Virus genome (UHGV): UHGV-0115695
Direction: 5' to 3' (one strand)
DNA length: 42,066 nt
From: a virus
The notes under the pieces: model-generated
The model's database searches: none
What the model saw: the letters and a program-made list of their open reading frames with translations, nothing else
Told to the model about the DNA's origin: nothing
Position numbers and translations under genes: made by a program
Shown here: positions 1-42,066 of the stretch, piece by piece
How the letters are laid out: each line of letters starts with the position of its first letter
Position numbering within the stretch: position 1 is the first letter of the stretch

Positions 1-10
1 GTTACTTTCA

Positions 11-1426
11 TCATTCCACCGTAAATTGAATGCCTGATTTTGAGGTATATGATCCAACCTGATTCCGTGGTTCTCCTGAAGGTGTCGAATCTTGTGCTGG
101 CGCTGCGTCAGTATTCATTGACATATACCGCTTAACGGCACTCCCCAATGATTCACCTTTTTTAACATCCAACCCCAATATCTGACCGCCATTACGCGAT
201 TGTCCTGGATTGCCATTCGCGCTCATCCACTCGGCTTTAAACTCATTAAACTGCGCGTTTCGTCGCTCAAGGTTTGCCATCGCATCAAGCCATCTTGCGA
301 CCGTCTCAGGGTTATCCATGTCAGTTGGTGCACCCTGCCGAACGATCTCAACGTCTTTATCCGTTGCGGGGCCGGGAGGTAGGAATTTAAGAACCTGACT
401 GTTAACAAGGGCATTTTGGCGGATGCGCAAATCACGCAATGTTGTATCGCTTCCGGTAAGTTTTGCGAACATGTTCTGTGCGTTACCGAACAAACCTGTC
501 GTTGGTTTTTCTGCTCTGAACTGTTGAGCAAGCGCACTCATAGAATTGGCTGAGTTTGATGATGCTGTAGCATTGTTTACAGCCGTCTCGATGCCTTTTT
601 CCATGTTTACTGACAGCTTAGGTGCTTCGCTAATCAACTGCTGAGCCTTTTCCTGTGCTTGCTGCATCTTAAACCCGAACTCTTGCTGATCCAGAGCCAA
701 GCGTTGTGCTGCGATATTGTGTCCAGTCATTGCTGACTGATAGGAAAGGTTTTGCCCTCTCGCCTGAAGTGCTTCTCCAGCCTGATTGCTGCGGATTGTC
801 TCTGCCAGCCTGCCTCGGTCAATTTCACGACCAGCCATCTTATCCTGAACAGCAAACGCCTTTTCTGGTCCAAGCGCACCGAGAGACATAGTAGTCAGCA
901 TGTGTGATAGCTGCTCTGGATTCTGGATACCTGTCTGAATCATCCAGTCAGCATTAGCACCAACGCGATTTAACCTGTCCTTGTTGTCAGTAATGAATTT
1001 ACTGTAGGCTTCCGGTCCCTGAGAAAGAGCGACGTTAGCCCTCATGGCTAAATCGCCCATATCGTTGCGTTGCTGATCATTAAGACCGGAAAACGCCTGT
1101 TGTGCCTGCGCAACAAACGCTGGATTTTCCTGGGCAAACTTAAATAGTCCCGATGGATCACCAGAAGCCCATGCATCAGCATGAACCTTATTGAACGCAT
1201 TAATCGCTTTCTGTTGCTGTTCCTGCTTATAAATATCAGCAACTCCAGCCAGACCACGTAACGCGGTCAGACCAACGTTATTTGCACCTGAGCTAGCCAA
1301 CTCATTGTTTTCGCGGATCAGACCAAGCGTTGCGTTAATGTCGCTTGCCTTTGGTGCATTCTCGTTTTGCGTACCGATGCCAGCCAGAAAACCACCAGAA
1401 TTAATATCCTGTTGCCACGTAGCCAT
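11..1426 (-). CDS. 20: Ejection (internal virion / DNA-injection) protein, P22 gp20 homologue
   Basis: 471 aa, the same length as P22 gp20 as I recall it. Sits after the gp7 homologue in P22 gene order. Gln/Ala-rich low-complexity composition typical of ejection proteins. Confidence 0.8.
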
Positions 1427-1436
1427 TGATTACCCC

Positions 1437-2132
1437 TTAATAAAGCAGTGAACTAAGCAGACCGATACCAGCACCGATACCAGCGCCCCACGGAGTTGAT
1501 GAACCAATTAATTTCGCAAGTCCAGCCCCAGCAATAGCACCAGACGCACCTCCGCCAATAGCAGATTGCATTGCTGATGGTCTGTTGGCATTTGCCGCTG
1601 CAAGAGCCGCACTTTGCTGCGAAATCTGACTCATGTTGTTGGCATATGTCTGCCCGGCGTTTGCCTGACCTTGCAGTGCGCCAAGACCAATATTTGCCAG
1701 ATTCTGGTAGTTGTTCATCTGACCAGATAGCCATTGCTGACCAAGCGTTGGTGCGATTGTTGCTAACTGATTACTGGTTGCGGTGGAACCCAATCCACCT
1801 GTTGCTTCCGCTGCCGCCAGACTCTGATAGCGAGCCTGACCTGCAAGGTCTTTATACTGCTGAGAGTTGTAATACTGGTTTAGCGCCTGACCTTGCCCCT
1901 CCAGAGACGATAAGTTCTCGAGGCTGCCGACATACTTATCAGCCAGAGGAGTAAACGGCTTCAGGTTGTTCATGATGGTGTTGAACTGCTGATTTTGCAG
2001 GTCTGCGGCATACTTCTGAGCTTCTGCTGCATACTTTGCGCTTTTATCAGAGCTGCCACCTTTCCCGCCTTTTTCAGGGCAATAAGGTTCCTCGCCGCGC
2101 AGTTTTCTGCCCAGCTTAAATGCATATAACAT
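1437..2132 (-). CDS. 7: Ejection protein, P22 gp7 homologue
   Basis: 231 aa; Gly/Ala/Gln-rich with hydrophobic C-terminus; position between gp14 and gp20 homologues as in P22. Confidence 0.8.
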   Translation of the reverse strand: MLYAFKLGRKLRGEEPYCPEKGGKGGSSDKSAKYAAEAQKYAADLQNQQFNTIMNNLKPFTPLADKYVGSLENLSSLEGQGQALNQYYNSQQYKDLAGQARYQSLAAAEATGGLGSTATSNQLATIAPTLGQQWLSGQMNNYQNLANIGLGALQGQANAGQTYANNMSQISQQSAALAAANANRPSAMQSAIGGGASGAIAGAGLAKLIGSSTPWGAGIGAGIGLLSSLLY

Positions 2133-2134
2133 GG

Positions 2135-2590
2135 CTATCTCCCGTGATTCAGGAAGTCGATTAGTTCTTCGCGTGTGGCGCTGTAAAACGTCACGTCATC
2201 CACGCCTTTGAAGTATTTCTTGATGGTTCCTACACGCTTAAGGCCAATCATTGCGCAGTACATCTGACCGTGGCGGAATTTGCGTGCAGCGAACGATGTG
2301 AAGCACTGAACGGTGGTGTTAGTCAGAATGTATCGCCAGAACTCCAGCCCGATTTCCTTGCTGAAGCCGCGAATCTCTGGCAGGTACATGGCGTGGCAAT
2401 CGAATGTCTGCGGCTGAATCTCCTGATAGTAAACAATGCCGCCAAACTGCCCGTGCACGTTCACCTCAAAGTAACGGCAATCAGGTTTGTAGTCGTATCC
2501 ATCGCCGTTGTTGCTCCCGGCAATAATGTCAGGGTGATTTCCGACTGCTTCGATCAGGTCGATGTTTCGCGTTGGTTTGAACTGAATCAT
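2135..2590 (-). CDS. 14: P22 gp14 homologue (virion/ejection-associated protein)
   Basis: 151 aa; call rests mainly on position between the tail needle and gp7 in conserved P22 order; stop overlaps needle gene start region. Confidence 0.6.
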   Translation of the reverse strand: MIQFKPTRNIDLIEAVGNHPDIIAGSNNGDGYDYKPDCRYFEVNVHGQFGGIVYYQEIQPQTFDCHAMYLPEIRGFSKEIGLEFWRYILTNTTVQCFTSFAARKFRHGQMYCAMIGLKRVGTIKKYFKGVDDVTFYSATREELIDFLNHGR

Positions 2591-3438
2591 TACTGCTCCG
2601 CGATTATCTTGATGGTTGTGGCAGTAAACGCCGCACCATTTGACTGAATGGTTAACGTACTGCCATTTGTGGCAAGAAAGCCGTCTTTATCCACGCTGAA
2701 GAACGTAGCTAACAGGATGTTATCGGTTGTTGTCGCCGCATTACGACTGCTGACCAGTGTGTCAGGAACAGAGCCGGAAAAGGTTAGCTGCATTGACCTG
2801 TTTGCGGTTCCGCTGGGCCACGTCCCGACAATCGACAGCTTGAAGAACAGGGTTTTGTTCTCGTTGAACACAACCATCTTGTTGTTAACGGTGTCGAAGA
2901 ATGGTGCCAACGAGCCGGATGACGGCGTGAGCGTTTTCAGCAGGCTAACAAGGTTGGTCGGCGCTGTCGGGATGGTTACAGATACGCCAGAGTAAACAAC
3001 CTCTGACTTCTTGCGTGTGGTTGCATACTCCAGAGCATCAATGCGCGATTCATGGTCTGAAACCTGCGATTCCAGCGACTGAACTCTGGTATCAAGCGAC
3101 GCAATATCGCTTTCATTCTGAGCGATTCGCGTTTCATGTTCCTGAAGAGTTGATTCTGCCTGGCTGATTCGCTCCTCATGATTAACAAGTGTTGCTTCCG
3201 CAGCAGAAATTCGCTGCTCATGGTCAGCGAGAATCACATCCTGCTCATCGTTCCTGACCTGTGCATCATAAGCGCCCTGTCCTGCCTCGTTGGCCTTGTT
3301 AGCCACGTTACCAACATCAGTGCCCTGTGCGATAACGTAAAGCAGATACGACTGCGAGAAGATATTGCGTGGAAGGACTGATGTGTCGAGTCGTGTAGCC
3401 TGAATGATTACCGGCTCATTGAGATTCGAATCAGCCAT
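2590..3438 (-). CDS. 26: Tail needle protein (P22 gp26 family) with a different, longer C-terminal domain
   Basis: N-terminal ~60 aa ([43 protein letters not shown]...) closely matches recalled P22 gp26 N-terminus, followed by heptad coiled coil; C-terminal ~130 aa unrelated to P22; 282 aa versus 233 aa in P22. Confidence 0.85.
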
Positions 3439-4856
3439 TACTCAATCCTTATCTGGCAGCCTGAGAGAGTGACAGGTGACTTAGTGATAACGCGCAATTT
3501 GAAGCCGACATTTTTCCTGATGCGCCCGACTCGCTTCCACAAAACGCGTTTGTCGTAAACGAACGGTTCATTCTGCTCAATCATCTGCTCACGACCGTAA
3601 TTTATGCCGTCAGTGGTTGCAGAGAGGAACAGGCGGTCAGCGTACTGCGCAACGCCAGTTGAAGATTCAACCTCAAGGTCGAACACTCTTGCGTTATCCG
3701 CTTTGAACAACGGAGTAAACAACAGGTGTTCCTGTTGCTTGTCGTACTGGCTGCTGATATCGAACTGCAATTTGCCGATAACCGATTCCAGCTTATCGCC
3801 GCACGTTATCTGATTGCCTTCGTAAATGAAGTCGATAGCGCGGTACACATCGTCATACAGGCCTGTTTTCAACACACACCATTGCGGACCATTGGCGCTT
3901 GAAGATGCGTCGTATACGAGGACGTGGCGCGGAAGATGGATAATCAGCAACTCATGCGCATCAAACCGCAACGATTCCATCACGCCATCAGCCAGTTCAT
4001 CAGCAGTGTAGGAGCGGAGGATTTTCTCAATGCTCGCGCTGGCGATTGGTGATACCTGACCGGAGCCGATGATGTACACAGACGGCGCACCTGTTGCCGG
4101 ATTGCTGATGAACGCATACGAATCAGCAAACGGCGTTTTGCAGTAGGTTCCGGCAATCCCTTTCTGCACCATCAGTGATGGCTGTGCGACATACAAAGCG
4201 GCACCAACAGTGGTTGCACCAGTCAGGGAGAAATATTCAATCGTCGATGAACCAAAACAGACGATGAAATCTCGCCATGTTCCGATGCCGATGATGCCGT
4301 CAGGCTGAGACTCGGCACGATATTGTGCGCTGTAACGGTCAGGATGCGATTCGTCTTCAGGGTCAGTGATAAACCATGAATCAGTGCCGTCTTTTGACCA
4401 CGCATAACGCCCACGTAAACGCGTAATGTCGCGAACCGAACCTAACTCATACTGAGTGAATCCGCTGTCTGTAGGCCAGTTTGAGACGGTTTTAACCGTG
4501 CCATCATAGCGATACTCGACCAGTTGACCATTAACGCCTACCGCCTGTGATGTTCGACCATGCGCCATTGATACGCGACCACTTCCGGCAACATCACCAA
4601 CCTCGCTTTCGCCCTTATACAGCTTGCCACCACACACGCGATAAACAGCATTCTGCGCCATGTTGTACTCGACGCCTCGCGATACGCCGTTCACATCAGA
4701 ACGTTTGGCAATGCCCGGGAATGAGCGAAGATATCCGCTGCTGTTGAGGATTTCTTTGGGTGTAGCCAACATATTCACTGGTAGATAGTCGATATAGTCA
4801 GCGTTTCTAAAGTCTTTGCCGACACCTTTCATAAGCGGAAGTTGCTGAATCGGCAT
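3438..4856 (-). CDS. 10: Head completion / tail-hub protein, P22 gp10 homologue
   Basis: 472 aa, the same length as P22 gp10 as I recall it; position between gp4 and the needle gene. Confidence 0.85.
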
Positions 4857-5334
4857 TTATTCGCTCCCGTTATCGCAAGGTTCCTTCCGGTGGAAGTAAT
4901 TCCAACCGTTCCACTTCGCCAACTGGTTACCACTACCAACAGGCATACGGTTTGGATAACCGGACTTACATTTAGCGGCTTTTGCTCTGTCCATTGCAGA
5001 CAGTTTGACGAGTCGCTCTTTCCCGTATCTGGCAGTGGTTATAAGTTTTGCAGAGGCTTCCAGCGCATAATCCGGAGCAATTCGGCAGGCAAGGTTGAAA
5101 ATGACAGAATTGATAGCGTTATTTGATAAACCGTGCTCATCGCCCGGATCCGGAGCGACATCTGCATCAGCAAAAATGTAGCCAACGTTGATGCCAGGTG
5201 ACACATCACCGCCAAGCCATTCAGCCATCATCATTTCAAGGTCATTGACGCCGTCTTCCATGGACTGCGGTTCGACATCGGTTAACGTGGCATTTGATGC
5301 CACACCGAGCTTACGTAATGCCGCAAGGACTAAA

Positions 5335-5357
<23 letters not shown>
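4857..5357 (-). CDS. 4: Head completion protein, P22 gp4 homologue (start at internal Met of the 203-aa track ORF)
   Basis: From [33 protein letters not shown]... the protein matches recalled P22 gp4 and gives 166 aa; the N-terminal (SQ)n extension in the track comes from reading the hexanucleotide repeat and is rejected. Confidence 0.85.
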
Positions 5358-5607
<250 letters not shown>

Positions 5608-5620
5608 GCTTGTCTCCAGA

Positions 5621-5648
5621 TAAAAAAGGGAGCCGAAGCTCCCTTTGG
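5621..5648 (-). terminator. Rho-independent terminator downstream of coat gene
   Basis: Minus strand reads GGGAGC-TTCG-GCTCCC followed by TTTTTT, immediately after the coat stop codon. Confidence 0.8.
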
Positions 5649-5651
5649 TTA

Positions 5652-6947
5652 TCACGCGGTCTGGTTAGGCAGACCAACACCAATTGCCTCTGGTCGTACA
5701 GCACATGCTGAATACCACACAGCAATACGGCACTTACCAGACAGAGTGTTGATATCACCCTGCGTTGCGAAGATGCCGTTAACACCAATACCAGGAATGC
5801 TGAAGGAAGACGTTTTCATGCCAGCAAACAGTTCATGGGTTACCGGGATCGGCTGAGACAGTAGACGGATTGAGTCATCAGCCCAGAACACGTTAGCGGT
5901 GGTTGTTGCCACGTTCAGAACGTTTACCGGAGTGGTATCAGCAAGAGAGGTGTTTACATTCGCGTAAGCCTTCTCTTCTTTTGTCAGTGACGCGTCATCA
6001 AGTGCAATCGGCTTCGGCGTGATTTCGATGTGAGTACTATCGATCACACGGGTGATTGAGAAAGTTGCATCATCAGTCAGCACGTTCTTCGCCATCTGAG
6101 ACAGGAATTTCACACCAGTGAAGCTTATTTTGTCGCCGCGCTTAAATCCGGTGGTGGAGGATACGGTCACCGTTGCAACACGGTTGTCGACGTTCTCTTT
6201 GTTACCATCGGTATCAAGGGTGTATGCCTGCGGCTTAAACTTCTGCGCACCAGAAACAGTTACACCAGTAGCGGTTGACTTGGTAACTGCCGGAAGTTTC
6301 GGTGAGCGAAGAATTTCATCAAAGCCAGCAATCTGACGCTGAATAGTACCGTTGCGATACGCTTCTTCAGGAACGCGCCCGAAGATGTCACCATCTACCA
6401 GGTTGCGGCCTGCTTTGCGGTAATCGTCGGGGTTCAGGAAGTAACTGATGCCCATATCGCGGTTTAGCTCACGGGAGAACATCAGGCGCTCTGCATCAGA
6501 CACAAAATCCCAGCCAGACAGGCCAGTAGATGGACCAATTGCGCGGGTATCGTGAACAACAAGCGAGCCCATTTCAGTTGCCTGTTTGGCAATCGCTGAC
6601 TCAATGTTATTCGCCAGTTTTTTGGCGGATGCCTGGATGCGGCGACGGTAAGAACGCTCATCACGCAGGTCATCTGCACGAAGCTCGAAGAAATCGTTAT
6701 CCGGATCGCCCATGTTGCATTTCACGGAGAGTTCCAGAATCCCGGTTGCGTTGCCAGTTAAATCCCAGCCAGTCTGGGTTGGCGCTTCCTGCTCAACAGG
6801 CATCCACACGGTGTTGCTTGAACGCTGCATGGATTGTGCCGGAGGGGTGTATTTTGTCACTTTGGACGCCATTGGCGTCAGATTCTGGACGGTTTCGATG
6901 ATTTCATCGATAGCGTAAGTAACTAACTGCCCTTCTTTGAGAGTCAT
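5652..6947 (-). CDS. 5: Major capsid (coat) protein, P22 gp5 homologue
   Basis: 431 aa; strong similarity along the whole length to recalled P22 coat protein (e.g. ...[15 protein letters not shown]-terminus). Confidence 0.95.
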
Positions 6948-7014
6948 ATATTGAATACCTTACTTTCTTTATGTGCTATACTATTGTTATATCAACATAT
7001 AGCGCATTAGGGTT

Positions 7015-7536
7015 ATGAGCATGGAACTGAATGAATACTTCGAATACCGCGATGGTTTTTTGGTTTGGAAAGCCAGAAGCTCTGAATTTTTCAACAACAA
7101 AAAGAATCGCAACTATCACAACGTTTGGAATGCAAAACACGCTGGGAAAGTTGCTGGTCTTTTAGAAAGCAATGGATATATCCGCATAAGAATTAACGGC
7201 ATTAAGTGGCTAGCACACCGAATCGTATGGGTGATGTTTAACGGAGATATTCCAGAAGGCATGGAAATTGACCATATAAATGGGATTCGCCACGACAACA
7301 GAATTGAAAATCTTCGTCTTGTGAAAAAATCAGCAAACCAAAGGAATAGAATCAAACTATCTAAAAATAACTCCAGCGGAATATCTGGAGTTTACTTTTG
7401 CAACACGCGGAAAAGATGGATCGCTCATAAGCGACTGCTTAATGCAAGAGTGCAAAAAGTATGTTCTTCATTCGAAGAGGCGAAAGAAGTAATCAGAAAG
7501 TTTGACGAGGAAAACAACATCACGATATCGAAATAA
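7015..7536 (+). CDS. Freestanding HNH homing endonuclease (HNH_3 motif plus AP2-like DNA-binding region)
   Basis: IDHINGIRHDNRIENLRLVKKSANQRN HNH motif; ISGVYFCNTRKRWIAHKR AP2-like segment; AT-rich gene, opposite strand to and wedged between scaffold and coat genes; own TATACT-like -10 upstream. Confidence 0.85.
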   Translation: MSMELNEYFEYRDGFLVWKARSSEFFNNKKNRNYHNVWNAKHAGKVAGLLESNGYIRIRINGIKWLAHRIVWVMFNGDIPEGMEIDHINGIRHDNRIENLRLVKKSANQRNRIKLSKNNSSGISGVYFCNTRKRWIAHKRLLNARVQKVCSSFEEAKEVIRKFDEENNITISK

Positions 7537-8448
7537 TTATCGAATTCCTTTATTCAGTTGCGCCTTGAGCTTGCGGTATGTCTCTACATCCCCTTTGTTT
7601 GCTGCCGCTTCCATCTGTTTTTCAATCGCAGAGATATTTGCAGCAACAGCGTGTCCCTGAATGGGTTCATCAGGTAACGGGGCTTCTGAAACAGGCTTTG
7701 CTCGAGGCTTGAGAGTTAAACGTTCTGACAGTCGAGTGAGTTCAATCAGTGCGGATTGCCCGTCCATCGCCAGCAACTGGCGTGTTTTCTCAGGATTAGC
7801 ACCAAGGTGATACATGAGAGCGGCGGATTTCTCCGGGAAGAGGCGCATGATGTCGGCACCGACTGCTGGCGGCACCAGTTGCATGAATGCATCCTCTTTC
7901 TCCTGATAGTCAGGGATATTGAGCTTTTCCGCTGCGTCGTAGTGCTTACGGGCTGCCTCGACGTATTGCGCTGATTGCTGGGTGAACTCCTGAGTTTTGC
8001 GACCCTGCTCGGCGACAGCCTGGCTTCGTGCGTCCATAGCCTTGATCTGCCATTCACTGTTTGCCTGCTGGAAGGCCGCCAGTGCGCGGCTCTGGTCATA
8101 GTCGTACTTAGCCAGTGCGTCTTCGGAAAGATAATCGTTAGGGTCTGGTTGTTTTGGTAACTCAGGGTTCACCCGCAGGTGCTCCGGCAACTCTCCACGC
8201 TTAACCGCTTCCATCTGCTGCTCAAGCTCACGCTGGCGTTTGCGTTCGATGCGGCGACGAGCAAATTCAGCATTAGTTGCCGGGTCTTGTTTTGGTTTCT
8301 CATCGTCTTTCAGGACAATCTCGAAGCCTTCTTCCTGACCTGCGTTGTCGTTGGCATTATCGACAACTAAGCCATCAGCAGATGCCGCTGCATGATTGCC
8401 GGGCAGGGTTAATTCTTCAGAAGCCTGAATGTCGGTGGTTTGGTCCAT
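7537..8448 (-). CDS. 8: Scaffolding protein, P22 gp8 homologue
   Basis: 303 aa, the same length as P22 gp8 as I recall it, with similarity to it throughout. Confidence 0.95.
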
Positions 8449-8461
8449 GATTAACTCTCTC

Positions 8462-10627
8462 TTATTGAGGTGTCTCGGCTACTCCGCCGGAGGGGATTTG
8501 AACTTGACGCATAAGATTCGCGAAATCCATGCGTTGTGAATGAGTCTGGTCTGCATCTTTAAGAAGCAGCTCAGCGTTAGCGCGAGCGTCTTTGCTGCGC
8601 TGTTGCTGGAATTGACCTACGAGCTTGAGGTACTCACGCAGTTCTGCCTGCTTGTCGAGGTCCATATTGTTGAAGATTTCTGCAATCTTCGCGGCGTTGA
8701 GTTGGTTTTGGGCTTCAACCTTGGCAGCTTCAACCTGAATCTGCGCCTGTTGGTTCTCTGCCTTGAGCAATTCAGCCTGACCTTGCAGAAGGATACCCTG
8801 CGCCTGAATTTGCTCTGCTGATGGCTGCTGCGTCTGTTGTTGTGCCTGCTGCACCATCTCCATCTCTTCAGGTGTTTCTGGTTTCTTCAGCCCCATCATC
8901 ACCAGTTGCTTGTTCGCGTACTCTCGCATCATCTCGACGCCTTTACCGTCAAGCAGCGTGAAGTATTGCAGCATCAGCATCTGGAACTCTGGAGTACCTT
9001 GCGGAACCTTGGTAAGTAACTCCTGAATCTCTGCGCGGTTCTGTTCCTTCATACTCTGGAAGGATGGTCCAACGTCTGTATAGCACTCATAGCGACCGCG
9101 AATGTCGTTGAGTGTGACCACATTGCCGGACTGGTAATCTACAACTTGCGCGTAGAGTTGAACGTCTTTCTCGCTTCCGTCTTCAAGAGTCAGCGTTACA
9201 TGGCGAGGAACGTCATAAATATCGTTGACCATTGAGGCATAAATCTCGCCATCACGTCGCATTGCGGTAGCCAGGTTATCCTGAAACACGTATGTCTCAA
9301 GGTCTGCCCGCATGTTCAGTTGATTGACGGTATCGAAAGCGACCTGACCATTTGCCGCCTTCGCATCCACGCCAAGACTAGCCACCTCTTTCACTGCGTT
9401 GGTGGCAGCCTCAAGCATGTAAGCGTTGGCTTGCGGCACTTCAGGGTTTTCCATGTAGGAGATTGGACCAATCGGCAGGTCGTTGCCGTTTTCATCGGTC
9501 TTGTTCTGCAAATAGTACGGATAGTCATCATTTCCACCGTACATGTATTCGTAGCCTTCGATTTGCTCAGGGAAGAAGGTCGGTTTCTTCTTCGGTGAAC
9601 GAGCAACAATATCGGCGTTGAACGACATGATCATGTTACGAAGGCGTTGACCGTCTTTCGTCAGCCTTACCACTCCTTCGTAGCACTCCTTGTCACCAGC
9701 GAATGACCATTCGCCATACACTGGAACGATTGGAATATGCTCTCCGGCTATCTTCTCGCGGTCTTTCAGTATCTGCGTGCAGGTGATGATCGACTTATAC
9801 ACGCGCCGACGCTTCACCTTGCGCTCTGCTACCTTAATGAATCCACGATTAGCCAGGTCGTCGATGACGTCTTTGATATCCTGCTGGTAATAGCTGACCG
9901 GCTCACCTGTCAGCGGGTCGCGGTAGATGAAGACTTTCTCCTTCTTCTCTTCTACCTCGTAATACTCAGCGACGTAGACGACATCATTCGATACCCACGG
10001 AAACAGCCATGTATCGTTCGGATTCTGGAAAGATGGCAAGGTGTCCGGATCAATACCGTAATCCTCTGCGAACTCTTTCCAGCCATTGCGCGACAAGGCG
10101 TTAATCACCGTGCAGTGCTTAGCGTCGCTCTTATCCATCTGCTTGCTGTTGGCGTCCCATATGACGTGTGAGCAGGCTTCATGGATTGGCAGGCGTCGGA
10201 TTACCTGATTGTTGCTTGTTGGGTCGTTGTCTTCGTACTGGGTGACCAGACGCCATGCACCAACGCCGGACTCTATCTGCTCACGAACGCCAACGTTAAC
10301 GGCAATTTTTGCCGTGTTATGGCGCATATCAGTACGATACATTCCCATCAACACATCGGCAGCATCAGGATTAGCGCCGTCTTTGGGTCTGAATAGAACG
10401 TCGATAGGGTTCCGACGCATCTCTGCGACCAGTTTCCTGACCACCGGGCGAACAACATCGAATTGTCCGCGATATTGCAGGGTGGTGTAGTTTGATAGCC
10501 AGTCATCCCATTGCGACACTCGGCTAAAATACAGGTCATTTGTCGCCTCGGTTCTGGCTTCATCGCTCGCCATCCAGTCTGCGTCAAACTTACACAGAAT
10601 GGAATTGAGTCTGTTTTCGTCGGCCAT
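8462..10627 (-). CDS. 1: Portal protein, P22 gp1 homologue
   Basis: 721 aa; P22 portal-like sequence with long C-terminal Gln/Ala-rich coiled-coil barrel region. Confidence 0.95.
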
Positions 10628-12127
10628 TTAAGTTCTCCGTGCGATGGGCCTGATTGGGGCTGGTATCTTTTTCTCTTTTGGTTTTTTGATGTCGCGCATC
10701 ATTTTGGCGAAGCGGCGCATCATGTATGCATAGCGAACGGCTGAGAGAACGTCGTCGTTAAGCTTGACGATTTTCCCGTTTTCATCACGGTGATAGAGGC
10801 GGAACTCCTCAAAGAATGGCTCACAGTTGTTGAATACTTTGAAGCGACCATCGAGCATCATGTCGCGCAATTCAGTGATGCCAGGCTCCACAGCGTTACC
10901 GCCATCAGGCCATGTCGCATGCTCCTGCAACATCATAAAACCAGCGTCGGCATACTGCCCTTTGAGCTGCTCACCGCCGCCCTTCTCATGCTGGTTTCCG
11001 TCATGAGGCCATGCGGTTGGCACTTTATGCGCCCATGATTTAACGGCTCCCCATGCCTGAACAGCTGTTTTTTCTTTCGCCTTCCACACGCGTGAAACGT
11101 AGATTGTGTCTGCGTCCTTATCCCACCAAAGCTGAACCTGCGCCTGTGGGTGATCCCATCCGAAATCCATCCCGCCAATTACGTAGAAGTGATCAGGACA
11201 CTCGAACGGCTGACACTTAATTGTCTCTTCCGGTATCTGGAAGATTCGACCACTACCCATCGTAGGAATACCGCGAGCACGCGCCTCTCTCTCATGCTCA
11301 GGATAGGATGCGATGATTTGCTCTTTCTGCTCGTCGGTGTAGTGCTCAGCGTCATAGATGGTCATGTTGACCACTTTCTGCGACTTGCTGGGATTCTTCA
11401 GGAACTTGGTAACAACGTCAGACATCCCCATCAGCGGGGTAAACGTCAGAATTGAGAATTGCCCGTATTTGTTGGTACGGGTAAGGCCTTCGCCATAAAT
11501 GCTGTATGGTGGCTCTTCGTCAAACCACACGCCGTGGATTGTGTCACCCTGCCAGCGAGCGCGACCTTGCGAGTATGGTTTGAAGTAGCAGATTGAAATG
11601 CCATCTTCAACGCCATCAGCCGTGTGATGCTTAACCAGAAGATGATCAACAAGGTTCGGAAAGAAAGGAGACTTCTTCCAGCTAATGATGTCTTCTTTAG
11701 GTATGGAACCGTAGCCTGGCTCATCATTCTCTTCGATACGACCACACAGGATGCGTTGAGTCGTTTTGGTTACAGTCTCGTTTGTCTCGCCGCCAATCCA
11801 GAAGACAACAGGCTCATAGAAACGCTTACCTTTCCACTCCCCACCATATTTACCATCAGCCGGATAGCCTTTTGTTCCCGGATAACGCCCGGTAAGGTGA
11901 AACGCGACTTCAGCAGCCCCAGTAAATGACTTACCAAGCTGGTTACCAGCCATAAAACAGCGCTCTGGATAGTCATGCCCGGCATCGATGAACTCACGCT
12001 GTTTGCTGTATGGCGTAAATTCATATAGCAGGTGTGTGTTCCGGTAGTTCTCTTCTTCTTCGAGTAGCTCGAGCAACTCGATTTGCTCTTCGTCGCTCAG
12101 GTTATCAAGAATCGCGTCCAGTTCCAC
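10628..12127 (-). CDS. 2: Terminase large subunit, P22 gp2 homologue
   Basis: 499 aa, the same length as P22 gp2 as I recall it; Walker A-like GNQLGKS; overlaps small subunit gene by 23 nt as in P22. Confidence 0.95.
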
Positions 12128-12599
12128 GGTTGAATAGCTCCTTGATACGAGAGCGCCGCTTATCGCGATCTCCCTTATCAGGTGTCACGTCTTCAACTTG
12201 CGACTGCTCTTTGAGGCCCAAATCACGGGCGATGATGTTAGCGTTGAGAAGGTCAGCGGCTGCGCCAGAGAATTTCTGGTCGTAGATGATGTCTTCCGCT
12301 CGTGATGTGACGTCAGAAAAACCTTCCATTGACCGGAAGGTTCCCCATGTTTGCCTGGTGATATCAAGGAAGGTACACAATCCTGAAATAGTCATGGCTC
12401 GCATCTTAGGGACATTAGCCTTAATTATTTCTCCCTGATATGAAAATACCTTACCCTCCCATAGCGGGTTATCATCAGCCCACTCGAAGTATTCACAACA
12501 AGCAGCCCACAGCGCCTCAGGCGATTCGAATTTAGGGTTTCGCCCATGACTACTGCGGGCCTCCCAGAATCGGTTGCCCTTTGGTGCTGCCATATTCAT
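12105..12599 (-). CDS. 3: Terminase small subunit, P22 gp3 homologue (true start may be the Met two codons in)
   Basis: [38 protein letters not shown] matches recalled P22 gp3. Confidence 0.9.
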
Positions 12600-12628
12600 C
12601 TCACTTAATCGTTATTTCAGGTTGAGCA

Positions 12629-12871
12629 TCATGCTCCGGTGGTGAACAAGTCTAACGCTTCCTTCGATTTACGCACCGCTTCAAATGTGCGGATCGTGAT
12701 ATCTGAATTAGCGCCGCCTGACTGGAAGTGAATTTTGAATAGCTCAAGCTTCAACTCGTCAGTGCCGATGAATTGAAATGCTTCTTCTGCGGCTGCGTTC
12801 TGGTTCATGACCAGCTTGTAAATCTCTAACTGGAATTTCTGTTCTTCAGTCATGGGAATAATCTCTGCCAT
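12629..12871 (-). CDS. Small conserved phage protein upstream of terminase (P22 orf80-like)
   Basis: 80 aa ORF immediately upstream of gene 3, matching the position and size of P22 orf80; function unknown. Confidence 0.6.
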   Translation of the reverse strand: MAEIIPMTEEQKFQLEIYKLVMNQNAAAEEAFQFIGTDELKLELFKIHFQSGGANSDITIRTFEAVRKSKEALDLFTTGA

Positions 12872-13098
12872 TGTTGGCTCCGTTTATCCGTTAAAAGGGA
12901 TATCAGTTAAGTTATCCCGTGTAGGGTATAAGCCATTGTCGAGACCACTCATTGAATGGCCTCTGCAATAACCGATGTCTTTCCATCAGTCCGCCACCAC
13001 AAAGAATCTTTTTTGCCATAAGGCAGGAGGTTCATCTTTCAGTGGCTGCCAGTGTTATTTCCCCACTTTCTGGCTTGGGTTGTTTCGCTGTACTGCCG

Positions 13099-13641
13099 TT
13101 AATTGGTGAGTCCGGGGATTACGGTTTGCCCGTGCTGTTCAAGGCGTTCAATTCTCGCCAGTAGCTGAGGCTTCTTAATTTTTCCCCAGCGATTAAGCAG
13201 GCGGCCTGACATGCTGGCAACATCCTTCTCTTTCATGTACTCCAGCATTACGGCATTTCTCTCTTCTTCAAATTGACGATGACCAACCTGAAGCATGGCG
13301 TACATCCAGTTGAATGCGTTGATGTAAGCAATTTTGATACGCATTGCTTCTTTTTTGGTGTAGGACATAACCAAAAGCATCAACCCATCCTTGCGGAGAC
13401 GGTAGAATTTTTGCGGCTTACCATTCTGTAACTCATTGTTTTTATAGCAAAGCTCAAAGTTGAGCTTTGTATCAAACTCAGGAGGGCAAGCTTCTATGGT
13501 TCGTTCAATGTCACGAACCACGTTCTTCGGCAGCTTTCCAAATGCTTTTGCCACCATAAAAGAATCTGTAACCGGATCGTTGTTTGCTACAAAAATTAGG
13601 TCTCTGAAATCTATATCGTTAACAACGGTTGGGTAGTTCAT
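13099..13641 (-). CDS. rha: Rha-family phage regulatory protein
   Basis: 180 aa; position between lysis genes and terminase as for P22 orf201/rha; family call from recalled Rha N-terminal pattern. Confidence 0.65.
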   Translation of the reverse strand: MNYPTVVNDIDFRDLIFVANNDPVTDSFMVAKAFGKLPKNVVRDIERTIEACPPEFDTKLNFELCYKNNELQNGKPQKFYRLRKDGLMLLVMSYTKKEAMRIKIAYINAFNWMYAMLQVGHRQFEEERNAVMLEYMKEKDVASMSGRLLNRWGKIKKPQLLARIERLEQHGQTVIPGLTN

Positions 13642-13987
13642 TGCGTCTTTACCTTTTAGAAAGATGAGCCTGTTCGCACAGAAAAGCCGTCCCCGAGATG
13701 GTCGCCACCATATACGGCAATTCTCAGGCTCAGCTTTCTGAAAGACTCGGGATTGTTACGCGCTGCGATGCGCGGTTTACTGCAGATGTAAAAAAGCCCC
13801 GCAAATGCGAGGCTAAATCCTGGTATTTGTAATGACTGGCTCTTATCTCAACGCAGCCCCTTACCGCGCGCCAGATGCTCAATATCAAGCATCAGCAATG
13901 AGATGTTTAATCTGGATTCACTCCAGAAGTGATCATCACCCTGTCTACAGAGCCAGATGTGAAGGATGATGAGTAAAATTATCGCTA

Positions 13988-14425
13988 TCATCGAAGGCAT
14001 TGCGTCCTGATGTATTCCTGCAGGTAGTTAACCTGCGCGGTTATCCTGTCGATTCCACTTCTGAGACGGTAATAATTGAGTTCAGCATCTGCTGTAAGTC
14101 TTGGGCTTTCTCCATCGCCCATGCTGCTGGCTCCGGTCGTTGACTTTGCACAGGTGGCGGAGACTTGCAGGCGCTTACGACCAGCAGAAACATCAGCACG
14201 GAGACTTTCGATAGTCGCGTTAGCATCAGCAAGCTCCTTTGTGTATCTGGCGTCAAGTTCTGCTACATCACGTTGACGCTTCTGCATGTCAGCGATTGTG
14301 GATGTGGCCTTATCGCGCTGCTCTTTGTAGGTCATGGCGTTATCACGGTAGTGATTAACAGCCCATGACAGGCAAACGATGATGCAGATAACCAGAGCGG
14401 AGATAATCGCGGTTACTCTGCTCAT
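13988..14425 (-). CDS. Rz: Spanin inner-membrane subunit Rz
   Basis: 145 aa; N-terminal TM helix then coiled coil; follows endolysin; Rz1 embedded in +1 frame. Confidence 0.9.
14041..14226 (-). CDS. Rz1: Spanin outer-membrane lipoprotein Rz1 (embedded in Rz)
   Basis: Signal peptide ending in lipobox LVVSAC, followed by a proline-rich stretch ([14 protein letters not shown]); wholly inside Rz in another frame. Confidence 0.8.
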
Positions 14426-14898
14426 ACCTCAATCTCTCTGACCGTTCCGCCCGCTTCTTTAAATTTTGTAATCAGGCTGTCAGCCTTATGCTCGAACTGA
14501 CCATAACCAGCCCCCGGCAGTGAAGCCCAGATATTGCTGCAACGGTCGATAGCCTGACGAATATCACCGCGATCAATCATCGGTAAAGCGCCACGTTCTT
14601 TAATCTGTTGCAGTGCCACAGCGTCCTGGCTTTTCGGAGAGAAGTCTTTCAGGCCAAGCTGCTTGCGGTAGGCATCCCACCAACGGGAAAGAAGCTGGTA
14701 ACGTCCGGCTGCTGTTGATTTGAGTTTGGGGTTTAGCGTGACAAGTTTGCGAGGGTGATCGGAGTAATCAGTGAATAGCTCTCCGCCAACAATGACGTCA
14801 TAACCATGATTTCTGGTTTTCTGACGTCCGTTATCAGTTCCCTCTGACCACGCCAGCATATCGAGGAACGCCTTACGTTGATTATTGATTTCCACCAT
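14422..14898 (-). CDS. R: Endolysin, lambda R-type lytic transglycosylase
   Basis: 158 aa; near-identical to recalled lambda R ([45 protein letters not shown]...). Confidence 0.95.
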
Positions 14899-15205
14899 CT
14901 TCTACTCCGGCTTTTTTAGCAGCGAAGCGTTTGATAAGCGAACCAATCGAGTCAGTGCCGATGTAGCCGATGAACACGCTCGTTATATAAGCGAGATTGC
15001 TACTTAGTCCGGCGAAGTCGAGAAGGTCACGAATGAACCAGGCGATAATGGCGCACATCGTTGCGTCGATTACTGTTTTTGTAAACGCACCGCCATTATA
15101 TCTGCCGCGAAGGTACGCCATTGCAAACGCAAGGATTGCCCCGATGCCTTGTTCCTTTGCCGCGAGAATGGCGGCTAACAGGTCATGTTTTTCTGGCATC
15201 TTCAT
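14882..15205 (-). CDS. S: Holin, lambda S-type with dual-start MKM motif
   Basis: 107 aa; [39 protein letters not shown]... matches lambda S. Confidence 0.95.
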
Positions 15206-15993
15206 GTCTTACCCCCAATAAGGGGATTTGCTCTATTTAATTAGGAATAAGGTCGATTACTGATAGAACAAATCCAGGCTACTGTGTTTAGTAATCAGAT
15301 TTGTTCGTGACCGATATGCACGGGCAAAACGGCAGGGGGTTGTTAGCGCAACCTCCTGCCACCCGCTTTCACGAAGGTCATGCGTAGAAGGCCGCAGCAT
15401 AACTATCACTGATGAGTTCAGGATAGCCAGTGGCTACGGCTCAGTTTGGGTTGTGCTGTTGCTGGGCGGCGATGACGCCTGTACGCATTTGGTGATCCGG
15501 TTCTGCTTCCGGTATTCGCTTAATTCAGCACAACGGAAAGAGCACTGTATGTTGCCGGGCCAGATGTCGGCTGCACAGGGAGTCATTGCCGACCCACGCC
15601 CTAAACACACTCGTAAATGCGCTTAGGGTTGTCTCCCCTGGTATCCAGTTATTCCCCGGCTGGGGATACTCCGCGCGACGCTAATGCGTTTCGTCCCTCA
15701 TGGACTCGTCAGGCGCGCAATGCTCTTACCTGTTGTGTGCCCATTATTAATCACACCGGGCCAGTGCGCCGAATTTGTTTACAAGGAGTCGGAAGACCTT
15801 GCTGACTTACAGGCTATTACGCCGCCATCAGAACAACATCATCGTTTGCATTTATCTTTGTGGTCAGTTTCTAAAAAACCGCAAAGTCGCCAACTCTGAC
15901 GAAAACTATCGTTGTGCTGCCACAACGATAAGAGCACTCGGTGCATTTAAGCCAAGCCCCATAAGGGAGAATGCTCTTACCTGTTGCACAGAT

Positions 15994-16022
15994 ATAAAAA
16001 ATCCCGAAACCGTTATGCAGGC
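15994..16022 (-). terminator. Late-leader terminator tR'
   Basis: Minus strand GCCTGCATAACGGTTTCGGGATTTTTTAT, matching lambda tR' hairpin plus U-tract. Confidence 0.85.
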
Positions 16023-16169
16023 TCTAACTATTACCTGCGAACTGTTTCGGGATTGCATTTTGCAGACCTCTCAGCCTGCGATGGTTGGAGTTCCAGACGA
16101 TACGTCGAAGTGACCAACTAGGCGGAATCGGTAGTAAGCGCCGCCTCTTTTTATCTCACTACCACAACG

Positions 16170-16225
16170 AGCGAATTAACCCATCGTTGGGTCAAATTTA
16201 CCCAACTTTATTCAAAAAGTCAATA
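16170..16225 (-). promoter_or_regulatory. Late promoter pR' with overlapping qut (Q utilisation) site
   Basis: Minus strand TTGACT (plus 16218-16223) and TAAATT (plus 16195-16200) with lambda-like surrounding sequence TTGGGTAAATTTGAC..; lies 40-70 bp downstream of Q. Confidence 0.8.
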
Positions 16226-16265
16226 TCATGCCGTTAATATGTTGCCATCCGTGGCAATCATGCTG

Positions 16266-16889
16266 CTAACGTGTGACCGCATTCAAGATATTGTCTGCGA
16301 TTGACTCTTCCTTGTGGCATTGCACCACCAGAGCGTCATACAGCGGCTTAACAGTGCGTGACCAGGTGGGTTGAGTAAGGTTTGGGATTAGCATCGTTAC
16401 AGCGCGATATGCGGCGCTTGCTGGCATTCTTGAATAGCCGACACCTTTGCATCTTCCGCACTCTTTCTCAACAACTCTCCCCCACTGCTCCGTTTTTGCT
16501 ATATCAACCGCACGGCCTGTACCGTGGCAATCTCTGCATCTTGCGCCCGGCGTAGCGGCACTACGGCAATAATCCGCATAAGCGAATGTTGCGAGCACTT
16601 GCAGTACCTTTGCCTTAGTATTTCCTTCAAGCTTTGCCACGCCACGGTATTTCCCCGATACCTTGTGTGCAAATTGCATCAGATAGTTGATAGCCTTTTG
16701 TTTGTCGTTCTGGCTGAGTTCGTGCTTACCACAGAATGCAGCCATTCCGAATCCGGCTTGTGATTGCGCCATCCCCATAGCAGCCATCACATCAGTACCG
16801 GAAAGAGAGTCAGAAGCCGTAGCCCGTGGTGAGTCGCTCATCATCGGGCTTTTTGGCGAGTGAAATTTAGCTACGCTTTCGAGTCTCAT
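16266..16889 (-). CDS. Q: Late-gene antiterminator Q (lambda type)
   Basis: 207 aa, the same length as lambda Q as I recall it, with matching sequence; Cys-rich zinc-binding region CRDCHGTGR...CGRCKGVG. Confidence 0.95.
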   Translation of the reverse strand: MRLESVAKFHSPKSPMMSDSPRATASDSLSGTDVMAAMGMAQSQAGFGMAAFCGKHELSQNDKQKAINYLMQFAHKVSGKYRGVAKLEGNTKAKVLQVLATFAYADYCRSAATPGARCRDCHGTGRAVDIAKTEQWGRVVEKECGRCKGVGYSRMPASAAYRAVTMLIPNLTQPTWSRTVKPLYDALVVQCHKEESIADNILNAVTR

Positions 16890-17074
16890 CGTCTTCCCCT
16901 CTTGCCCTGTTTGACCATCAGGACGCCGTTAACTATTACATGACGCTCGCCTTTGCTGTCTCGGTTGTACTTGAGCACTGTTCCTCTTGCACAGGAAAGC
17001 ATCCTCGCCACTTCGGTCTGATTGCCTCGTGTCTGGATAAGAAGCTCTGGTATCGTTTGAATTGTGGCGTTCAT
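16886..17074 (-). CDS. ninH: NinH-like protein
   Basis: 62 aa; ...PELLIQTRGNQTEVARMLSCARGTVLKY... resembles recalled lambda NinH; immediately upstream of Q. Confidence 0.75.
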   Translation of the reverse strand: MNATIQTIPELLIQTRGNQTEVARMLSCARGTVLKYNRDSKGERHVIVNGVLMVKQGKRGRR

Positions 17075-17433
17075 GCGTTCTCCAGTTCGGTGATTTTTAT
17101 TCCAATCCGTCCGCCTGGTACTTTCACACCACGAATTACGCGAATGTCATCGAATTGCTCGTCGTCTTCCGCAAATCCGGCGTGGATAAGGGAATCGAGT
17201 AAACCTTTCAGGATGTTATCGAGGTCGCGGCGGCGGGAGTCTGGAACGTCTGCGATGACTTTGATGCGGAGTCGTGATTTGGTGAAAATGTCTAACTTGA
17301 GTTGGCGGATGATTTGCTGAACGTCTTTTCGGTATTTCTGGCCTTTATCGCTGGTGTAGTATTGGCTTCCCCGTCTTCGCCAGTAGGTATTCACCGACGG
17401 CGGGTATGGAAGCACAAACTGATATTCGTTCAT
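17071..17433 (-). CDS. rusA: RusA-family Holliday junction resolvase
   Basis: 120 aa; ...DVPDSRRRDLDNILKGLLDSLIHAGF...DDEQFDDIR pattern matches RusA catalytic region. Confidence 0.85.
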   Translation of the reverse strand: MNEYQFVLPYPPSVNTYWRRRGSQYYTSDKGQKYRKDVQQIIRQLKLDIFTKSRLRIKVIADVPDSRRRDLDNILKGLLDSLIHAGFAEDDEQFDDIRVIRGVKVPGGRIGIKITELENA

Positions 17434-17708
17434 TGGACAAACACCCTCCCATTGTTAACCAATTTTTTAAGGGTAAGCACAATGGCCCGATCCATTTCAG
17501 CCCTTCGCTCTTCCCTGCTCATATCTCTTCCATTATCAATTCTTGAATGACAATCAACACATAGCGCAGCAGTAAGGCAATCATCTACTTTAATCCCAAC
17601 CCCCTTCCCTTCATTTCTGTGAGCGGCCTGAACTCCGTATCTTCCGCAAAGAACGCAAAATTCAATATCCCTGACTGCCTGAAGCCATTTTTTGCTTCTA
17701 AACATCAA
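17430..17708 (-). CDS. Nin-region Cys-rich protein, DUF1364/YbcO-like
   Basis: 92 aa; CVLCGRYGVQAAHRNEGKGVGIKVDDCLTAALCVDCH spacing resembles recalled YbcO family; weak. Confidence 0.55.
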   Translation of the reverse strand: MMFRSKKWLQAVRDIEFCVLCGRYGVQAAHRNEGKGVGIKVDDCLTAALCVDCHSRIDNGRDMSREERRAEMDRAIVLTLKKLVNNGRVFVQ

Positions 17709-18207
17709 TCCCCTCCAAAAAACGTCGGTACGCTGATTTGTTTTTTATGTTGCACACTGTCTGCGCACAAACACCAAATTCTTTGGCTATATCTCTGTAT
17801 TTGCCTTTTGATTTATATATTGATTTCACTTGTTCTGGCGTTAGTTTGCAGAAGTGATGATTAAAACCATGAACAAGCAACCCGGAATCAAATCCATGTT
17901 TCGCATTTTCTGTTCGCGTTACCCACTCAAGATTTTCAACTTTATTATTAAGTTTATTTCCATCCTTATGATTAACTTCCGGTTTTCCATCTGGGTTATC
18001 AATAAATACTTCTGCAACAATTCTGTGAACCATTTTATATGATGGTCTTTTCCCGCCACCTGGATACAGACCGACAAATGCATATCCTCCTGGTTTAATA
18101 CCATGAGATAATTTTTTTGATTTACGGCATGAAATGATGTCTCCATTTTCAGTTACTTTATATATACCCTCAAAGCCGGGGATATCTTTTTCTTTTACAT
18201 CACTCAT
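17698..18207 (-). CDS. Freestanding HNH homing endonuclease (NUMOD4-like N-terminus, HNH core, C-terminal HTH)
   Basis: IPGFEGIYKVTENGDI (NUMOD4-like), VNHKDGNKLNNKVENLEWVTRTENAKHG (HNH), AT-rich; inserted within nin region. Confidence 0.85.
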   Translation of the reverse strand: MSDVKEKDIPGFEGIYKVTENGDIISCRKSKKLSHGIKPGGYAFVGLYPGGGKRPSYKMVHRIVAEVFIDNPDGKPEVNHKDGNKLNNKVENLEWVTRTENAKHGFDSGLLVHGFNHHFCKLTPEQVKSIYKSKGKYRDIAKEFGVCAQTVCNIKNKSAYRRFLEGIDV

Positions 18208-18394
18208 CGTCTTCTTCCTCGTACATTGAGCTATTCGGATCGCTCATCAGCTCTGCGCAGCAGTGCTCACACACGTGAACTTCCAGAAAATGCAGCTTTT
18301 GACCGCAATTAGCGCACGTTAAAGCTCGCTCGACGCTTTGTTGTTCGTAACTTCGATTTGGGTCAATCACCTTGTTTTCCTCATGCGGTTCCAT
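18200..18394 (-). CDS. ninF: NinF-like protein (internal start of the 153-aa track ORF)
   Basis: C-terminal 64 aa ...SVERALTCANCGQKLHFLEVHVCEHCCAELMSDPNSSMYEEEDDE closely matches recalled lambda NinF. Confidence 0.75.
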   Translation of the reverse strand: MEPHEENKVIDPNRSYEQQSVERALTCANCGQKLHFLEVHVCEHCCAELMSDPNSSMYEEEDDE

Positions 18395-18509
18395 TTGGCC
18401 TGTAACAGCCCGTAGACATAATCGAATGTCTTTACCTGGCTTTCTGTGGGGATTGGTTTCTTGCGGGATTTGGTGCGTTTGGTAGGAGTAAAAATCAGGT
18501 TGTCTAACG

Positions 18510-18683
18510 CTATTTGAGTAATACTTCGTCGCTGTCTCGCCACACGTCCTCCTTTTCCTGCGGTAGTGGTAAAACTCCTGTTGGTGTTCTTTCACACCGG
18601 AGACACCATCGATTCCAGTAAGGTTGATTTGGTCGGAAGCGGTTATCTTCTTTGCATTCACCGCACCGATAACATCGCATCAT
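18510..18683 (-). CDS. Small Cys-rich nin-region protein (NinD/NinE-like zinc ribbon), start overlapping ninB stop (ATGA)
   Basis: 57 aa from [16 protein letters not shown]...; two CxxC pairs; translational coupling with ninB. Confidence 0.5.
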
Positions 18684-19120
18684 GCAGCCCGATCTCCCCA
18701 TCGCGCTTTCCATTCGAGAGCCAGTCGCGCTTCGTCTGACCACTTAACGCCACGCTCTGTACCGAATGCCTGTATAAGCTCTAATAGCTCCGCAAATTCG
18801 CTTACACGCATCCTGCTGGTTGACTGGCCTATTACCACAAAGCCATTCCCGGCAAGGTTAGGAACAACGTCCTGCTGCTTTAATGCTGCGGTAAACACAC
18901 ACTTCCAGCTTTCTGCATCCAGCCAGCGACCATGCCATTCAACCTGACGCGAAACGTCACCAAGGCAAGCCCAAAGCTTCCGATTTTGGTCTAAGCTGCG
19001 GTTGCGCTCCTGAATGGTTACTACGATTGGCTTGGTTGGGTCTGGAAGGATTTGCTGGATGGCTTGAATGGCGTTCTGCTGATGGATGGGGCTTCTTAGT
19101 TCAAACGTTAGTTTCCTCAT
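18680..19120 (-). CDS. ninB: NinB (Orf) recombination mediator
   Basis: 146 aa, the same length as lambda NinB as I recall it, with matching sequence. Confidence 0.85.
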
Positions 19121-19337
19121 GGGATGAACTCCAGTGTGCGATGTTAAATTCCCATTTAATTACCTTTGCATACCCAATTTTGAACCCATCAATACCTATC
19201 CACCGCTTGCCACTCCAATAAGCTGTACCACTATGCTTGAAATGATGTGGATGCTTAGATTGAGTGGTCACTGTTACAGGTAAATATGGCTTCGGGTATT
19301 CCCCATTCCCTGGATAACCAGATTTAATTCTGCTCAT
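19101..19337 (-). CDS. Hypothetical nin-region protein
   Basis: 78 aa ORF packed between ninB and upstream gene; no family recognised. Confidence 0.4.
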   Translation of the reverse strand: MSRIKSGYPGNGEYPKPYLPVTVTTQSKHPHHFKHSGTAYWSGKRWIGIDGFKIGYAKVIKWEFNIAHWSSSHEETNV

Positions 19338-19660
19338 TGATACCCTCGCTCACTTAATCGCCTCCACGCTTCGTTAAACTCTTCTCGGGTTGCGCCGGAT
19401 TTTCTTTCTTCAAACATCATGCATTCGCTGATGTCTCCCCATGACTTTGTTCGCTTTTCAGCGAACAGATCATCCCATTCGAATACCCAGCGGCCTGATT
19501 TTCGGTAGTGGTAAATGGTCAGCCATGTTGTGCTGTTCGCTGGATACCCATAGAGAACTTCGACTTTTTGATCACGGTCTTTATGCTTTTTCAGCAGGAT
19601 AAAGCCAGCAACCAGCGAAGCTCCGGCAAGAATGATGATTGGAATTTGCCAGTCAGCCAC
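19334..19660 (-). CDS. Hypothetical small membrane protein
   Basis: 108 aa; N-terminal hydrophobic helix IPIIILAGASLVAGFILL; no family recognised. Confidence 0.45.
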   Translation of the reverse strand: MADWQIPIIILAGASLVAGFILLKKHKDRDQKVEVLYGYPANSTTWLTIYHYRKSGRWVFEWDDLFAEKRTKSWGDISECMMFEERKSGATREEFNEAWRRLSERGYQ

Positions 19661-19732
19661 ACTTCCCTCTCCCCCAAATAAAAAGACCTGCGATTACCAG
19701 CAGGCCTGTTATTAGCTCGGTGATGTAGATGG

Positions 19733-21109
19733 TCATACGTCAGCCCCTTGTGCATATCGCCTGCCACGTGCAGCGGGTGCATTTGATGCTGTGCAAATCT
19801 GTCTGGCTTCATCCTGGTCACATGCAACAAAGTGTCCGTTGCAGAACCGCTGGTAAACCGTACCAAGCGAGCCAAAACGGTTTTTCGTCACGATGATTTC
19901 AGCAAATGGCGCGGCGCTACTGTTCTCGTCATATACCGCTTCCCTATAGAGCATGATGATTGAGTCTGCGTCCTGTTCAATGCTTCCTGAATCACGCAAA
20001 TCTGCGTTTGTCGGGCGTTTGTTTGGTCGCTTCTCAACATCGCGCGAAAGCTGACTTAGGGAGATAACAGGCGTTTTCAGGTCTTTCGCCATCGCCTTAA
20101 GGCTTCCTGAGATGTGAGCAATTGCGAGGTCGTTGCGGTCTGCTTTCGGCTTCTCAATCAGGCCAAGATAATCCACCATGATGAGTGACAGGTTTGGATT
20201 TTCCTGTTTGTGCCGTTCTGCGATTGAGCGTATTTCTTCGACCGATAACCGCGAGGCATCGACTACCCATACATCCAAATCTGCAAGCTGACTCATGCCG
20301 TTAGCAACACGCGCCCAGCCTTCGTCATCCATCGATGCAGGATTTCGCAGTACGCTAACCGACATCCTCCCGGCGTTGGCAATGCTTCGCTCTGCAATCT
20401 GCAATGCGCTCATTTCCATTGAGAAAATCAATACCCCGCGCCGGACGTCAGAACCAGGAATAACGCGGCTTGCAACGCCTTCGGCAATCTTCAGCGCCAG
20501 TTCGGTTTTCCCCATACCAGGACGAGCAGCGATTATCACCAGGTCTTCCGCGTTCATCCCTCCGGTGATGGCATCAAGTTCTTCGATTCCGGTCTTCAGG
20601 GTATCGGACTCTTCTCCGTTCCTCAGACGCCTGTCAAGCGTGTCAGTGTAGTCAGTAATGATTTCCCCTAACCGTACAGGTTTAACCTCGTCACGGGGCT
20701 TTCTGATGGCCGAAAGACGCTTTACAAGTTCATCCATCGCCTGACTCGATGCGTCGATGGTTCCGCTCTGAATTGGTTCACGCATTTCATCCATGATTTC
20801 CAGCACCAGACGGCGGTGATAGTTATCCGCGACCATTCCGGCATATCCCTTCAGGTTTGCGGCACTCGGGCAGTTTTTGCTGGTCATCAGGATTGACGTG
20901 AAATGCTCCTCTCCGCACGCCTCGGCAACCATCAGCGCGTCGATTAGGTTTCTGTTTCGCGCCTGCTTGCGGATAACCTCGAAGGCTTTCCGGTAGAGCG
21001 GAATTGAAAACGCTTCCGGCTCCAGCGTTGCCAGAACGTCGCTGGCGGTTGGTGTTAATCCACCAATCAGCAAGCCACCGATAACGCTCGCTTCGATATC
21101 CTGTCTCAT
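19733..21109 (-). CDS. 12: Replicative DNA helicase, DnaB family (P22 gp12 homologue)
   Basis: 458 aa; Walker [17 protein letters not shown]; DnaB-like N-terminal and C-terminal RecA-fold regions. Confidence 0.9.
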
Positions 21110-22053
21110 GCAATCCCCCTGTCTGCAAACTTCCCTTCCCGTACTCCAGTTAACGAATCTTCTCTCAGCAAGTAATCAAAATCTGCCGTCCAGCCAGTGT
21201 CGTTGTCTCCGAAGTAAAACGGCTTGGCCTGATGCACAAACGCCCTGACATACGCTCTGAAACCGTCCACGTTTGGCGTTTTCAGTTGCGGGATGATTTT
21301 CTTCAGGCGGCGTTTGCGTTTCTCGTTGACCGCAACAGCGTGTGGCAGTCTGTCACCGACTTCGGTGTTGTAGGCGTTCAGGAAGGATTCGTAGTCGATT
21401 CGTTCTGCCTTGCGACGTTCAGGTTTAACCTGCCCATCGCCTCCCACGTTAGGGGGTAAGGGGGTATTATTTATATTCTTGTTAATACCTTCTTGTTCAT
21501 GATGTGCGGTTGTTTGTGCGGCTTCATGTGCGCTTTCATGTGCGGCATGTACGCTGAAAGCCGCGCCATTACTGGCTTCATCATGTGCGGCATCATGTGC
21601 GGTTGTTTGTGCGGCTTCATGTGCGGGTGAGTTGTCCATTTTTTGAGCGTATTCATGGTAATTTGTGATGGTGATCACACGACCTTTTTTCTTCTCTCCA
21701 TCAATGGAGATCATCCCCTCTTTCACAAAAACCTGAAGCATCCTCTCAACCTGATCACGGCTTGCTGGCTTGCCATGTCTGTCGCATAACTGAAGACCTA
21801 AATCAGCTGCTGTCACAACCAGTTGACCGGGTTGCAGATGCCATTCATGACCTTTGAAATTCGCTTTGTATGGCTTTCTGGCGGCATTCAGGAGAAGGTT
21901 TTCCCACAGGGTGCGAAGATAAACATCTTTCGCCCATGACTGTTTCAGAATGCTCCGGTACAACGGAATGTAACCAGTTTTCTGGTTCTCCATCCTGTTG
22001 CTCCTGCGCTCGTGTGCGGCGCTGAAATCGTAGATTTTTGCTGTATTGCTCAT
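21106..22053 (-). CDS. Replication initiator, lambda O-like (P22 gp18-like), with origin iterons inside the gene
   Basis: 315 aa; internal His/Ala-rich repeats (HEAAQTTAH) encoded by DNA iterons; precedes helicase gene with overlapping stop/start. Confidence 0.8.
21455..21650. repeat. Replication origin: array of CATGTGCGG-type iterons followed by AT-rich segment
   Basis: Repeated ..atgtgcgg.. units between 21480 and 21650 and adjacent tattatttatattcttgttaat AT-rich stretch at 21455-21480, inside the O-like gene as in lambda ori. Confidence 0.75.
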
Positions 22054-22055
22054 AA

Positions 22056-22328
22056 CTACCTGCCTTGACGAAAGACCTTAAGAACATCGTTAAACTGACT
22101 TACGGATATGTCTTCTTTGAGAAGCTTTTCCAGAAATGCGTTTGGAATGAACGTATATCCCTCCTCTTTTGGTAGAGACGGGAGCAACGCCCTCGCCTCA
22201 GCCTTCAGAAGCTCAGTTCTGGCAACTTTCACAAAAGAGATTTGAGTTCTTTCATCAATGGAACGAAGGAAGCGCAAACGCTTAGCTTCTTTGTGTGTAT
22301 CAGGTGGATTAAAGCCTTTGTTTCGCAT
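22056..22328 (-). CDS. Hypothetical protein between cII and the initiator gene (internal start of 193-aa track ORF)
   Basis: 90 aa from MRNKGFNPPDTHKEAKRLRFL...; GAGGT RBS upstream; no family recognised. Confidence 0.5.
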   Translation of the reverse strand: MRNKGFNPPDTHKEAKRLRFLRSIDERTQISFVKVARTELLKAEARALLPSLPKEEGYTFIPNAFLEKLLKEDISVSQFNDVLKVFRQGR

Positions 22329-22350
22329 ATAATTACCTCGTTGGATGTTG

Positions 22351-22644
22351 TTAAAATTCCATTTGTATTTGATCAGAACGCTCGGTTGCCGCCGGGCGTT
22401 TTTTATTGGTGAGAATCGAAGCAACTTGTCGTGCCAATCGAGCCATGTCGTCGTCGACAACACCCCATTCAAGAACAGCAAGCAGCATTGAGAACTTTGG
22501 AATCCAGTCCCTCTTCCACCTGCTGATCTGCGACTTATCAACTCCCACAGCTTCCGCTGTCTTCTCAGTTCCAAGCATTGCGATTTTGTTAAGCAACGCA
22601 CTCTCGATTCGTAGAGCCTCGTTGCGTTTGTTTGCACGAACCAT
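22351..22644 (-). CDS. cII: Transcriptional activator CII (lambda type)
   Basis: 97 aa from MVRANKRNEALRIESALLNKIAMLGTEKTAEAVGVDKSQISRWKRDWIPKF..., matching recalled lambda CII. Confidence 0.9.
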   Translation of the reverse strand: MVRANKRNEALRIESALLNKIAMLGTEKTAEAVGVDKSQISRWKRDWIPKFSMLLAVLEWGVVDDDMARLARQVASILTNKKRPAATERSDQIQMEF

Positions 22645-22703
22645 ATGTAAGTATTTCCTTAACAAATAAGAAGTTATGCGCATCAACTTATGCGCGTTGT
22701 ATT

Positions 22704-22745
22704 CCCGCATTTCGGCGGGAATGAGTACCATGACTGTTAAAGAGC
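22704..22745 (-). promoter_or_regulatory. nutR: boxA (GCTCTTTAACA) and boxB hairpin
   Basis: Minus strand boxA at 22745-22735 and boxB CCCGCCGAAATGCGGG at 22719-22704; identical boxA/boxB pair recurs at nutL. Confidence 0.75.
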
Positions 22746-22752
22746 AATTTGC

Positions 22753-22938
22753 TTATGCCGCTTTGCGGTAAGCGCTTTCTTGATACTTCAGGGCGCCAGC
22801 TGTAACGACTTCCAGTCGATAGGCGTCTTTCTCTGGGATGACTTCCTTCCACTGAGAGACTGCTGCGTCGCTAATGCCTAACGCTTTAGCTACAGCACGC
22901 TGGGTTCCGAAGTGGTCGATAACATCTTTCTTGTACAT
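22753..22938 (-). CDS. cro: Cro repressor (P22 type)
   Basis: 61 aa MYKKDVIDHFGTQRAVAKALGISDAAVSQWKEVIPEKDAYRLE... matches recalled P22 Cro. Confidence 0.95.
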   Translation of the reverse strand: MYKKDVIDHFGTQRAVAKALGISDAAVSQWKEVIPEKDAYRLEVVTAGALKYQESAYRKAA

Positions 22939-22949
22939 AGACTCGCTCC

Positions 22950-23018
22950 GAAATTAAAGAACACTTAAATTATCCACTAAAGGAATCTTAAGTCAAGTTT
23001 ATTTAAGATGTCTTAACT
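22950..23018. promoter_or_regulatory. OR region: three 18-bp P22-type operators with divergent PR and PRM
   Basis: ATTAAAGAACACTTAAAT (22953-22970), ACTAAAGGAATCTTAAGT (22977-22994), ATTTAAGATGTCTTAACT (23001-23018), each with dyad half-sites and 6-bp spacing. Confidence 0.8.
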
Positions 23019-23669
23019 ATGAAAACTCAATTGATGGGAGAGCGCATTCGCGCTCGGAGAAAAGAACTCAAGATCAGGCAGGCCGCACTTGGAAAGATGG
23101 TCGGCGTGTCTAATGTTGCCATATCTCAGTGGGAACGCTCTGAGACAGAGCCAAATGGAGAGAATCTTCTCGCCCTGGCTAATGCGTTGAAGTGTTCCCC
23201 TGACTATCTGATGAAAGGAGAGGAAAGTCTTTCAAACATTGCCTATCACAGTAGGCATGATCCAAGAGGGTCATACCCTCTGATTAGCTGGGTGAGCGCA
23301 GGATGCTGGATGGAAGCTGTAGAACCATATCATAAGCGTGCAATAGATAACTGGTACGATACAACCGTAGACTGTTCAGAAGATTCGTTTTGGTTGGACG
23401 TGAAGGGAGACTCAATGACGGCTCCGGCCGGTCTCAGTATCCCTGAAGGAATGATAATACTCGTCGATCCTGAAGTAGAGCCGCGTAACGGGAAACTGGT
23501 AGTTGCAAAGCTCGAAGGAGAAAACGAGGCAACTTTCAAGAAGTTAGTTATTGATGCAGGCAGGAAGTTTCTAAAACCACTTAACCCACAATATCCGATG
23601 ATCGAGATCAACGGAAACTGCAAAATCATCGGCGTAGTTGTCGATGCAAAACTAGCAAACCTTCCATAA
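23019..23669 (+). CDS. c2: Prophage repressor C2 (P22 type, LexA-like cleavable)
   Basis: 216 aa; matches recalled P22 C2 including HTH QAALGKMVGVSNVAISQWERS and C-terminal peptidase fold region. Confidence 0.95.
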   Translation: MKTQLMGERIRARRKELKIRQAALGKMVGVSNVAISQWERSETEPNGENLLALANALKCSPDYLMKGEESLSNIAYHSRHDPRGSYPLISWVSAGCWMEAVEPYHKRAIDNWYDTTVDCSEDSFWLDVKGDSMTAPAGLSIPEGMIILVDPEVEPRNGKLVVAKLEGENEATFKKLVIDAGRKFLKPLNPQYPMIEINGNCKIIGVVVDAKLANLP

Positions 23670-23692
23670 GGGGGCATTCGCCCCTTTTTTTA
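23669..23692 (+). terminator. Rho-independent terminator after c2
   Basis: GGGGC-ATTC-GCCCC followed by TTTTTTT directly after the c2 stop. Confidence 0.75.
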
Positions 23693-23699
23693 TTTCCTT

Positions 23700-23790
23700 T
23701 AAAAATCAAAGCCAAACTTAAGTTACGAAAGAAAATTTAAGTTTTCTTCAAAAATACTCTTGACCATTAATTAAAGAGATCTTAAATTTA
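23700..23790 (+). promoter_or_regulatory. OL operators and PL promoter
   Basis: TTGACC (23760-23765) and TAAATT (23783-23788) with 17-bp spacing; operator ATTAAAGAGATCTTAAAT (23769-23786) overlapping; further half-site-like repeats upstream. Confidence 0.7.
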
Positions 23791-23833
23791 AGCCATCAGC
23801 AGGACGCGGAAGCCAAACGGAACAGATTGGCAG

Positions 23834-23873
23834 GCTCTTTAACATTGATGGGATTGTCCCGCCGAAATGCGGG
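23834..23873 (+). promoter_or_regulatory. nutL: boxA (GCTCTTTAACA) and boxB hairpin
   Basis: Same boxA and boxB (CCCGCCGAAATGCGGG) as nutR, downstream of PL and upstream of the N-like gene. Confidence 0.75.
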
Positions 23874-24141
23874 AACCAAAGAGTAGTTGGCTTTGGGGTG
23901 TGGTGAAGCCAGCTAGTCACTGGCAAGTGCTTACCTACTGTTGAGCGGTGAAGCGCTCCCAACGCTAGCAATAGCGTGGACGAGATGGGGAGCCGCGGGC
24001 GATAAGGCCGCCATAACGCGCACGTTGTCGCATGGAAAAATCGCTGGGGTGCCGGTTATACCCCTCCGAATGAGACTCAACAAGCTGGAGCTAGACTACC
24101 AGCCACCACACCACCAAAGCTAATCATCTGAGGAACAGAAA

Positions 24142-24261
24142 ATGTTAGACATCATGACCAACCCAATTCTCGGTGGTTTAGTTACCACATTCGCCATCTG
24201 CTTCGGTTTCACTATCTGGTCTGAAGTAGATGACTGGATGTGGGAACGCAAAAACAAATAA
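24142..24261 (+). CDS. Small hydrophobic peptide (39 aa) between nutL and N
   Basis: ATG preceded by GAGGAA; MLDIMTNPILGGLVTTFAICFGFTIWSEVDDWMWERKNK has one predicted TM helix; below the track length cut-off. Confidence 0.4.
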   Translation: MLDIMTNPILGGLVTTFAICFGFTIWSEVDDWMWERKNK

Positions 24262-24301
24262 TCATCGACACACAAGGATGTGCACCTACCCGGAGGTCAA
24301 C

Positions 24302-24601
24302 ATGACAGTAGTCATTACATATCTGGCTGACGATAACGCCAGAAATCGCCGCAGAGCACGCAGACAGGCTCAACGTGAACAGGCAATGCAAGAGCAGCGA
24401 CTGGCGCGAAAAATTGAGCTAAAGCTCTCTGGTTGCGTCAGAGCAGATAAAGCAGCATCACTCGGAAGCCTTCGCTGCAAGAAGGCAGAAGAAGTCGAGC
24501 GTAAACAGAACCGTATTTACTACCGCAAGCCACGCAGTGAAATGGGTGTGACTTGTGTTGGTCGCCAGAAAATGAAATTAGGCAGCAAACCACTTATTTG
24601 A
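24302..24601 (+). CDS. N-like transcription antiterminator (arginine-rich motif)
   Basis: 99 aa from MTVVITYLADDNARNRRRARRQAQREQ; arginine-rich motif at N-terminus; first gene of the PL operon downstream of nutL. Confidence 0.65.
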   Translation: MTVVITYLADDNARNRRRARRQAQREQAMQEQRLARKIELKLSGCVRADKAASLGSLRCKKAEEVERKQNRIYYRKPRSEMGVTCVGRQKMKLGSKPLI

Positions 24602-24609
24602 GGTGATAT

Positions 24610-24933
24610 ATGGAAGCATTAGTAGTAGAGCGAAGCGAGGATGGCTACTGGACGCACCCAGAATACGCCAACCTGTTTGGGGATAGAGAGGTAATTTCAG
24701 CTGATGAGTTCAGATCTTTCTGCAAGCAGCATGGCATTGAATCATCAATTGTTGAAATGGAAAACGACAACAATCAAACGGTAATTGACTCGTATTTTGA
24801 AGATGGGAATCCAAACATCAGTGGATGGGAGCCAAGCATGCCAGATGGAGAAGGATGGTTTGTTGGTTCGATTCACGATACAGAAGACGGTCCGATCTGC
24901 GTTTGGTTCAGGAATGTAGATAAGGCCGCATAG
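24610..24933 (+). CDS. Strongly acidic hypothetical protein (first gene after N)
   Basis: 107 aa; roughly 23 Asp/Glu against about 6 Lys/Arg by my count; terminator overlaps its stop. Confidence 0.6.
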   Translation: MEALVVERSEDGYWTHPEYANLFGDREVISADEFRSFCKQHGIESSIVEMENDNNQTVIDSYFEDGNPNISGWEPSMPDGEGWFVGSIHDTEDGPICVWFRNVDKAA

Positions 24934-24948
24934 TCGGCCTTTATTTTT
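24923..24948 (+). terminator. Rho-independent terminator (tL1-like)
   Basis: AGGCCG-CATAGT-CGGCCT followed by TTATTTTT. Confidence 0.7.
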
Positions 24949-24970
24949 GGCATAAACAACAGAGGTGAAT

Positions 24971-25105
24971 ATGAACGCAGTTGAATTTACAAAATGGATG
25001 GCAGAGCAAGATATCACAGGATCCGACGAAAAGGCTGTGTACTACATGGCTCTGCTATGGATTCACAAAGCAAAAGAGGCTGCAAATGCTCTTGGAGGTG
25101 AGTGA
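24971..25105 (+). CDS. Small hypothetical protein (44 aa)
   Basis: AGAGGTG RBS then ATG; stop overlaps next start; no family recognised. Confidence 0.35.
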   Translation: MNAVEFTKWMAEQDITGSDEKAVYYMALLWIHKAKEAANALGGE

Positions 25106-25305
25106 TGTGCGAGTTTTATGAAGCAGATATCAAACGCCCAGAAATGGCAAGTGATGCAACATTACGTGATTACTTCGCGGCAAAGGCTATGCAAGCAATG
25201 ATTAGCAATCCATCGATTATCGATAATGATTCTGATGGAGCTGTTAATTATGCAGCAAGCGCTGCATATAAGTTTGCAGACGCAATGCTCAAAGCTCGCG
25301 AATAA
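25105..25305 (+). CDS. Small hypothetical protein (66 aa)
   Basis: Translationally coupled to the preceding small ORF; no family recognised. Confidence 0.4.
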   Translation: MCEFYEADIKRPEMASDATLRDYFAAKAMQAMISNPSIIDNDSDGAVNYAASAAYKFADAMLKARE

Positions 25306-25400
25306 GCACTGTGTATTCATTCCAACGAGTGAATACACGGAGCAATGTCGCTCGTAACTAAACAGGAGCCGACTTGTTCTGATTATTGGAAATCTTCTTT

Positions 25401-25428
25401 GCCCTCCAGTGTGAGGGCAATTTTTTTG
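25401..25428 (+). terminator. Rho-independent terminator
   Basis: GCCCTC-CAGTGT-GAGGGC followed by AATTTTTTT; lies inside the N-terminal extension of the 324-aa track ORF, which argues for the later start. Confidence 0.65.
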
Positions 25429-25439
25429 ACGGAGGATAT

Positions 25440-26360
25440 ATGAGTGAAGTAACAGATTTAGTTGTTATTGAAAAAGCAAATGCAATGACTGTATTTCAGT
25501 CTGCCGACCAGATTGAAGAAATCCTTCAAAAGGTTGAACGTGAAGTTATGTCCTTTGTGCCTGATATCACAACGGCAAAGGGCAGAAAGGAGATCGCTTC
25601 TCTGGCGTATAAAGTTGCGCAGACGAAAACATATCTCGATGGTCTTGGCAAAGACCTTGTTGCTGAACTGAAGGAAATTCCAAAGCTAATTGATGCTAAC
25701 CGCAAGACAGTGCGCGATCGCCTTGATGAACTGAAAGCCAAGGCGCGCCAGCCTCTTACTGATTATGAGGAAGAACAGGCGCGGATTAAAGCCGAAGAAG
25801 AAGCTAAGGCAGCAGCTGAAGCTCTCGCAAAGCAAATTGAGTCTGACCATGAAATAGCGATTTTGATGGATCGCGAATTTGACCGCCAAAGAGAAGAGGC
25901 AAGACTCAAAGCTGAGCAGGAAAAGCGAGAGCATGAAGAACGCTTAAAAAGAGAAGCTGAAGAGAAAGCCAGAGCTGAAGCCGAAGCAAAGGCAAAAGCC
26001 GAAATTGAAGCAGCAGCAAGGCGAGAAGCAGAAGCTAAGGCCGCAGCGGAACGTGCAGAGCGTGAACGCATTGAAGCCGAGCAACGAGCACAGCGCGAAG
26101 CAAAAGAGGCAGCAGAACGAGCTGAAAGAGAAAAGCATGCGGCAATTGAAGCAGAACGCCGTAAAGCACAGGAGGAGGCAGAACGAATCCGGCGCGAGGC
26201 TGAAGCAAAAGAGCAAGCCAGAATAGCAGAAGAAAAAAGAATCAAGGACGAAGAAGAGCGTAGAGCAAAGGATAAAGCTCACCGGAAAGAAGTAAATAAC
26301 AAAATACTTGCTGACCTTATCAAGGTTGGCGCATCGAAGATGTTGCTAAAAATATCATAA
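25440..26360 (+). CDS. Hypothetical protein with a structured N-terminal region and a long E/A/K/R-rich coiled-coil
   Basis: 306 aa from MSEVTDLVVIEKANAM... (GGAGG RBS 5 nt upstream); residues ~110-290 are low-complexity charged heptads; upstream of the recombination module. Confidence 0.6.
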   Translation: MSEVTDLVVIEKANAMTVFQSADQIEEILQKVEREVMSFVPDITTAKGRKEIASLAYKVAQTKTYLDGLGKDLVAELKEIPKLIDANRKTVRDRLDELKAKARQPLTDYEEEQARIKAEEEAKAAAEALAKQIESDHEIAILMDREFDRQREEARLKAEQEKREHEERLKREAEEKARAEAEAKAKAEIEAAARREAEAKAAAERAERERIEAEQRAQREAKEAAERAEREKHAAIEAERRKAQEEAERIRREAEAKEQARIAEEKRIKDEEERRAKDKAHRKEVNNKILADLIKVGASKMLLKIS

Positions 26361-26431
26361 CAGCCATCGTAAAAGGCGAAGTATTCGCAACAAAAATAAC
26401 CTACTAATAAAACCAACATAAGGAACCACCC

Positions 26432-26563
26432 ATGATTTACGCAATCGCGGGAGGCGCTCGCATGGGTGCCTTCCAATTAAATGAATCTTTACTTGAACGA
26501 ATCACCCGTAAATTACGTGACGGATGGAAAAGATTTGAGGTCTTATTATGCGCAATGAAATAG
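26432..26563 (+). CDS. Small hypothetical protein (43 aa)
   Basis: AGGAACC RBS then ATG; overlaps next small ORF. Confidence 0.3.
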   Translation: MIYAIAGGARMGAFQLNESLLERITRKLRDGWKRFEVLLCAMK

Positions 26564-26700
26564 CCATCAATCACCAGATGCTTCGTGCTGCACAGAACAA
26601 AGCAGTAATAGCCAGATTTATTGGTGATTCAAAAATGTGGCTTGAAGCAAATAAAGCGATGAAATCAGCTATCAATCTTCCGTGGTATCGCAGGAAATGA
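26548..26700 (+). CDS. Small hypothetical protein (50 aa)
   Basis: Overlapping coupled small ORF; no family recognised. Confidence 0.3.
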   Translation: MRNEIAINHQMLRAAQNKAVIARFIGDSKMWLEANKAMKSAINLPWYRRK

Positions 26701-26867
26701 GTTTTACAGATAACTGGTCAGACGAAGAATTCATTCGTCAGATGAAAGAATTAATCGGTAACGAAGGAGATATTCATGTCACTTGCAACCACAGTGAAGG
26801 AGAGCAAGTTACAGAGACGCATGTACACGCAGCAGGCGTTAATGTATCGCCAGAAGGGAGATCGTGA
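26697..26867 (+). CDS. Small hypothetical protein (56 aa)
   Basis: ATGA start/stop overlap with the preceding ORF; acidic. Confidence 0.35.
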   Translation: MSFTDNWSDEEFIRQMKELIGNEGDIHVTCNHSEGEQVTETHVHAAGVNVSPEGRS

Positions 26868-26954
26868 AGGTGTTCGCGTATTTTTAAATGCGGCAAAGAC
26901 TGAAGTATTAAATCAGCGTTATTTCCTTGGGCCATGTCCATTCTGAGGTGAATT

Positions 26955-27662
26955 ATGGATTTGAATAAATTCGATGAGCCATTCAGCCCTGAAGATATCG
27001 AATGGCGAATACAGCAAAGCGGTAAAACACGCGATGGCAAAGTGTGGGCTATGGTGCTGGCTTATGTCACGAACCGGGCAATCATGAAACGCCTGGACGA
27101 TGTTTGCGGCAAAGCAGGATGGCGCAATGAATACCGCGATATTCCCAACAACGGCGGCGTTGAATGCGGCATATCGATAAAGATTGATTCCGAATGGGTA
27201 ACCAAATGGGATGCTGCTGAAAACACGCAGGTAGAAGCCGTCAAAGGTGGTCGTTCCGGTGCAATGAAGCGCGCTGCCGTTCAGTGGGGAATCGGTAGGT
27301 ATCTGTATAACCTTGAGGAAGGTTTCGCACAAACATCTCTCGATAAAAAGCAGGGGTGGCACAGGGCAAAACTGAAGGATGGAACAGGATTTTACTGGCT
27401 CCCTCCATCACTTCCGGGATGGGCAATCCCAGCATCAGATAACAAACCATCACCAGAAAATACCAACCAGAAATCTCCATCGGTTGACTGCGAACAAATC
27501 CTGAAAGACTTCAGCGATTATGCAGCGACAGAAACTGACAAGAAAAAACTCATCGAGCGTTATCAGCGTGACTGGCAATTAATGGCTGGCAACGAGGAGG
27601 CGCAGGCTAAATGCGTTCAGGTAATGAACATCAGAGTTAACGAACTAAAACAGGCGGCATAA
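26955..27662 (+). CDS. Single-strand annealing protein, Rad52/Sak-like (recalled family; unverified)
   Basis: 235 aa; ...AMKRAAVQWGIGRYLYNL... resembles the conserved motif of phage Rad52-like annealases; immediately followed by SSB and an exonuclease. Confidence 0.55.
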   Translation: MDLNKFDEPFSPEDIEWRIQQSGKTRDGKVWAMVLAYVTNRAIMKRLDDVCGKAGWRNEYRDIPNNGGVECGISIKIDSEWVTKWDAAENTQVEAVKGGRSGAMKRAAVQWGIGRYLYNLEEGFAQTSLDKKQGWHRAKLKDGTGFYWLPPSLPGWAIPASDNKPSPENTNQKSPSVDCEQILKDFSDYAATETDKKKLIERYQRDWQLMAGNEEAQAKCVQVMNIRVNELKQAA

Positions 27663-28178
27663 ATGGCAAGCAGAGGCGTAAATAAGGTGATCATTATTGG
27701 TCGCCTTGGGCATGATCCAGAAATCAGATATTCACCATCAGGAACGGCATTTGCAAACCTTACAGTTGCTACGTCAGAACAATGGCGTGATAAGCAAACT
27801 GGAGAGCAAAAGGAGCAGACGGAGTGGCACCGTGTGGTAATGAGCGGGAAACTGGCAGAAATTGCCAGCGAATATCTGCGAAAAGGCTCTGAGGTTTATC
27901 TTGAAGGCAAATTGCGGACAAGAAAATGGCAGGATCAAAGCGGACAGGATAGGTTCACTACCGAAGTCATCGTGGGCGTTGGTGGAACCATGCAAATGCT
28001 TGGTGGCAAGCAAGGAGGCAATGAACAGTCTTCACCTCAGCGAAATAACGGTCAGCAACAAAAACAGCAGCCTCAGCAGCAAGGGAATCACAGCGAACCA
28101 CCTATGGATTTTGACGACGATATCCCCTTTGCACCAGTAACTCTCCCTTTCCCTCGTCACGCTATTCACGCAATTTAA
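27663..28178 (+). CDS. ssb: Single-stranded DNA-binding protein
   Basis: 171 aa; OB-fold N-terminal region ([18 protein letters not shown]), Gln/Gly-rich linker, acidic tail DFDDDIPF. Confidence 0.9.
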
Positions 28179-28198
28179 GGACTTACATGAATCACTAG

Positions 28199-28735
28199 AT
28201 GGTTGACCTTGAAACAATGGGCAACGGGCCATACGCGCCAGTTATTTCTATTGGGGCGGTATTCTTTGACCCGAATATCGGAGAAACAGGAGAAGAGTTC
28301 TCGGTAAATATCTCACTTGAGTCATCAATGCGATATCGAGCGCGTCCTGACGCTTCAACGATTTTATGGTGGATGGAACAGAGTGAAGAAGCCAGAAAAT
28401 CGCTAACCAGCAACACTCAGGAGCTTTCAACGGCTCTTTCATGGTTATCTGAATTCATCATAAAGAACGCTAACCACAAATTCGTTCAGGTTTGGGGGAA
28501 TGGAGCATCATTTGACTGCGTTATTCTCCGAAACAGTTATTCGCTGACAGGGCAGCCAGTTCCATGGCAGTGGTGGAATGACCGCGACGTAAGAACAATC
28601 GTCGAGCTTGGAAAGGTAATAGGATTCGACCCTAAGCGAGATATGCCATTCAAAGGAACTCGCCACAACGCTCTTGATGATGCCATTCACCAAGCCAAAT
28701 ACGTTTCAGCGATCTGGAAAAAGTTAGCTAAATAA
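28199..28735 (+). CDS. DEDDh-family 3'-5' exonuclease
   Basis: Exo motifs DLETMG, FDCVIL and HNALDDA in the right order and spacing; 178 aa. Confidence 0.7.
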   Translation: MVDLETMGNGPYAPVISIGAVFFDPNIGETGEEFSVNISLESSMRYRARPDASTILWWMEQSEEARKSLTSNTQELSTALSWLSEFIIKNANHKFVQVWGNGASFDCVILRNSYSLTGQPVPWQWWNDRDVRTIVELGKVIGFDPKRDMPFKGTRHNALDDAIHQAKYVSAIWKKLAK

Positions 28736-28751
28736 TCAACAGGAGAAAACC

Positions 28752-29045
28752 ATGCCAGCGCCTCAGTATGGTGCGGATGACCCGCGCCGCTGTTCCGGCA
28801 ATTCCGTATCGGAGGTGCTGGATAAATTCAGAAAAAACTACGACCTGATAATGTCGCTACCACAGGAAACGAAAGAGGAAAAGGAATTTCGCCACTGTAT
28901 ATGGCTTGCAGAGAAAGAAGAACGCGAGCGAATTTACCAGACATCAATCCGACCATTCCGCAAAGCCACATATACCCACTTCCCTGAAATTGACCCGCGC
29001 CTGCGTAATTACCGCTCACGCTATGGCGCTATCAGTAATGACTGA
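28752..29045 (+). CDS. Hypothetical protein
   Basis: 97 aa ORF in operon context; no family recognised. Confidence 0.45.
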
Positions 29046-29056
29046 GGAATTTACCA

Positions 29057-29224
29057 TGAGAGGACTTGCATACAATCCCGGCATTCTTCCGGCAGAAATG
29101 ATTATTCGCCAACGCGTAAAGCCAATGCCATCGAGAGAGGAATTGCTTAAGAGAAATTCTTTTCCATCAGTGAATCAAAACAAATATCTGAATGCGATGT
29201 GGCGCAAAGGAGGCAAGCAGTGAG
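29057..29224 (+). CDS. Small hypothetical protein (55 aa)
   Basis: GAGGAA RBS then ATG; fills the gap between neighbouring genes. Confidence 0.35.
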
Positions 29225-29519
29225 TGTATATCTTATTGATAAACGTCGACGTGGGCAACAAATACCACCTGTAGGAATTCCGAATCACACATGGTTTTGC
29301 GTACTTGATATCGATGGTATGGATGCGTTGGTTGACACTCGTCATTACTGCGATACCGCAACAGCTACTCCGGCGAAAGCAAAGAAAATGGCTGCTCTGA
29401 TAGAAAACTGGACTCCACCTGATGGTTGGTGCAATGGGAATGATCGAGATTGGCATGAAAAAATGAAGGGCTATATCTGCGATTTCTTACGTAAATGCAA
29501 CGGATTCAGGGTGATGTGA
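29221..29519 (+). CDS. Hypothetical Cys-containing protein (GTG start after AGGAGG)
   Basis: 99 aa from [12 protein letters not shown]...; strong RBS; no family recognised. Confidence 0.45.
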
Positions 29520-29520
29520 C

Positions 29521-30207
29521 ATGAACAAGATTGACTATCAGGCACTGCGTGAAGCGGCAGAGAAAGCCGGTGAAGATAAGTGGCAGGCTAAAAAAATAAA
29601 TGGTGATTTTTTCGTTATTCGTCACGGTAGTTATACAAGACAGCATGGCTACACATCGTATCAACCCATTGCGGAGATTGATTGTAAGCCAGTCCGGGAT
29701 TTTGTTTCCAAGGCTAATCCGGCTACCGTGCTGGAATTACTGGATGAACTGGAAGCAGCAAAAAAGCGCATTGCAGAACTGGAAGCCGAACCCGTAAGCC
29801 AAACTTACAACTTGCCAGAATTAATCGAAGGGATGGAAGTTTCCATTGATGTAAGCACTTGTGATGCTGATTTAGGTAATCGCTATTTCGGTACCGTCAC
29901 CGAGGCGTTAGAACTTGATACTGCCAAGAATGGTTACATCCTCCTGGTTCAGGACGCAGAGCCAAACTTCGATGTAAATGGCAACTCTCCGGTAACTCCG
30001 GATGGTTGGATAAGCTGTAGTGAGCGAATGCCGAAAGAAACGGGTGACATTATTGTTGTTTCGGATGGCATTGTAATGTCCGGGATTTCTTATTCTCGTC
30101 GTGACGGGTTCTATATAGCCGCATTGGAGTACGACGACGATGAGCCAATTGGCGGTGTAACCCACTGGATGCCTCTACCAGAACCGCCTCGATTAAAGGA
30201 GCTATAA
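29521..30207 (+). CDS. Ead/Ea22-like protein with C-terminal DUF551-like region
   Basis: 228 aa; N-terminus MNKIDYQALREAAEKA... and coiled coil LELLDELEAAKKRIAELEAE typical of the Ead/Ea22 family of lambdoid accessory proteins. Confidence 0.6.
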   Translation: MNKIDYQALREAAEKAGEDKWQAKKINGDFFVIRHGSYTRQHGYTSYQPIAEIDCKPVRDFVSKANPATVLELLDELEAAKKRIAELEAEPVSQTYNLPELIEGMEVSIDVSTCDADLGNRYFGTVTEALELDTAKNGYILLVQDAEPNFDVNGNSPVTPDGWISCSERMPKETGDIIVVSDGIVMSGISYSRRDGFYIAALEYDDDEPIGGVTHWMPLPEPPRLKEL

Positions 30208-30321
30208 TAGTGAACTATTATATCTATTTGTATTAAAAGAGTTTTTATAAAATAAATCTTCCAAAGCATGTAAAAACACTGTTAATCTTAACGTGTGTGA
30301 AACGTGAAGAGAGGTGTTGAA

Positions 30322-30603
30322 ATGAGCATTCATGATTTGTGTGAAGATCAAGAGCAATGGGCTATGCAGACCCTTATGGGATCAGGAGTTCTTGCAAGGT
30401 GCAGAATCCATAACGATGTAATTTTAGACAGCGGAAATGATGCTTCTTCTGCTTATAAATTAGGAACTTACCTATATCAAAAAGATAATAGCTGCAACTT
30501 ATTCAATACTCTTACTGAAGCCCGCGACGCAATAAAGGATGCATATGAATCGTATTGTGGGATAGATGATTGCCCACAATGCTCAAAATACATTGACGAT
30601 TAA
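30322..30603 (+). CDS. Hypothetical Cys-rich protein, moron-like (own AT-rich upstream region, two terminators downstream)
   Basis: 93 aa from MSIHDLCEDQEQW...; preceded by ~110 bp AT-rich segment; followed by tandem terminators. Confidence 0.5.
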   Translation: MSIHDLCEDQEQWAMQTLMGSGVLARCRIHNDVILDSGNDASSAYKLGTYLYQKDNSCNLFNTLTEARDAIKDAYESYCGIDDCPQCSKYIDD

Positions 30604-30621
30604 TAATATGAACAAGTAACT

Positions 30622-30645
30622 ATCCTCGCACTCGCGGGGATTTCT
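30622..30645 (+). terminator. Rho-independent terminator
   Basis: TCCTCGC-ACTC-GCGGGGA (one G-U pair) followed by TTTCTTTT. Confidence 0.6.
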
Positions 30646-30653
30646 TTTATCTG

Positions 30654-30678
30654 AACTCGCTACGGCGAGTTTTGTTTT
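30654..30678 (+). terminator. Rho-independent terminator
   Basis: AACTCGC-TACG-GCGAGTT followed by TTGTTTT. Confidence 0.7.
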
Positions 30679-30691
30679 ATGGAGATGATAA

Positions 30692-30859
30692 ATGCACTTC
30701 CGAGTCACAGGTGAATGGAATGGAGAGCCATTCAACAGAGTTATCGAAGCGGAGAACATCAACGACTGCTACGACCACTGGATGATATGGGCGCAGATAG
30801 CACATGCAGACGTAACCAATATTCGAATTGAAGAACTGAAAGAACACCAAGCCGTCTGA
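30692..30859 (+). CDS. Small hypothetical protein (55 aa)
   Basis: GGAGATGATAA then ATG; MHFRVTGEWNGEPFNRVIEAENINDCYDHWMIWAQIAHADVTNIRIEELKEHQAV. Confidence 0.4.
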   Translation: MHFRVTGEWNGEPFNRVIEAENINDCYDHWMIWAQIAHADVTNIRIEELKEHQAV

Positions 30860-30916
30860 TGGCGGTTTTTTATTGCCTGATTTGCAGGTTCGATTCCCTA
30901 TTCGGAGATAGCACTC

Positions 30917-31117
30917 ATGCAACACGAACTACAACCTGATTCACTGGTTGATTTGAAATTCATCATGGCTGATACTGGCTTCGGTAAAACCTTCATCTAT
31001 GACCGGATTAAGTCCGGCGACCTGCCAAAAGCCAAAGTTATCCACGGACGAGCAAGATGGTTATATCGTGACCATTGTGAATTCAAAAATAAGCTCTTAA
31101 GCCGCGCTAATGGGTAA
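30917..31117 (+). CDS. AlpA-family excisionase / transcriptional regulator (xis-like)
   Basis: 66 aa; HTH FIMADTGFGKTFIYDRIKSGDLPKAKV; directly upstream of and co-oriented with the integrase. Confidence 0.8.
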   Translation: MQHELQPDSLVDLKFIMADTGFGKTFIYDRIKSGDLPKAKVIHGRARWLYRDHCEFKNKLLSRANG

Positions 31118-31365
31118 AATAGCGGGTAAAATATTTTTCACATCTAAAAAATACCATTCCAATCAATCCCCTGCTGCCTCAAGTAGATGTCTGCAGGGGA
31201 CACCATGAACACTTCTCACTAAGTCCAATTAATTCCATAACTCACTGTTTTAACTGATATCATCTCCTTATACTCGTCCAGCAAAGTACCATTATTTCTA
31301 ATGGAATCTATACATCTTTGCGTATAACATTGTGTATAACTGAGTTCGATCTTTTTTCTATACAC

Positions 31366-32541
31366 ATGCTGCTATCTGACATCCAAATAAAAAGAGCAAA
31401 ACCGAAGGACAAACCCTATACGCTTAACGATGGTATGGGGCTATCACTCCTGATCGACACAGCGGGCAGTAAAGGCTGGCGTTTTCGCTATCGCTTTGCA
31501 GGTAAGCCTAAGATGATTTCCTTTGGCGTATATGGCGATGTGTCGTTGGCACAGGCACGTACCAAACGTGATGAAGCGCGTTCGATGTTAGCCAAAGGGA
31601 TAAACCCAAGTGAAGCCAGAAAAGCAGATAAGATTGCTTTGCAGTTCGCGCATGAGAACAGCTTTGAGTCTGTGGCCAGAGAATGGCACTCATCGAAAAA
31701 AGCCACCTGGTCAGAGGGTTATGCAAAAGAGGTTCTCAATTGTATGGAAAAGGATATTTTTCCTTTTATCGGCCAGCGCCCAATTGAGCAGATTGAACCA
31801 TTAGAACTGCTAACCGTCCTGCAAAAAATAGAGAAAAGAGGTGCGCTAGAGCAAACCAGTAAGATCCGCCGCCGCTGTGGTGAAGTGCTTCGTTATGCTG
31901 TTGCCACTGGTAGAGCAAAGTATAATTTTGCACCCGATTTAGCTATCGCACTCAACAAACCTAAAACCCAACACTTCCCGTTCCTGACTGAAAGCGAGTT
32001 GCCCGAGTTCGTTAATGCTCTGGATAACTATCAGGGCAGTTTAGTTACCAAATACGCCACGCAGCTGTTGATGCTAACAGGCGTGCGAACAATTGAACTA
32101 CGTGCAGCGGAATGGGCTGAGTTTGATTTAGATAATGCCTTATGGGAGATCCCCAAAGAACGGATGAAGAAACGCCGCCCCCATCTGGTTCCGTTATCAA
32201 CTCAGGCGATCAATATCCTGAAAAAGCTGCAAGAAATAACAGGGAATTACAGCCTCGTTTTCCCTGGCCGAAATGACGTCAGGAAACCAATGAGCGAAGC
32301 CAGCATCAACAAAGTGATAAAACTACTGGGTTATCACGGTCGGTTAACGGGTCACGGTTTCAGGCATACCATGAGCACCATCTTGCATGAGCATGGGTTT
32401 GAAAGTGCCTGGATTGAAATGCAGCTTGCGCATGTTGATAAGAACTCTATTCGAGGTACTTACAATCATGCGCAATATATTAAAGATCGACAAGTAATGA
32501 TGGAATGGTACGCTAGCTTATTAAATACGACCTGCTATTAA
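31366..32541 (+). CDS. int: Tyrosine integrase, P4-family (arm-type N-terminal DNA-binding domain)
   Basis: N-terminus IKRAKPKDKPYTLNDGMGLSLLIDTAGSKGWRFRYRFAGKPK typical of P4/CP4-57-type integrases; C-terminal catalytic region with R...HGFRHT...Y; ATG at 31366 preferred over the upstream TTG. Confidence 0.9.
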   Translation: MLLSDIQIKRAKPKDKPYTLNDGMGLSLLIDTAGSKGWRFRYRFAGKPKMISFGVYGDVSLAQARTKRDEARSMLAKGINPSEARKADKIALQFAHENSFESVAREWHSSKKATWSEGYAKEVLNCMEKDIFPFIGQRPIEQIEPLELLTVLQKIEKRGALEQTSKIRRRCGEVLRYAVATGRAKYNFAPDLAIALNKPKTQHFPFLTESELPEFVNALDNYQGSLVTKYATQLLMLTGVRTIELRAAEWAEFDLDNALWEIPKERMKKRRPHLVPLSTQAINILKKLQEITGNYSLVFPGRNDVRKPMSEASINKVIKLLGYHGRLTGHGFRHTMSTILHEHGFESAWIEMQLAHVDKNSIRGTYNHAQYIKDRQVMMEWYASLLNTTCY

Positions 32542-33471
32542 ATCCAGCATGAAACAAATATGGTGAGTAATTTGATACTGTTTGTTTTTTGGCAACCCAG
32601 GGAAATGCCTTACAGTTGGTTGACTATTGTAATAATAATAGTTAAGACCAATGTTGCTGCCAAACTGGGTTGGATGTTGGGGAACAAGATTTGTAATTTG
32701 ATCTGAAACATCTAAAAATTTTGCAGTAACATTTGAACTTCCTCGTTGCGTGTTGCTTGATACAAAATGACGAATCCAAACTGTATTCGCTTGTAAATTC
32801 TTGAACACCAAATGTGCGGCAACAGCAGAAGGTTGACCACCTCCAAGATCTAGTACCTGGCCAGTAATTGTATAATCGCCAAATCCTAAGTAATTTTGTC
32901 CCACGAATTGATGTGCGTGCGTGAAAAGTTCCGGCCCATTATAATCAGCATTTTTTGCTAACTTTCTAAAGTTATCGCTAATAATAATTAACTTCGACAA
33001 AGGAAGAAGAGCGCACTGATTAGGAAGCATTTTATTATTTAAAACAACATGATAACTAATCAATTGATTTGTCGCCAACAACTGAATATCAGAGTTGGAT
33101 AATGATGGATTATCATATAGAAGTGCAACTCGTCTATTTAAGTTAGCATTCAACCAATTATTAATATCATTAATCGTTGTATTGGGCTGAATAAGATATC
33201 CAGAGATGATATTGTTTTTATTTGTTAATACACTTGATAAATTTTGATTTAAAGTTAAGACGTTATTGTGTGAAGAAAAATCTTCCTGATAAGGATTAAG
33301 GATAACAATTATGTCAGAATTCCAAACATTTAAACATGTTAATAAATTTCTCGTATTGACGTTAATTGGTTCTAAAATTGGTAGCAGACCATTTAGGCTA
33401 ACTCCCTTCGCAACGAGGTCCCTAAGGCATAATAACTCTGTACTTCTCGCATACAAATATGGGCTATACAT
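32521..33471 (-). CDS. Unknown protein B of low-GC two-gene cassette (316 aa)
   Basis: Long uninterrupted ORF, AT-rich codon usage distinct from flanks, 22 nt downstream of protein A; only weak motif VLDLGGGQ; no family recognised. Confidence 0.75.
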   Translation of the reverse strand: MYSPYLYARSTELLCLRDLVAKGVSLNGLLPILEPINVNTRNLLTCLNVWNSDIIVILNPYQEDFSSHNNVLTLNQNLSSVLTNKNNIISGYLIQPNTTINDINNWLNANLNRRVALLYDNPSLSNSDIQLLATNQLISYHVVLNNKMLPNQCALLPLSKLIIISDNFRKLAKNADYNGPELFTHAHQFVGQNYLGFGDYTITGQVLDLGGGQPSAVAAHLVFKNLQANTVWIRHFVSSNTQRGSSNVTAKFLDVSDQITNLVPQHPTQFGSNIGLNYYYYNSQPTVRHFPGLPKNKQYQITHHICFMLDLIAGRI

Positions 33472-33492
33472 AACTTACAACTCCTGAGGATA

Positions 33493-34374
33493 TCAACAAA
33501 TTTTAATTTTTACATCCATCAAATTCATGATGAATTCTTTTTGCTTTCTTGATAATGGTGTTGCATAACCTAAAACACGTAAACATGCTGGAAGAGAATA
33601 AATATAATCCAAAAAAACTTTGTCGTTACATCTTTTTTTCATAGCAGAGATAAAGTATTTATTTGCTATGTTTAATGGCATCTGCATGAATATCTCTTTA
33701 CAATATTCATAAACCAATCCATTAGGCATATTTATTTTAGTTGAAGTGTAATCTTCTATTATAGCTAAGAACTCTTCCTTTCTAAGAACTGAAAACAAGC
33801 TGTCACTTTTAATATAATCAATATTTGAATCTGCCTCCTTAATGACACTCAATTGATCTTTTTTATTCAAAACCATAACTCCCACTCTGGGGAGATTTAA
33901 AGCACAATATTTACTTGCATACTCTGGATGTGTAACTATATACACTTTATCAAAAACATCCAAATAATCAGGGGCTTGAGTAATCAACCTTTTTGGTGAA
34001 TCATACTCTGTCTTAATCTCGTAAGCTGTAGACGTACCATTAAACACCGCAACATCCACTATAGAGTTTTTAATTGGTAACTCTATGGACGACGAACTTG
34101 TTTTTGGGCTGTGCTTACCGAATATTATTTTATTGACAAGTGCTGTCTTATAAACATATTCATTTCTATAATTCAGACGCAAAAAATCATATAATGATGT
34201 AAATAAATCCCTTAGTGAAATCTCATGTTCATTATTATCATTGTTTGAAAACAGTGTTTCATAGCAGTAAGAATCAAAACTCCCAAATAAATCCGAAATA
34301 TCCTTACCTTTTGCTAAGGATGAAAAAATGGGGCGACGGAAAAATTTAGCATATTCCTTTTTATTATGACTCAT
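33493..34374 (-). CDS. Unknown protein A of low-GC two-gene cassette (293 aa), possible PD-(D/E)xK-like nuclease
   Basis: Long ORF, AT-rich; segment SIVDVAVFNGTSTAYEIKTE has the D...ExK spacing of restriction-endonuclease-fold catalytic cores (inference only). Confidence 0.75.
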   Translation of the reverse strand: MSHNKKEYAKFFRRPIFSSLAKGKDISDLFGSFDSYCYETLFSNNDNNEHEISLRDLFTSLYDFLRLNYRNEYVYKTALVNKIIFGKHSPKTSSSSIELPIKNSIVDVAVFNGTSTAYEIKTEYDSPKRLITQAPDYLDVFDKVYIVTHPEYASKYCALNLPRVGVMVLNKKDQLSVIKEADSNIDYIKSDSLFSVLRKEEFLAIIEDYTSTKINMPNGLVYEYCKEIFMQMPLNIANKYFISAMKKRCNDKVFLDYIYSLPACLRVLGYATPLSRKQKEFIMNLMDVKIKIC

Positions 34375-35054
34375 TACTCATACTCTATAAACATCATGCA
34401 ATTTGATAAGTTATGACGAATTCTCACCATCCAGTTACTACCTGTACATACTAATCAAAAAAAACGAGTACGCAAGATACGAAAGTACTTTTCTTGTTCA
34501 CCAGTTAGCTTACCTTGATCCTCACCAGCGACTGGAAGATAGGTAGCAGTATATGTGGAAACCTTCCCCTAGCTAGGTCTACAAACGTAGTTTGGGCATT
34601 TAGGCTCCACGATTCACGGTTTGACACGGCCTGATATCTGCACATTCGTTTTGATATGCAGCAATCGTGAAAAAGGGAAAATATACGCTCGACAGACCAA
34701 AACGGCACTACACCGCACCCGCCTGCGGTTTTCATATCACTAAAAATTTTCAGCCTGGATTTTTTACAAACGATACCGCCAGTCCGTGCCAGTCCTCGAG
34801 ATGTACTGCGATACAGGAACTGAAAAGAATGAAAAGAAATTCATTTTTTTTCAGTTTTACTGTCCGTCGAATCTATGGCCTGAATACGCAACTCTATGAT
34901 ATTAAATGGATAATTAATTTTAGGTGTGTGATTTTATGAAGGTTTGTGAAACATGAAGAAGATAACCAGTTGAAAAATAATAATTTTATGACCGTATAAA
35001 CTGAAATCCTGTGTTCAGGTTCCGGGAACAGATCGGCCATTCCCGACGCATACT

Positions 35055-35327
35055 TTACCCATTCTTTTGCGCAGCCAGCAGCAACTTTAAAGCCTTTTCC
35101 CGTTCCTCGGGTGGAATTGCATCAATCAGCTCTTTAACCCTTCCCTGCCCGTTCAGCGCGCTTGGACTAACGGAATGGGAGAAAGCAACATTCATCACAA
35201 ACGAGTGACCGCACTCCACATTAGAGCAATAGCAGTACACATCGTACAGTTGTGGGTGTTTCCTGTTTGTTTTACCTATCCGTGCTACTGCCTGACATGT
35301 GGGGCAGTACATTCTCATCATCTTCAT
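35055..35327 (-). CDS. ogr: Ogr/Delta-family zinc-finger late transcription activator
   Basis: 90 aa; CPTCQ...CYCSNVECGHSF zinc-finger arrangement typical of P2 Ogr / P4 Delta. Confidence 0.8.
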   Translation of the reverse strand: MKMMRMYCPTCQAVARIGKTNRKHPQLYDVYCYCSNVECGHSFVMNVAFSHSVSPSALNGQGRVKELIDAIPPEEREKALKLLLAAQKNG

Positions 35328-35392
35328 CGTTCTGTGCCCTATACTGTTGCCCGCCAGAAGAAGGGATTTGGATCCCTACCTCTTGTTCTGAA

Positions 35393-35585
35393 CGTGTAAC
35401 ACTGGTAACACGTGTAACGCTATTGATTTAAAAGGATTTAATCTGTTACCAGTTAGCAAAATCAAGAGGTAACGCGTGGTAACACACCATTTTTTGTTAC
35501 CTCTGTTACCAGTCAGTATTTTTGACTGGTAACACTGAAGAACCGCATCAGTAACGGGTGTTACCTCTGTTACCAGTGTTACCTC
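35393..35585. repeat. Iteron array (about 12 GTTACC/GGTAAC cores in both orientations), putative satellite replication origin
   Basis: Repeated TGTTACC and its complement read directly in the sequence, immediately 3' of the primase gene; resembles P4 TGTTCACC iterons bound by alpha. Confidence 0.7.
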
Positions 35586-35609
35586 ATAAAAATAAGACTC
35601 ACGCGATAA

Positions 35610-38297
35610 TCACTCAGGTTCAGCGCTTCCCAGTACCTGTGTATTGAACTGGTACACACGTTTAAGCCCTATTTCTGGCAGGCGAATGCTGTTTTGCGTC
35701 CGGCCATCTTCACCGGGTTTCAGCCAGCCCGCGTCCACACACAACCTGGCCACCTTACGCGAGTCAAATCCCTTACAGATCTCCTTCCAGCCTGACGGGA
35801 GAACGTAGAACGTCACAACCGGCTCTGTCACGTTGTCTCCTTTATCGACTTTTCTGAATCCCATCATTGAAACAGGCCGGTTCCTGTCGTCATTCCAGTC
35901 AGCAAACCGACTGAACTGATTACGCGTCATGAAGTCCCGAACCTGTTCAAGTGCCGCTTTATCTTCCTGATTAGCTGTATGGCCCCGGTCAGCCATCCAT
36001 GCAGCCAGACAGCTTTGAGCGGCACGAAAGGCCTCTCCCTCCGGCCATCCTGTGATGCCCGCTTTTGTGGCCAGCTCCCCGGCCATCGCAACCAGAGCAA
36101 AACGGGTAACAGCCCGGCCAACCTGATTCCCGGCATTTTCCGGCGTCAGCCTTCGGGTATACTCTTTCAATAAGGCTTTCGCCTGACTGGTCAGTTCCGG
36201 CAGATCAGCGGTCAGGCAATACAGCCAGTCGCGGAATGGTGCACCATGATAATGCGCTACGTGCTGCTCAAGATGCTCAGCCAGGGTTTTCCCGCTACTG
36301 AAGCCATGAAGTTCTTCAAACACGCCATACTTGCCCGAATCGCTTGGGATCTGGATCATTCTGACCTCAACCCCGGCATACGTACGTTCCCCGGCGCTTG
36401 CCGCATGCTCTACCAGTGACAGTTCCCCGGTAGACAGAAACAACAGATTCCAGCGGTTGGTTTCCCTTACCGAACCATCTGTTCTGGCTCTGGCTTTGCC
36501 CTGCCCGTTAGCCAGCATATAAGCGATATTCCCCGCCTCCCTGCCGTCAACCTCCCGGATTTCATCCAGCATCAGCGTGGCATCATTGCGGCGGCTCGCC
36601 GTTCCTTCTAAGGCATTCCCCGTCGCCCGCCACGTATGCCAGAAATCTGTTCCACCACATACTGATGCAGCCACTTTCATCGTCGTGGTTTTACCGTCTG
36701 TGGATTCCCCTTTGAGGTGATAACCTCCACCGCCGATACCAACCAGTTTCAGAAGGGGGGCAGCAAATGCCAGACTCACCGCAAAGGCAAGACGGGCATT
36801 CTTTATGCAATAACGGCCTATATTTTCACGCCAGCCCTCTGATGTGCCGCTGACACGAAAATCACGCCCCTGCACACTCGATGTTTGTAAGATGACTGAC
36901 TGGGCTTCGCGCCCTATCACTTCATCCTGGAGAACGTAAACCCCGCCGTGCCAGCCAGTTTTATTCACACAGGTTACTTTTCTGTCCGGTTTACACAGCG
37001 AGATATATTCCATCAGGAATGCTCTGGCCATGCCATTAATGTTGATGTAAGAAAGCCCGTTAACCAGCAGAACGCGGCGCAGTTCTTCCCCGCTACCGCC
37101 CAGCATCTCCATCGGCATTGCCCATTTACGGCTGTTTCCGTTGGTATCTTCCCATTCCAGCAAACGCCCGTAATTACTTCCATCAGCATCACTGGTGATT
37201 GCCGTCACCCGCAACGGACTGCAAATTTTGATATTACGTATCTCTGTATCACCATCAGACTTATTAACCAGCTTGTCGTACCACAAATATTCTTTTGTCA
37301 GCCGGAACCCTTCTGGTAAACGGGTCTGCCCTTTGCCATGCAGCGTCATTTCTTCACGAAAGGCATCTCTCGCCCGTTCTTTCCCCACTTCCTGCCGATA
37401 ATCATCCCAGTCAGCCTTATGGCGTACCGGAGGGAGCGTTACCCAGCCATCCACCGCTTTGGCGGCTTTCTCTGCCTGAATACGCCCGGTGTTTTCTTTG
37501 CCGTCAGCCAGATCATTATCTCCGGCCAGAATGATCCGAGTTTCCGGCCAGCGTTTTCGGATCTGCTCCGTCACCTTCAGTAAATTGGTGGCAGCGACAG
37601 CCGCCACGATCCATCCTTCAGTCAGCAGACTGACGGTAAGCGCCGTGGCAAAACCCTCAGTGATAATCACCTGTTCAGGTGTTTCAGCGGGTATATCGGT
37701 CAGGGCAATGAATGCGCCAGACAGCTGGCTACCGGGCAGCAGACTTTTATCCCCGTCAGGATTGATAAGCTGGCCACCAGTAATATTCCCGGAAATATCC
37801 GTCAAAGGCAGCAGTAATGAACCGGTGGAAAATGTTATTCCGGCCAGATTCAAAGGCTGTGACAGCAAGGGAAGTGAATACCCGTGTAAGCCCTTATTTG
37901 TCAGATAGACCGGCTCACCATTGCAGGACTGCTGTCTGAGTCTGGTATATCGCTCCGCGCCCGCTTCTTTTCCTGCGGCCTTTTTCCTGGCTGGCAATGC
38001 GGGCTTCTCCTGTATTTCTGGTAATGCAAGCGCCTCAGATACCATCCCGGCGACTTCTTTTATCTTTCTTCCTGTCACCAGACGAACCAGATCAAGACCA
38101 TCGCCATGACCGCACTGATTACAAAACCACGTCCCTCGCCCCGCTTTATCGTCCAGTCGAAAACGATCTTTTCCACCACAGGCAGGGCAAGCCCCATGAT
38201 GTCCTGCGGACGGTACTTTAATACCTAATGCTGACAGGATATAAGGCCAGCGCCCAATTGCAGCTCCGGAAATCGTGGATACAGACGGTGTTTTCAC
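35610..38297 (-). CDS. Primase-helicase, P4 alpha family
   Basis: 895 aa; N-terminal zinc ribbon CPACGGKDRF...CNQCGHG, Toprim-like ITEGFATALTV, C-terminal helicase with Walker A GESTDGKTT. Confidence 0.9.
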   Translation of the reverse strand: MKTPSVSTISGAAIGRWPYILSALGIKVPSAGHHGACPACGGKDRFRLDDKAGRGTWFCNQCGHGDGLDLVRLVTGRKIKEVAGMVSEALALPEIQEKPALPARKKAAGKEAGAERYTRLRQQSCNGEPVYLTNKGLHGYSLPLLSQPLNLAGITFSTGSLLLPLTDISGNITGGQLINPDGDKSLLPGSQLSGAFIALTDIPAETPEQVIITEGFATALTVSLLTEGWIVAAVAATNLLKVTEQIRKRWPETRIILAGDNDLADGKENTGRIQAEKAAKAVDGWVTLPPVRHKADWDDYRQEVGKERARDAFREEMTLHGKGQTRLPEGFRLTKEYLWYDKLVNKSDGDTEIRNIKICSPLRVTAITSDADGSNYGRLLEWEDTNGNSRKWAMPMEMLGGSGEELRRVLLVNGLSYININGMARAFLMEYISLCKPDRKVTCVNKTGWHGGVYVLQDEVIGREAQSVILQTSSVQGRDFRVSGTSEGWRENIGRYCIKNARLAFAVSLAFAAPLLKLVGIGGGGYHLKGESTDGKTTTMKVAASVCGGTDFWHTWRATGNALEGTASRRNDATLMLDEIREVDGREAGNIAYMLANGQGKARARTDGSVRETNRWNLLFLSTGELSLVEHAASAGERTYAGVEVRMIQIPSDSGKYGVFEELHGFSSGKTLAEHLEQHVAHYHGAPFRDWLYCLTADLPELTSQAKALLKEYTRRLTPENAGNQVGRAVTRFALVAMAGELATKAGITGWPEGEAFRAAQSCLAAWMADRGHTANQEDKAALEQVRDFMTRNQFSRFADWNDDRNRPVSMMGFRKVDKGDNVTEPVVTFYVLPSGWKEICKGFDSRKVARLCVDAGWLKPGEDGRTQNSIRLPEIGLKRVYQFNTQVLGSAEPE

Positions 38298-38704
38298 AGC
38301 AGCACCTCCTGACCTTCCGGCTTCACAAATTCAAAACCTTCGGGTAGTTCGCCATCAGGTGCTCCGAAAATAATATCCCGGTAAACCTCACGCATCTCTG
38401 TGACACCAAAAACTGACAGGCGAATATTTTCTGACATAAAGCCTGGTTTAAGCATTTTTTCCAGTTTCTCTGCGGCCAGTATGCAACCAGCATCAGCCCC
38501 AAACTCATTCACCCACGGCATTTCAATATGGTAAATAATATTACTCACCACTTTTTCGTGGGAGAGTTCTATTCGTTCGCCATCTTCAATATAAACAGGT
38601 TCATTATGAACACGCACCATTAAGGAAATGAATGCATCAGCAATGTAGTAGCGTAAGACTGCTGTTCGTAAAGCATGCGCCTTTAAATTTTGATTATTAT
38701 TCAT
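38294..38704 (-). CDS. Hypothetical satellite protein
   Basis: 136 aa; stop overlaps primase start (ATGA); no family recognised. Confidence 0.5.
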   Translation of the reverse strand: MNNNQNLKAHALRTAVLRYYIADAFISLMVRVHNEPVYIEDGERIELSHEKVVSNIIYHIEMPWVNEFGADAGCILAAEKLEKMLKPGFMSENIRLSVFGVTEMREVYRDIIFGAPDGELPEGFEFVKPEGQEVLL

Positions 38705-38933
38705 CGCGCATCACTCCCTTAATTGTGCTGGTTTCCTTAACAACGCCATCCAGTTGTTCGGCAATACAGGCCACTAAAGCCGCAGCGCCTTCCGCTGAAA
38801 CAGTTCTCGCTCCATTCACTGTGGGCACGGACAAGACCTCTGCAAGAAACTCACTGGCCAGTGCCGCCCGTAACAGACGACTCTCCCCCTGTTCACTCAA
38901 TATGCAGCCTTGCTTAAAATTCATGGATTTCAT
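38697..38933 (-). CDS. Hypothetical satellite protein
   Basis: 78 aa; overlapping coupled ORF upstream of the 136-aa gene. Confidence 0.45.
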   Translation of the reverse strand: MKSMNFKQGCILSEQGESRLLRAALASEFLAEVLSVPTVNGARTVSAEGAAALVACIAEQLDGVVKETSTIKGVMRDE

Positions 38934-39133
38934 GCAACCACCTCCCCGGCTCTTTTCACAGGGATACGGGCAGCAAAGCTCAGGATAAATTCAGTGGCAA
39001 GTTTAAGGCGTGCAGCATGCTCGCATTCTGCGATTACACGCACAGGGCGTGGACGGGCATCACGGTCTGTACGGCGGACAGCCAGAAAGACAAAGGTAAA
39101 TTCAGGGTGAGATAAAGCAGGGACTGTAGCCAT
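38930..39133 (-). CDS. Hypothetical small basic protein (internal start of the 196-aa track ORF)
   Basis: 67 aa from MATVPALSHPEF...; GAAGGAGG RBS 8 nt upstream; the long N-terminal extension crosses an apparent promoter region and is rejected. Confidence 0.45.
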   Translation of the reverse strand: MATVPALSHPEFTFVFLAVRRTDRDARPRPVRVIAECEHAARLKLATEFILSFAARIPVKRAGEVVA

Positions 39134-39607
39134 AATGGCAACCTCCTTCAGATAGCGGGTAACGCTACCACCGGAGTTCCTACGCTCATGGGTGGTAGCC
39201 CAGACGGGGGTAGGAATACCGGCTCTGAAGGATACCGGCCAGCCCGAAAGCTGCCCCGCCTGGACTACCATAATTCTGATGATGTGGCGTAAAAAATAAA
39301 AAAATACAATCAGCCACCACACCATAAATTTTAGGTGAGTCAAAGCTGCGACACAAAAAAACACGCCTGGCGCGTGTAGTATCGCCTTCAGATAACACGG
39401 GTTCCTACGCCCGGCTGCCGATTTTGCGGCAACCTTTAAACTATATCCCGCGCATTCCTGGTGAGGCAAGAAATTTATAACCGAAAACTGATCATTGCCT
39501 GGATTAATTAACGCTGGCATGCTTAAGCCTCTGCTTAAAAATAGTTCTTCATTTTTCCTGATGCTGTAAACGAGACCCGCCTCTGAGCGGGTCTTTCTGT
39601 CGCTAAG

Positions 39608-40612
39608 TCAATCCGCAAACGTCAGGGCGCTCTCATCGACAGCCGCGTACAGTTCAGGTTCACCGAGTGCATAACCTTCATTGCGCAGGTAGGAATGCAC
39701 GTATTCACTGCTTTCATCATCAAACTCAGCACGAAACCAGCGTGTTATCGCCTGAGTGTAAATATGCAGATTATCCAGCGTCGTTACTGCCAGACGCTTA
39801 CCCGGCATAAACGGGGGAATAAACGCAAAGCGGCCAGCAACAGAACTTGTAGCCATCTGTGCCGCATTCACATCAGACGGGCGGTCTGCGGCATTAAATA
39901 ACTTCAGGCGTTGATGTGCTGCCAGCTCTGCCCCAACCAGTACAACCAGACGAGGATCTTCACGAAACTGCTCAGCAATAAGCTCTGTAATCAGATGGTT
40001 GGCCAGAGCATCAATATTTTTCCAGGTGCCAGTCTCTCCCAGAGTGACAGGCTCAGAGATGATTTGCTTTCCGTTCCCGTAGGCTTTCGCCAGTGCATGC
40101 CAGCCAATATTGACATCCTCGCCTTTTTTATTGATTTCCGGGTTTGTAGTATTTGCAATCGACACACCATTGAAACCGACCCGCAGCATGTCCAGCGCAT
40201 ATGCCTGGGCAAAAAAGCTCTCAACCGTTTTCTCAAACTCATCCGGCACGCCGGTATGGTAAATATGAGACATATCGGAATAGCTGATCCGGGCGCAGGT
40301 ATCCGTCTCTGTCAGAAAGAACTCCGTACCATTGATTGCCATTTTTTTGTGGAAACGGCCACCATCCACACGTCCGGTATACAGTTCACTGGCACCAATA
40401 TTGACGGCATTACCTGACACGGCGTTAACATCACGTAGGGTAATATTTTTAATAAGCCACCCGGATTCCAGAATTGAGGTACGCAGTATATTTTCAGTAG
40501 GTTCGCTTAATGCAAAGCGTCTGTTTGATTCTTCCTGATAGTTAGTGCCAGTGACGAATTTATTATGATAACGACGTGCTGCGTCCGGCCTTTCAGTTTT
40601 GAAGGCATACAT
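39608..40612 (-). CDS. Putative major capsid protein, P2 gpN-like (recalled similarity; unverified)
   Basis: 334 aa; segments GFNGV...GW, DALANHLITELIAEQFREDPRLVVLVGAELAA and TTLDNLHIY resemble what I recall of P2 gpN. Confidence 0.5.
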   Translation of the reverse strand: MYAFKTERPDAARRYHNKFVTGTNYQEESNRRFALSEPTENILRTSILESGWLIKNITLRDVNAVSGNAVNIGASELYTGRVDGGRFHKKMAINGTEFFLTETDTCARISYSDMSHIYHTGVPDEFEKTVESFFAQAYALDMLRVGFNGVSIANTTNPEINKKGEDVNIGWHALAKAYGNGKQIISEPVTLGETGTWKNIDALANHLITELIAEQFREDPRLVVLVGAELAAHQRLKLFNAADRPSDVNAAQMATSSVAGRFAFIPPFMPGKRLAVTTLDNLHIYTQAITRWFRAEFDDESSEYVHSYLRNEGYALGEPELYAAVDESALTFAD

Positions 40613-40634
40613 AGTTTTTCACCTTTTTAAGTAT

Positions 40635-41495
40635 TTAAGAAAAGATTTTATTTTTGTACTCAGTAACCAGATTGTATTTCATTACATGCTCAACATAATC
40701 CCGGTCACTTACGACTGAACGTAATACATAATTATCTGCTCGATAGTACTCCCTGTAAGCCATAGCTCTTGCCATTCCACCGTTATTTAATACATAACGA
40801 TCAGTTGGAACGCTACAACGACTAATAATTTCACTCACGGAATCAGATAAAGACTTGAGTGCATCAGTAATAAATTTAATATCACGGACAACGTCACTGT
40901 CATTAAATACAGAAATAAAATCAGCAGGGATCTGGCCGGATTGAGGAAATATATTCAGTAAACGCTTATCGATTCCCTTCCCAATGTAGTTTCCTTCATC
41001 GGCCAGTACTCCCGGCAAAAGCTTGATCGTGCTCAATCGACTATGTTGTTCATTCAACCGGGAAACAGCCAGATGGTAATACCGTTCAGCATCCGCTCGT
41101 TCAGCATGCCCCATTTTATTCGTTTTGGCTTCAGCAATGCTACTGACGCCGTTTTTTGAGAATGTGCTTTTCCATGCAACTTCCGCATTTGTCACTTCAC
41201 GCTGCCGGAAAGATAACTCTTCCTCTTCCTGACGACACAACTGGGCATAACGGCTCAGGAGCAGGTTGATCTCATTCGCCACAGTTTCCGTATCAGGTAC
41301 TGTTAACCCCGTAAGTGAATACAGCTTTTCACCTTTAGCTCGCAGCTTATTCAGTGAATATATTTCAATAATACGCACAATACAGGCCGTGTCGCTATGA
41401 GTCTCTTTAAATGATCTTACTTTGTAACTATCTAACACCGACACATGTTCGTTCTTAATTGATGCCAATTTCTTCTTAAAAACATTGTCAACCAT
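40635..41495 (-). CDS. Hypothetical protein, possibly capsid scaffold-like by position and size
   Basis: 286 aa, immediately upstream of the gpN-like gene (P2 gpO is about the same size and precedes N); AT-rich; no motif recognised. Confidence 0.35.
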   Translation of the reverse strand: MVDNVFKKKLASIKNEHVSVLDSYKVRSFKETHSDTACIVRIIEIYSLNKLRAKGEKLYSLTGLTVPDTETVANEINLLLSRYAQLCRQEEEELSFRQREVTNAEVAWKSTFSKNGVSSIAEAKTNKMGHAERADAERYYHLAVSRLNEQHSRLSTIKLLPGVLADEGNYIGKGIDKRLLNIFPQSGQIPADFISVFNDSDVVRDIKFITDALKSLSDSVSEIISRCSVPTDRYVLNNGGMARAMAYREYYRADNYVLRSVVSDRDYVEHVMKYNLVTEYKNKIFS

Positions 41496-41512
41496 ATATT
41501 TGCCACCTCAAT

Positions 41513-41755
41513 TTAGGAGTTTAATTTTCTATTGAGAATATTCTTCTCTATCCATTCATTAACTTCATGCTCCACCCATGCAACAGAACGAGAACCGATA
41601 GAAACTTGGTTCGGAAATTCATCATTCTTTATCTTTAGATAAATTGTTGACTTGGGTAAGCCAGTCAAATTAATCACTTCTGATATTCTCAGAAGTCTAT
41701 ATCTTTTTTGGGGTGCGTTTTCCCGAGGCAATAAGCTCATGGCTATGTCCTTCAC
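41513..41755 (-). CDS. AlpA-family transcriptional regulator of the satellite
   Basis: 80 aa; RLLRISEVINLTGLPKSTIYLKIKNDEFPNQVSIGSRSVAWVEHEVNEWI HTH typical of AlpA; first gene of the minus-strand operon. Confidence 0.8.
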   Translation of the reverse strand: MKDIAMSLLPRENAPQKRYRLLRISEVINLTGLPKSTIYLKIKNDEFPNQVSIGSRSVAWVEHEVNEWIEKNILNRKLNS

Positions 41756-41871
41756 ATTAGATATTTATACTAAGACTTAATTAGTCTCTATTGGGTGTAT
41801 ATATACTTGCACAGAAGAATTAATACGTAAAGACTGGCACTTTCAAACTCATTCAAAGAATTTGAATACTA

Positions 41872-41901
41872 AATAATGGTGAATAATAGTTAATAATGGT
41901 G
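41872..41901. repeat. Three tandem 10-bp units AATAATRGTK upstream of the satellite alpA gene
   Basis: aataatggtg / aataatagtt / aataatggtg read consecutively; helically phased, in an AT-rich promoter region. Confidence 0.6.
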
Positions 41902-42012
41902 AGTATTACTGAGTGACAACCTTTGCCAATGCTTGTTAATCTCTGATAATAATGAAATTTGACGAATAATATATGTAACAATTTGTAAACTAAAGACTGC
42001 ATTAGGTTTGTT

Positions 42013-42062
42013 GGGGCTGGGCTGGGCTGGGCTGGGCTGGGCTGGGCTGGGCTGGGCTGGGG
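42013..42062. repeat. Hexanucleotide microsatellite, about 8 copies of GGGCTG
   Basis: Perfect period-6 array at the window edge. Confidence 0.95.
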
Positions 42063-42066
42063 AAGA

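Follow-up and report, generated by a model that had tools for sequence, protein, structure and literature searches.

The genes for the scaffolding and coat proteins of P22-like phages, the homologues of gp8 and gp5, normally lie directly side by side. The locus described here raises the question of what has come between them, and how it arrived and persists there. The window (the whole stretch analysed, 42,066 nucleotides of the virus genome UHGV-0115695) carries a P22-like (Lederbergvirus) prophage whose late (virion) operon extends from position 1 to about 12.6 kb on the minus strand. Within this operon, an AT-rich insert bearing a nuclease gene in the opposite orientation separates scaffold from coat. 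We consider it likely that a freestanding homing endonuclease gene with site specificity, from the HNH_3 (I-HmuI-like, "HNN") plus AP2 class, has colonised the P22-like scaffold-coat junction and makes up this insert. Its expression, its cleavage activity, the identity of its target and the homing event itself are what we infer from sequence comparison.

The insert and its boundaries

The late operon and the elements discussed below are arranged as follows.

3438-4856, minus strand: gp10, late operon
About 4857-5360, minus strand: gp4, late operon
5652-6947, minus strand: coat protein gene (gp5 homologue), Pfam P22_CoatProtein 5.1e-164, divergent from the HNH gene
6909-6947, minus strand: coat nt 1-39, substitution cluster, predicted target and immunity region from its linkage to the insert
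6948-6964, minus strand: degenerate copy of the scaffold 3' end with a new Shine-Dalgarno for coat, from sequence comparison
6948-7536, no strand assigned: AT-rich insert, 589 bp, from alignment with insert-bearing and insert-free relatives
6974-6982, plus strand: candidate extended -10 promoter of the HNH gene, TGCTATACT, read by eye
7015-7536, plus strand: HNH_3/AP2-like homing endonuclease ORF, 173 aa, from Pfam, PHROG and alignment with I-HmuI; alternative start at 7021
7270-7338, plus strand: catalytic His-Me finger motif D86-H87...N99...N108, from alignment with the I-HmuI DH...N...N motif
7375-7512, plus strand: probable AP2-like DNA-binding domain, residues about 121-166, from the AF2 fold and weak Pfam and Foldseek matches
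7537-8448, minus strand: scaffolding protein gene (gp8 homologue), Pfam Phage-scaffold 1.7e-179, stop-to-stop with the HNH gene
8462-10627, minus strand: portal (gp1 homologue), Pfam P22_portal 4.5e-163
10628-12127, minus strand: large terminase, late operon
12105-12599, minus strand: gp3-type small terminase, late operon

The first-pass annotation had placed an endonuclease gene at 7015-7536, stop-to-stop with the scaffold gene (7536/7537) and divergent from the coat gene, and all of these coordinates proved correct. The HNH stop codon TAA (7534-7536) adjoins the reverse-complemented scaffold TAA (7537-7539) without a gap, and a 67-nt spacer lies between the HNH ATG at 7015 and the divergent coat ATG at 6947. 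A second ATG at 7021 is the start chosen by PGAP and shows the better Shine-Dalgarno spacing, with a TAGGG at 7008-7012 located 8 nt away. To judge by this spacing, the true start may be 7021 rather than 7015. GenBank and RefSeq already annotate the gene as "HNH endonuclease".

The scaffold TAA of insert-free relatives overlaps the coat ATG as TAATG. This overlap is near-universal in about 119 diverse P22-like loci, where the junction AAAGGAATYCGATAATG is itself almost universal, and the earlier statement that gp8 and gp5 are normally adjacent is thereby borne out. Insert boundaries were set by aligning the window with insert-bearing relatives (Dewey and strain 19451123) and insert-free ones (Bas106, IME10, APC_JM3.2, 98195, ECONIH6, and TO6). 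Read on the plus strand, the insert begins directly after the coat ATG and stops directly before the scaffold stop codon. The scaffold gene is identical up to its stop codon in insert-bearing and insert-free alleles. At 589 bp, the insert matches the roughly 590 bp first estimated, and its GC content of 37.5%, against about 50.5% in the flanks and 51-53% in coat, scaffold, and portal, confirms it as AT-rich.

The HNH gene is the sole ORF in the insert. It stands as its own reading frame between two complete genes, outside any intron or intein, on the strand opposite to both neighbours, which upholds its initial description as freestanding. A repeat search at 6948/7536 returned neither terminal inverted repeats nor a target-site duplication, and an Rfam search of the insert gave no intron match.

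The coat-proximal end of the insert repeats, in degenerate form, the last 13-17 nt of the scaffold gene, Shine-Dalgarno included (AAGGTATTCAATAT-ATG versus AAGGAATTCGATA-ATG). The coat ATG is preceded by AGTAAGGTATTCAATAT in the insert and by AAAGGAATTCGATA in the HNH-less junction, and the pattern AAGG(T/A)AT..AATAT is kept in all four HNH-bearing lineages. By carrying this Shine-Dalgarno copy, the cassette therefore replaces the scaffold-coat translational coupling that its insertion destroys.

The element at 6974-6982 makes a promoter of its own a candidate feature of the HNH gene. Upstream of the ORF, three of the four orthologous lineages preserve the motif TG(n)TATA(A/C)T amid spacer sequence that has diverged. 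The lineage with 61% identity has the motif in a shifted form, TGTATAAT, lacking the spacer base, and a TG to CG change occurs in 2/18 carriers. A consensus promoter scan upstream of the HNH gene called no promoter; it missed the -10 element because no -35 hexamer lies at 16-18 nt.

The HNH protein and related systems

The identity of the ORF as an HNH_3 nuclease is established by its sequence. Pfam HNH_3 (PF13392) matches residues 66-110 with an E-value of 3.9e-22 (78 bits against a cut-off of 24.8), PHROG 99 ("HNH endonuclease") matches at 6.7e-51, and I-HmuI (1u3e) is the only significant solved relative by sequence (E 8e-4, identity about 22%). An alignment of 46 homologues shows no variation at residues D86, H87, N99, and N108; their counterparts in I-HmuI are reportedly numbered D74, H75, and N96, following Shen and colleagues in 2004. 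An AlphaFold (AF2) model built from the 46-homologue alignment (pLDDT 88) contains a beta-beta-alpha metal finger with strands at 83-87 and 100-104 and a helix at 105-111. Foldseek ranks 1u3e as the top match of this model (probability 0.99); a different arrangement of the domains keeps the global TM-score down at 0.34. A search of NCBIfam with the protein gave no match, and PADLOC reported matches to generic "HEase" models only, with no defined defence system.

Although the HNH half of the first-pass label (HNH/AP2) is secure, the AP2 half is weak by sequence and agrees with the predicted fold. Pfam AP2 scores the window protein below threshold (15.3 bits against a cut-off of 33.3, E=0.026), as it does the orthologues (15-19 bits for the whole set). 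Past a low-confidence linker, the AF2 model displays strands at 126-129, 134-140, and 145-150 followed by a helix at 153-166 (pLDDT 85-95). These three strands and the helix, spanning residues 126-166, reproduce the AP2 topology. Foldseek finds weak matches to the AP2 domains 3igm, 6sy0, and T. gondii AP2IX-6 (E 0.04-2, probability 0.5-0.9), and PF00847 is present in many more distant homologues. The protein therefore probably ends in an AP2-like DNA-binding domain, as the model and these matches suggest.

I-HmuI, a strand-specific nickase, offers the closest structural comparison. The enzyme, from Bacillus phage SPO1 (PDB 1U3E), is the best PDB match by both sequence and fold, and it shares the DH...N...N spacing and the organisation as a modular, extended protein of about 170 aa. 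It differs in being encoded by a group I intron and in having a C-terminal helix-turn-helix as its DNA-binding module.

HNN-AP2 endonucleases of Xanthomonas phages Xp10, OP1, and Xop411 and of T1, Rtp, and T5 are said to form the class of Magnani and co-workers from 2004. Freestanding HNN/HNH_3-AP2 enzymes are a recognised class of phage homing endonucleases, and they resemble the window protein in their N-terminal HNH_3/"HNN" domain, their freestanding genes, and their sporadic occurrence (PMC2248197); their C-terminal AP2 domain has a probable counterpart in the window protein. The Xanthomonas phage copies, however, are dispersed, lack conserved flanks, and are thought to move independently of sequence (PMC2248197). 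The lineage found in the window is instead tied to a single junction across diverged hosts and has linked changes at the predicted target site. A catalogue of HNH-AP2 homing endonuclease genes located beside capsid and terminase genes also exists (Barth et al. 2023, PMC10448857). The IPA-HNH genes of ICP1 and other phages combine HNH with AP2, are enriched beside essential genes, capsid and terminase among them, and mark the limits of genetic exchange, but their atypical HNH domains go undetected by Pfam HNH_3 (PMC10448857), of which the window protein is a canonical match. Furthermore, the gene described here resides in a P22-like prophage, which is temperate and not lytic, and its surroundings show neither an "HEG island" nor a long exchanged segment.

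The freestanding homing endonucleases of T4 (Liu et al. 2003, cited in PMC10448857) provide a further parallel. SegG, MobE, and others are intergenic, have their target in or beside a conserved neighbour, spare the carrier allele through polymorphism, and cause marker exclusion or co-conversion in mixed infections. The intergenic location and the polymorphic carrier allele recur at the scaffold-coat junction, as does, by prediction, the target in or beside a neighbouring gene. Unlike the window protein, the Seg enzymes are GIY-YIG nucleases, and co-conversion tracts in T4 can reach hundreds of bp, compared with less than about 40 bp of linked sequence here.

Distribution and alleles of the junction

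Among related prophages, the comparison that the first reading of the locus had proposed, the insert is polymorphic. It occurs in 20 of the 218 complete E. coli genomes that contain this scaffold-coat module (5,426 genomes screened) and is thus absent from about 90% of them. Ten of 78 IMG/VR loci carry it, in a sample of the closest coat loci that is biased to the window's own allele. Two of eight close phage records do so as well, with identical boundaries and flanks 96-100% identical; these are phages Dewey and Louie, whose insert is 99.2-99.5% identical. CurroJimenez/Bas106, IME10, APC_JM3.2, and HZ41 lack the insert and have flanks 96-97% identical, and P22 lacks it too. The ORF is intact in 18/18 carriers examined. 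One metagenome contig holds a copy whose DH motif is lost through a 20-bp deletion, which may reflect a degenerating HNH copy or an assembly error. If degenerating, it may match what the life cycle of homing endonucleases predicts.

A BLASTP search of a 5.8-billion-protein database returned closest homologues at 99, 82, 74, and 59% amino acid identity, the last being 61% by local alignment. Every contig that encodes these homologues has the order coat (-), HNH (+), scaffold (-) and belongs to a P22-like phage. Scaffold and coat identities are 75% and 88% for the 82% orthologue, 74% and 72% for the 74% orthologue, and 51% and 68% for the 61% orthologue. The next relatives, about 40-60% identical, occur in unrelated siphophages of about 45-50 kb, and the nearest non-orthologous homologues are found in T1-like and related phages. 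A GTDB genome scan for further orthologous lineages yielded just two distant relatives, in Pseudomonas and Roseateles, and a scan of IMG/VR and metagenomes with a profile of the four orthologues recovered the 99% group and the known 74% lineage only.

Comparison with the 82% orthologue gives a dN/dS of 0.056, this being the single pair with estimable dS (synonymous sites are saturated for the others), and at this value the gene is under strong purifying selection. HNH divergence runs roughly in step with that of scaffold and coat across lineages, a pattern as compatible with prolonged vertical inheritance as with homing on repeated occasions.

The flanks were compared between 8 carriers and 9 to 11 non-carriers. 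Over 1.3 kb of coat and 2.9 kb of scaffold plus portal, differences between the two groups cluster in the first 100 nt of coat only. Beyond about 40 bp there is no haplotype differentiation, and on the scaffold side linkage extends 0 bp. In coat, scaffold, and portal, two carriers differ on average by as much as two non-carriers or a mixed pair, and Dewey (with the insert) differs from Bas106 (without it) at 1/1975 portal positions. Nucleotide diversity among 18 carriers is 0.43% in the insert versus 1.98% in coat and 1.13% in scaffold, which puts the insert 2.6- to 4.6-fold below its flanks in diversity. Because the insert is less diverse and the flanks are undifferentiated, the insert is younger than the flanks and sits on many backgrounds. 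Homing predicts such low insert diversity across backgrounds, and recombination in a mosaic phage group could contribute to it.

The same data show no sign of the allelic exchange of capsid genes that, by the earlier suggestion, an endonuclease at this site could promote. Sequence linked to the insert covers less than about 40 bp of coat and 0 bp of scaffold, so any co-conversion tracts are very short, and long tracts or hitchhiking of capsid alleles are not supported.

Three junction alleles can be distinguished by the first codons of coat.

Class A, HNH absent: coat start ATGGCATTAAATGAAGGTCAACTGGTCACG, the majority
Class B, HNH absent: coat start ATGGCATTAAAAGAAGGGCAGTTAGTTACT, 8 E. coli genomes
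Class C, HNH present: coat start ATGACTCTCAAAGAAGGGCAGTTAGTTACT, all carriers

The junction reads ...CGATAATGGCATTAAATGAAGGTCAACTGGTC... in class A and ...ATGGCATTAAAAGAAGGGCAGTTAGTT... in class B. A 45-mer search retrieved the 45-nt class C sequence from 19/20 E. coli carriers (strain E62 being the exception); it is also present in 10/10 IMG/VR and 5/5 metagenome carriers, and in no non-carrier among those examined. Eight HNH-less E. coli genomes, those of class B, share coat nt 10-42 with the carriers in the same search, G18 and G21 included. The whole 39-nt coat patch was consequently rejected as carrier-specific, and only the changes within nt 4-9 are strictly insert-linked. They comprise four substitutions at coat nt 4, 6, 7, and 9 (window 6944, 6942, 6941, and 6939), which produce A2T and a synonymous change of Leu3 from TTA to CTC in codons 2-3. 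The patch at nt 10-42 may be a pre-existing allele.

Further into coat, nt 13-21 read GAAGGGCAG in all four carrier lineages, and 103 diverse non-carrier P22-like loci have GAAGGTCAA (99 loci), GAAGGCCAA (3), or GAAGGTCAG (1). G18 and G21 (window 6930 and 6927) thus occur in all four HNH-bearing lineages versus T18/A21 in 99/103 HNH-less loci, although the four lineages are not independent samples and G18/G21 may be shared by descent. When each lineage was compared with its nearest non-carrier relative, substitutions in the first 30 nt of coat exceeded expectation in the window lineage (11 observed, 0.34 expected, P 1.5e-13), the 74% orthologue lineage (9 observed, 3.3 expected, P 0.0075), and the 82% orthologue lineage (13 observed, 5.8 expected, P 0.007). 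This concentration of changes points to the conserved scaffold-coat junction and coat 5' end of empty alleles as the putative target of the enzyme, and to the insertion and the linked coat substitutions as the presumed protection of the carrier allele. Class B may represent immune alleles that arose by conversion without transfer of the gene, or the allele that the element entered.

Proposed mechanism, alternatives, and significance

Under the homing endonuclease explanation, the nuclease gene would have a promoter of its own and be transcribed against the late operon, and the protein would bind the highly conserved insert-free junction together with the coat 5' end (...AAAGGAATTCGATAATGGCATTAAATGAAGGTCAA...). 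Whenever co-infection, or superinfection of a lysogen, brings a carrier and a non-carrier genome together in one cell, the empty junction would be nicked or cut. Recombinational repair from the carrier genome would then transfer the 589-bp cassette to the damaged allele, and the co-conversion tract would be very short. The carrier allele would escape cleavage since its site is split by the insertion and altered by substitutions in coat codons 2-7 (ACT CTC ... GGG CAG). The replacement Shine-Dalgarno in the cassette would keep coat translated once the TAATG coupling to scaffold is lost.

A different emphasis, which overlaps with this explanation and which we hold to be possible though unlikely, treats the element as a prophage moron that acts as a weapon. 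Expressed in the lysogen by sigma-70 from the extended -10 promoter, the nuclease would cut the near-invariant junction of incoming HNH-less P22-like phages, with homing as a secondary effect. The resulting interference or marker exclusion would favour the carrier phage or its host. Class B alleles (GGGCAG...) would be escape or immune variants, and the independent ribosome-binding site could alter the scaffold:coat stoichiometry. In support of such a role, the gene resembles a typical moron in its AT-richness, its orientation opposite to the neighbouring genes, and its own conserved -10 element, and purely selfish homing endonuclease genes seldom show such strong long-term purifying selection. 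The predicted target is also among the most conserved sequences of P22-like phages, and the PADLOC "HEase" models do match the protein. Those models, however, are generic for homing endonucleases and denote no defined defence system, and the strict site-specificity with linked target-site changes is predicted by homing but unnecessary for a defence gene. Were this role real, the prophage would gain a sequence-specific weapon against its closest competitors.

Ordinary homologous recombination in a mosaic group could alone shuffle an old insertion across backgrounds, which counts against homing. The insert might be an old, now immobile insertion that was inherited vertically and reshuffled by such recombination only, with its protein kept for a phage function, for instance as a DNA-binding regulator of coat and scaffold; we think this improbable. 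HNH divergence does parallel that of its two neighbours, mosaicism is high among P22-like phages (PMC11990801), and the insertion both uncouples scaffold and coat translation and adjoins the coat ribosome-binding site. Domesticated DNA-binding domains of homing endonucleases that regulate capsid operons are known as well, such as CapR (PMC10448857). Yet the catalytic residues are invariant, a degenerate copy exists, and the 2.6- to 4.6-fold lower diversity of the insert points to recent spread. The gene is moreover dispensable, because about 90% of near-identical, demonstrably viable phages do without it.

Two other origins have next to no probability. The known packaging factors with an HNH domain are of the classical PF01844 type. 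A terminase-associated factor required for DNA packaging, as HK97 gp74 is, might be expected from an HNH gene inside the head and packaging cluster, but it is excluded by the position (between scaffold and coat on the opposite strand, not beside terminase), by the phage type (P22-type headful, with a gp3-type small terminase), by membership in the HNH_3 family, and by dispensability, since P22, Bas106, IME10, and about 90% of related prophages lack the gene. A mobile element of another kind (an insertion sequence, a transposon, or one borne by an intron or intein) would account for a discrete AT-rich insert with sharp boundaries but is excluded by the repeat and Rfam searches, which gave no transposase, transposon ends, or intron, and by the placement of the insert between two complete genes and inside neither.

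The probable homing endonuclease gene at the scaffold-coat junction is a real, well-supported but ordinary element, and the conceptual advance would be small because both the class and the mechanism are already established. Our literature search found no description of this insertion in P22-like phages; an earlier mention is possible in Casjens & Thuman-Commike 2011 and Casjens & Grose 2016. Lytic phages often carry freestanding HNH-AP2 homing endonuclease genes, but in temperate P22-like phages these have received little study. The main value of the locus is its experimental tractability. It constitutes a natural experiment in which one orthologous lineage occupies one junction, with about 10% carriage among near-identical E. 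coli prophages. The predicted target of about 35 bp is conserved throughout the P22-like phages, there are HNH-less alleles that are candidates for immunity, and cultured near-isogenic phages differ by the insert (Dewey and Louie versus CurroJimenez/Bas106). If active, the enzyme may be a new site-specific nickase, and the system would offer a tractable model for homing, marker exclusion, and inter-phage competition in temperate phages.

Transcription through the HNH gene

The HNH gene and the convergent scaffold gene contain terminator-like hairpins that may bear on transcription in both directions, and the Q homologue of the prophage is encoded in the same window:

7369-7392, both strands by terminator-like score: palindromic hairpin with an 8-bp stem, inside the HNH ORF
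7768-7782, plus strand: terminator-like hairpin, the first downstream of the HNH stop codon
16266-16889: Q homologue

The palindromic hairpin lies at the linker preceding the AP2-like domain of the HNH protein and is followed on the late-operon strand by ATTTTT. Q-type antitermination would be needed for late transcription to pass this structure. On the plus strand, the first terminator-like hairpin beyond the HNH stop codon is reached about 230 nt into the scaffold gene, so that any transcript of the HNH gene might extend, in antisense orientation, into the 3' end of scaffold.

Sequence variation in the HNH gene and a probable hypervariable tract between coat and gp4

Two changes are private to the HNH gene of the window, namely a synonymous change at 7221 and the non-synonymous S15F (TCT to TTT, position 7058); none of the other 17 carriers that were examined has the latter. 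In the insert copy of L314, a metagenome contig (OHBN01012218.1), a 20-bp deletion corresponding to window 7263-7282 causes a frameshift and eliminates the catalytic DH motif. Either the homing endonuclease gene is degenerating in this copy, or the deletion is an assembly error in a short contig.

On the other side of the coat gene, a further sequence feature lies between coat and gp4:

5405-5462: perfect hexanucleotide repeat, (TCTGGC)x9.7

Within the small ORF 5335-5655 (PHROG 1175) the repeat is translated as (EP)n, whereas a gp4 ORF with an N-terminal extension reads it as (SQ)n. The length of the corresponding ORF varies among relatives, from 138 to 612 nt, and the tract is therefore probably hypervariable.

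Prophage decay and a downstream element

In E. coli OkiPb01684 (NZ_AP042519.1), the P22-like prophage is a remnant in which IS3-family and IS100 insertions truncate the coat and portal genes, which illustrates how a prophage has decayed at the same locus. In the window, the region downstream of the P22-like prophage (31318-42066) contains a tyrosine integrase and a second element, possibly a satellite or else another prophage integrated in tandem:

31318-32541: tyrosine integrase
35610-38297: P4-alpha-like primase (Zn-ribbon/Toprim/DUF927), second element
39608-40612: P2-family major capsid gene, second element

HNH genes at other late-operon junctions

The late operon of the P22-like prophage in E. 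coli 19451123 (NZ_CP191548.1; coordinates are those of locus L010) carries two additional HNH genes:

295-879: HNH gene
7182-7601: HNH gene

One of them occurs in association with a split gp10, and the second, an HNH_3/AP2 paralogue 41% identical to the window protein, occupies the portal/terminase junction on the opposite strand. Several junctions of this late operon thus appear to be landing sites for homing endonucleases.

Follow-up and report, generated by a model that had tools for sequence, protein, structure and literature searches.

Organization of the Q–S interval

Extra sequence is found downstream of the late terminator tR′ in the phage genome UHGV-0115695, which raises the question of what this DNA encodes and how it was assembled. 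The window analysed was the whole 42,066-nt genome, in which all the cassettes considered below lie on the minus strand, that is, the strand of the late transcript. The Q–S interval measured 1060 nt in the window compared to 676 nt in lambda, and the 384 additional bases were located between tR′ and the holin gene S, organized as three cassettes. Thus, the preliminary description was right to place extra sequence in this interval and at the classical position of morons. The near-identity to lambda that it had noticed in the pR′-qut-tR′ segment was also found, amounting to about 97–98% in an alignment from lambda position 44510 onward. In particular, the late promoter pR′ (−35 TTGACT, −10 TAAATT; 16195–16223, minus strand) was identified by a promoter scan and the lambda alignment, while the hairpin and U tract of tR′ (inverted repeat I5; 15994–16054, minus strand) were identical to those of lambda in the alignment. 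The composite of cassettes begins 7 nt downstream of tR′.

Two motifs had been reported to occur twice each in this DNA, and a unit of about 250 bp had been proposed to have duplicated and diverged. Both pairs are real and above chance, although the first copy lies about 10 nt away from the coordinates initially given to it (15709–15726). The motif AATGCTCTTACCTGTTG had exactly two plus-strand copies, at 15719–15735 and 15970–15986 (0.13 matches expected by chance, allowing up to 3 mismatches), and CACAACG[GA/AT]AAGAGCACT was found at 15529–15546 and 15921–15938 (0.11 expected by chance). What had been overlooked is that each motif type is the inverted complement of the other, which makes them the arms of hairpins. 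A simple tandem duplication followed by divergence, with no function beyond a possible marker of the moron site, would explain why each of the two motif pairs is present twice. However, the best local alignment of the two supposed units was the 17-nt arm alone, and the shared part is limited to such arms of 17–18 nt, while the interiors aligned at shuffle level (the tips x1 and x2, located below, scored 12 against each other, with a shuffle mean of 12.0). Since the spacings of the motif pairs are unequal (251 and 392 nt) and the sequences between the arms are unalike, there is no diverged 250-bp duplicated unit. Moreover, lambda already has one such arm pair, in a single hairpin, and the interiors occur singly in unrelated phages; we regard the duplication as almost certainly wrong. 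Each cassette was found alone, at 88–96% identity, in T7-like, N4-like and Jersey-like phages and in P1, and the assembly is therefore attributed to cassette exchange at conserved arms. A mobile element at the DNA level instead of an RNA, such as a MITE bounded by terminal inverted repeats or a recombination site of the attC kind, would fit the inverted repeats, the variable centre, the many copies and genomes and the cassette-like exchange. Nevertheless, no target-site duplication was found at the lambda or SDFMU_EhYP junctions, the arms end in CACAAC/GTTGTG and so depart from the attC cores RYYYAAC/GTTRRRY, the G.U pairs of the arms would be A.C mismatches on the opposite strand, and the units inspected were sense-oriented to the local transcription unit, which makes a DNA element of this kind highly improbable.

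The stretch 15986–15529 (minus strand) is a composite of exchangeable structured-RNA cassettes on a lambda-type post-tR′ hairpin scaffold. Lambda carries a single A-x-B hairpin just after tR′ (44789–44862), whereas the window carries two, with tips unlike each other and unlike that of lambda, and an unrelated 185-nt module between them. Hairpin 1 consists of arm A1 (CAACAGGUAAGAGCAUU; 15970–15986), an exact repeat which pairs with B1 in the fold and aligns with the same arm at lambda 44789–44805, followed by the 31-nt tip x1 (CUCCCUUAUGGGGCUUGGCUUAAAUGCACCG; 15939–15969) and arm B1 (AGUGCUCUUAUCGUUGUG; 15921–15938), identified by the repeat and the covariation of arm pairing. Hairpin 2 consists of arm A2 (15719–15735, an exact repeat), a 172-nt tip opening with a complete type I hammerhead, and arm B2 (AGUGCUCUUUCCGUUGUG; 15529–15546), which is identical to lambda 44845–44862. 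A terminator scan further detected a terminator-like hairpin, UUAUCGUUGUG-GCAG-CACAACGAUAG followed by UUUUCG (15906–15931, minus strand), which overlaps B1 and which, by comparison with MK54, IME11 and other loci, is a collapsed form of the ‘y’ domain that follows arm B in other phages. The ‘y’ hairpin after B2, closed by GUUGUGCUG/CAGCACAAC (inverted repeat I8; 15450–15534, minus strand), is common to lambda, and the equivalent domain in other phages showed covarying kissing loops (GCUGAU/AUCAGC changed to ACUGAU/AUCAGU).

The full composite was present in 2 of 5426 E. coli genomes, EC6622 among them, while its hairpin, ribozyme and tag RNA modules were found unannotated in hundreds of unrelated enterobacterial phages, the inspected records bearing no relevant annotation from PGAP or the depositors. 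The segment is not simply ancestral sequence common to most lambdoid phages, as had been considered, given that lambda and its closest relatives showed in the alignment a single, differently tipped hairpin and lacked the tag module. The earlier suggestion of a small RNA at this site pointed in the right direction. Protein coding was discarded: the plus-strand open reading frames of 112, 71 and 62 aa and the minus-strand one of 58 aa had no Pfam or PHROG matches, and they span the boundaries of modules that recombine independently.

A conserved hairpin scaffold with variable tips

The A and B arms form a conserved stem of 18–20 bp, interrupted by a single bulged A and a single U.U mismatch; its basal part (CAAC-A-GG-U-AAG / CUU-U-CC-GUUG) is conserved across unrelated phages. 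This stem is an RNA helix: across 133 units, the arm pairing showed compensatory variants and G.U pairs restricted to the sense strand, and the A-x-B fold had z values from −3.3 to −5.0 in 12 units. Between the same arms, at least 79 distinct tips occurred. The tip x1 was also found in Klebsiella phage MK54, and a tag module lay downstream of 2 out of 12 x1 units and 6 out of 109 other units, so x1 is not specifically linked to it. About 80% of the A-x-B hairpins had no tag module nearby, and therefore the hairpins have a function of their own, outside the explanation proposed below for the composite. In the window, A2 could equally pair with B1, closing the tag module, and the arms are interchangeable, as the global fold swaps partners and pairs A1 with B2. 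In lambda-like, T7-like and other phages, A-x-B units were located 5–12 nt after intrinsic terminators.

Within the transcript, the A/B stem provides the roughly two turns of mostly Watson-Crick double-stranded RNA that define an RNase III site. Going by its title, the 1988 work of Daniels et al. (Virology 167:568; listed as reference 49 in PMC7547250) reports in vivo sites of RNase III processing in the Q-mediated late RNA of lambda. Compared with the RNase III stems of the lambda late leader, of T7 intercistronic regions and of rRNA intervening sequences (IVSs), the A/B hairpin is alike in being an imperfect stem of about 20 bp in a polycistronic transcript, with a dispensable and highly variable tip as in rRNA IVSs, which are excised by RNase III. 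It differs in the conservation of its basal stem sequence, which exceeds what RNase III requires, and cleavage here is putative. Two other readings of the hairpin were rejected. Arm B contains GCUCUUU, the core of rrn boxA, but B covaries with A, for example in P1 and in the related loci L220 and L228, and therefore it is the pairing that is conserved and not this sequence. A Y RNA-like architecture was also considered, and the element gave no YrlA match. Apart from this, related arrays contained a copy of 16S rRNA helix 11 (Rfam E=1e−7), T-arm-like hairpins among the tips and DicF-like segments.

A type I hammerhead in the tip of hairpin 2

The type I hammerhead occupies positions 15672–15718 (minus strand) and was identified by a sub-threshold match to Rfam RF00163 and by the MFE fold. 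The match scored 24.7 bits (E=0.004 in a 2.1-kb search), under the gathering score of 34, and the conserved core CUGACGA...GAAA...GUC was present at 15712–15677. All three stems, namely I (GCGCGC/GCGCG), II (GUCC/GGAC) and III (ACGC/GCGU), formed in the unconstrained MFE fold, stem I being open with 5 bp and stems II and III capped with 4 bp each. Cleavage is predicted after GUC, between 15677 and 15676. Four alleles were found, in which variation was confined to N7 (C, A or U) and to loops II (AUGAG, ACACG, AUUAG or AUACG) and III (AUUA or AAAA), and no covarying loop-flank tertiary contact, of the kind that permits activity at low Mg2+, was found by eye for the short stem I. The structured tail of the hammerhead cassette x2 (15547–15671, minus strand) is 95.7% identical in the T7-like Enterobacter phage SDFMU_EhYP and shows compensatory changes in the related locus L270. 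Furthermore, in L297 the lambda tR′ is followed directly by A-hammerhead-B, without the tag module.

The same core pattern appeared at 83 IMG/VR loci and, among 64 distinct flanking sequences inspected, many had it just upstream of an ATG. The element resembles the RF00163 hammerheads of phage intergenic regions in its core, three helices, open stem I and GUC, as well as in being intergenic and sense-oriented ahead of genes. It differs from them in lying within the tip of a hairpin cassette, in the conserved 125-nt structured tail that follows and in its sub-gathering score. No hammerhead in a lambda-type late leader was found in the literature searched; a ribozyme at this place would offer a concrete mechanism for parting the leader RNA from the late mRNA.

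A tmRNA-like module between the hairpins

The module between the two hairpins may be described as a tmRNA-like degradation-tag template without the tRNA part. Its features all lie on the minus strand. The hairpin H1 (helices 1 and 2; 15856–15886) lies upstream of the resume codon, where tmRNA has PK1. Pairing reached 93% and 78% in these two helices, and the compensatory changes included CUUUG/CAAAG to UUAUG/CAUAA. The resume context AUAAAU and the tag frame ANDDVVLMAA with its two stops follow at 15814–15855, where partial matches to Rfam tmRNA_permuted and beta_tmRNA were obtained. The frame reads GCA AAC GAU GAU GUU GUU CUG AUG GCG GCG UAA UAG (15849–15814), with the resume boundary between AUAAAU and GCA and 10 sense codons before the stops, which are held in the loop of a helix-5-like hairpin (15802–15831; helix 3, 100% paired, with a GC to AU switch, 26:15). 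Downstream are the pseudoknots PKa (S1 CAAGG/CCUUG, S2 CCGA/UCGG; helices 5 and 6; 15769–15801) and PKb (S1 CAC/GUG, S2 GCCC/GGGC; helices 7 and 8; 15739–15766). The helices of PKa were 99.5% and 99.4% paired, with both-side changes in five of nine pairs and further variants in P1, JH2 and Omen, while both-side changes affected six of the seven pairs of PKb. Overall, the 34 pairs of the module were 91.5% paired and 18 of them showed compensatory changes, values that none of 500 shuffles reached, slid controls being 35–48% paired.

All 41 homologues keep GCN, nine further codons and a stop, in a total of 19 distinct frames. The variable sites at codon positions 1, 2 and 3 numbered 5, 4 and 9 out of 10, respectively, the other two frames were broken, and the replacements were conservative (e.g. 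D to E); coding selection seems to act on the module. Nine variants of the tag were distinguished. In lambdoid, P1, Kuttervirus, Felixounavirus and Erwinia phages, the tags conform to AN[DE][DEN]xxL[AM][AV]A. About 758 phage records contain the module, among them those of P1 and of Felixounavirus, Kuttervirus, N4-like and Jersey-like phages, always with the 10-codon AN[DE]..L..A. An origin of the module in a bacterial tmRNA gene was set aside; a scan of genome contigs for the PKb core yielded just two species representatives, namely Pseudocitrobacter and Erwinia. The frame has no start codon or Shine-Dalgarno sequence, and 8 codons upstream of it there is an in-frame UAG, without an intervening AUG. 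A conventional in-frame start was rejected, as the AUG overlapping the resume codon is out of frame and absent in CBA120, and the −2 codon is AUA, GUA or ACA. Directly upstream of the module, a promoter-like sequence was found in several lytic phages.

The likeness to tmRNA (SsrA) consists of the GCN alanine resume codon after an A/U-rich context, which keeps AUA at −6 to −4 as in E. coli ssrA, the 10-codon AND..L..A tag resembling ANDENYALAA and ending in a stop, the placement of this stop in the loop of a helix-5-like hairpin, the H-type pseudoknots downstream and the partial Rfam matches. These covered the tag frame and the first pseudoknot only, with 26.3 bits for tmRNA_permuted (gathering score 47) and 17.2 bits for beta_tmRNA (gathering score 84). 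In contrast to tmRNA, the module has a hairpin in place of PK1 and two downstream pseudoknots instead of three, it sits in a phage late leader or tRNA array, and its tags end in LMAA, LAVA or LAAA, not YALAA. The latter is the dominant tag ending in gammaproteobacteria (PMC10862746, bioRxiv 10.1101/2024.01.29.576913). The module also differs in its missing tRNA-like domain: neither an acceptor stem (with G3.U70 and a CCA end) nor a conserved T-arm was found, and Rfam aligned the template part alone. The tRNA and sRNA structure searches that had been recommended for the segment were negative at standard thresholds. ARAGORN made no tmRNA call for the window, nor for any of over 70 related sources scanned, and a canonical tRNA or tmRNA gene was discarded on this basis; no tRNA-like element was found in the complete genome of Sa179lw, a carrier of the tag module. 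No Rfam family reached its gathering score on the window element or on 13 related loci, and scans of the element in E-value mode returned only the partial tmRNA and hammerhead matches. Literature searches, including searches with the peptide strings, found no published description of the module or its tag peptides.

A motif at the 5′ side of the module, UAGUUUUCGUC (15898–15908, minus strand), is complementary to nucleotides 96–106 of E. coli ssrA, which correspond to tag codons 3–6. These 11 nt are the sole complementarity of at least 8 nt between the module and ssrA (about 0.02 expected by chance), in a comparison made with the K-12 ssrA, where the match was 9–12 bp and was spotted post hoc. 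The heptamer GUUUUCG within the motif was invariant across the tag-module family. The motif was the best duplex site in 34 of the 41 members, which 16 of 2000 shuffles reached in a 15-mer duplex test.

Proposed function and alternative explanations

The best explanation overall, to which we give an even chance of being right, is that a processed late-leader composite RNA engages host trans-translation. Q-antiterminated transcription from pR′ would pass tR′ and yield this RNA within the late leader, where processing would take place at the long A/B stems, probably through RNase III. A hammerhead cut after 15677 would free a leader RNA of about 510 nt with a 2′,3′-cyclic phosphate end, and the S-R-Rz late mRNA would then start with a 5′-OH, carried by the structured tail. 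We infer that the processed leader RNA may engage host trans-translation, the freed tag module meeting SmpB, tmRNA and stalled ribosomes. The invariant UAGUUUUCGUC would tether the module to the host tmRNA, antisense to tag codons 3–6, and the phage tag might be decoded instead of, or in competition with, ANDENYALAA. In known trans-translation, the tRNA-like domain is covalently joined or stably base-paired to the template, and we know of no precedent for an RNA serving as template in trans. The specific version in which the module is a trans-acting template, docking through UAGUUUUCGUC on ssrA codons 3–6 so that the phage frame is decoded, with the A/B hairpin as a general small-RNA scaffold, is unlikely in our judgement. 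Docking would in that case mask the host tag frame, and rescued proteins would receive LMAA or LAVA endings, not YALAA, while the scaffold would display dozens of swappable RNAs (ribozymes, T-loop modules and rRNA-helix mimics), some tips of which could be new ribozyme or decoy classes.

Other functional readings make different use of the same features. A decoy or antisense antagonist of host trans-translation, never decoded, might titrate SmpB, S1, RNase R or an RNase toxin attacking tmRNA, or else block or destroy the host tmRNA through the 11-nt seed. The antisense motif against ssrA agrees with it, as do the other apparent mimics of translation RNAs in related arrays (16S helix-11, T-arm-like and DicF-like), and phage RNA mimicry has a reported precedent in pseudo-ToxI (PMC3475682). 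Yet a decoy needs no intact frame, and 41 of 41 copies keep 10 sense codons and a stop, with changes clustered at third codon positions and conservative replacements, so that we consider this reading rather unlikely. The elements could alternatively serve as RNA punctuation only, the hairpins, the hammerhead and the tRNA-like tips cutting and stabilizing polycistronic RNA by RNase III, RNase P or self-cleavage, with the tag as a relic of a captured tmRNA. The location of units 5–12 nt after intrinsic terminators, the many IMG/VR hammerheads just upstream of ATG and the lack of the tag module in 80% of units speak for it. A relic, however, would lose its frame, resume context and two pseudoknots, and these are kept across Lambda-like, P1, Kuttervirus, Felixounavirus, N4-like and Erwinia phages; the compensatory changes throughout the module and its own promoter-like sequence in several lytic phages also count against punctuation alone, which seems distinctly unlikely.

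A genuine two-piece permuted tmRNA, independent of the host tmRNA, would have A1-x1 as a minimal acceptor piece, with CUCC-C and an intervening loop of 4 nt, while GGGGCUU, a D-loop analogue of 14 nt and B1 would form the 5′ end of the coding piece and A/B would stand for helix P2; the loop would be cut, CCA added and alanine charged. It predicts the order acceptor piece, intervening loop and coding piece, as in A1-x1-B1-tag module, and x1 allows a GGGG/CUCC helix whose third pair is G.U. Moreover, the spacing GGGGCUU, 14 nt and helix equals the GGGGCUG, 14 nt and P2 of E. coli, and tips of the L078/L221 type show a T-arm and then a G.U-containing hairpin, in the predicted order. On the other hand, x1 has no T-arm, neither ARAGORN nor Rfam detected a tRNA-like domain, and, if RNase P leaves its usual 12-bp stack, tips of the T-arm type place the G.U at 4:69. 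The role of x1 as the missing domain was rejected from the tag-module counts (2/12 x1 units compared to 6/109 others), and tag-bearing phages such as JH2 and Sa179lw have unrelated tips or none. A two-piece molecule is thus very unlikely. In line with this comparison, the window shares with the permuted tmRNAs of alpha- and beta-proteobacteria and cyanobacteria the order stem strand, loop, GGGG, stem strand, tag and pseudoknots, and the best partial Rfam matches were to permuted models, whereas its putative acceptor piece has no T-arm, is unconserved and is unlinked to the tag module.

Relation to trans-translation and to Q–S morons

Trans-translation is thought to require one RNA, or two base-paired pieces, acting as both tRNA and mRNA. 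A putative template-only relative of tmRNA is spread across relatives of lambda, P1, and Felix O1-like, CBA120-like and N4-like phages. If the module functions, it would represent an unrecognized template route to rescued ribosomes, or a phage strategy re-routing or blunting host tagging, and both ideas are directly testable in E. coli. A phage-borne partial tmRNA is also present in mycobacteriophage DS6A, which has a TLD-only tmRNA, and a similar TLD-only molecule strongly inhibits tmRNA (PMC4131195). The two cases are opposite in what they retain, as DS6A keeps the tRNA-like domain only and the present family the template domain only. With regard to the scaffold, the tips, at least 79 in number, form a catalogue of small structured phage RNAs, none of them in Rfam, which possibly includes new ribozymes or decoys.

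Finally, the Q–S interval is known to harbour morons such as stx and tRNAs, and the StxS and 6S RNAs derive from pR′-tR′ (PMC7547250). The composite resembles these in its insertion position, its predicted dependence on Q antitermination and its predicted noncoding late-leader RNA product, and differs in its cargo, which includes no protein gene and no tRNA. As it lies downstream of tR′, its RNA would be made only after antitermination.

Organization of the Q-S interval

The window comes from a lambda-type phage whose late genes are on the minus strand, including Q (16889-16266), S (15205-14882) and R (14898-14422), together with the late promoter pR' (16223-16195, from a promoter scan) and the terminator tR' (16054-15994, from its inverted repeat and the alignment with lambda). 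Coordinates are plus-strand numbers, and sequences are given as the minus strand, the sense of late transcription. As the preliminary description had indicated, the Q-S interval has extra sequence (1,060 nt vs. 676 nt in lambda) in nearly lambda-identical surroundings, with flanks 97-98% identical in the alignment. Moreover, both motifs reported there to be repeated were found twice: a 17-mer (arm A) at 15719-15735 and 15970-15986, and an 18-mer (arm B) at 15529-15546 and 15921-15938, with only 0.13 and 0.11 matches expected by chance, respectively. However, the duplicated and diverged unit of about 250 bp proposed to explain them did not hold, as aligning the two supposed units recovered the arms alone, with interiors at shuffle-level scores. 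The two motifs are imperfect reverse complements of one another, appearing on the RNA in the order A1 (15986-15970), B1 (15938-15921), A2 (15735-15719) and B2 (15546-15529). Furthermore, lambda already has a single unit of two arms around a variable tip (A-x-B), which starts 7 nt past the tR' U tract (A, 44789-44805; tip, 39 nt; B, 44845-44862, by alignment). Therefore, the longer array in the window takes the place of lambda's tip and is not a duplicated unit.

The A-x-B hairpin scaffold

The A-x-B stem is 18-20 bp long (CAAC-A-GG-U-AAGAGCAUUG / CAGUGCUCUU-U-CC-GUUG), interrupted by one bulged A and one U.U mismatch, and the fold had z-scores from -3.3 to -5.0 in 12 units. Among 133 distinct units, the upper stem showed compensatory variants (e.g. 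AAGAGCA/UGCUCUU to AAUGGCA/UGCCAUU), G.U pairs were confined to the sense strand and the basal motif was invariant; this pattern points to an RNA helix rather than a double-stranded DNA site. Arm B was found by scanning in at least 120 IMG/VR loci, and at least 79 distinct tip sequences, of 31-174 nt or more, fell into dozens of unrelated classes. Individual tip classes were conserved, two of them with compensatory changes apparent by eye. The tips resemble separate cassettes more than filler. The units typically appeared a few nucleotides 3' of an intrinsic terminator, and about 80% of them had no tag module (the tmRNA-like degradation-tag template lying here between hairpins 1 and 2) nearby. 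In the global minimum free energy fold A1 paired with B2, the arms being interchangeable in silico. No Rfam family was found for either the scaffold or the tag module.

The tag module

The tag module lies at 15912-15736 (minus strand). In the E-value mode of Rfam, the tmRNA_permuted model matched 15871-15817 with its tag region (26.3 bits, E=0.007), and beta_tmRNA matched 15870-15768 with its positions 206-304. The tag frame reads AUAAAU / GCA AAC GAU GAU GUU GUU CUG AUG GCG GCG UAA UAG, encoding ANDDVVLMAA. It behaves as a coding sequence: GCN, nine codons and a stop were present in 41 of 41 copies (19 distinct frames), the variable sites at codon positions 1, 2 and 3 were 5, 4 and 9 out of 10, and the other two frames were broken. 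Besides ANDDVVLMAA, the tags included ANEEMYLAVA, ANDDLMLMAA, ANDEQFLAVA, ANDNTFLAVA (CBA120, with synonymous GCU and AAU), ANDNVFLAVA (JH2), ANDDLMMVAA (P1) and ANDAQFLAVA (Omen). In tmRNA, positions -6 to -4 set the resume frame, and the module AUA at these positions matches E. coli ssrA (AAUAGUC/GCA). In contrast, YALAA endings dominate gammaproteobacterial tags, from which those of the phage modules differ. A repeat of the resume context UAAAU/GCA (15854-15847) was also seen in tip x1 as UUAAAUGCA (15950-15942), from whose GCA an open 12-codon frame (APSALIVVAAQR) runs through B1 to a UAG at 15908-15906; this is probably a coincidence.

An author-specified structure, made up of a hairpin upstream of the resume codon, a helix-5-like hairpin whose loop contains the stop, and a pair of H-type pseudoknots, was tested for covariation on an alignment of 41 distinct module copies. 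It was 91.5% paired, with compensatory changes at 18 of 34 pairs, values reached by none of 500 shuffles, and slid controls gave 35-48%. The signal was particularly plain in the first pseudoknot, where S1 varied as CAAGG/CCUUG, UGAGG/CCUCA, CGGGG/CCCCG and CUGGG/CCCAG, and S2 as CCGA/UCGG and CCAG/CUGG, and P1, JH2 and Erwinia phage Omen had additional variants. Inside the composite, a hairpin of 11 bp with UUUUCG after it (15931-15906, minus strand) resembles an intrinsic terminator, and its U tract coincides with the conserved motif at the module's 5' edge; many prophages have AGUUUUCG directly 3' of the A'/B' hairpin itself.

By distant BLAST, the tag module was found in 758 phage records, including Jersey-like siphoviruses, G7C/N4-like, Kuttervirus, T5-like, Felixounavirus, P1, lambdoid and Erwinia phages, and the annotation under the listed matches was 'none', 'hypothetical protein' or, in P1, 'dicF-like region'. 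Among 5,426 complete E. coli genomes, 464 had the module, unannotated, and only two the full composite (hairpin 1, tag module and hairpin 2). Of the 507 match places in these genomes, 264 were on plasmids and not the chromosome, as would be expected if phage-plasmids, for example P1-like elements, carried the module. In several lytic phages the module begins at its own promoter-like sequence, and in Felixounavirus it lies within a tRNA array with no A-x-B whatever. The ban operon leader of P1 (NC_005856; positions 2498-2760 of locus L235) has the module plus an A-x-B hairpin, both unannotated, flanked by the annotated 'dicF-like region' and by tRNA-Asn/Thr. In CBA120 (positions 820-3000 of locus L236), about 2 kb of noncoding sequence surrounds the module, with several tRNA-like pseudo-structures (combining T-arms, acceptor-like stems of 7 bp and large insertions) not called by ARAGORN.

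Relation to tmRNA

No tmRNA was called by ARAGORN in the window or the related sources scanned, nor was any tRNA-like element found in the complete 46.8-kb Sa179lw genome. An acceptor hairpin lacking a T-arm can be drawn from tip x1, and in one tip class a T-arm and a G.U hairpin follow each other as they would in a permuted gene; these features were neither conserved nor linked to the tag module. Since no tRNA-like domain was found, the element is not a tmRNA by the defining feature, though it has the architecture of a tmRNA's template half.

The GUUUUCG at the 5' edge of the module was invariant (41 of 41 copies), and no conserved partner for it was found within the module. The only stretch of at least 8 nt in the window's module that is complementary to E. 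coli K-12 ssrA was UAGUUUUCGUC (15908-15898), opposite GACGAAAACUA at ssrA nt 96-106, codons 3-6 of the host tag frame. This was the best duplex site for 34 of 41 family members (-12 to -15 kcal/mol), a result reached by 16 of 2,000 shuffles, and the phage tag frames themselves do not contain GACGAAAACUA. A link between the 5' motif and host tmRNA is thus suggested by a match that was noticed post hoc.

The hammerhead in hairpin 2

A type I hammerhead was identified by Rfam match and fold at 15718-15672 (minus strand), scoring 24.7 bits, below the gathering score of 34. Its sequence, GCGCGC-CUGACGA-GUCC-AUGAG-GGAC-GAAA-CGC-AUUA-GCGUC/GCGCG, has all core nucleotides, three helices and a GUC site, and an unconstrained fold recovered it; it may be active, with cleavage predicted between 15677 and 15676. 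A scan for the compact type I core (stem I of 5-7 bp, stem II GUCC/GGAC) retrieved 83 IMG/VR loci. Many of the 64 distinct flanks inspected had short type I hammerheads 20-40 nt upstream of an ATG, suggesting a routine ribozyme punctuation of phage polycistronic mRNAs. The hammerhead was inside A-x-B in about 15 loci, such as a T7-like Enterobacter phage (with the capsid terminator on one side and the gene for tail tubular protein A on the other) and a lambda-like locus (directly after tR'). Alleles varied only at N7 and two loops, and the 125-nt tail after the hammerhead showed compensatory changes in one locus (L270).

Proposed model and wider arrays

Anatomy, conservation, covariation, coding signature and modular distribution being observed, a scheme can be proposed in which Q-dependent read-through of tR' would make the composite RNA, the hammerhead would cut the transcript into a leader RNA of roughly 510 nt and the S-R-Rz mRNA, and the tag module might act on or through host trans-translation. 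The A/B stems may be processing sites, the lead being the RNase III sites that Daniels et al. (1988; cited in PMC7547250) reportedly found in vivo in the Q-mediated late RNA of lambda. Once the RNA is cut, pairing of B1 with A2 could close the tag module in the manner of tmRNA helix 2.

Related arrays also carried T-arm-like hairpins, DicF-like segments, real tRNAs and a faithful 47-nt copy of 16S rRNA helix 11 (CUUAUCAGCUAGAUGGUGAGGUAAUGGCUCACCAUGGCGACGACGGG; Rfam SSU, E=1e-7), found in two IMG/VR loci (L045, 4600-4646; L056, 1953-1999) within the 'y' domain immediately 3' of arm B. Its stem presumably differs from that of E. coli at positions that would preserve pairing, and within these noncoding phage arrays the copy may mimic rRNA or serve as a decoy; the array contents are consistent either with an island supporting translation or with a collection of RNA decoys. 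None of the inspected records had annotation identifying the module or scaffold, and no description of either was found in the openly accessible literature. One tmRNA survey named only mycobacteriophage and Bacillus phage G among phage tmRNAs (PMC4131195), and another, whose pipeline required tRNA-like ends to be complete up to and including the CCA position, counted 79 bacteriophage tmRNA sequences without giving their names (PMC11915505).

Elsewhere in the window, Rfam matches above the gathering score were found on the minus strand for C4 antisense RNA (39188-39275, 81.1 bits) and the Hfq-binding RNA isrK (39356-39433, 69.5 bits), about 80 nt apart, both belonging to families of regulatory RNAs already known from phages or prophages.

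Follow-up and report, generated by a model that had tools for sequence, protein, structure and literature searches.

A very acidic early gene directly downstream of N in a lambda-like Escherichia coli prophage is a near-identical allele of orf184 of phage mEp213

The open reading frame (ORF) that directly follows the antiterminator gene N in virus genome UHGV-0115695 (42,066 nucleotides, the whole stretch of DNA analysed and hereafter the window) is genuine: it is an early gene in a lambda-like prophage of E. coli and encodes a very acidic protein. As an entity it is already known, since its product is identical at 104 of 107 residues to orf184 (UDP0184, AFM76385.1) of Enterobacteria phage mEp213, the differences being V28A, S36Y, and S61A, all at variable positions. 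Expression of orf184 alone is lethal in ECOR59; transposon suppressors of this lethality map to beta and gop; cloned gop-beta-cII reproduced the death phenotype in a laboratory strain; and the P4-satellite gop-beta-cII is an abortive system set off by orf184 (Silas et al., bioRxiv 10.1101/2023.04.06.535777). The demonstration concerns mEp213 orf184 alone, and because the three substitutions of the window allele fall at variable positions, this allele is likely to trigger gop-beta-cII death as well. We favor, with a probability of roughly 40%, the reading that this acidic protein works without enzymatic activity by binding a basic protein of the host or of a rival element, that it can stand in functionally for ral, and that Gop-beta-cII senses it.

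An exact recount finds 23 Asp and Glu against 6 Lys and Arg (and 3 His) in the 107 residues, in agreement with the approximate figures of a preliminary description made from the sequence alone; the isoelectric point, which that description had left to be calculated, is 4.09, with a computed net charge of about -17 at pH 7, and among the 70 window ORFs of at least 80 residues no product is more acidic. The protein is a full-length match (residues 1-106, E = 4.4e-44) to phrog_1372, a family annotated as 'unknown function', and a profile search of 1.8 billion sequences, using an orf184-family profile built from 31 relatives, matched 1009 cluster representatives (50% identity) at E values up to 1e-3. 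Acidity is a trait of the PHROG 1372/orf184 family as a whole: 180 family domains average 21.4 Asp and Glu against 7.1 Lys and Arg, with a mean net charge of -14, and the pI is below 5 in 97% of them. The PHROG match, the 1009 representatives, and the family-wide acidity together place the ORF beyond chance. Conservation in the family centers on a tight core of Trp, Gly, and Pro and does not follow a loose pattern of charge: R8, G12, W14, H16, P17, W73, P75, P78, G80, G82, W83, F84, I88, and G94 are conserved in at least 90% of 181 domains, and the motifs VxRxxxGxWTHP and WxPxxPxGxGWFxGSIHDTEDGPxCxWxR are all present in the window protein.

The family is large and, so far as names go, anonymous. 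A tblastn search of phages found relatives in 80 records, the best being mEp213 (97% identical); among the matches listed, those at 33-48% identity come from Pectobacterium, Yersinia PY54, P1-like D6, Burkholderia, Pseudomonas, Vibrio, and Klebsiella phages. At least 547 IMG/VR loci carry an orf184-family gene, and the acidic ORF is present in 41 of 5426 complete E. coli genomes, where strain E62 has a 100% identical copy. A protein search returned 36 clusters, for which every name given by any source was 'hypothetical'. Nor did the window protein match anything in Pfam, NCBIfam, or PADLOC, including ocr, ArdA, Lar/Ral, and ArdB/KlcA; a Pfam scan at E values up to 1 matched no family, and a sequence-profile search of the PDB gave no match below E = 0.6.

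The layout of the region is lambdoid (Table 1). A promoter candidate lies between cI (23019-23669) and N, as expected of pL, and is the presumed start of an early operon of the leftward type. N is 97.5% identical in DNA sequence to N of CUS-3, and also gives a weak match to PF25694 (E = 9e-4, below the cut-off). The N stop codon TGA (24599-24601) overlaps the strong ribosome-binding site GAGGTG of the acidic ORF, whose ATG begins at 24610, 8 nt past the stop, so that translational coupling to N is plausible. At the other end, the terminator hairpin (24922-24941) has the stem AAGGCCG and CGGCCTT around the loop CATAGT and is followed by TATTTTTGG; it folds at -18 kcal/mol (z = -3.1 against shuffles), and the TAG stop of the acidic ORF (24931-24933) sits inside the loop. 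No other terminator-like site was found on the + strand between the promoter candidate and 24922. Lying upstream of the first pL terminator, the acidic protein would be made together with N from one immediate-early transcript, before antitermination. The preliminary description had placed the acidic gene first after N and had seen the terminator overlap its stop codon, and both observations are correct.

Table 1. Features of the post-N region of the window, and plasmid gene pairs discussed in the text
Feature	Coordinates	Strand	Remarks
pL-like sigma-70 promoter candidate	23760..23788	+	TTGACC-17-TAAATT; consensus scan only; 3' of cI terminator
Segment: N, ribosome-binding site, ATGGAAG start	24291-24616		common to CUS-3
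Antiterminator N gene	24302..24601	+	99 aa, arginine-rich N-terminus; phrog_271 'anti-termination protein N-like', E = 5e-37
5' cassette junction GGTGATATATGGAAG	24602..24616	+	ribosome-binding site, spacer, Met-Glu start; single exact match in window
Acidic 107-aa ORF	24610..24933	+	PHROG 1372/orf184 family; 97% identical to mEp213 AFM76385.1
Segment: acidic ORF body	24617-24922		CUS-3 has instead a 28-aa hyper-acidic orf, ral, and a 140-aa membrane orf
Intrinsic terminator, tL1-like	24922..24949	+	7-bp stem, 6-nt loop, T-rich tail; hairpin scan and fold
Segment: terminator and flank, 3' cassette junction	24923-24963		41 nt, 100% identical to CUS-3; encodes C-terminus ..KAA-stop
Segment: two small ORFs	24964-25305		absent from CUS-3
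Segment: downstream genes	25306-26947		common to CUS-3
DUF2726-family gene pair, L088 (pKPHS2, NC_016846.1)	8345-9300		
DUF2726-family gene pair, L089	8300-9291		
DUF2726-family gene pair, L093	4336-5291		

Several smaller features of the early region deserve mention in their own right. Between the promoter candidate and the first ORF lies an untranslated leader of about 340 nt (23800-24140) that looked GC-rich by eye and parts of which are common to CUS-3 (annotated there as 'bsq5 boundary sequence') and mEp213; an Rfam scan of 23600-25500 matched no structured RNA, and boxA/boxB elements of nutL were not recognised in the leader. Between the leader and N, a 39-residue hydrophobic ORF (24142-24261; phrog_7482, E = 8e-25) encodes a conserved small membrane peptide. 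Past the terminator, two ORFs of 44 residues (24971-25102, phrog_24660) and 66 residues (25105-25302, phrog_2201 and relatives) occupy a second cargo slot, and a second strong terminator-like hairpin (25399-25420) is found just 5' of a 306-residue Glu/Ala/Lys/Arg-rich protein (25440-26360; phrog_1376, 'TolA' in mEp213) that is conserved across these phages.

The slot downstream of N holds ral in the close relatives CUS-3, N7, Sf101, and HK544, and a tblastn search of the window with CUS-3 Ral found no ral. Homology between the window and CUS-3 stops at 24616, at the end of the 5' junction, and the same junction sequence precedes both the 28-aa acidic orf and the 140-aa orf of CUS-3; the 3' junction of the slot cargo reads AAGGC(C/T)GC...GGCCTTTATTTTTG and encodes a C-terminal KAA, the stop codon, and the terminator, with the result that CUS-3 Ral ends in NKAA, the lambda Ea10-like DUF2528 protein in IKAA, and the window protein in DKAA. 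Junction sites occur in the CUS-3 locus (L001) at 3090-3106, 3359-3388, 3423-3440, and 3856-3896. Given these shared 5' and 3' junctions, ral, the Ea10-like gene, and the acidic ORF behave as exchangeable cassettes, and the terminator is part of the slot junction rather than of the gene; in 16 IMG/VR loci the same terminator pattern follows the family gene, and in CUS-3 it follows ral. The positional argument of the preliminary description, that the first place after N is a ral-type slot, is correct for this phage group, the ral segment of CUS-3 being replaced exactly between shared junctions. The 28-aa hyper-acidic ORF of CUS-3 (L001 3100-3186, MEEEFEEFEEHPQDVMEQYQDYPYDYDY) is unannotated, lies at the shared junction after N, and overlaps the start of ral. 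In mEp213 (PV340538.1), two N genes are annotated (1027-1359 and 2512-2784), and sequence resembling the 3' end of N is found again just 5' of orf184, which suggests that a block consisting of the N end, the gene, and the terminator moved by recombination at the junctions.

Beyond this slot the neighborhoods are more varied. In 30 IMG/VR loci with a gene at least 85% identical, the next gene upstream is N 16 times and the 74-aa orf of the mEp213 type 5 times; elsewhere the family gene follows ead in a nin-like region (Rac-SA53), lies near DUF551 and 3'-5' exonuclease genes (phiSTEC1575), or adjoins ppp (D6). The named neighbors in 80 IMG/VR loci are just N, Ea10/DUF2528, a weak methyltransferase match, and a phosphatase-like gene (from the D6 annotation), and with so few names guilt by association is thin.

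AlphaFold2, run with 31 relatives, predicts the window protein with a pLDDT of 93.5 and a pTM of 0.84, in the order N-terminal extended segment, two helices, strand, helix, long loop, and C-terminal beta-hairpin (83-102). No solved structure matched this model, solved DNA mimics included, and the protein would therefore appear to adopt a new fold, confidently predicted. Contacts were measured on 92 of the 107 residues (all but 45-59) of the published AlphaFold model of orf184 (supplement of Silas et al.), so that exposure values are approximate. In that model, which is globular but flattened (roughly 42 x 30 x 20 A), the conserved charged residues have structural uses (R8 with the W73 carbonyl, R26 with E33, D90 with the Tyr62 hydroxyl, and R101, which pairs with E44 and stacks on W83), and the most exposed conserved positions are Thr91, Glu92, and Asp93 at the tip of the beta-hairpin. 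Acidic side chains, read off the coordinates of the 92 modelled residues, are found on all faces, with no sign in this partial model of a phosphate-like or DNA-like array of carboxylates.

These observations bear directly on the preliminary description, which had proposed a DNA mimic or anti-restriction factor of the Ocr or ArdA kind and had named structure prediction as a check. Its slot logic stands. The mimicry finds no support in family, fold, or charge array: no Ocr or ArdA sequence family was recognised, the confident model resembles no solved DNA mimic or catalytic family, and mimics do not typically show so strongly conserved a core of Trp, Gly, and Pro. In favor of a classical mimic that blocks type I restriction-modification and/or BREX are the net charge of -17 over 107 residues, kept family-wide, the ral slot with its predicted immediate-early expression, the occasional fusions to Lar, and the triggering of a cell-death system by the homologue, as by Ocr and ArdA; set against these are the flattened globule with acids on all sides (in the partial model), the absence of sequence or fold likeness to solved mimics, the absence of orf184 from the sensitisers recovered where Ocr, Ral, and ArdA were, and the position of the plasmid relatives outside the leading region, and we regard such a mimic as improbable. 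Both mimicry and inhibition of type I restriction-modification or BREX are unproven and somewhat disfavored; an anti-defence role of some kind is plausible.

The orf184 model was also searched for catalytic features. A metal site was rejected (the distance between H16 and H89 exceeds 12 A, C97 lies buried next to W99, and E33 is engaged with R26), as was a catalytic triad, there being no acid near His89, whose closest partner is the Tyr19 hydroxyl at 4.7 A. The Ser87 OG lies 2.6 A from His89 ND1, with Thr15 at 3.1 A, and this predicted hydrogen-bonded pair would be compatible with an enzymatic role. A small enzyme, or a sponge for a nucleotide signal or other small molecule, could make use of such polar residues, and would suit the fusions, seen once each, to a Tad2-like and a DHH/DHHA1 domain; yet Ser87 and His89 are just 84% and 78% conserved among family domains, no catalytic family was matched, neither triad acid nor metal cluster is present, and the extreme negative charge is unfavorable for nucleotide binding, so that we consider this very improbable. 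The contact pattern of the partial predicted model speaks more for a module that binds than for an enzyme.

Of the best 150 family representatives, about half are longer proteins in which the domain occupies either terminus, and one has two copies. Among the partners that Pfam recognises are Lar_restr_allev (3) and Rv2179c-like exonuclease (2), together with single fusions to Tad2-like, KTSC, DHHA1, and other domains; most partners are unannotated in Pfam and PHROGs, among them the largest cluster, which accounts for 17 of the 75 partner segments. The Lar fusions are genuine but rare. As a group the fusions hint at counter-defence and are not decisive, since all early accessory genes are neighbors. 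The commonest partner, of about 90 residues, has the motif ERxRQ..EGW..HDD...WPW..WKPS..KAGAL..AEIERLDR (in P0048, P0063, P0089, P0091, P0093, P0095, P0105, P0127, P0176, and others) and matches just PHROGs of unknown function (6628, 9434, 9763, and others). Separately, the window itself encodes a 178-residue DEDD-type exonuclease (28199-28735) that is visibly like the Rv2179c-like domains fused in P0082 and P0085, with the common motif, aligned by eye, WGNGA.FD..IL...Y......PW..WNDRD.RT.

A role outside immunity would place the protein among host-takeover or phage-physiology factors (replication, recombination, or nucleoid), with gop-beta-cII sensing an abundant early protein incidentally. 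The family's company in other phages, where it is found among replication, recombination, and nin-type genes, the fusions to an exonuclease of a kind that the window also encodes, and the lack of a reported counter-defence phenotype all lean this way; the precise replacement of ral in the slot, the diversity of the accessory region, which is typical of conflict genes, and the existence of Lar and Tad2-like fusions lean the other way, and we think such a role unlikely.

Relatives at 33-48% identity are also present in 2036 of 72,556 PLSDB plasmids, 1763 of them conjugative and 1496 from Klebsiella; this plasmid occurrence of the orf184 family is new here. Two locations were seen for it on F-type plasmids: some copies lie distally in the tra operon (traI-traX-finO...repA), and others separate traW from traU and overlap the traU start (L090 4983-5306, L091 4983-5324). 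Plasmid anti-restriction genes sit in the leading region, next to oriT, ssb, and psiB, and in none of the six plasmid contexts inspected is the family gene there. In four loci (L088, L089, L093, and L096) there is a 4-nt overlap between the family gene and the stop of a gene for a DUF2726 protein that is basic (pI above 10), membrane-anchored, and PD-(D/E)XK-like, DUF2726 belonging to the PD-(D/E)XK superfamily (PMC3424549).

One might therefore propose that the family consists of dedicated inhibitors or partners of DUF2726-type membrane-anchored PD-(D/E)XK nuclease-like proteins, the phage copies being orphan inhibitors directed against plasmid or host nucleases. Besides the 4-nt overlap and the superfamily assignment, the co-divergence of the two genes (57-87% against 54-68% identity) speaks for this; but the association is limited to one related plasmid backbone, the two genes lie apart in L092, L094, and L095, the traW-traU copies in L090 and L091 are without a DUF2726 gene, none occurs in the 80 phage loci or the window (the genome scan found 6 loci), and the plasmid copies have lost the acidic hairpin tip (DTGDG, PREEG). 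We find the proposal improbable in this form; the pairing may be a nuclease-partner pair, and we treat it as a lead only. A broader version, in which a new-fold acidic inhibitor of a basic nucleic-acid enzyme (DUF2726 being the leading candidate) serves phages and conjugative plasmids alike, with Gop-beta-cII guarding against it, also strikes us as doubtful, though less so.

The published record on orf184 is short. It was termed 'counter-defense-associated' solely through the accessory region shared with ral, and in infection screens of 45 phage-host combinations, in which Ocr, Ral, ArdA, IpII, and six novel genes gave counter-defence phenotypes, it was listed purely as a cell-death trigger and not among the genes that raise plaquing (Silas et al., bioRxiv 10.1101/2023.04.06.535777). 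Literature searches brought up no later studies of orf184 or gop-beta-cII beyond this preprint, and a domain search of Gop, beta, and cII, for a clue to the sensed activity, returned just the uninformative Beta_protein family. Gop-beta-cII also guards against lambda and P1 (Rousset et al., PMC9122126). Neither phage is among the organisms named in our phage search (40 of the 80 matches listed), a limited indication that would fit a system which senses an effect and not one particular protein.

How the preferred acidic binder might work can be outlined as follows: i) the protein would be a compact, non-enzymatic, strongly acidic alpha/beta domain; ii) it would bind a basic, probably nucleic-acid-binding, surface on a protein of the host or of a rival element, making contact through the conserved exposed hairpin tip His89-Asp-Thr-Glu-Asp-Gly94 and the surrounding negative surface; iii) it would hence inhibit a host factor or a defence, and could be swapped functionally with ral in the slot; and iv) what Gop-beta-cII senses would be either the protein or the effect of the inhibition. 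This reading draws on the identity with orf184 and its death-trigger phenotype with suppressors in gop and beta; on the ral slot with its exact junctions and the lack of a terminator between pL and 24922; on the family-wide acidity, the confident new fold, the structural use of conserved charges, the missing His/Cys metal cluster, and the exposed tip (91-93); on the fusion of the module at either end (Lar in 3 clusters, Tad2-like in 1); and on the plasmid coupling to a basic DUF2726 protein. It is weakened by the want of a counter-defence phenotype for orf184 in the 45 phage-host combinations, by the presence of the family in unrelated early or nin-like regions outside this phage group (Rac-SA53, D6, phiSTEC1575) among neighbors that say little, by the rarity of the Lar and Tad2-like fusions, and by the conserved Ser87-His89 pair.

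Function matters here beyond one locus, because the family is large, its fold has no solved relative, its negative charge is kept, and it exchanges as a cassette with ral. If the broader reading as an inhibitor of a basic nucleic-acid enzyme is right, it would define a new anti-nuclease family and the trigger logic of P4 gop-beta-cII. Identifying the target would account for a satellite-encoded defence being directed at an orf184-type protein, and might reveal an inhibitor class common to phages and conjugative plasmids.

Ocr (T7 gp0.3) and ArdA are, like the orf184-type protein, small, very acidic, first made after DNA entry, and able to trigger cell-death systems alone, but they gave an anti-restriction phenotype in the screen where the orf184 homologue gave none, and they are without sequence or structural likeness to the compact alpha/beta window protein. 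Aop1 with Ronin, Abc1 with a P4 prophage, and Ocr with PARIS offer parallels of another kind, in that a variable early phage protein alone activates an abortive system, as orf184 does, and the abortive systems concerned are borne by prophages or satellites, gop-beta-cII being the sensor of orf184; unlike orf184, Ocr has a defined target. Ral (lambda, CUS-3) and Lar (Rac) are alternative cargo of the slot, with the same 5' start junction and the same KAA-stop-terminator 3' junction; Ral is an early pL gene, as is the acidic ORF, but at 66 residues, Cys-rich, and non-acidic it has no sequence kinship to the window protein, which does not match PF14354. Finally, orf184 of mEp213 has a 74-aa orf between it and N, where the window gene follows N directly, and it shares with the window gene the post-N accessory region, the terminator junction, and a fold predicted with high confidence.

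Follow-up and report, generated by a model that had tools for sequence, protein, structure and literature searches.

The adjacent excisionase and integrase genes of the 42,066-nt stretch of UHGV virus genome UHGV-0115695 (the window) most probably belong to two independent elements lying in tandem at the tRNA gene argW. In this reading, to which we give a probability of roughly 85%, torI is owned by a prophage and the integrase by a P4-like satellite, and the T-arm-like box upstream of torI is not a crossover site and would be a putative TorI operator. The assignment of torI to the prophage and of the integrase at 31366–32541 to the satellite can be made, on sequence grounds, with high confidence. 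Coordinates of the features discussed are collected in Table 1.

Table 1. Features of the window, with positions, strands and the basis of each assignment
Feature	Position	Strand	Basis or remarks
Right-hand ~31 kb of an HK620/Sf6/CUS-3-type prophage (P22-like, Lederbergvirus)	1..31206		End of phage homology; layout of Ecol_276
Terminator-like hairpin and T run	30849..30871	+	Directly upstream of torI module
TTGC-N5-TTGC	30873..30885	+	cII site / P_I-type integration promoter in HK620 and Sf6 records
16-mer box TTGCAGGTTCGATTCC	30882..30897	+	Conserved kernel CAGGTTCGATTCC, 30885–30897
Second pentamer ATTCG	30900..30904	+	12 nt after first pentamer; abuts Shine-Dalgarno GGAG (30905–30908)
torI, prophage recombination directionality factor (excisionase), 66 aa	30917..31117	+	PDB 1Z4H, RefSeq, phrog_66
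Two direct repeats GGGTAAAA	31112–31119 and 31124–31131	+	At torI stop codon
TCCCCTGC	31167..31174	+	Inverted copy of the core's left part (GCAGGGGA, 31193–31200)
Shared att core CTGCAGGGGACACCAT	31191..31206	+	Last 15 nt of argW plus 1
Integrase-proximal satellite arm	31207..31365	+	Repeats GCGTATAAC (31320–31328), GTGTATAAC (31332–31340), TTCTATACA (31356–31364)
Satellite integrase, 391 aa	31366..32541	+	Arm-DNA-bind_3, Phage_int_M and Phage_integrase
Low-GC cargo, sce7725 family	32521–33471	−	Between int and ogr/delta
Low-GC cargo, sce7726 family	33493–34374	−	Between int and ogr/delta
Ogr/Delta zinc finger	35055–35327	−	PF04606
Zn-ribbon/Toprim/DUF927 primase	35610–38297	−	PF08273, PF13362 and PF06048
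Ash-family protein	38930–39520	−	
P2-family major capsid homologue	39608–40612	−	PF05125, 1e-66
AlpA-family regulator/excisionase	41513–41740	−	PF05930, 5e-20, 71.5 bits

The boundaries of the two elements were located by comparing a 2.1-kb query across the junction region with a phage collection and with E. coli genomes. Homology to phages (HK620, Sf6, Kapi1, N7, phiv205-1 and others) stopped at query position 607, corresponding to window position 31206, and in many E. coli strains the 100% match began no earlier than query position 592 (window position 31191), with a tRNA-Arg annotated at the beginning of these satellite-side matches. The 16-nt overlap of both homologies is an exact match to CTGCAGGGGACACCAT, a sequence which is at once the 3′ end of argW (by sequence comparison), the attP core annotated in the HK620 record and the published 16-nt duplicated core of the K-12 prophage KplE1 (PMC2951348). 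As the homology breakpoints fall at both edges of this core, an att core sits between excisionase and integrase, within the 248-nt gap separating the two genes, and this one copy does double duty, as attR core for the prophage and as attL core for the satellite. The inverted partial copy of the core found shortly upstream, TCCCCTGC, covaries with it in other hosts. No second core copy, which would represent the satellite attR, was found within the window at up to two mismatches; in the genome Ecol_276 the satellite attR lies ~ 120 nt past a (GGGCT)n array, and it is at that array that the window ends.

At the junction Ecol_276 and the window are 99% identical, and this genome displays the full layout. 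Its left part reads yfdC, argW, intS and tailspike through to torI, core, integrase, sce7725 and sce7726; its right part continues with ogr/delta and primase through to Ash, P2-type capsid, a hypothetical gene and an AlpA-type HTH gene, the last being followed at the right end by (GGGCT)n, ATTCCTGCAGGGGACACCAT and dsdC. Each of the two elements was also found alone at argW. The satellite occupies this site by itself in strain D6 (yfdC, argW, integrase, sce7725, sce7726, ogr/delta, DUF927 primase), where the spacer between argW and the integrase is identical to window positions 31207–31365, and the phage does so in NU14. Comparison with genomes carrying only one of the elements, a check recommended in the initial annotation, thus brackets the core at 31191–31206. 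The exact tandem junction was carried by 13 of 5426 complete E. coli genomes, and an IMG/VR contig of another TorI lineage (L135) has the same satellite-type integrase after its torI core.

The initial annotation had considered the ownership of the excisionase-integrase pair ambiguous and, by synteny, had placed both genes as one module at the end of the prophage PL operon. Adjacency of the two genes on the same strand and in the customary xis-int order would indeed be expected of a single cassette belonging to one element, whether prophage or satellite. Such a cassette is, however, scarcely credible given that the att core lies between the two genes with homology breakpoints exactly at its edges, that each gene is found without the other in many genomes, that IntS is located at the far, opposite end of the prophage in Ecol_276 and that the satellite has an AlpA of its own. 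The question of ownership is settled by the ends of homology at 31206 and 31191, and the alternative that had been entertained, an integrase of the P4-like satellite type, proved correct, the gene being the satellite's and not the prophage's. It had also been pointed out that the integrase 3′ end runs into a low-GC cassette and leaves no room for an att site downstream. The overlap is real (the convergent ORF 32521–33471 shares the final 21 nt of the integrase) and no att site lies downstream, for the reason that the att site of this integrase lies upstream, at 31191–31206, where it had been overlooked.

Late genes of the prophage are on the − strand and its PL operon is on the + strand. Judging from Ecol_276, the left end of the prophage (argW, attL, intS, tailspike) is located ~ 8.6 kb beyond the window start; there IntS, a protein of 385 aa encoded outside the window in our case, adjoins argW at the opposite prophage end. 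TorI was aligned to PDB entry 1Z4H, 'Tor inhibition protein', over residues 1–66 of 66 (E = 6.6e-43), and RefSeq matches annotate the gene as torI. The description of this excisionase as AlpA-type holds loosely, by virtue of the broad family phrog_66 ('excisionase and transcriptional regulator'), but not by Pfam, since the score against AlpA (PF05930) was 12.7 bits (E = 0.12), below the gathering cut-off of 21 bits.

In the KplE1/HK620/Sf6 module the integrase and the excision factor finish at opposite prophage ends (PMC2951348, PMC3509656). IntS and TorI lie on opposite sides of attP and hence at opposite ends of the prophage, which makes torI the last prophage gene; it is followed by the P arm and then by the 16-nt core. 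The two direct GGGTAAAA repeats of this arm, kept in all lineages compared, are putative IntS arm-type sites. IntS arm sites contain a TAAA motif (PMC2951348), and TAAA-containing repeats are present in the torI-side arm of the window, as in the KplE1/HK620 module. An equivalent of the terminator-like hairpin precedes the torI module in every upstream context seen, and a consensus promoter scan of 30600–31420 found no promoter.

The satellite integrase carries the domains PF13356, PF22022 and PF00589 and is 45% identical to the prophage IntS. Its start is most likely the ATG at 31366, as annotated by RefSeq; the ORF list gives a longer, TTG-start ORF from 31318. It is the first gene of the satellite and directly follows argW in D6. 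The two elements differ in their arm repeats, the phage P arm having two copies of GGGTAAAA and the satellite having GCGTATAAC, GTGTATAAC and TTCTATACA; in Ecol_276, GTGTATAAC and TGTATAGAA reappear in the far arm of the satellite. The satellite is flanked by ATTCCTGCAGGGGACACCAT, 20 nt of the tRNA 3′ end repeated in direct orientation. GC content drops to 0.31–0.36 across 33001–35000, and the region of the capsid homologue also encodes a 286-aa protein without a family match. No match to Sid or Psu was found among the satellite proteins in general family searches of the Pfam/PHROG type. A further sequence near the satellite integrase, GTTCGATC (31344–31351, 22 nt before the start codon), was set aside, since it is unconserved in the satellite of L135 and chance alone would give such a density of pentamers.

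The tandem arrangement suggests two routes of excision. In one, recombination by IntS, TorI and IHF between the argW core and 31191–31206 would release the phage and leave a D6-type argW-satellite configuration. In the other, 31191–31206 would be joined to the satellite attR by the satellite integrase, presumably aided by its AlpA, with an NU14-type phage left beside dsdC. Of the 20 nt of repeat shared with the satellite attR, only 16 are left in the attL of the hybrid junction, which may impair excision of the satellite on its own. As to the order of arrival, the satellite would have come first, followed by the phage, which would have entered the intact argW regenerated at the satellite's left end; this order is the more economical one, as in the reverse order the satellite would have had to use an incomplete site. 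Dependence on a P2-like helper phage and a cos site are among the hallmarks of P4-like satellites; the neighbouring P22-like prophage would not be expected to be that helper.

The T-arm-like 11-mer just upstream of the excisionase, GGTTCGATTCC, is present once in the window (30887–30897, + strand), and the open reading frames of the excisionase (30917–31117) and the integrase (31366–32541) were likewise as initially described. The 11-mer extends to a 16-mer, TTGCAGGTTCGATTCC (30882–30897), 16/16 identical to the T arm of E. coli argW, tRNA-Arg(CCU), which is thus its host tRNA counterpart. The 16-mer was never reproduced in shuffled sequences, even at two mismatches. A near-match elsewhere, GGTTCGATTCA (24865–24875), was set aside because one-mismatch matches are expected by chance (0.61 expected). 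The statement that no intact tRNA surrounds the 11-mer was borne out by ARAGORN, which found no tRNA in the window, and by Rfam, which found none in 30500–31500 even at E ≤ 10. In the comparison with argW, the 3′ end of this gene is matched by the core; the 11-mer corresponds to the T arm and not to the crossover.

Sharing a single C, the 16-mer and the core of E. coli jointly make up the last 31 nt of argW. In the window these two halves of the argW end are split by a 293-nt torI segment, the core sitting 294 nt to the right of the 16-mer. Insertion of the excisionase gene into a split tRNA 3′ end was considered and rejected: other genera already have a degenerate second copy of the T loop (aTTCGATGT) right next to the core, so that the box does not represent the lost half of a divided tRNA end, and the box can moreover be duplicated in tandem. 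A T-arm RNA hairpin in the torI leader was set aside as well, since a T stem can be paired only in some lineages (Edwardsiella, Serratia) and E. coli allows no more than 3 bp.

Conservation of the box was assessed in TorI loci gathered from 24 species genomes and IMG/VR; in the latter, a TorI alignment query returned E. coli-type loci only, and divergent loci were obtained via divergent single-protein queries. The kernel CAGGTTCGATTCC was kept in ~ 11 different upstream contexts, originating from Escherichia, Enterobacter, Citrobacter, Serratia, Pantoea, Edwardsiella and uncultured IMG/VR phages, and the box was absent from ~ 10 more divergent TorI lineages. On average, pairs of lineages were 90% identical in the box 12-mer, compared to 59% at torI third codon positions and 33–40% in the 12 nt on each flank of the box. 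In five lineages (L135, L136, L138, L132 and L017) the box is duplicated in tandem with a 14–16-nt period. Judged by this level of conservation, the box is under purifying selection.

The kernel, which includes the 11-mer, contains the TorI-site pentamer GTTCG (30888–30892) and lies ~ 30 nt before the torI start codon. Mutation of GTTCG, GATCG and GTCCG at five attL sites has been reported to abolish TorI action (Panis et al., PMC2951348). The occurrence of this pentamer in a conserved, sometimes duplicated box in front of torI makes the box a putative TorI operator, and we hold with moderate confidence that it may control torI expression. Many lineages have a further pentamer 12 nt downstream of the first, adjoining the ribosome-binding site, with GTTCG or GTCCG in the place of the E. 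coli ATTCG. Across 54 distinct upstream regions the pentamers GTTCG, GTCCG and GATCG amounted to 42 occurrences on the + strand and none on the − strand, which is ~ 10 times the background; the lineages compared are related, so these counts do not represent independent events. The P′ arms of HK620, Sf6, L133 and L143 carry these pentamers as well, in the same orientation. Some points speak against an operator, besides the TorI lineages without the box. The conserved unit of 12–13 nt is longer than the TorI pentamer, which is all that the known attL sites have in common with the box, and ATTCG, the second E. coli pentamer, was not among the mutated attL variants.

A bolder version of the operator reading can be put forward tentatively, the odds being against it: the box may be a high-affinity operator through which TorI-family proteins regulate their own expression by means of a tRNA mimic, and the T arm in attL and attB may be bound too. 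In this version the TorI recognition pentamer GTTCG is the T-loop sequence itself, the T arm in attL/attB lies exactly three helical turns (31 nt) from site I1, and the host tRNA gene would supply part of an excision or integration-blocking complex.

One competitor of the operator reading is the suggestion, made in the initial annotation, that the 11-mer is what remains of a tRNA-derived att core, with the 16-mer as a leftover, devoid of function, from an older or alternative core. Its perfect identity to the argW T arm, and the fact that 16-mer and core together spell the last 31 nt of argW around the torI segment, are what such a relic would leave. The GenBank record of CUS-3 points in the same direction, labelling TTGCAGGTTCGATTCC as the attL and attR core and terminating exactly at the 16-mer. 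This record, however, is simply incomplete. Its last 1032 nt are 100% identical to NU14, the sequence of which runs on into torI and the real core and then dsdC, and its left end is an ordinary argW/core/IntS-arm junction; CUS-3 is also listed among the phages with a conserved IntS-TorI module (Panis et al., PMC2951348). Together these three results show that the label is wrong, that the CUS-3 record is ~ 310 bp short and that the 16-mer is not the crossover site. Furthermore, a 135-bp attR fragment which begins at the torI 3′ end, and hence lacks the box, suffices for excision in vitro (PMC3509656), and the degenerate T-loop copy abuts the core in other genera. With the working core located 294 nt to the right, and the box conserved far above neutral sites and its own flanks and even duplicated in some lineages, we regard a relic as improbable.

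Two other functions of the box were weighed against TorI binding. In the records of HK620 and Sf6 the region is annotated as a cII-activated promoter of the lambda P_I type, of which the box would be the spacer, its conservation being due to the function of the promoter; transcription would start past the torI ribosome-binding site and read via attP into int, yielding integrase without excisionase at lysogenisation. Apart from these annotations and the TTGC-N5-TTGC at 30873–30885, this is favoured by the position of lambda P_I (TTGCGTGTAATTGC) at the equivalent place, right after the same terminator-like hairpin, and by an Arsenophonus lineage (L028) that has a near-lambda box in place of the T-arm box. 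Yet the spacing is N5 as opposed to N6 in lambda and in the P_RE of this phage (22622–22635), N5 matches are frequent by chance (8 found, 3.4 expected), the TTGC repeats are lost outside the E. coli group while the box is kept, promoter spacers are not normally conserved, and the consensus scan of 30600–31420 found no promoter. On balance we consider it unlikely that the box is such a spacer. A promoter of this type would be compatible with TorI binding there as a repressor. A further, improbable reading makes the box an imitation of the tRNA part of attB, recognised by the catalytic, core-binding domain of IntS; control of torI would then fall to the integrase and not to TorI. The entire 13-nt kernel is tRNA sequence that flanks the core in attB, and binding by this domain is possible precisely because the conserved unit exceeds the TorI pentamer; moreover, IntS represses its own promoter at attL (PMC2951348). 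Against this, the second sites 12 nt downstream match the TorI-type pentamer only, with none of the T-arm sequence, and in E. coli the phage's own sequence beside the core (GTAGATGT) has diverged, a sign that the T loop is dispensable for IntS.

Compared with known systems, the prophage side conforms to the KplE1 (CPS-53)/HK620/Sf6/CUS-3 module in its TorI (matching 1Z4H over the full 66 residues), its core CTGCAGGGGACACCAT, the GGGTAAAA repeats at the torI stop codon and the order of genes, with torI last in the prophage and intS first, beside argW, in the 99% identical genome. The T-arm box is found upstream of torI in K-12 KplE1 as well. Differences from this module are that attR abuts a satellite here and not dsdC, and that the prophage body is mosaic, with a lambda-like orf55 and terminator and a lambda-type P_RE. 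Similarly to the lambda xis/P_I region, orf55 and a terminator-like hairpin lie upstream and a regulatory box is placed between the hairpin and the xis start codon. Lambda, however, has TTGC-N6-TTGC and keeps xis and the int that immediately follows it on one side of attP; in the window the box consists of a T-arm copy, and xis and int are parted by attP.

The satellite side follows the P4-like plan of tRNA, integrase, low-GC cargo, ogr/delta, Zn-ribbon/Toprim primase, Ash and, at the far end, AlpA. The position next to the integrase is reportedly a defence hotspot in P4-like satellites. This satellite is characterised by its target, argW, and by an integrase 45% identical to IntS, and it departs from classical P4 in its DUF927 primase and P2-family capsid homologue, with Sid and Psu not detected.

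P4 Vis and P2 Cox are excision factors that also act as transcription regulators. TorI, for its part, acts as a regulator at the intS promoter (PMC2951348). The pentamer arrays beside the torI start codon, with their 12–16-nt spacing, resemble sites I3–I5 next to the −35 element of that promoter; they are unlike them in that the box copies the T arm of the target tRNA and that TorI binding here is putative.

The junction as such combines two kinds of element that are already known, an IntS-TorI module that has been characterised experimentally and a P4-like satellite residing in a tRNA gene, and is therefore ordinary and accounted for. What is possibly new is confined to the selected T-arm copy in front of torI: a full-text literature search for the 16-mer, the 13-mer and the 11-mer returned no phage paper, although the copy may have been described before.

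For annotation, the consequence is a correction: the excisionase and the neighbouring integrase come from different elements, with an att site between them. The T-arm repeat can mislead tools that predict prophage boundaries, and has misled at least one GenBank record, that of CUS-3. The tandem itself is a neat natural example of two related integrases (45% identical) that share one tRNA core but differ in their arm sites, which makes integrase cross-talk and the order of excision directly testable. Finally, the T-arm copy offers a small, testable hypothesis on how expression of the excision factor may be controlled in a well-studied module.

In the deposited record of phage CUS-3 (CP000711.1), the two sequences annotated as 'attL core' and 'attR core' (positions 1-16 and 40192-40207) were found to be the 16-mer identical to the argW T arm, which lies upstream of the excision factor gene torI, and not the KplE1/HK620 core. 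The last 1032 nt of CUS-3 were identical to the prophage of NU14, a strain carrying only the phage at argW, where the sequence then runs on into torI and the core. The CUS-3 prophage as deposited thus stops ~ 310 bp early, with torI and the true attR missing from the record.

Several features of the prophage were of lambda type (see table). The motif TTGCGTTTGTTTGC, identical to the cII-binding box of lambda P_RE, marks the lysogeny switch as lambda-type, against a virion background that is P22-like. Additionally, the 55-aa ORF displayed 95-97% identity to lambda, Stx phages and CUS-3, as did the terminator-like hairpin, and the mosaic joint with the integration module lies at about 30872-30885.

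Features of the prophage, the shared att core and the P4-like satellite
Feature	Coordinates	Strand	Remarks
TTGCGTTTGTTTGC	22622-22635	+	Inside cII/cro region, strand facing repressor gene
55-aa ORF	30692-30859		Before torI module
Terminator-like hairpin	30849-30871		Before torI module
Inverted copy of left part of core	31167-31174 vs 31193-31200		TCCCCTGC / GCAGGGGA
sce7725 and sce7726 family genes	32521-34374	-	Low GC (0.31-0.36)
P2-family major capsid homologue	39608-40612	-	Full-length; PF05125, 1e-66; phrog_70
286-aa protein	40635-41495	-	Adjoins capsid homologue
Perfect (GGGCT)n microsatellite	42014-42061		Near satellite attR

P4-like elements carry defence cargo between int and ogr/delta, and the sce7725/sce7726 pair of the satellite occupies the same position; only sce7726 matched a PADLOC model (candidate model 'cll', 1e-18), and the pair was assigned to none of the known defence systems. 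Where P4 has sid and psu, the satellite has the capsid homologue and the adjoining 286-aa protein, for which no match was seen in Pfam or PHROG. This gene content suggests a different route to building or resizing capsids. The microsatellite, spanned by a 44-aa ORF called by RefSeq, comprised 9.6 copies here versus about 20 or more in the 99% identical E. coli genome Ecol_276 (locus L006, about 12230-12335), and the array is thus length-variable between near-identical elements.

In almost every lineage compared, the inverted copy was located to the left of the core at a distance of 13-17 nt, and both varied together where the host tRNA differs (CCCCTACA/TGTAGGGG and TCCCTGCATA/TATGCAGGGA). It could represent an extra core-type site for the integrase, or a hairpin. 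Across eight loci from other genera, the torI core often directly preceded either a further integrase of a different type or, in a separate TorI lineage (L135), the same satellite type as found here. Occupation of argW in tandem, with a second element following a TorI phage, is therefore a recurrent arrangement.

Follow-up and report, generated by a model that had tools for sequence, protein, structure and literature searches.

The viral genome UHGV-0115695, whose 42,066 nucleotides are referred to below as the window, carries a two-gene cassette (genes A and B) that is, on our assessment, probably a self-contained anti-phage module, borne as exchangeable cargo by a P4-like satellite and representing a gop-less sister architecture of the gop-beta-cII abortive infection system. 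In our best reading, A would act as a nuclease effector and B as a sensor or an enzyme.

The genes for A (293 aa) and B (316 aa) lie on the same strand, separated by a spacer of 21 nt, with a good AGGAG Shine-Dalgarno sequence 9 nt ahead of the B start codon, and look translationally linked in this window. The 3′ end of gene B overlaps by 21 nt that of the convergent integrase gene, whose stop lies at 32541. These coordinates, lengths, gap and overlap reproduce exactly those given in an initial annotation of the window, and its claim that the cassette is AT-rich was likewise borne out: A and B have GC fractions of 0.306 and 0.341, whereas int stands at 0.456, ogr at 0.48, the primase gene at 0.533 and the whole window at 0.472. 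When the cassette was shuffled 500 times, the mean length of the longest run without a stop was 77 codons and the maximum 147, so that both ORFs are longer than this chance control; both proteins also match curated HMMs far over the cut-off.

The element that hosts the cassette belongs to an argW-integrated, P4-like, capsid-encoding satellite family. Its att core, at the junction with a lambdoid torI prophage, has one exact match where none is expected by chance, and satellites located directly at argW (loci L008 and L041, with an intact tRNA-Arg) share homology from this core onwards. The adjoining integrase is part of the satellite rather than of the lambdoid prophage next to it; genomes without such a prophage have the integrase joined to the same satellite. 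The 3′ end of its gene varies with the cargo from about position 32480, placing the last ~20 codons inside the variable cargo module. On the other flank, an identical Ogr protein (WP_000783295.1) is found beside other cargos too.

Table 1 Features of the cassette and its satellite context in the window.
Feature	Position	Strand	Description
att core	31191..31205	+	Identical to tRNA-Arg (argW) 3′ end; junction of lambdoid torI prophage and satellite
Satellite tyrosine integrase	31366..32541	+	P4 type, with arm-binding domain; Pfam Arm-DNA-bind_3, Phage_int_M, Phage_integrase
Gene B	32521..33471	-	sce7725 family; predicted TIM barrel; putative remote homologue of P4 beta (PF14350)
Gene A	33493..34374	-	sce7726 / Phage_P4_cII family; predicted PD-(D/E)xK core (E72, D107, E119, K121) and C-terminal helical domain
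Cargo-specific upstream region	34375..34694	-	About 320 bp; absent from satellites with other cargo
Conserved satellite backbone, ogr to hotspot	34695..35054	-	360 bp; near-identical in PARIS and RT-SLATT variants
22-mer GCAGGCGGGTGCGGTGTAGTGC, putative cos site	34705..34726	-	Right edge of hotspot
Ogr/Delta zinc-finger late activator	35055..35327	-	Pfam PF04606, E 5e-14; backbone gene, right flank of hotspot
Satellite primase-helicase	35610..38297	-	Zn-ribbon, Toprim, DUF927 (Pfam); analogous to P4 alpha

Comparison with sister satellites revealed that the slot between cos and int is a variable defence hotspot of this P4-like satellite. At the position occupied by A and B, on the same satellite backbone, sister elements carry PARIS, retron Ec48, Shedu, RT+SLATT or DprA+HAD, making six cargo types in one slot when the present pair is included, with sharp homology breakpoints. 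The suggestion of horizontally acquired cargo at a defence hotspot thus holds. In the loci with an intact integrase (PARIS, RT+SLATT and retron Ec48), the last cargo gene either runs over the stop codon of the integrase gene or comes within 4 nt of it; the Shedu and DprA+HAD loci are without an intact adjacent integrase. The proteins of PARIS, retron Ec48, Shedu and the other cargos are unrelated to A and B, and the likeness to them is one of position rather than of mechanism.

Upstream of gene A lies a non-coding stretch of 680 bp (34375-35054), which the initial annotation had taken for a leader of the cassette. The length is correct, but only about 320 bp travels with the cassette: homology to the PARIS and RT-SLATT variants ends at about 34695, and the remaining 360 bp, over half of the stretch, belongs to the satellite backbone and includes a cos-like element and a hairpin resembling a terminator. 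The latter two coincide in GCAGGCGGGTGCGGTGTAGTGC, a 22-mer that can form the hairpin and is unchanged in all 14 of the 14 satellite loci compared (in E. coli, Providencia, Yersinia and Morganella), whatever their cargo. The sequence around it matches the ends of the linear Cronobacter phage ESSI-2 and Escherichia phage ESSI2_ev015 records and an internal part of Yersinia phage vB_YenM_324, all three of which we take to be P2-like phages. From its invariance and these matches, GCAGGCGGGTGCGGTGTAGTGC is probably the cos site of the satellite. The cargo-specific portion presumably supplies the promoter and regulatory sequence of the cassette itself, although a scan upstream of A found no strong consensus or convincing sigma-70 promoter. 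A search of the 680 bp for structured RNA gave no Rfam match above chance level. A 76-aa ORF at 34505-34735 was considered as a gop-like gene and rejected: it begins in the backbone, runs into cargo-specific sequence and is not conserved.

Both proteins had initially been described as unrecognised, neither having been placed in a phage structural, replication, lysis or regulatory family. In fact, PGAP labels the pair sce7726 and sce7725 in all 25 of the annotated records listed, and A can be placed by homology in the sce7726 / Phage_P4_cII (PF26915) family. It scores 175.6 bits against the NCBIfam model sce7726 (NF033832; cut-off 70), matches the 'cll' model that PADLOC uses for the published gop-beta-cII system with an E-value of 1.2e-18, and finds P4 cII itself by BLASTP (E 9e-11). 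Homologues of A carry a precomputed PF26915 match; the window protein had no Pfam match in a search of a Pfam copy that does not contain PF26915.

The core of A has the alpha-beta-beta-beta-alpha-beta topology of a restriction endonuclease, the arrangement that defines the PD-(D/E)xK fold. In an alignment of 39 homologues and P4 cII, residues D107, E119 and K121 are unchanged, as is E72 across the 39 homologues; helix 72-87 contains E72, strand 104-111 contains D107, and the E119-x-K121 motif is at the end of strand 115-120. The D107...E119-x-K121 motif pointed out in the initial annotation is present, invariant and matched by the fold, and A is a PD-(D/E)xK-fold protein, by alignment and model, with an intact catalytic triad and a predicted nuclease activity. 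Its best structural match is 3dnx, which we take to be an MmcB-like protein. A has a core fold and an E...D...ExK catalytic signature in common with MmcB-like and NucS-type nucleases, and differs from them in its C-terminal helical domain and its obligatory TIM-barrel partner. The predicted fold agrees with a published HHpred analysis that likened P4 cII to MmcB-like (Pfam) and NucS proteins (Rousset 2022, Table S3). Among solved structures, no sequence-level match to A was found, and a sequence search of the PDB with the family profiles of A and B returned nothing meaningful.

Protein B is identified by sequence as an sce7725 protein, with a full-length match of 242.2 bits to the NCBIfam model (NF033831; cut-off 60), and is predicted with high confidence to form a TIM barrel. 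Its family aligns with that of P4 beta in a profile-profile comparison (hhalign probability 90%, E 1.6e-6), and 12 of the 43 family members give PF14350 matches, all of them sub-threshold; the window's own B has no match to PF14350 (Beta_protein) in Pfam and none to any PADLOC model. On the strength of the profile-profile and sub-threshold matches, B appears to be a remote homologue of P4 beta that lies outside the beta family proper. The invariant polar residues of B comprise E12, E34, N59 and D199, plus H220 and H235 in the subsequent hairpin, and in the predicted structure they sit at or just past the C-terminal ends of the strands, the usual catalytic face. The motif VLDLGGGQ had been read as a hint of an ASKHA protein; the (beta/alpha) TIM-barrel fold is not an ASKHA fold. 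An ASKHA phosphate-binding loop was rejected as well: within GGG only G211 is invariant, and the 10-residue blocks covering 201-220 are modelled less confidently (pLDDT 75-78). A weak Pfam match of B to NAD_synthase (E 0.11) fell under the cut-off and was discarded, and the sole Foldseek match of B in BFVD was an uncharacterised Gordonia phage protein.

A and B form an obligate pair of always adjacent genes. In a species-level genome scan, for which the closer subset of the homologue alignment served as query, gene A was found directly upstream of an intact, full-length B in 22 of 22 loci; only three loci were without A, each of them with a fragment of B. In an acidobacterial MAG the pair is kept with the genes convergent. 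No conserved third gene of a gop-like kind was seen in 25 loci. The family comprises ~1,490 clusters at 50% identity, and the cassette is present in 421 of 5,426 complete E. coli genomes (about 8%), several of them labelled ST131. Outside satellites, the neighbours of such pairs include Lamassu, ThsB, TIR, Cap4 and HipA, as well as Thoeris, CBASS, RES and a PDDEXK_9-ATPase; a pair in Paraburkholderia lies among type I R-M, SLFN, Hachiman and Cap4 genes, and certain homologous pairs are surrounded by housekeeping genes. Two 'phage' records with homologues (MT837073 and OR848224) were not accepted as cases of phage carriage, being unverified contigs of bacterial appearance. In the literature searched we found no experiment on this pair, and a search of defence papers and their supplements for sce7725, sce7726 and the WP accessions returned only an incidental listing of an 'sce7726 family protein' among neighbours that raise DefensePredictor scores.

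The closest described system is gop-beta-cII of P4 (DefenseFinder Rst_gop_beta_cll; Rousset et al. 2022, PMC9122126). This system confers protection from lambda and P1, with Gop and beta described as a likely toxin-antitoxin pair (PMC9122126), and its trigger is phage orf184 (bioRxiv 10.1101/2023.04.06.535777). Its cII and A are members of one PD-(D/E)xK family, and its beta and B appear to be remote homologues; in both systems the TIM-barrel and nuclease genes are neighbours and occupy the variable cos/int slot of a P4-type satellite. The cassette, in contrast to P4, is without gop or any conserved small third gene, and has A followed by B on one strand, whereas in P4 gop-beta is convergent with cII; A is longer than P4 cII by an N-terminal region of ~70 residues, and B falls under the Pfam and PADLOC thresholds for beta. 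Defence activity has been demonstrated for the P4-type trio only. In the beta-family loci of Pseudomonas, Methylibium and Acinetobacter, a cII gene lies beside beta in every case, which suggests a beta-like and cII-like core common to both architectures, and an ORF of 109-161 aa abuts the true beta in all of them. Gop, the presumed P4 effector, is absent from the cassette, so the P4 mechanism is not simply transferable to A and B. The term 'novel defence system' used in the initial annotation is too strong, given the PF26915 and PADLOC 'cll' assignments of A and the existing PGAP labels; a variant architecture of a known system is the better description.

If the pair is such a module, B may hold A inactive in the resting cell, or license it, by analogy with the neutralisation of Gop toxicity by beta. 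Upon infection, a phage product, or a metabolite or nucleic-acid species induced by the phage, might be sensed at the pocket of B, much as orf184 triggers the P4 system. Activated A would then cut DNA and phage replication would stop, probably at a cost to the cell, and the satellite would gain through the exclusion of competing phages. A bolder version, possible at best, is that B is a true enzyme of an uncharacterised class that makes, destroys or installs a nucleotide or nucleic-acid mark gating A, and that the TIM-barrel and nuclease pair, not Gop, would be the ancestral immune core of both architectures.

Other explanations were weighed against this reading. It is unlikely, in our estimate, that the pair works like a restriction-modification system, with B modifying DNA or nucleotides by base exchange of the TGT/DpdA type and A cutting DNA that lacks or bears the mark, such that defence would be direct and not abortive. 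B does share a TIM-barrel fold and a conserved catalytic-face pocket with TGT-like Cap10 and DpdA, TIM-barrel enzymes of defence that act on nucleic acids or nucleotides; this likeness is generic, at the level of the fold only, and we regard it as a lead. The description of Gop and beta as a likely toxin-antitoxin pair (PMC9122126) raises the alternative that A is a nuclease toxin and B its antidote, serving only to stabilise the satellite or island without a direct anti-phage role, and the tight linkage of A and B, their carriage on mobile elements, the adjacent integrases and the HipA and HigB neighbours would all fit. However, at 316 aa and with enzyme-like conservation B would be an atypical antitoxin, the slot elsewhere holds bona fide defence systems rather than addiction modules, and many pairs are found in chromosomal defence islands, which together make simple addiction improbable.

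P4 cII owes its name to its description as a clear-plaque (lysogeny) gene. This historical name, and the position of the cassette next to the putative cos site and int, would suit a role in the satellite life cycle, such as lysogeny control or helper exploitation, instead of immunity. We think this quite improbable: at least 19 of the 22 pairs at species level are not adjacent to Ogr, primase or capsid genes, several are in defence islands without a satellite, and sister satellites that lack the pair have PARIS, a retron or Shedu in its place. The reading that we consider least likely is the chance acquisition of an MmcB-type pair with a housekeeping role in DNA repair. Such an origin is hinted at by 3dnx as the best structural match of A, by the few pairs beside housekeeping genes and by the HHpred link of P4 cII to Pfam MmcB-like (Rousset 2022, Table S3); against it stand the patchy distribution, the low GC, the context of mobile elements and defence islands, and the exchangeable slot.

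The cos/int slot defines a second P4-type hotspot; the satellite family that bears it encodes a capsid and would probably go unnoticed in searches based on psu. If active, the cassette would be a minimal form, with two genes, of the gop-beta-cII system, which is poorly understood. Having no membrane toxin, it would offer a simpler setting for asking what is sensed or catalysed by a beta-type TIM barrel and how such a barrel controls a nuclease of the cII type. About 8% of complete E. coli genomes carry the cassette, among them several with an ST131 label, so it could influence how susceptible a clinically important lineage is to phages. Should the reading of B as an enzyme in an ancestral core prove true, the ~1,490 clusters of the family would represent a widespread two-component immunity with new chemistry.

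The two genes between int and the Ogr/Delta gene of the P4-like satellite at argW both belong to named NCBIfam families, sce7726 in the case of A (E 9.6e-52) and sce7725 in the case of B (E 1.1e-71), with both matches far over the curated cut-offs. They are therefore not unrecognised, as the initial annotation had it, and A is in addition tied to cII of phage P4. ORF calls and GC counts confirmed the layout that had been described: two ORFs separated by 21 nt, with an AGGAG ribosome-binding site inside this gap, 9 nt before the ATG of B, and a 21-nt overlap between B and the 3' end (stop region) of the convergent integrase gene. The GC content of A (0.306) and B (0.341) is low compared with that of int (0.456), ogr (0.48), the primase gene (0.533) and the window (0.472), and the longest stop-free run in shuffled cassettes was 147 codons. 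The 680 bp between A and the Ogr/Delta gene, proposed to be a leader, are indeed non-coding, but only ~320 bp of them belong to the cassette; in this upstream region an Rfam search returned no family and a promoter scan no clear promoter.

Protein A matches the PADLOC model 'cll' (E 1.2e-18), which represents the cII protein of the P4 anti-phage system gop-beta-cII. In the P4 reference record cII is itself annotated as a 'sce7726 family protein', and the Pfam family PF26915 'Phage_P4_cII' is present on homologues of A. The catalytic cores of A and P4 cII could be aligned by BLASTP (39% identity, E 9e-11). Across 39 homologues of A, residues E72, D107, E119 and K121 are invariant, the last three also being kept in P4 cII, and in an AlphaFold2 model (pLDDT 93) the four lie on helix 1, strand 2 and strand 3, in the canonical PD-(D/E)xK layout. 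Their invariance and placement support the earlier reading of A as a PD-(D/E)xK nuclease, in line with Rousset et al. (2022, PMC9122126), where HHpred assigned P4 cII as MmcB-like/NucS.

Protein B was modelled as a TIM barrel (pLDDT 93). This fold, together with a GGG stretch in which G211 alone is invariant, led us to reject the ASKHA loop previously suggested for it; G211 lies within a lower-confidence part of the model. While the sequence of B itself gave no match in Pfam or PADLOC searches, 12 of 43 members of the sce7725 family matched PF14350 (Beta_protein) below threshold, and a profile-profile comparison aligned sce7725 with the P4 beta family over 251 columns (probability 90%, E 1.6e-6), pairing an invariant N-terminal Y-P-x4-R-x2-E, a G-D motif (D199 with D241) and one tryptophan. 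These matches and this alignment indicate that B is a remote homologue of P4 beta. The invariant polar residues E12, E34, N59 and D199, with H220 and H235 on the following hairpin, sit at or just after the C-terminal strand ends in the model, which is where the catalytic face usually lies; this suggests that B may be an enzyme or a ligand sensor.

Beta-family loci of Pseudomonas aeruginosa, Methylibium and Acinetobacter have the P4 order, with beta preceded by a small ORF (109-161 aa) and followed by a convergent cII. Thus, whereas gop-beta-cII has a small ORF ahead of beta and a convergent cII, the A-B pair has no gop, and A lies upstream on the same strand. Judged by gene order, these are two sister architectures with a common TIM-barrel and cII-nuclease core, one with gop and the other, the A-B pair, without. 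PADLOC-DB v2 lacks a model for B and would presumably not call gop-beta-cII in the absence of gop and beta matches.

A B-profile scan of one genome per species yielded 25 loci. All 22 with a full-length B carried an A-family gene directly upstream, on the same strand and at a distance of a few tens of bases; at the three loci where A was missing, only B fragments were present. The pair ranges from Enterobacterales to Burkholderiales, Xanthomonadales and Acidobacteria, and is convergent in one acidobacterial MAG. No conserved third gene was found at the 25 loci, the sole recurrent neighbour being an integrase (6 loci). The sce7725 family comprises ~1,490 clusters at 50% identity. At an identity of at least 99%, the cassette was present in 421 of 5,426 complete E. 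coli genomes, chromosomal every time; among the records listed, several carry an ST131 label, and SE15, JJ1886 and EC958 are among the strains. In a phage collection it was absent at the DNA level. Two 'phage' records with A/B homologues, MT837073 and OR848224, are unverified contigs that resemble pieces of bacterial DNA more than phages: one carries a defence-island-like set of genes (AAA-ATPase with PDDEXK_9, RES, DUF2971), the second metabolic genes.

The satellite backbone (int, cargo, Ogr, DUF927 primase, Ash/Icd-like protein, P2-family capsid) recurs in E. coli MB06172, 33E and SC434, where it abuts tRNA-Arg (argW) with no lambdoid prophage present; the Ogr protein is identical between MB06172 and 33E. 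Since homology to these prophage-free loci starts at the att core at the argW 3'-end, the lambdoid prophage, which ends in torI, is inserted in tandem. The window does not include an integrase of the prophage itself, and sequence comparison assigns the integrase that is present to the satellite. Neither psu nor sid was annotated or seen in the satellite, which is an unusual capsid-encoding P4 relative; a Yersinia relative also has a gpO-N scaffold-like gene. Direct and inverted TGTTACC / GGTAACA repeats cluster in the primase-ogr gap (35400-35600), with identical copies at 35495-35513 and 35559-35577; they resemble replication-origin iterons such as the P4 ori/crr repeats. Other repeats are (GGGCT)n at 42004-42066, reaching the right window end, (TCTGGC)n at 5393-5468 within a 203-aa ORF, and, at 21498-21625, a CATGTGCGG-type repeat with a 12-nt period in a lambdoid-prophage ORF of 315 aa. 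A 'prophage' cell-death locus described in ECOR61 (Silas et al., bioRxiv 10.1101/2023.04.06.535777) may be the backbone (35610-39520) of the same satellite family.

Coordinates of the cassette, the satellite and the adjoining prophage
Feature	Position	Strand	Description
Lambdoid prophage	1-31205		in tandem with satellite at argW
torI-type excisionase gene	30917-31117		last gene of lambdoid prophage
att core	31191-31205		CTGCAGGGGACACCA; argW 3'-end
Satellite	31191-41750		P4-like: int, Ogr/Delta, Toprim-DUF927 primase, Icd/Ash-like
int	31366-32541		satellite
B	32521-33471	minus	316 aa ORF
A	33493-34374	minus	293 aa ORF
22-mer	34705-34726		GCAGGCGGGTGCGGTGTAGTGC; GC-rich, just on conserved side of right cargo boundary
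Primase	35610-38297		Toprim-DUF927, satellite
Ash/Icd-like	38930-39520		satellite
Capsid	39608-40612		P2-family major capsid, PF05125, E 1e-66
286-aa protein	40635-41495		satellite

Identity between cargo variants stops at ~34695 on the right, and on the left decays from ~32480, so that the last ~20 int codons (32480-32541) lie within the exchangeable module and vary with the cargo. Wherever the integrase is intact, its stop is overlapped by the last gene of the cargo, by 16-27 nt in the window and sister loci L004, L008 and L009 and by 4 nt in L041. Together, the varying int 3' end and these overlaps suggest that recombination in this part of int is what exchanges the cargo. Beyond the right boundary, the 22-mer is invariant in 14/14 satellite loci from four genera (E. 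coli, Providencia, Yersinia and Morganella). The region around it has matches at the extreme termini of two linear records, those of Cronobacter phage ESSI-2 and Escherichia phage ESSI2_ev015, and at an internal position in Yersinia phage vB_YenM_324; all three are P2-like phages. The element is most probably the satellite cos site, and the putative cos match points to ESSI-2-like phages as probable helpers. With the 22-mer as probable cos, the slot would lie between cos and int, as does the P4 hotspot (Rousset et al., PMC9122126).

In sister satellites this slot holds PARIS (DUF4435 and AAA ATPase), a reverse transcriptase with a SLATT protein, retron Ec48, DprA with a HAD hydrolase, or Shedu with a small protein. 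The proposal that the cassette occupies a defence hotspot is thus borne out by these cargos. Outside satellites, a Paraburkholderia pair has type I R-M, a Schlafen/AlbA protein, Hachiman and a Cap4 nuclease as its neighbours, and Lamassu (LmuA/LmuB, E down to 1e-192), ThsB (1e-128), TIR, Cap4 and HipA recur within three genes on each side of the pair.

The P4 system guards against lambda and P1, and Gop is toxic without beta (PMC9122126); expression of phage orf184 leads to killing by gop-beta-cII (bioRxiv 10.1101/2023.04.06.535777). On balance, the cassette is probably a two-gene anti-phage module related to this system. As there is no Gop, A, a predicted cII-type nuclease, would be the only plausible effector, and its beta-like partner B would either hold A back or use its conserved pocket to detect an infection signal. 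Once released by infection, A would cut DNA, and this cutting would probably abort the infection. We hold these details of A release and B's role with much less confidence than the module itself. A modification-dependent, restriction-like scheme, with B as the modifying enzyme, is unlikely, as is a pure addiction module, and a function in the satellite life cycle is more doubtful still. Housekeeping genes surround some A-B loci; a housekeeping role in repair is very improbable.

A literature search did not find sce7725 or sce7726 named as a defence system. The cassette had been put forward as a novel one; given that the families are named, that the link between A and P4 cII stands in public annotation and that the hotspot logic is established, it is a variant of a known system and a good candidate for testing, not something categorically new. 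The capsid-encoding satellite family that carries it probably escapes psu-anchored hotspot surveys.

Follow-up and report, generated by a model that had tools for sequence, protein, structure and literature searches.

A P4-related phage satellite at Escherichia coli argW with a predicted ESSI-2-like helper

Described satellites and the argW element

P4 is a satellite of about 11 kb, with an integrase acting at a tRNA site, a leftward operon led by AlpA/Vis, CI/C4 RNA immunity, a primase domain followed by short iterons, an activator of the Ogr/Delta family and a cos that mimics that of its helper. A cargo slot beside the P2/P4 cos has been described (PMC9122126). Gram-negative PICIs such as EcCICFT073 and PmCI172 (Fillol-Salom 2018), a class of 10-20 kb, carry int, an alpA-led one-directional operon and pri, with ori immediately 3′ of pri, together with a homologue of the major capsid protein of the helper family. 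In the best-studied of them this homologue is dispensable for transfer and capsid size is unchanged (PMC6092414, PMC10111431). Ccm of SaPIbov5, a diverged homologue of the helper capsid protein, redirects phi12 capsid assembly, and cf-PICIs encode their own major capsid protein.

We analysed a window of 42,066 nucleotides (virus genome UHGV-0115695) which contains most of a satellite of 10,994 bp, an integrative phage element located at the argW tRNA gene of E. coli. The element shares the P4 traits listed above, including a P4-family integrase and, as with P4 cII, a sce7726-family gene in the cos-adjacent cargo hotspot (Table 1). Unlike P4, it is devoid of Sid, Psu and epsilon, its cos sequence is different, its helicase is of the DUF927 and not the D5 type, and its Ogr is a single-domain protein nearer to phage Ogr than to P4 delta. 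In addition, its AlpA operon contains a complete capsid gene and an orphan gene for 286 amino acids, and all its genes lie on the minus strand except int.

It resembles Gram-negative PICIs in size class, gene order, origin position and capsid homologue, and EcCICFT073 in cos-type packaging; PmCI172 has its capsid homologue together with small capsids. It differs from these islands by a predicted helper among the Peduoviridae instead of lambdoid or Mu-like phages and by P4/P1-type RNA immunity plus an Ogr activator, and no Rpp or TerS was recognised. With SaPIbov5 it has in common a diverged homologue of the helper capsid protein and reliance on the helper cos. Unlike SaPIbov5, it is a Gram-negative satellite with a capsid protein of another subfamily, and the change would lead from an isometric T=7 to a T=4 shell, not from prolate to isometric. 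Like cf-PICIs it has its own major capsid protein and a possible scaffold; unlike them it carries no portal, protease, head-tail connectors, TerS or TerL and therefore cannot build or fill a head alone.

Table 1. Features of the satellite, in window coordinates
Feature	Position	Strand	Evidence or remark
attL core of satellite = attR of P22-like prophage	31191-31205	+	15-bp copy of argW (tRNA-Arg) 3′ end
Tyrosine integrase, P4/IntS family	31366-32541	+	Pfam Arm-DNA-bind_3, Phage_int_M, Phage_integrase
Cargo gene, sce7725 family, low G+C	32521-33471	-	NCBIfam NF033831, 242 bits
Cargo gene, sce7726 family, candidate defence gene	33493-34374	-	NCBIfam NF033832, 176 bits
Candidate cos packaging site	34680-34860		Invariant core GCACTACACCGCACCCGCCTGC at 34705-34726
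Ogr/Delta-type zinc-finger late activator, 90 aa, single domain	35055-35327	-	PF04606, E 5e-14
TGT-N12-ACA dyad	35384-35401		~65 nt upstream of ogr ATG
Iteron array	35404-35583		9 exact GGTAACA/TGTTACC copies in 180 bp, immediately 3′ of primase gene
Primase-helicase, 895 aa	35610-38297	-	Zn_Ribbon_Prim, Toprim_3, DUF927
136-aa ORF, P4 orf106 position	38294-38704	-	PHROG 5991, function unknown to PHROG
78-aa ORF, P4 epsilon position	38697-38933	-	PHROG 38507, function unknown to PHROG
ORF annotated Icd-like/Ash, 196 aa	38930-39520	-	Phage_ASH residues 26-141; Icd-like domain residues 141-188
C4/CI-type antisense immunity RNA	39188-39275	-	Rfam RF01695, 81.1 bits (gathering 45), E 5e-15, full-length
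isrK-type leader RNA with a1/b1-like C4 target	39356-39433	-	Rfam RF01394, 69.5 bits (gathering 50)
P2-family major capsid protein homologue, full length, 334 aa	39608-40612	-	PF05125, E 1e-66
Orphan all-helical protein, 286 aa	40635-41495	-	Directly upstream of capsid gene
AlpA-family regulator/excisionase, first operon gene	41513-41755	-	PF05930, E 6e-20
TGT-N12-ACA dyad	41796-41813		Centred ~65 nt upstream of alpA ATG

Extent and integration site

The 15-bp argW core (CTGCAGGGGACACCA) is identical to the final 15 nt of the argW tRNA in strain THO-003, and to the right of it the window reads as THO-003 does after this tRNA. There the same satellite is found alone, flanked by the argW tRNA and dsdC, with the integrase gene directly adjoining the tRNA. 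As this arrangement displays the element by itself, the true left end is the core, and int and two cargo genes lie inside. The original prediction had let the module begin at 35055 and had proposed to look for the integrase or att, and any flanking tRNA, past 42066. The partner repeat (ATTCCTGCAGGGGACACCA, 19 bp) can be read from THO-003 and E62, where it occupies the stretch about 117-135 bp past the window end and is followed by dsdC or csc genes, not by a P2-like helper prophage. With all its genes and both att repeats intact, the locus reads as an intact phage satellite of about 11 kb with a P4-related backbone, and not as a degraded remnant.

The neighbour was rightly called P22-like: the near-identical locus of E62 is annotated with P22-type coat, portal, gp4/gp10 and tailspike. 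The argW core stands between torI of this prophage (30917-31117) and the satellite int, and in E62 the full argW tRNA, like the intS belonging to the prophage, is found at the far left end. The P22-like prophage, equipped with IntS and TorI of its own, has integrated at argW separately, and the two elements do share an attachment site, as had been asked.

Operon, replication and cargo genes

The AlpA-led minus-strand operon, the iterons and the Ogr/Delta activator announced by the original prediction are all real; the C4 and isrK RNA genes and the cos-like site had escaped it. Over the full protein, satellite Int shares 40% identity with P4 Int. AlpA shares 46% identity with P4 orf88 and 27% with TorI of the neighbour; its start in RefSeq is the ATG at 41740. 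The 'alpha-type' label holds for the primase half of the primase-helicase (PHROG 1139 DNA primase, E 2e-185; residues 5-317 38% identical to P4 alpha) but not for its DUF927 helicase half, and dN/dS for this gene is 0.04-0.07 across genera. Only three further iteron copies occur elsewhere in the 42 kb, where 3.4 are expected for the whole window, and the total of 12 was reached by none of 100 shuffles. The array is the presumed replication origin.

Two small ORFs adjoin the primase gene in the operon map. That of 136 aa has no Pfam match and is kept, at 61-99% identity, in eight of ten related loci (none was seen in L016, and L011 stops short of it). That of 78 aa gave no BLASTP match to P4 epsilon and is kept at 58-99% identity in nine of the ten, L011 again ending before it. 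In the Icd-like/Ash ORF, residues 84-188 share 58% identity with the P4 'cI ORF', and the C4 and isrK RNA genes fall beneath its first two thirds; the protein is likely the C-terminal Icd-like part only. At the isrK leader, the Rfam c4-a1b1 family scores 43.8 bits, slightly under its gathering score of 46.7. The two TGT-N12-ACA dyads, the only ones in the satellite, might be Ogr-responsive promoters; since by our estimate chance alone would give about 2.7 in 10.9 kb, we take them as a lead rather than a finding.

G+C falls to 0.31-0.36 across 33001-35000. The variable cargo slot adjoins the cos-like block, and in a variant at thrW a Shedu nuclease occupies the position of the sce7725-family gene. 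The sce7726-family gene is recognised by PADLOC (PDLC02989, E 1e-18), and its product is 39% identical to P4 cII over 61 aa; the RefSeq name of P4 cII is also sce7726 family.

Candidate packaging site, late activator and capsid gene

The cos-like block, whose core is flanked by the motifs TTTTTCAG and CTGAAAAG, aligns without interruption across the joined ends of the ESSI-2 record (15-nt terminal repeat) and also matches the ev015 end. The cleavage site of ESSI-2-type phages was deduced from record termini, with this terminal repeat and an adapter that opens the ev015 record as indirect evidence. Nine satellites (from at least seven genera) and three phage or prophage sequences share the 22-nt core without a single change, while the flanks diverge. 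This core is located at the genome termini in ESSI-2-like phages. Among the first 80 IMG/VR loci examined, 54 have the 19-nt core adjoining the last tail gene, five of those loci being satellites. Within a prophage the block has an internal position, followed by a cargo slot, and on account of this position an att reading was rejected. No P2/P4 cos was found in the satellite with three mismatches allowed. The block is thus a candidate cos mimicking that of an ESSI-2-like helper.

Ogr is 52%, 50% and 51% identical to the ogr-like genes of ev015, ESSI-2 and SI7, and 21% to P4 delta. The capsid protein, which matches the solved capsids 7oz4 and 7jw1, is 49% identical to those of ESSI-2 and ev015, 42% to that of SI7 and about 25% to P2 gpN, so that the satellite itself encodes a P2-family protein where no P2-like genes had been seen. 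The gene is complete and, with a dN/dS of 0.06-0.12 across genera, under purifying selection; over the capsid, primase, Ogr and 286-aa genes dN/dS is 0.04-0.21.

The 286-aa protein gave no match in Pfam, NCBIfam or PADLOC and no tblastn match in phages, and only a weak PHROG match to an unrelated family (E 0.002). Its own family comprises about 105 clusters, from Enterobacteriaceae only save one contig labelled Vagococcus. The AF2 model (pLDDT 87) is all-alpha; a fold search returned generic coiled-coil matches only, with no resemblance or fold link to scaffolds or Sid. We consider the protein a candidate scaffold or size-determination factor.

Helper, life cycle and alternatives

The packaging site, the late activator and the capsid gene all point to an ESSI-2-like Peduoviridae phage, which is the predicted helper and would usually not be resident in the same genome. 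Probably, then, the satellite joins a P4-type backbone to a helper-exploitation module derived from ESSI-2/ev015-like, HP1-arranged Peduoviridae, with no helper role for the P22-like neighbour. The true helper lineage may be unsampled, as even the nearest known phage capsid and Ogr reach no more than about 50% identity. ESSI-2-like phages are a little-studied group of the P2 family. In the proposed cycle, RNA immunity would hold the operon silent until an incoming or induced helper turns it on. AlpA and Int would then excise the satellite, the primase-helicase would replicate it from the iterons and Ogr would cross-activate late genes. The helper terminase would cut and package satellite DNA at the mimicked cos, while the capsid homologue and the 286-aa protein would bias head assembly towards small heads; we infer in this way a redirection of capsid size.

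That the P22-like prophage is the helper, or that both elements move as one unit, is hardly conceivable. Tandem integration at one att site, the related integrases (46% identity between satellite Int and IntS) and IMG/VR predictions fusing both elements into contigs of about 50 kb would fit, but of 5426 complete E. coli genomes 450 carry the satellite and only 13 the tandem junction, the P22-like phage brings a terminase and a capsid type of its own, and for cos, capsid and Ogr alike the satellite matches Peduoviridae, most closely ESSI-2/ev015. Nothing thus suggests the use of a P22-like helper raised by the original prediction. Its default, a classical P4-like satellite served by P2-type (Peduovirus) helpers elsewhere in the genome, accounts for the P4-like Int, AlpA, primase domain, CI/C4 RNA, Ogr/Delta-family gene and 11-kb size, and five of the seven components of a published scheme are nominally present (PMC8628076). 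The P4-related backbone therefore stands, but the P4 signature does not: the missing P2/P4 cos, Sid, Psu and epsilon and the distance of the capsid and Ogr from P2 gpN and P4 delta make this reading quite improbable.

With the same helper group, the capsid homologue and the 286-aa protein could have no part in size redirection, the satellite travelling as dimers or trimers in full-size helper heads, as EcCICFT073 does, and the capsid gene serving interference or decoration or being dispensable. We hold this possible but doubtful. A capsid homologue not required for transfer is carried by 21 of 29 reference Gram-negative PICIs (PMC10111431), deletion of c1499 in EcCICFT073 has no phenotype (PMC6092414), this island uses full-size capsids (PMC6893505), and no fold links the 286-aa protein to scaffolds. 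Against this speak the full-length capsid gene, with its strong purifying selection across genera, and the size of 11.0 kb, about one third of the helper genome (10,994/30,584 = 0.36, the same ratio as P4/P2); three copies (33 kb) would exceed helper genomes of 28.8-30.9 kb by 7-14%, and small heads are indeed made by PmCI172, which has a capsid homologue. That the element has become an essentially fixed island inherited vertically, a domesticated carrier of defence genes no longer mobile in E. coli, seems unlikely, even if 421 of the 450 copies share one site and at least 99% identity, which may largely reflect clonal inheritance, e.g. in ST131. Resident helpers are indeed rare: among the 5426 genomes, 46 have an ev015-like terL and four have both, at chance level (3.8 expected), and two cos-like places occur in only 6 of 518 genomes. 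Decayed copies also exist, with an IS3 insertion in ogr (BR1220) or a stop codon in the Siccibacter capsid gene. Here, however, every gene is intact, as are the two att repeats; dN/dS stays low across genera and the cos core is perfectly conserved. Moreover, the same core module is found at thrW with a different integrase (proteins 94-100% identical, immunity-region ORF 80%), which indicates recent movement, and at argW in Kosakonia and Enterobacter.

The satellite belongs to a family spread through the Enterobacteriaceae, and its synteny, a further sign that this family is functional, is kept in Citrobacter, Enterobacter, Franconibacter, Kosakonia, Siccibacter and Phytobacter.

Extent and attachment site of the satellite

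The original prediction placed the start of the satellite at 35055. The 7-kb stretch concerned is 99.9–100% identical to one locus in many complete E. coli genomes. In strain THO-003, where the satellite stands alone at argW, the order is argW tRNA, integrase, sce7725, sce7726, ogr/delta, primase, two small ORFs, Icd-like ORF, capsid, 286-aa ORF, AlpA and dsdC. The last 19 nt of tRNA argW (ATTCCTGCAGGGGACACCA) are repeated there 10,994 bp downstream, right before dsdC, and the last 15 nt (CTGCAGGGGACACCA) are found in the window, upstream of the integrase. The element continues past position 42066: the right att repeat lies ~117–135 bp further, both in THO-003 and in E62, a strain with a near-identical tandem locus. 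With att repeats on both sides, the satellite therefore extends from 31191 to just beyond the window end. The integrase is its own and both its ends are intact, which disposes of the proposed start as well as of the possibility, also raised originally, of a degraded remnant without intact ends. Between the alpA upstream region and attR we also observed a (GGGCT)9 microsatellite of strain-variable copy number (9 in the window, 9 in THO-003, 10 in E62).

Gene and RNA content

ORF listing and family searches bore out the three minus-strand genes that had been recognized from the sequence, AlpA, primase-helicase and Ogr/Delta (see table). The iteron array was confirmed as well and is genuine: nine exact GGTAACA/TGTTACC copies lie 27 bp downstream of the primase stop codon. 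Elsewhere in the 42 kb this repeat occurs only three times, and the number expected for the window as a whole is 3.4. The earlier gene list had omitted a full-length capsid gene, the 286-aa ORF directly upstream of it and the C4 and isrK RNA genes, all found here. Both RNA scores exceed the Rfam gathering thresholds. The capsid protein is the sole structural homologue detected in the satellite (Pfam, PHROGs).

Features of the satellite and its surroundings (window coordinates)
Feature	Position	Strand	Family match or remark
HNH_3 endonuclease ORF, 173 aa	7015-7536	plus	between prophage scaffold and coat genes
Left att core	31191-31205		CTGCAGGGGACACCA
Satellite integrase	31366-32541		Arm-DNA-bind_3, Phage_int_M, Phage_integrase
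Candidate cos block	34680-34860		non-coding, between ogr and cargo
Invariant 22-nt block	34705-34726		GCACTACACCGCACCCGCCTGC
Predicted location of cos ends	34708-34722		CTACACCGCACCCGC
Ogr/Delta zinc finger	35055-35327	minus	PF04606
Iterons	35404-35583		9 exact copies
Primase-helicase, 895 aa	35610-38297	minus	Zn_Ribbon_Prim, Toprim_3, DUF927; PHROGs
Icd-like / Ash ORF, 196 aa	38930-39520	minus	Pfam Phage_ASH
C4/CI-type antisense RNA	39188-39275		Rfam C4, 81.1 bits; within 196-aa ORF
isrK-type leader RNA	39356-39433		Rfam isrK, 69.5 bits; within 196-aa ORF
P2-family major capsid gene	39608-40612		PF05125, E 1e-66; PHROG 70
286-aa ORF	40635-41495		no significant family match
AlpA	41513-41755	minus	PF05930, E 6e-20
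(GGGCT)9 microsatellite	42014-42058		between alpA upstream region and attR

The 196-aa ORF overlying isrK and C4 is annotated in RefSeq as 'host cell division inhibitor Icd-like / Ash'. Pfam Phage_ASH matches this ORF and also the 'cI ORF' of the P4 immunity region, which overlies the CI RNA; part of what this model describes may therefore be translated RNA genes. A P4 beta homologue was sought in the cargo protein sce7725 and rejected, no Pfam Beta_protein match being obtained.

Comparison with P4 and with PICIs

Five components of the seven-component definition of P4-like satellites (PMC8628076) are nominally present, and the element thus stands at the outer limit of 'P4-like'. The integrase belongs to the P4 family (40% identical to P4 Int over 405 aligned positions) and AlpA, the AlpA/Vis component, is 46% identical to P4 orf88. 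The delta component is represented by PF04606, in a single-domain Ogr that shares 21% identity with P4 delta and 52% with an ogr-like gene of a phage. With P4 alpha there is homology in the primase half (38%, residues 5–317), whereas the helicase half carries DUF927 in place of the D5_N/DUF5906/Pox_D5 of P4. RNA-based immunity of the CI/C4 type, a hallmark of P4, is present, both C4 and isrK scoring above gathering level, and the ORF that covers the immunity RNAs shows 58% identity to the 'cI ORF' of P4. In addition, the cargo gene sce7726 is a distant relative of P4 cII, and the order AlpA, immunity RNA, small ORFs, primase, iterons is common to both elements.

In contrast to P4, the capsid and 286-aa genes are located inside the AlpA operon, and Sid and Psu are lacking. 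No satellite protein gave a BLASTP match to P4 Sid at E<=0.01. PF07455 matches P4 Psu but none of the nine ogr-to-alpA proteins nor the integrase, and BLASTP was also negative. P4 epsilon corresponds to Pfam 'Derepression' (PF25738), for which Pfam and BLASTP revealed no satellite counterpart; Phage_ASH, present in the satellite, matches the cI-ORF region in P4 and not epsilon. The satellite has a P4-related backbone, but it does not show the full P4-like signature that had been proposed: Sid, Psu and a P2/P4 cos are absent, and epsilon has no recognized counterpart.

The architecture fits the description of Gram-negative PICIs equally well. These are elements of 10–20 kb with an integrase and a specific att, an alpA-led operon that runs in one direction and includes pri, an ori immediately 3′ of this gene, and no phage structural or lysis genes beyond capsid-morphogenesis homologues (PMC6092414). 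The satellite has each of these features, its argW repeats being 10,994 bp apart in THO-003. PICIs are in addition excised, replicated and packaged at high frequency under the influence of a helper, as the satellite may be. A capsid homologue of the helper's family occurs in 21 of 29 reference PICIs (PMC6092414, PMC10111431). The satellite capsid resembles Ccm of SaPIbov5 in being a diverged homologue of the (predicted) helper's capsid protein; Ccm alters the size or shape of the capsid, and the satellite protein might do likewise. The portal, protease, head-tail connectors and terminase that cf-PICIs carry themselves found no match among the ogr-to-alpA ORFs and the integrase (Pfam, PHROGs), and sce7725 and sce7726 showed no portal, protease, connector or terminase match (Pfam). 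The satellite is of P4/PICI type, with a piracy module from a different Peduoviridae lineage; overall, both the features first reported and their interpretation stand in part.

A cos-like block and the predicted helper

The satellite capsid is 49% identical over its full length to those of Cronobacter phage ESSI-2 (Seongnamvirus) and Escherichia phage ESSI2_ev015 (Quadragintavirus, hereafter ev015). Identity falls to 42% for the capsid of Salmonella phage SI7 and to only ~25% for P2 gpN. Ogr is 50–52% identical to ogr-like genes of ev015, ESSI-2 and SI7, against 21% for P4 delta; the phage gene neighbours that for the portal in ev015 and ESSI-2 and is close to a record end in SI7. The non-coding block that separates ogr from the cargo has matches at the record ends of ESSI-2 and ev015 and is continuous across the ESSI-2 termini, where a 15-nt terminal repeat (GCGGGTGCGGTGTAG) is found. 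The ev015 record (LR597649.1) begins with a Nextera transposase adapter (positions 1–48, …TCGTCGGCAGCGTCAGATGTGTATAAGAGACAG) followed at once by cos-proximal sequence, as would be expected of a physical DNA end. When nine satellites from at least seven genera were aligned with three phage or prophage sequences, the 22-nt block was invariant in all twelve and the TTTTTCAG/CTGAAAAG motifs were conserved, with divergent flanks. We conclude that this block is a putative mimic of the cos of ESSI-2-like, HP1-arranged Peduoviridae; the cos ends of helper and satellite should both fall inside CTACACCGCACCCGC.

An exact 19-nt core is present in at least 119 IMG/VR contigs. Among the first 80 of these, it adjoins an ev015-type terminal tail gene (52–99% protein identity) in 54, and 5 are satellites of the present family. 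In an E. coli ev015-like prophage, that of JNE12-007, the order is tail genes, cos-like site, three-gene cargo, host gene mntR; the cos-like site, being internal, is therefore no att site. The cargo there (6381–8240 of the compared locus L022) is of the PIN / STAS-like / ATP-binding kind, and its slot is a cos-adjacent hotspot in the predicted helper lineage. P2 and P4 also have a cargo slot next to cos (PMC9122126). A 7.8-kb contig, 'Salmonella phage S.Kent 1-2-1', was considered as a packaged satellite and proved to be part of an ev015-like phage genome, running from tail genes to cos.

Capsid, Ogr and cos block are three independent modules that point to one phage group, and ESSI-2-like, HP1-arranged Peduoviridae are thus the predicted helpers. 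A classical P2 phage, the usual partner of a P4-like element, is contradicted as helper by the low identity values, by the absence of Sid and Psu and by the absent P2/P4-type cos (GGCGAGGCGGGGAAAGCAC, not matched anywhere in the window even when 3 mismatches were allowed). The adjacent P22-like prophage, whose use as a helper had originally been raised as a question, found no support in this role. The ESSI-2-like prediction is concrete, in that the 22-nt cos core is identical and that Ogr and the capsid family match. An anonymous 'prophage-like island' thereby becomes a testable satellite-helper pair, which would mirror P2/P4 in a different Peduoviridae branch. Two Ogr-type TGT-N12-ACA dyads occur in the satellite, one before ogr and one before alpA, each ~65 nt from the start codon; as Ogr promoters they were rejected, their count being not above chance, and are a weak lead only. 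The helper's own late intergenic regions hold no exact TGT-N12-ACA copy.

The 286-aa protein and a model for capsid piracy

The 286-aa protein gave no Pfam, NCBIfam or PADLOC match, a weak PHROG match to an unrelated family (E 0.002) and no tblastn match in 50,697 phage records at E<=1. Comparison with the ev015 scaffold by hhalign returned a probability of 0.6%, and the family profile matched nothing in PDB, which includes the P4 procapsid entry 7jw1. On these searches the protein was rejected as a known scaffold, Sid or Psu. The family comprises ~105 unannotated clusters, detected in Enterobacteriaceae alone bar one contig labelled Vagococcus. Its AlphaFold model (30 sequences, pLDDT 87) is all-helical with long hairpins. 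The gene lies immediately 5′ of the capsid gene, the position of the scaffold gene in Peduoviridae, and its product is close in length to the scaffolds of ev015 (266 aa) and ESSI-2 (274 aa). Position, length and helical model together make it reasonable, and no more than that, to propose a scaffold-like or size-determining role.

From the anatomy observed, a life cycle can be sketched by analogy with P4 and Gram-negative PICIs. RNA immunity would hold the satellite operon silent until a helper switches it on. AlpA and Int would then excise the satellite, the primase-helicase would replicate it from the iterons, and Ogr would cross-activate late genes. The helper terminase would package satellite DNA at the shared cos, and the capsid homologue, with the 286-aa protein, would redirect assembly to heads fitting 11 kb, or 36% of the 30.6 kb of the helper genome. 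The chief alternative for this last step is that the capsid gene is no size determinant and that multimers fill normal heads, as for EcCICFT073. A bolder variant is that the satellite builds its own small head shell from its own capsid and a 286-aa scaffold, with only portal, maturation, terminase and tail taken from an ESSI-2-like helper whose terminase is reached through the mimicked cos. We regard this variant as rather unlikely. If true, it would represent a mode of piracy between that of P4 and PICIs, which remodel helper capsids, and that of cf-PICIs, which assemble a complete head and take tails only, and the 286-aa family would be a new class of capsid size determinant. The satellite also offers a natural case for why satellites retain a copy of the helper capsid gene, a question raised by Gram-negative PICIs.

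Conservation and distribution of the family

Loci of Citrobacter, Enterobacter, Franconibacter, Kosakonia, Siccibacter and Phytobacter share the order 286-aa ORF, capsid, immunity region, 78-aa ORF, 136-aa ORF, primase, ogr, cos. Upstream of this block, AlpA could be recognized in only a subset of the loci; the cargo varies, and the integrase may lie at either end. Pairwise dN/dS against five of these loci (estimable pairs only, dS being saturated in several) was 0.06–0.12 for capsid, 0.04–0.07 for primase, 0.04–0.21 for Ogr and <=0.18 for the 286-aa gene. In E. coli BR1220 we observed a second variant at tRNA-Thr (thrW; 10316–22666 of locus L007), with 94–100% protein identity in the core (80% for the immunity-region ORF). 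Its integrase is 59% identical and located at the opposite, AlpA end; a Shedu nuclease and a small ORF occupy the cos-adjacent slot, and an IS3 element splits ogr. Synteny, low dN/dS and the thrW variant argue for a family that is functional and recently mobile, with occasional decayed copies. The Siccibacter colletis capsid homologue (10835–11836 of locus L019) has one internal stop codon, the other compared copies being intact.

The satellite is present in 450 of 5426 complete E. coli genomes (8%), O25b:H4-ST131 strains included, and syntenic relatives occur in at least six other Enterobacteriaceae genera. An ev015-like terL was detected in 46 complete E. coli genomes, by a megablast that recovers close ev015 relatives only; the union with the satellite being 492, inclusion-exclusion gives 4 genomes with both, compared to 3.8 expected by chance. 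Enrichment with a resident ev015-like prophage was thus rejected. E62 shows no ev015-like terL. A blastn search with the cos block, which sets a broader bound, located 524 sites in 518 genomes, and at most six genomes can therefore have two cos-bearing elements. With so few resident helpers, the satellite normally lives without one; it would rely on incoming phages, or in many lineages is simply inherited. A search of the literature turned up no description of this family, nor of satellites of ESSI-2, Quadragintavirus or Seongnamvirus phages; the family may be catalogued, without a name, in SatelliteFinder datasets. The satellite is common and testable, and conceptually not unprecedented.

The P22-like neighbour

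In E62 the tandem locus reads argW tRNA, intS, acyltransferase and tailspike; P22-type ejection, coat, scaffold, portal and terminase genes; lysis, nin and replication genes; cI/cro; erf/abc; and then torI, the att core and the satellite int. Since intS and torI lie at opposite ends of the prophage, it has its own integrase and excisionase, and constitutes an argW integrant in its own right that abuts the satellite. The argW att core between torI and the satellite int answers in the affirmative the initial question of whether the two elements share an attachment site. Their integrases are 46% identical, and satellite AlpA is 27% identical to prophage TorI. A query spanning the torI/int junction was covered over at least 80% in only 13 of 5426 complete E. 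coli genomes, compared to 450 with the satellite. Usually the satellite lies directly beside the argW tRNA. The tandem is thus the less common state, and the simplest explanation for it is that the prophage integrated later, into the tRNA copy that the satellite had regenerated.

The HNH_3 ORF lies on the strand opposite to the prophage head genes, in a zone of lower G+C (0.448), and looks like a free-standing homing endonuclease inserted into the head operon. The window matches E62 at 100% identity in its satellite part and at only 98.6% across the prophage/satellite junction (30700–31700); it therefore derives from another strain, whose P22-like prophage differs slightly. Ten IMG/VR UViGs (~48–51 kb, one of 19.5 kb) end in the satellite; prophage prediction has probably merged P22-like prophage and satellite into one IMG/VR virus. 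Satellites in tandem with unrelated prophages at one tRNA site are in this way probably joined by predictors into single 'viruses'.

Follow-up and report, generated by a model that had tools for sequence, protein, structure and literature searches.

We analysed a 42,066-nucleotide stretch of DNA (hereafter the window) that is part of an E. coli chromosome. The segment was found at 100% identity in several complete genomes, and the unit made up of the primase gene, the iteron array and ogr was present in 453 of 5426 complete genomes. Searched as DNA against 50,697 phage records, the region gave no match; the element resides in the chromosome and resembles a satellite, and is not a catalogued phage. 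Positions 1 to ~31100 are occupied by a lambdoid/P22-like prophage and positions 31318 to ~41800 by a satellite-like island of ~10 kb. The island begins with a tyrosine integrase gene (31318-32541, plus strand), which is followed by the sce7725/sce7726 genes, ogr, the array, the primase-helicase gene, two small ORFs, an Ash/Icd-like gene, a capsid gene, a 286-aa ORF and AlpA. The integrase was assigned to the island because in relatives the genes follow the same order and the integrase occupies the same end. The backbone of the island is P4-like in its regulatory genes.

Several features of the island were recorded alongside the replication genes. The Ash/Icd-like ORF (38930-39520) is overlapped by Rfam matches at 39188-39446 on the minus strand, namely to the C4 antisense RNA (81 bits) and isrK (69.5 bits), with the c4-a1b1 target at 43.8 bits, just below its gathering score of 46.7; these sequence matches suggest that the island carries an RNA immunity module of the P4/P1 type. 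The minus-strand stretch 39608-41495 holds a P2-family major capsid gene of full length (Pfam E 1e-66), with the 286-aa ORF ahead of it; that ORF gave no family match. The satellite has neither sid nor psu, and it may build its own small capsid instead of remodelling that of a helper; relatives with a second type of backbone have two Psu-like genes (L045, 9074-10365). The sce7725/sce7726 pair (32521-34374, minus strand) lies between ogr and the integrase gene, in the position of a P4-like variable hotspot, and the same pair was found at the same place in Morganella and Pantoea elements (L029, 9789-11558; L043, 9852-11651). Within 30917-31318, the last prophage gene is torI (excisionase-like), which lies 200 bp ahead of the satellite integrase gene, with no prophage integrase between; the two elements may result from tandem integration at one site or may share recombination functions. 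No tRNA genes are present in the window. A perfect tandem repeat, (GGGCTG) x8, occupies 42013-42061, at the window's right edge and just past the AlpA end of the island. In the prophage part, the 7-mer CTGGCTC occurs in 9 copies within 55 bp (5406-5460), probably as a short tandem repeat in a coding region.

The primase-helicase-initiator gene (35610-38297, minus strand) encodes 895 aa, with Pfam matches to a primase Zn-ribbon, Toprim and DUF927. Its domains are a Zn-ribbon at aa 33-68, Toprim at aa 210-307, a DUF927 MCM-like helicase at aa 331-614, and a helical bundle plus winged helix at aa ~690-895. On the other side of the array, the Ogr/Delta-like zinc-finger gene (35055-35327, minus strand; Pfam PF04606, E 5e-14) is a neighbour that lies outside the replicon module. 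The array is thus flanked by the primase stop codon (35610-35612, minus strand) and the ogr start, which agrees with the original prediction that it lies between the primase and Ogr genes.

A symmetric iteron array 3' of the primase gene

The hexamer GGTAAC occurs 32 times on the two strands of the window, against 10.9 +/- 3.5 copies in shuffled sequences, and 10 of the 32 copies fall in 35404-35583. Relative to the GGTAAC rate outside the array, 0.106 exact hexamers were expected in the 201 bp of the array and 10 were observed (Poisson P(>=10) = 4e-17). Likewise, 9 of the 12 window copies of the 7-mer TGTTACC/GGTAACA lie inside the array. When 1-2 mismatches were allowed, three degenerate sites were added to the ten exact GGTAAC/GTTACC copies, to give 13 sites in 35395-35583: two near-matches, TGTAACA (35395-35401) and TGTAACG (35413-35419), and a weak site, AGTAACG (35550-35556). 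GGTAACG (35468-35474) is a variant of the 7-mer that is counted among the ten exact hexamers. By quality, there are 12 good sites and one weak site. The original prediction of a dense GTTACC/GGTAAC array at 35393-35585, with about a dozen copies in both orientations within 200 bp, was thus confirmed, and its coordinates are accurate.

The repeat has a 7-bp core within a 9-bp unit, occurs in both orientations, and steps by 9-10 bp between tandem neighbours. With R for GGTAACA and L for TGTTACC, the sites on the plus strand read R R R L R R : L L R (r) L L L, where the colon stands for the axis of symmetry at 35489, within CACCATTTTT, and the 12 good sites form six mirror pairs about this axis. 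The array as a whole (35395-35583) begins on the ogr side with a triple in 9-bp tandem, TGTAACA, GGTAACA and TGTAACG (35395-35419, plus strand; starts at 35395, 35404 and 35413), which is mirrored by the primase-proximal triple of three TGTTACC copies, also in 9-bp tandem (35559-35583, plus strand; starts at 35559, 35568 and 35577). Further in, a single TGTTACC (35444-35450, plus strand) mirrors a single GGTAACA (35528-35534, plus strand). The inner pair GGTAACG and GGTAACA (35468-35484, plus strand; starts at 35468 and 35478, 10-bp step) is mirrored by two TGTTACC copies (35495-35510, plus strand; starts at 35495 and 35504, 9-bp step), and between the inner pairs lies the dyad centre CACCATTTTT (35485-35494), which contains a T tract.

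Two further elements accompany the sites. The A/T-rich spacer CTATTGATTTAAAAGGATTTAATC (35420-35443) carries on the gene strand a TTTWWATCAA box, which in alignments is kept in most relatives; the spacer is a candidate unwinding element or host-factor site. This spacer is the largest A/T-rich stretch and is off-centre, and the dyad centre itself amounts to just 10 bp of T-rich sequence. The gene strand also carries a T-rich box, GTCTTATTTTTATGA (35584-35598, minus strand), which separates the primase stop codon from the first iteron and is kept in all iteron classes described below. Because it is conserved through all of these classes, the box would not be read by the variable winged helix, and we regard it as a putative flanking unwinding or priming element.

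Two binding sites for known proteins were considered and rejected. P2 late promoters carry TGT-N12-ACA near -55, and one such match lies at 35384-35401, where it overlaps the outermost iteron; as an Ogr/Delta operator it was dropped, since it is kept in neither L021 nor L010 and since TGT-N12-ACA is expected fairly often when every iteron contains TGT. The IHF consensus is WATCAANNNNTTR, and a conserved ATCAA-N4-GTT box was dropped as an IHF site because it misses the TTR of the consensus by one position; we keep it as an A/T-rich box with no assignment.

Conservation of the array and co-variation with the winged helix

Using a profile of 16 homologues, we retrieved 55 loci from one-genome-per-species contigs, with 60-93% protein identity. 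All are from Enterobacterales except one record labelled Vagococcus. Every locus with an intact 3' end (~50) carries an array of about 9-13 sites. In 47 of the ~50 intact relatives, the array begins 20-35 nt past the stop codon, and these 47 share the orientation order +++ − ++ −− + −−−, with sites typically ~27/36/45, 76, 100/109, 126/136, 160 and 191/200/209 nt past the stop; in the window, the first site lies 26 nt past it. In L035, a terminator-like hairpin comes first and the array starts ~90 nt past the stop. In L038, L044 and L055, an inserted integrase-like gene shifts the array to 1.15 kb downstream. This insert, at 8664-9671 in L038, encodes a 335-aa tyrosine-recombinase-like protein between the primase stop and the array, and the iteron at these three loci is GGGAACA.

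Two loci, L047 and L049, encode Rep-only proteins without a primase domain, and the array still directly follows the gene. These proteins (L047 6001-7695; L049 5650-7335) are ~700 aa long, lack the Zn-ribbon and Toprim, have an unrelated N-terminus of ~130 aa and are followed by a 12-site array. In addition, the primase-array unit is carried by two backbones, one with a capsid gene upstream and ogr downstream, as in the window, and the other with Psu-like genes downstream, as in Shigella locus L045; in relatives with the second backbone, ogr is absent downstream of the array. Since the Rep-only loci and the second backbone keep the array, it belongs to the helicase-winged-helix module and not to ogr. 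The suggestion in the original prediction that the placement of the array could couple replication to late gene control found no support in this comparison, because the array follows the helicase module whether its neighbours are ogr, Psu-like or integrase-like genes.

The iterons of the relatives fall into eight classes: GGTAACA, GGGTAACA, GGTGTAACA, GGTGGAACA, GGATACA, GGTTACA, GGGAACA and TACATGTA, the last of which is palindromic. The GGTAACA class (class A) comprises the window and about 20 other loci. Among 20 distinct class-A arrays, the majority frequency was 0.95 in iteron columns versus 0.68 in spacers, and we list this apparent selection on the iteron sites among the support for an origin. 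Three genomes hold two elements of the same family each, and the iteron classes differ each time (C/B, B/A and A/C). Two of these elements, L026 and L053, share one Pantoea stewartii chromosome and have primases that are ~90% identical; the other double carriers are Pantoea leporis (L042 and L043) and Enterobacter intestinihominis (L004 and L050). Different classes in co-resident elements are consistent with selection for orthogonal replicons, although three cases are not significant.

The protein itself has a composite origin. Its aa 1-317 (Zn-ribbon and Toprim primase) are 39% identical to the primase domain of P4 alpha, and no alignment with alpha was obtained beyond aa 317. By sequence, aa 418-648 match the helicases of SaPIbov1 Rep (8tch) and SCCmec Cch (5dgk). 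A structural model of the C-terminus (pLDDT 86.9) matches SaPIbov1 Rep, Cch and a wHTH-DNA complex; the C-terminal profile compared with the alpha C-terminus by hhalign gave a probability of 0.5%, that is, no similarity. In the model, aa 846-856 form the second helix of the winged helix, and aa 869-873 and 877-884 form its beta-hairpin wing. Because the alpha match is limited to aa 1-317, the helicase matches SaPI Rep and Cch, and the C-terminus is unlike that of alpha, the protein, as judged from these alignments and the predicted fold, is an alpha-type primase fused to a SaPI-Rep/Cch-type helicase with a C-terminal winged helix.

Some primases that are 95-98% identical are nevertheless followed by different iterons (L008/L021, L017/L019, L010/L014 and L008/L009), and the differences that accompany a switch of class include aa 846/850, in the predicted recognition helix, and 866, 867, 870, 878 and 880, in the predicted beta-hairpin wing. 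L008 (GGTTACA) and L021 (GGTAACA) differ at 16 positions, including G864D, S865T, S870N and W880R; L017 (GGTGTAACA) and L019 (GGGTAACA) differ at 22, including A846T, T867P and V883I; and L010 (GGTAACA) and L014 (GGTGTAACA) differ at 31, including S846P, A850S, R866K and S870T. The differences between L008 and L009 (GGATACA) include S865G, K869R, S870Y, I871V and V878A, and class B (GGTGTAACA) is distinguished from class C (GGTGGAACA) by T870S and P878V. Differences in aa 864-884 amounted to 15/183 in class-switch pairs versus 13/848 in same-class pairs of similar divergence (Fisher P 1.4e-5, for pairs that are not fully independent and five switches that are partly related). Such co-variation, which is comparative and indirect, is the pattern expected if the modelled winged helix reads the iterons.

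The array as a probable satellite replication origin

The helicase and DNA-binding parts of the protein resemble SaPI Rep and Cch, so the appropriate model for the array is a SaPI/PICI origin, such as those of SaPIbov1, SaPI1 and SaPI5, and not P4 ori. SaPI Reps are initiators whose C-terminal winged helix recognises penta- or hexanucleotide iterons, and for which two self-loaded hexamers have been proposed (PMC9371898). The SaPI ori consists of 6-12 iterons immediately downstream of the rep ORF, with an AT-rich region near the centre and iterons of opposite direction on each side, and SaPI5 has a fused Pri-Rep, PriRep5 (PMC9371898). The element described here shares with these the status of a phage satellite, an array immediately 3' of the initiator-helicase ORF, and short iterons, 12 of them compared with 6-12 in SaPIs and with a 7-bp core where 5-8 bp would be looked for. 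It also shares opposed iteron sets with A/T-rich DNA between them, although the match to an A/T-rich core is looser; a Rep/Cch-type DUF927/MCM-like helicase, the type expected to load itself as a hexamer, with a C-terminal winged helix; and an apparent match of iteron sequence to initiator specificity, in that the eight classes co-vary with winged-helix residues. As in PriRep5, a primase is fused to the Rep. The element differs in its backbone, which is Gram-negative and P4-like and includes Ogr/Delta, AlpA, C4-type RNA and an Ash/Icd-like gene; in its primase domain, which is of the P4-alpha type; and in its array, where 7-9-bp iterons at tandem steps of 9-10 bp make up a strict dyad of six pairs. 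In Gram-negative PICIs, the ori is likewise the region immediately 3' of the replication gene, and EcCICFT073's pri-rep-ori segment drives plasmid maintenance (PMC6092414). In the CFT073 sequence, we found that short iterons of the GGTAGAC type follow the gene directly in the EcCICFT073 ori and run in both orientations. However, the primase of this experimentally tested E. coli PICI (584 aa) has no homology to the 895-aa primase described here and its iteron differs, so EcCICFT073 offers an analogy of layout only.

SV40 and papillomavirus core origins also have short dyad sites flanked by A/T-rich DNA, with inverted pentanucleotide repeats on which large T antigen and E1 form double hexamers, and here too a self-loading initiator-helicase would be expected to assemble as a pair of hexamers in opposite orientation. 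The analogy extends only to mechanism: neither the DNA-binding domain nor the helicase clade is related, those origins have 4 sites versus 12, and we claim no homology. Iteron plasmids (pSC101, R6K, P1 and RK2) resemble the locus in that initiator-binding repeats adjoin the initiator gene, and the specificity classes recall incompatibility groups. Their repeats, in contrast, are 17-22 bp long and mostly direct, and their non-helicase Rep recruits DnaA and DnaB. The locus does not have the form of a RepA-type plasmid origin, as its sites are 7-9 bp and arranged as a dyad, and its initiator carries a helicase.

Among characterised satellites, P4 is to our knowledge the only one that has an alpha-type primase. 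The original prediction took the array for the likely cognate origin of the primase on the grounds that P4 alpha binds iterons at ori and crr. Conserved position and architecture, co-varying iterons and initiator homology favour the first part of this proposal; the P4 rationale holds for the primase domain (39% identical) and for the position of the array and fails for the rest, since no relationship to alpha could be detected in the helicase and origin-binding domains. According to the annotation of P4 (GenBank X51522), the cluster directly 3' of the alpha gene is crr, whereas ori is 4.5 kb away; by analogy, this counts against reading the present array as an origin, because the P4 array at the same position is an auxiliary cis element and not a start site. 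The array might be imagined as a crr-like element that is bound by the primase-helicase and acts, by enhancement or looping, on an initiation site elsewhere, as in P4. Its position matches that of crr, the N-terminal primase domain is alpha-like, and the 8-bp crr iterons TGTTCACC, which occur in both orientations, some 9 bp apart, look similar to the cores TGTTACC, TGTTACACC and TGTTCCACC; P4 is likewise a satellite with an RNA immunity region. We nevertheless consider this role unlikely. P4 needs two separated clusters (ori and crr) and has type II repeats, whereas a scan that finds both P4 clusters showed the iteron clustered nowhere else in the island or in the rest of the window, and the relatives too have a single cluster; a P4-like bipartite origin was dropped on this ground. 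The type I iteron TGTTCACC itself is absent from the locus (core TGTTACC) and from relatives, which have TGTTACACC, TGTTCCACC and others, and crr consists of two 120-bp direct repeats in place of the one dyad seen here. Furthermore, the helicase and DNA-binding parts are SaPI-Rep-like, and in SaPIs the 3' array is the ori itself (PMC9371898).

The arrangement of the transcription units raised another possibility. On the gene strand, neither a sigma-70-like promoter nor an intrinsic terminator was detected between the primase gene and ogr, so ogr may be read through from the primase operon, probably across 12 predicted protein-binding sites. Plasmid iterons often have a second role in control. 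The array could then be mainly a regulatory operator or copy-control element, in which Rep on the iterons gates read-through from the primase gene into ogr or handcuffs copies, coupling replication to late genes. We think this improbable as the main function, because the array stays with the helicase module where a gene other than ogr comes next, as with the Psu-like genes of L045 and the integrase-like gene between primase and array in L038, and because in L035 the array is preceded by a terminator-like hairpin and ogr is missing; an operator role could come on top of origin function without taking its place. Least probable of all, and hardly credible to us, is that the repeats are kept as a structured RNA (a 3' UTR or intergenic part of a primase-ogr transcript) or a DNA cruciform instead of protein sites. 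The gene-strand RNA does fold strongly (-73.7 kcal/mol, z -6.4), and mirror-paired sites stay complementary across iteron classes; since concerted iteron change mimics compensatory change, structure-based roles keep a small probability. Yet the strong fold follows from the inverted iterons, which makes its z-score trivial. Complementarity ends at the iteron edges, the spacers being neither conserved nor complementary, and tandem direct copies, which cannot pair with each other, are homogenised as well. The hairpin of L035 and the gene inserted in L038, L044 and L055 separate primase gene and array, iteron changes track residue changes in the DNA-binding fold, and no Rfam match was found in 35300-35700 at E <= 1; the RNA reading was dropped. 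The crr-like, regulatory and RNA or cruciform roles are all less likely than an origin.

Taken together, the enrichment and symmetry of the array, its 3' position, the conservation of its sites, the eight specificity classes, the protein co-variation, the fold, the literature and the tracking of the array with the helicase-CTD module lead us to conclude that the array is very likely the replication origin of a ~10-kb P4-like, probably P2-dependent satellite in the E. coli chromosome, read by the adjacent primase-helicase. We infer binding, double-hexamer loading, melting and origin firing as follows: the winged helix would read the 7-9-bp iterons; two hexamers would load in opposite orientation, as the grouping of the 12 sites into six mirror pairs about a T-rich centre suggests; the A/T-rich spacers and flanks would melt; and the N-terminal primase would prime bidirectional theta replication after satellite induction. 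More speculatively, and with considerable doubt, the array might be a reprogrammable loading platform for two hexamers, in which 2-5 substitutions (wing positions 866, 867, 870, 878 and 880; helix positions 846 and 850) switch all 12 sites and so yield mutually orthogonal replicons that share one cell; Rep occupancy might also gate read-through into Ogr/Delta, timing helper late-gene activation to satellite replication.

An origin of the SaPI/PICI type is of an already known kind and reveals no new principle. The proposed assignment would place the origin of a common E. coli satellite and would indicate that a SaPI-type initiator in fusion with an alpha-type primase can serve P4-like satellites, thereby tying the replication module of Gram-positive PICIs to that of Gram-negative P4-like elements. 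With a few candidate specificity residues, the eight iteron classes would form a compact and testable system for the evolution of initiator-origin specificity, and may be of use for orthogonal small replicons or satellite-based delivery vectors.
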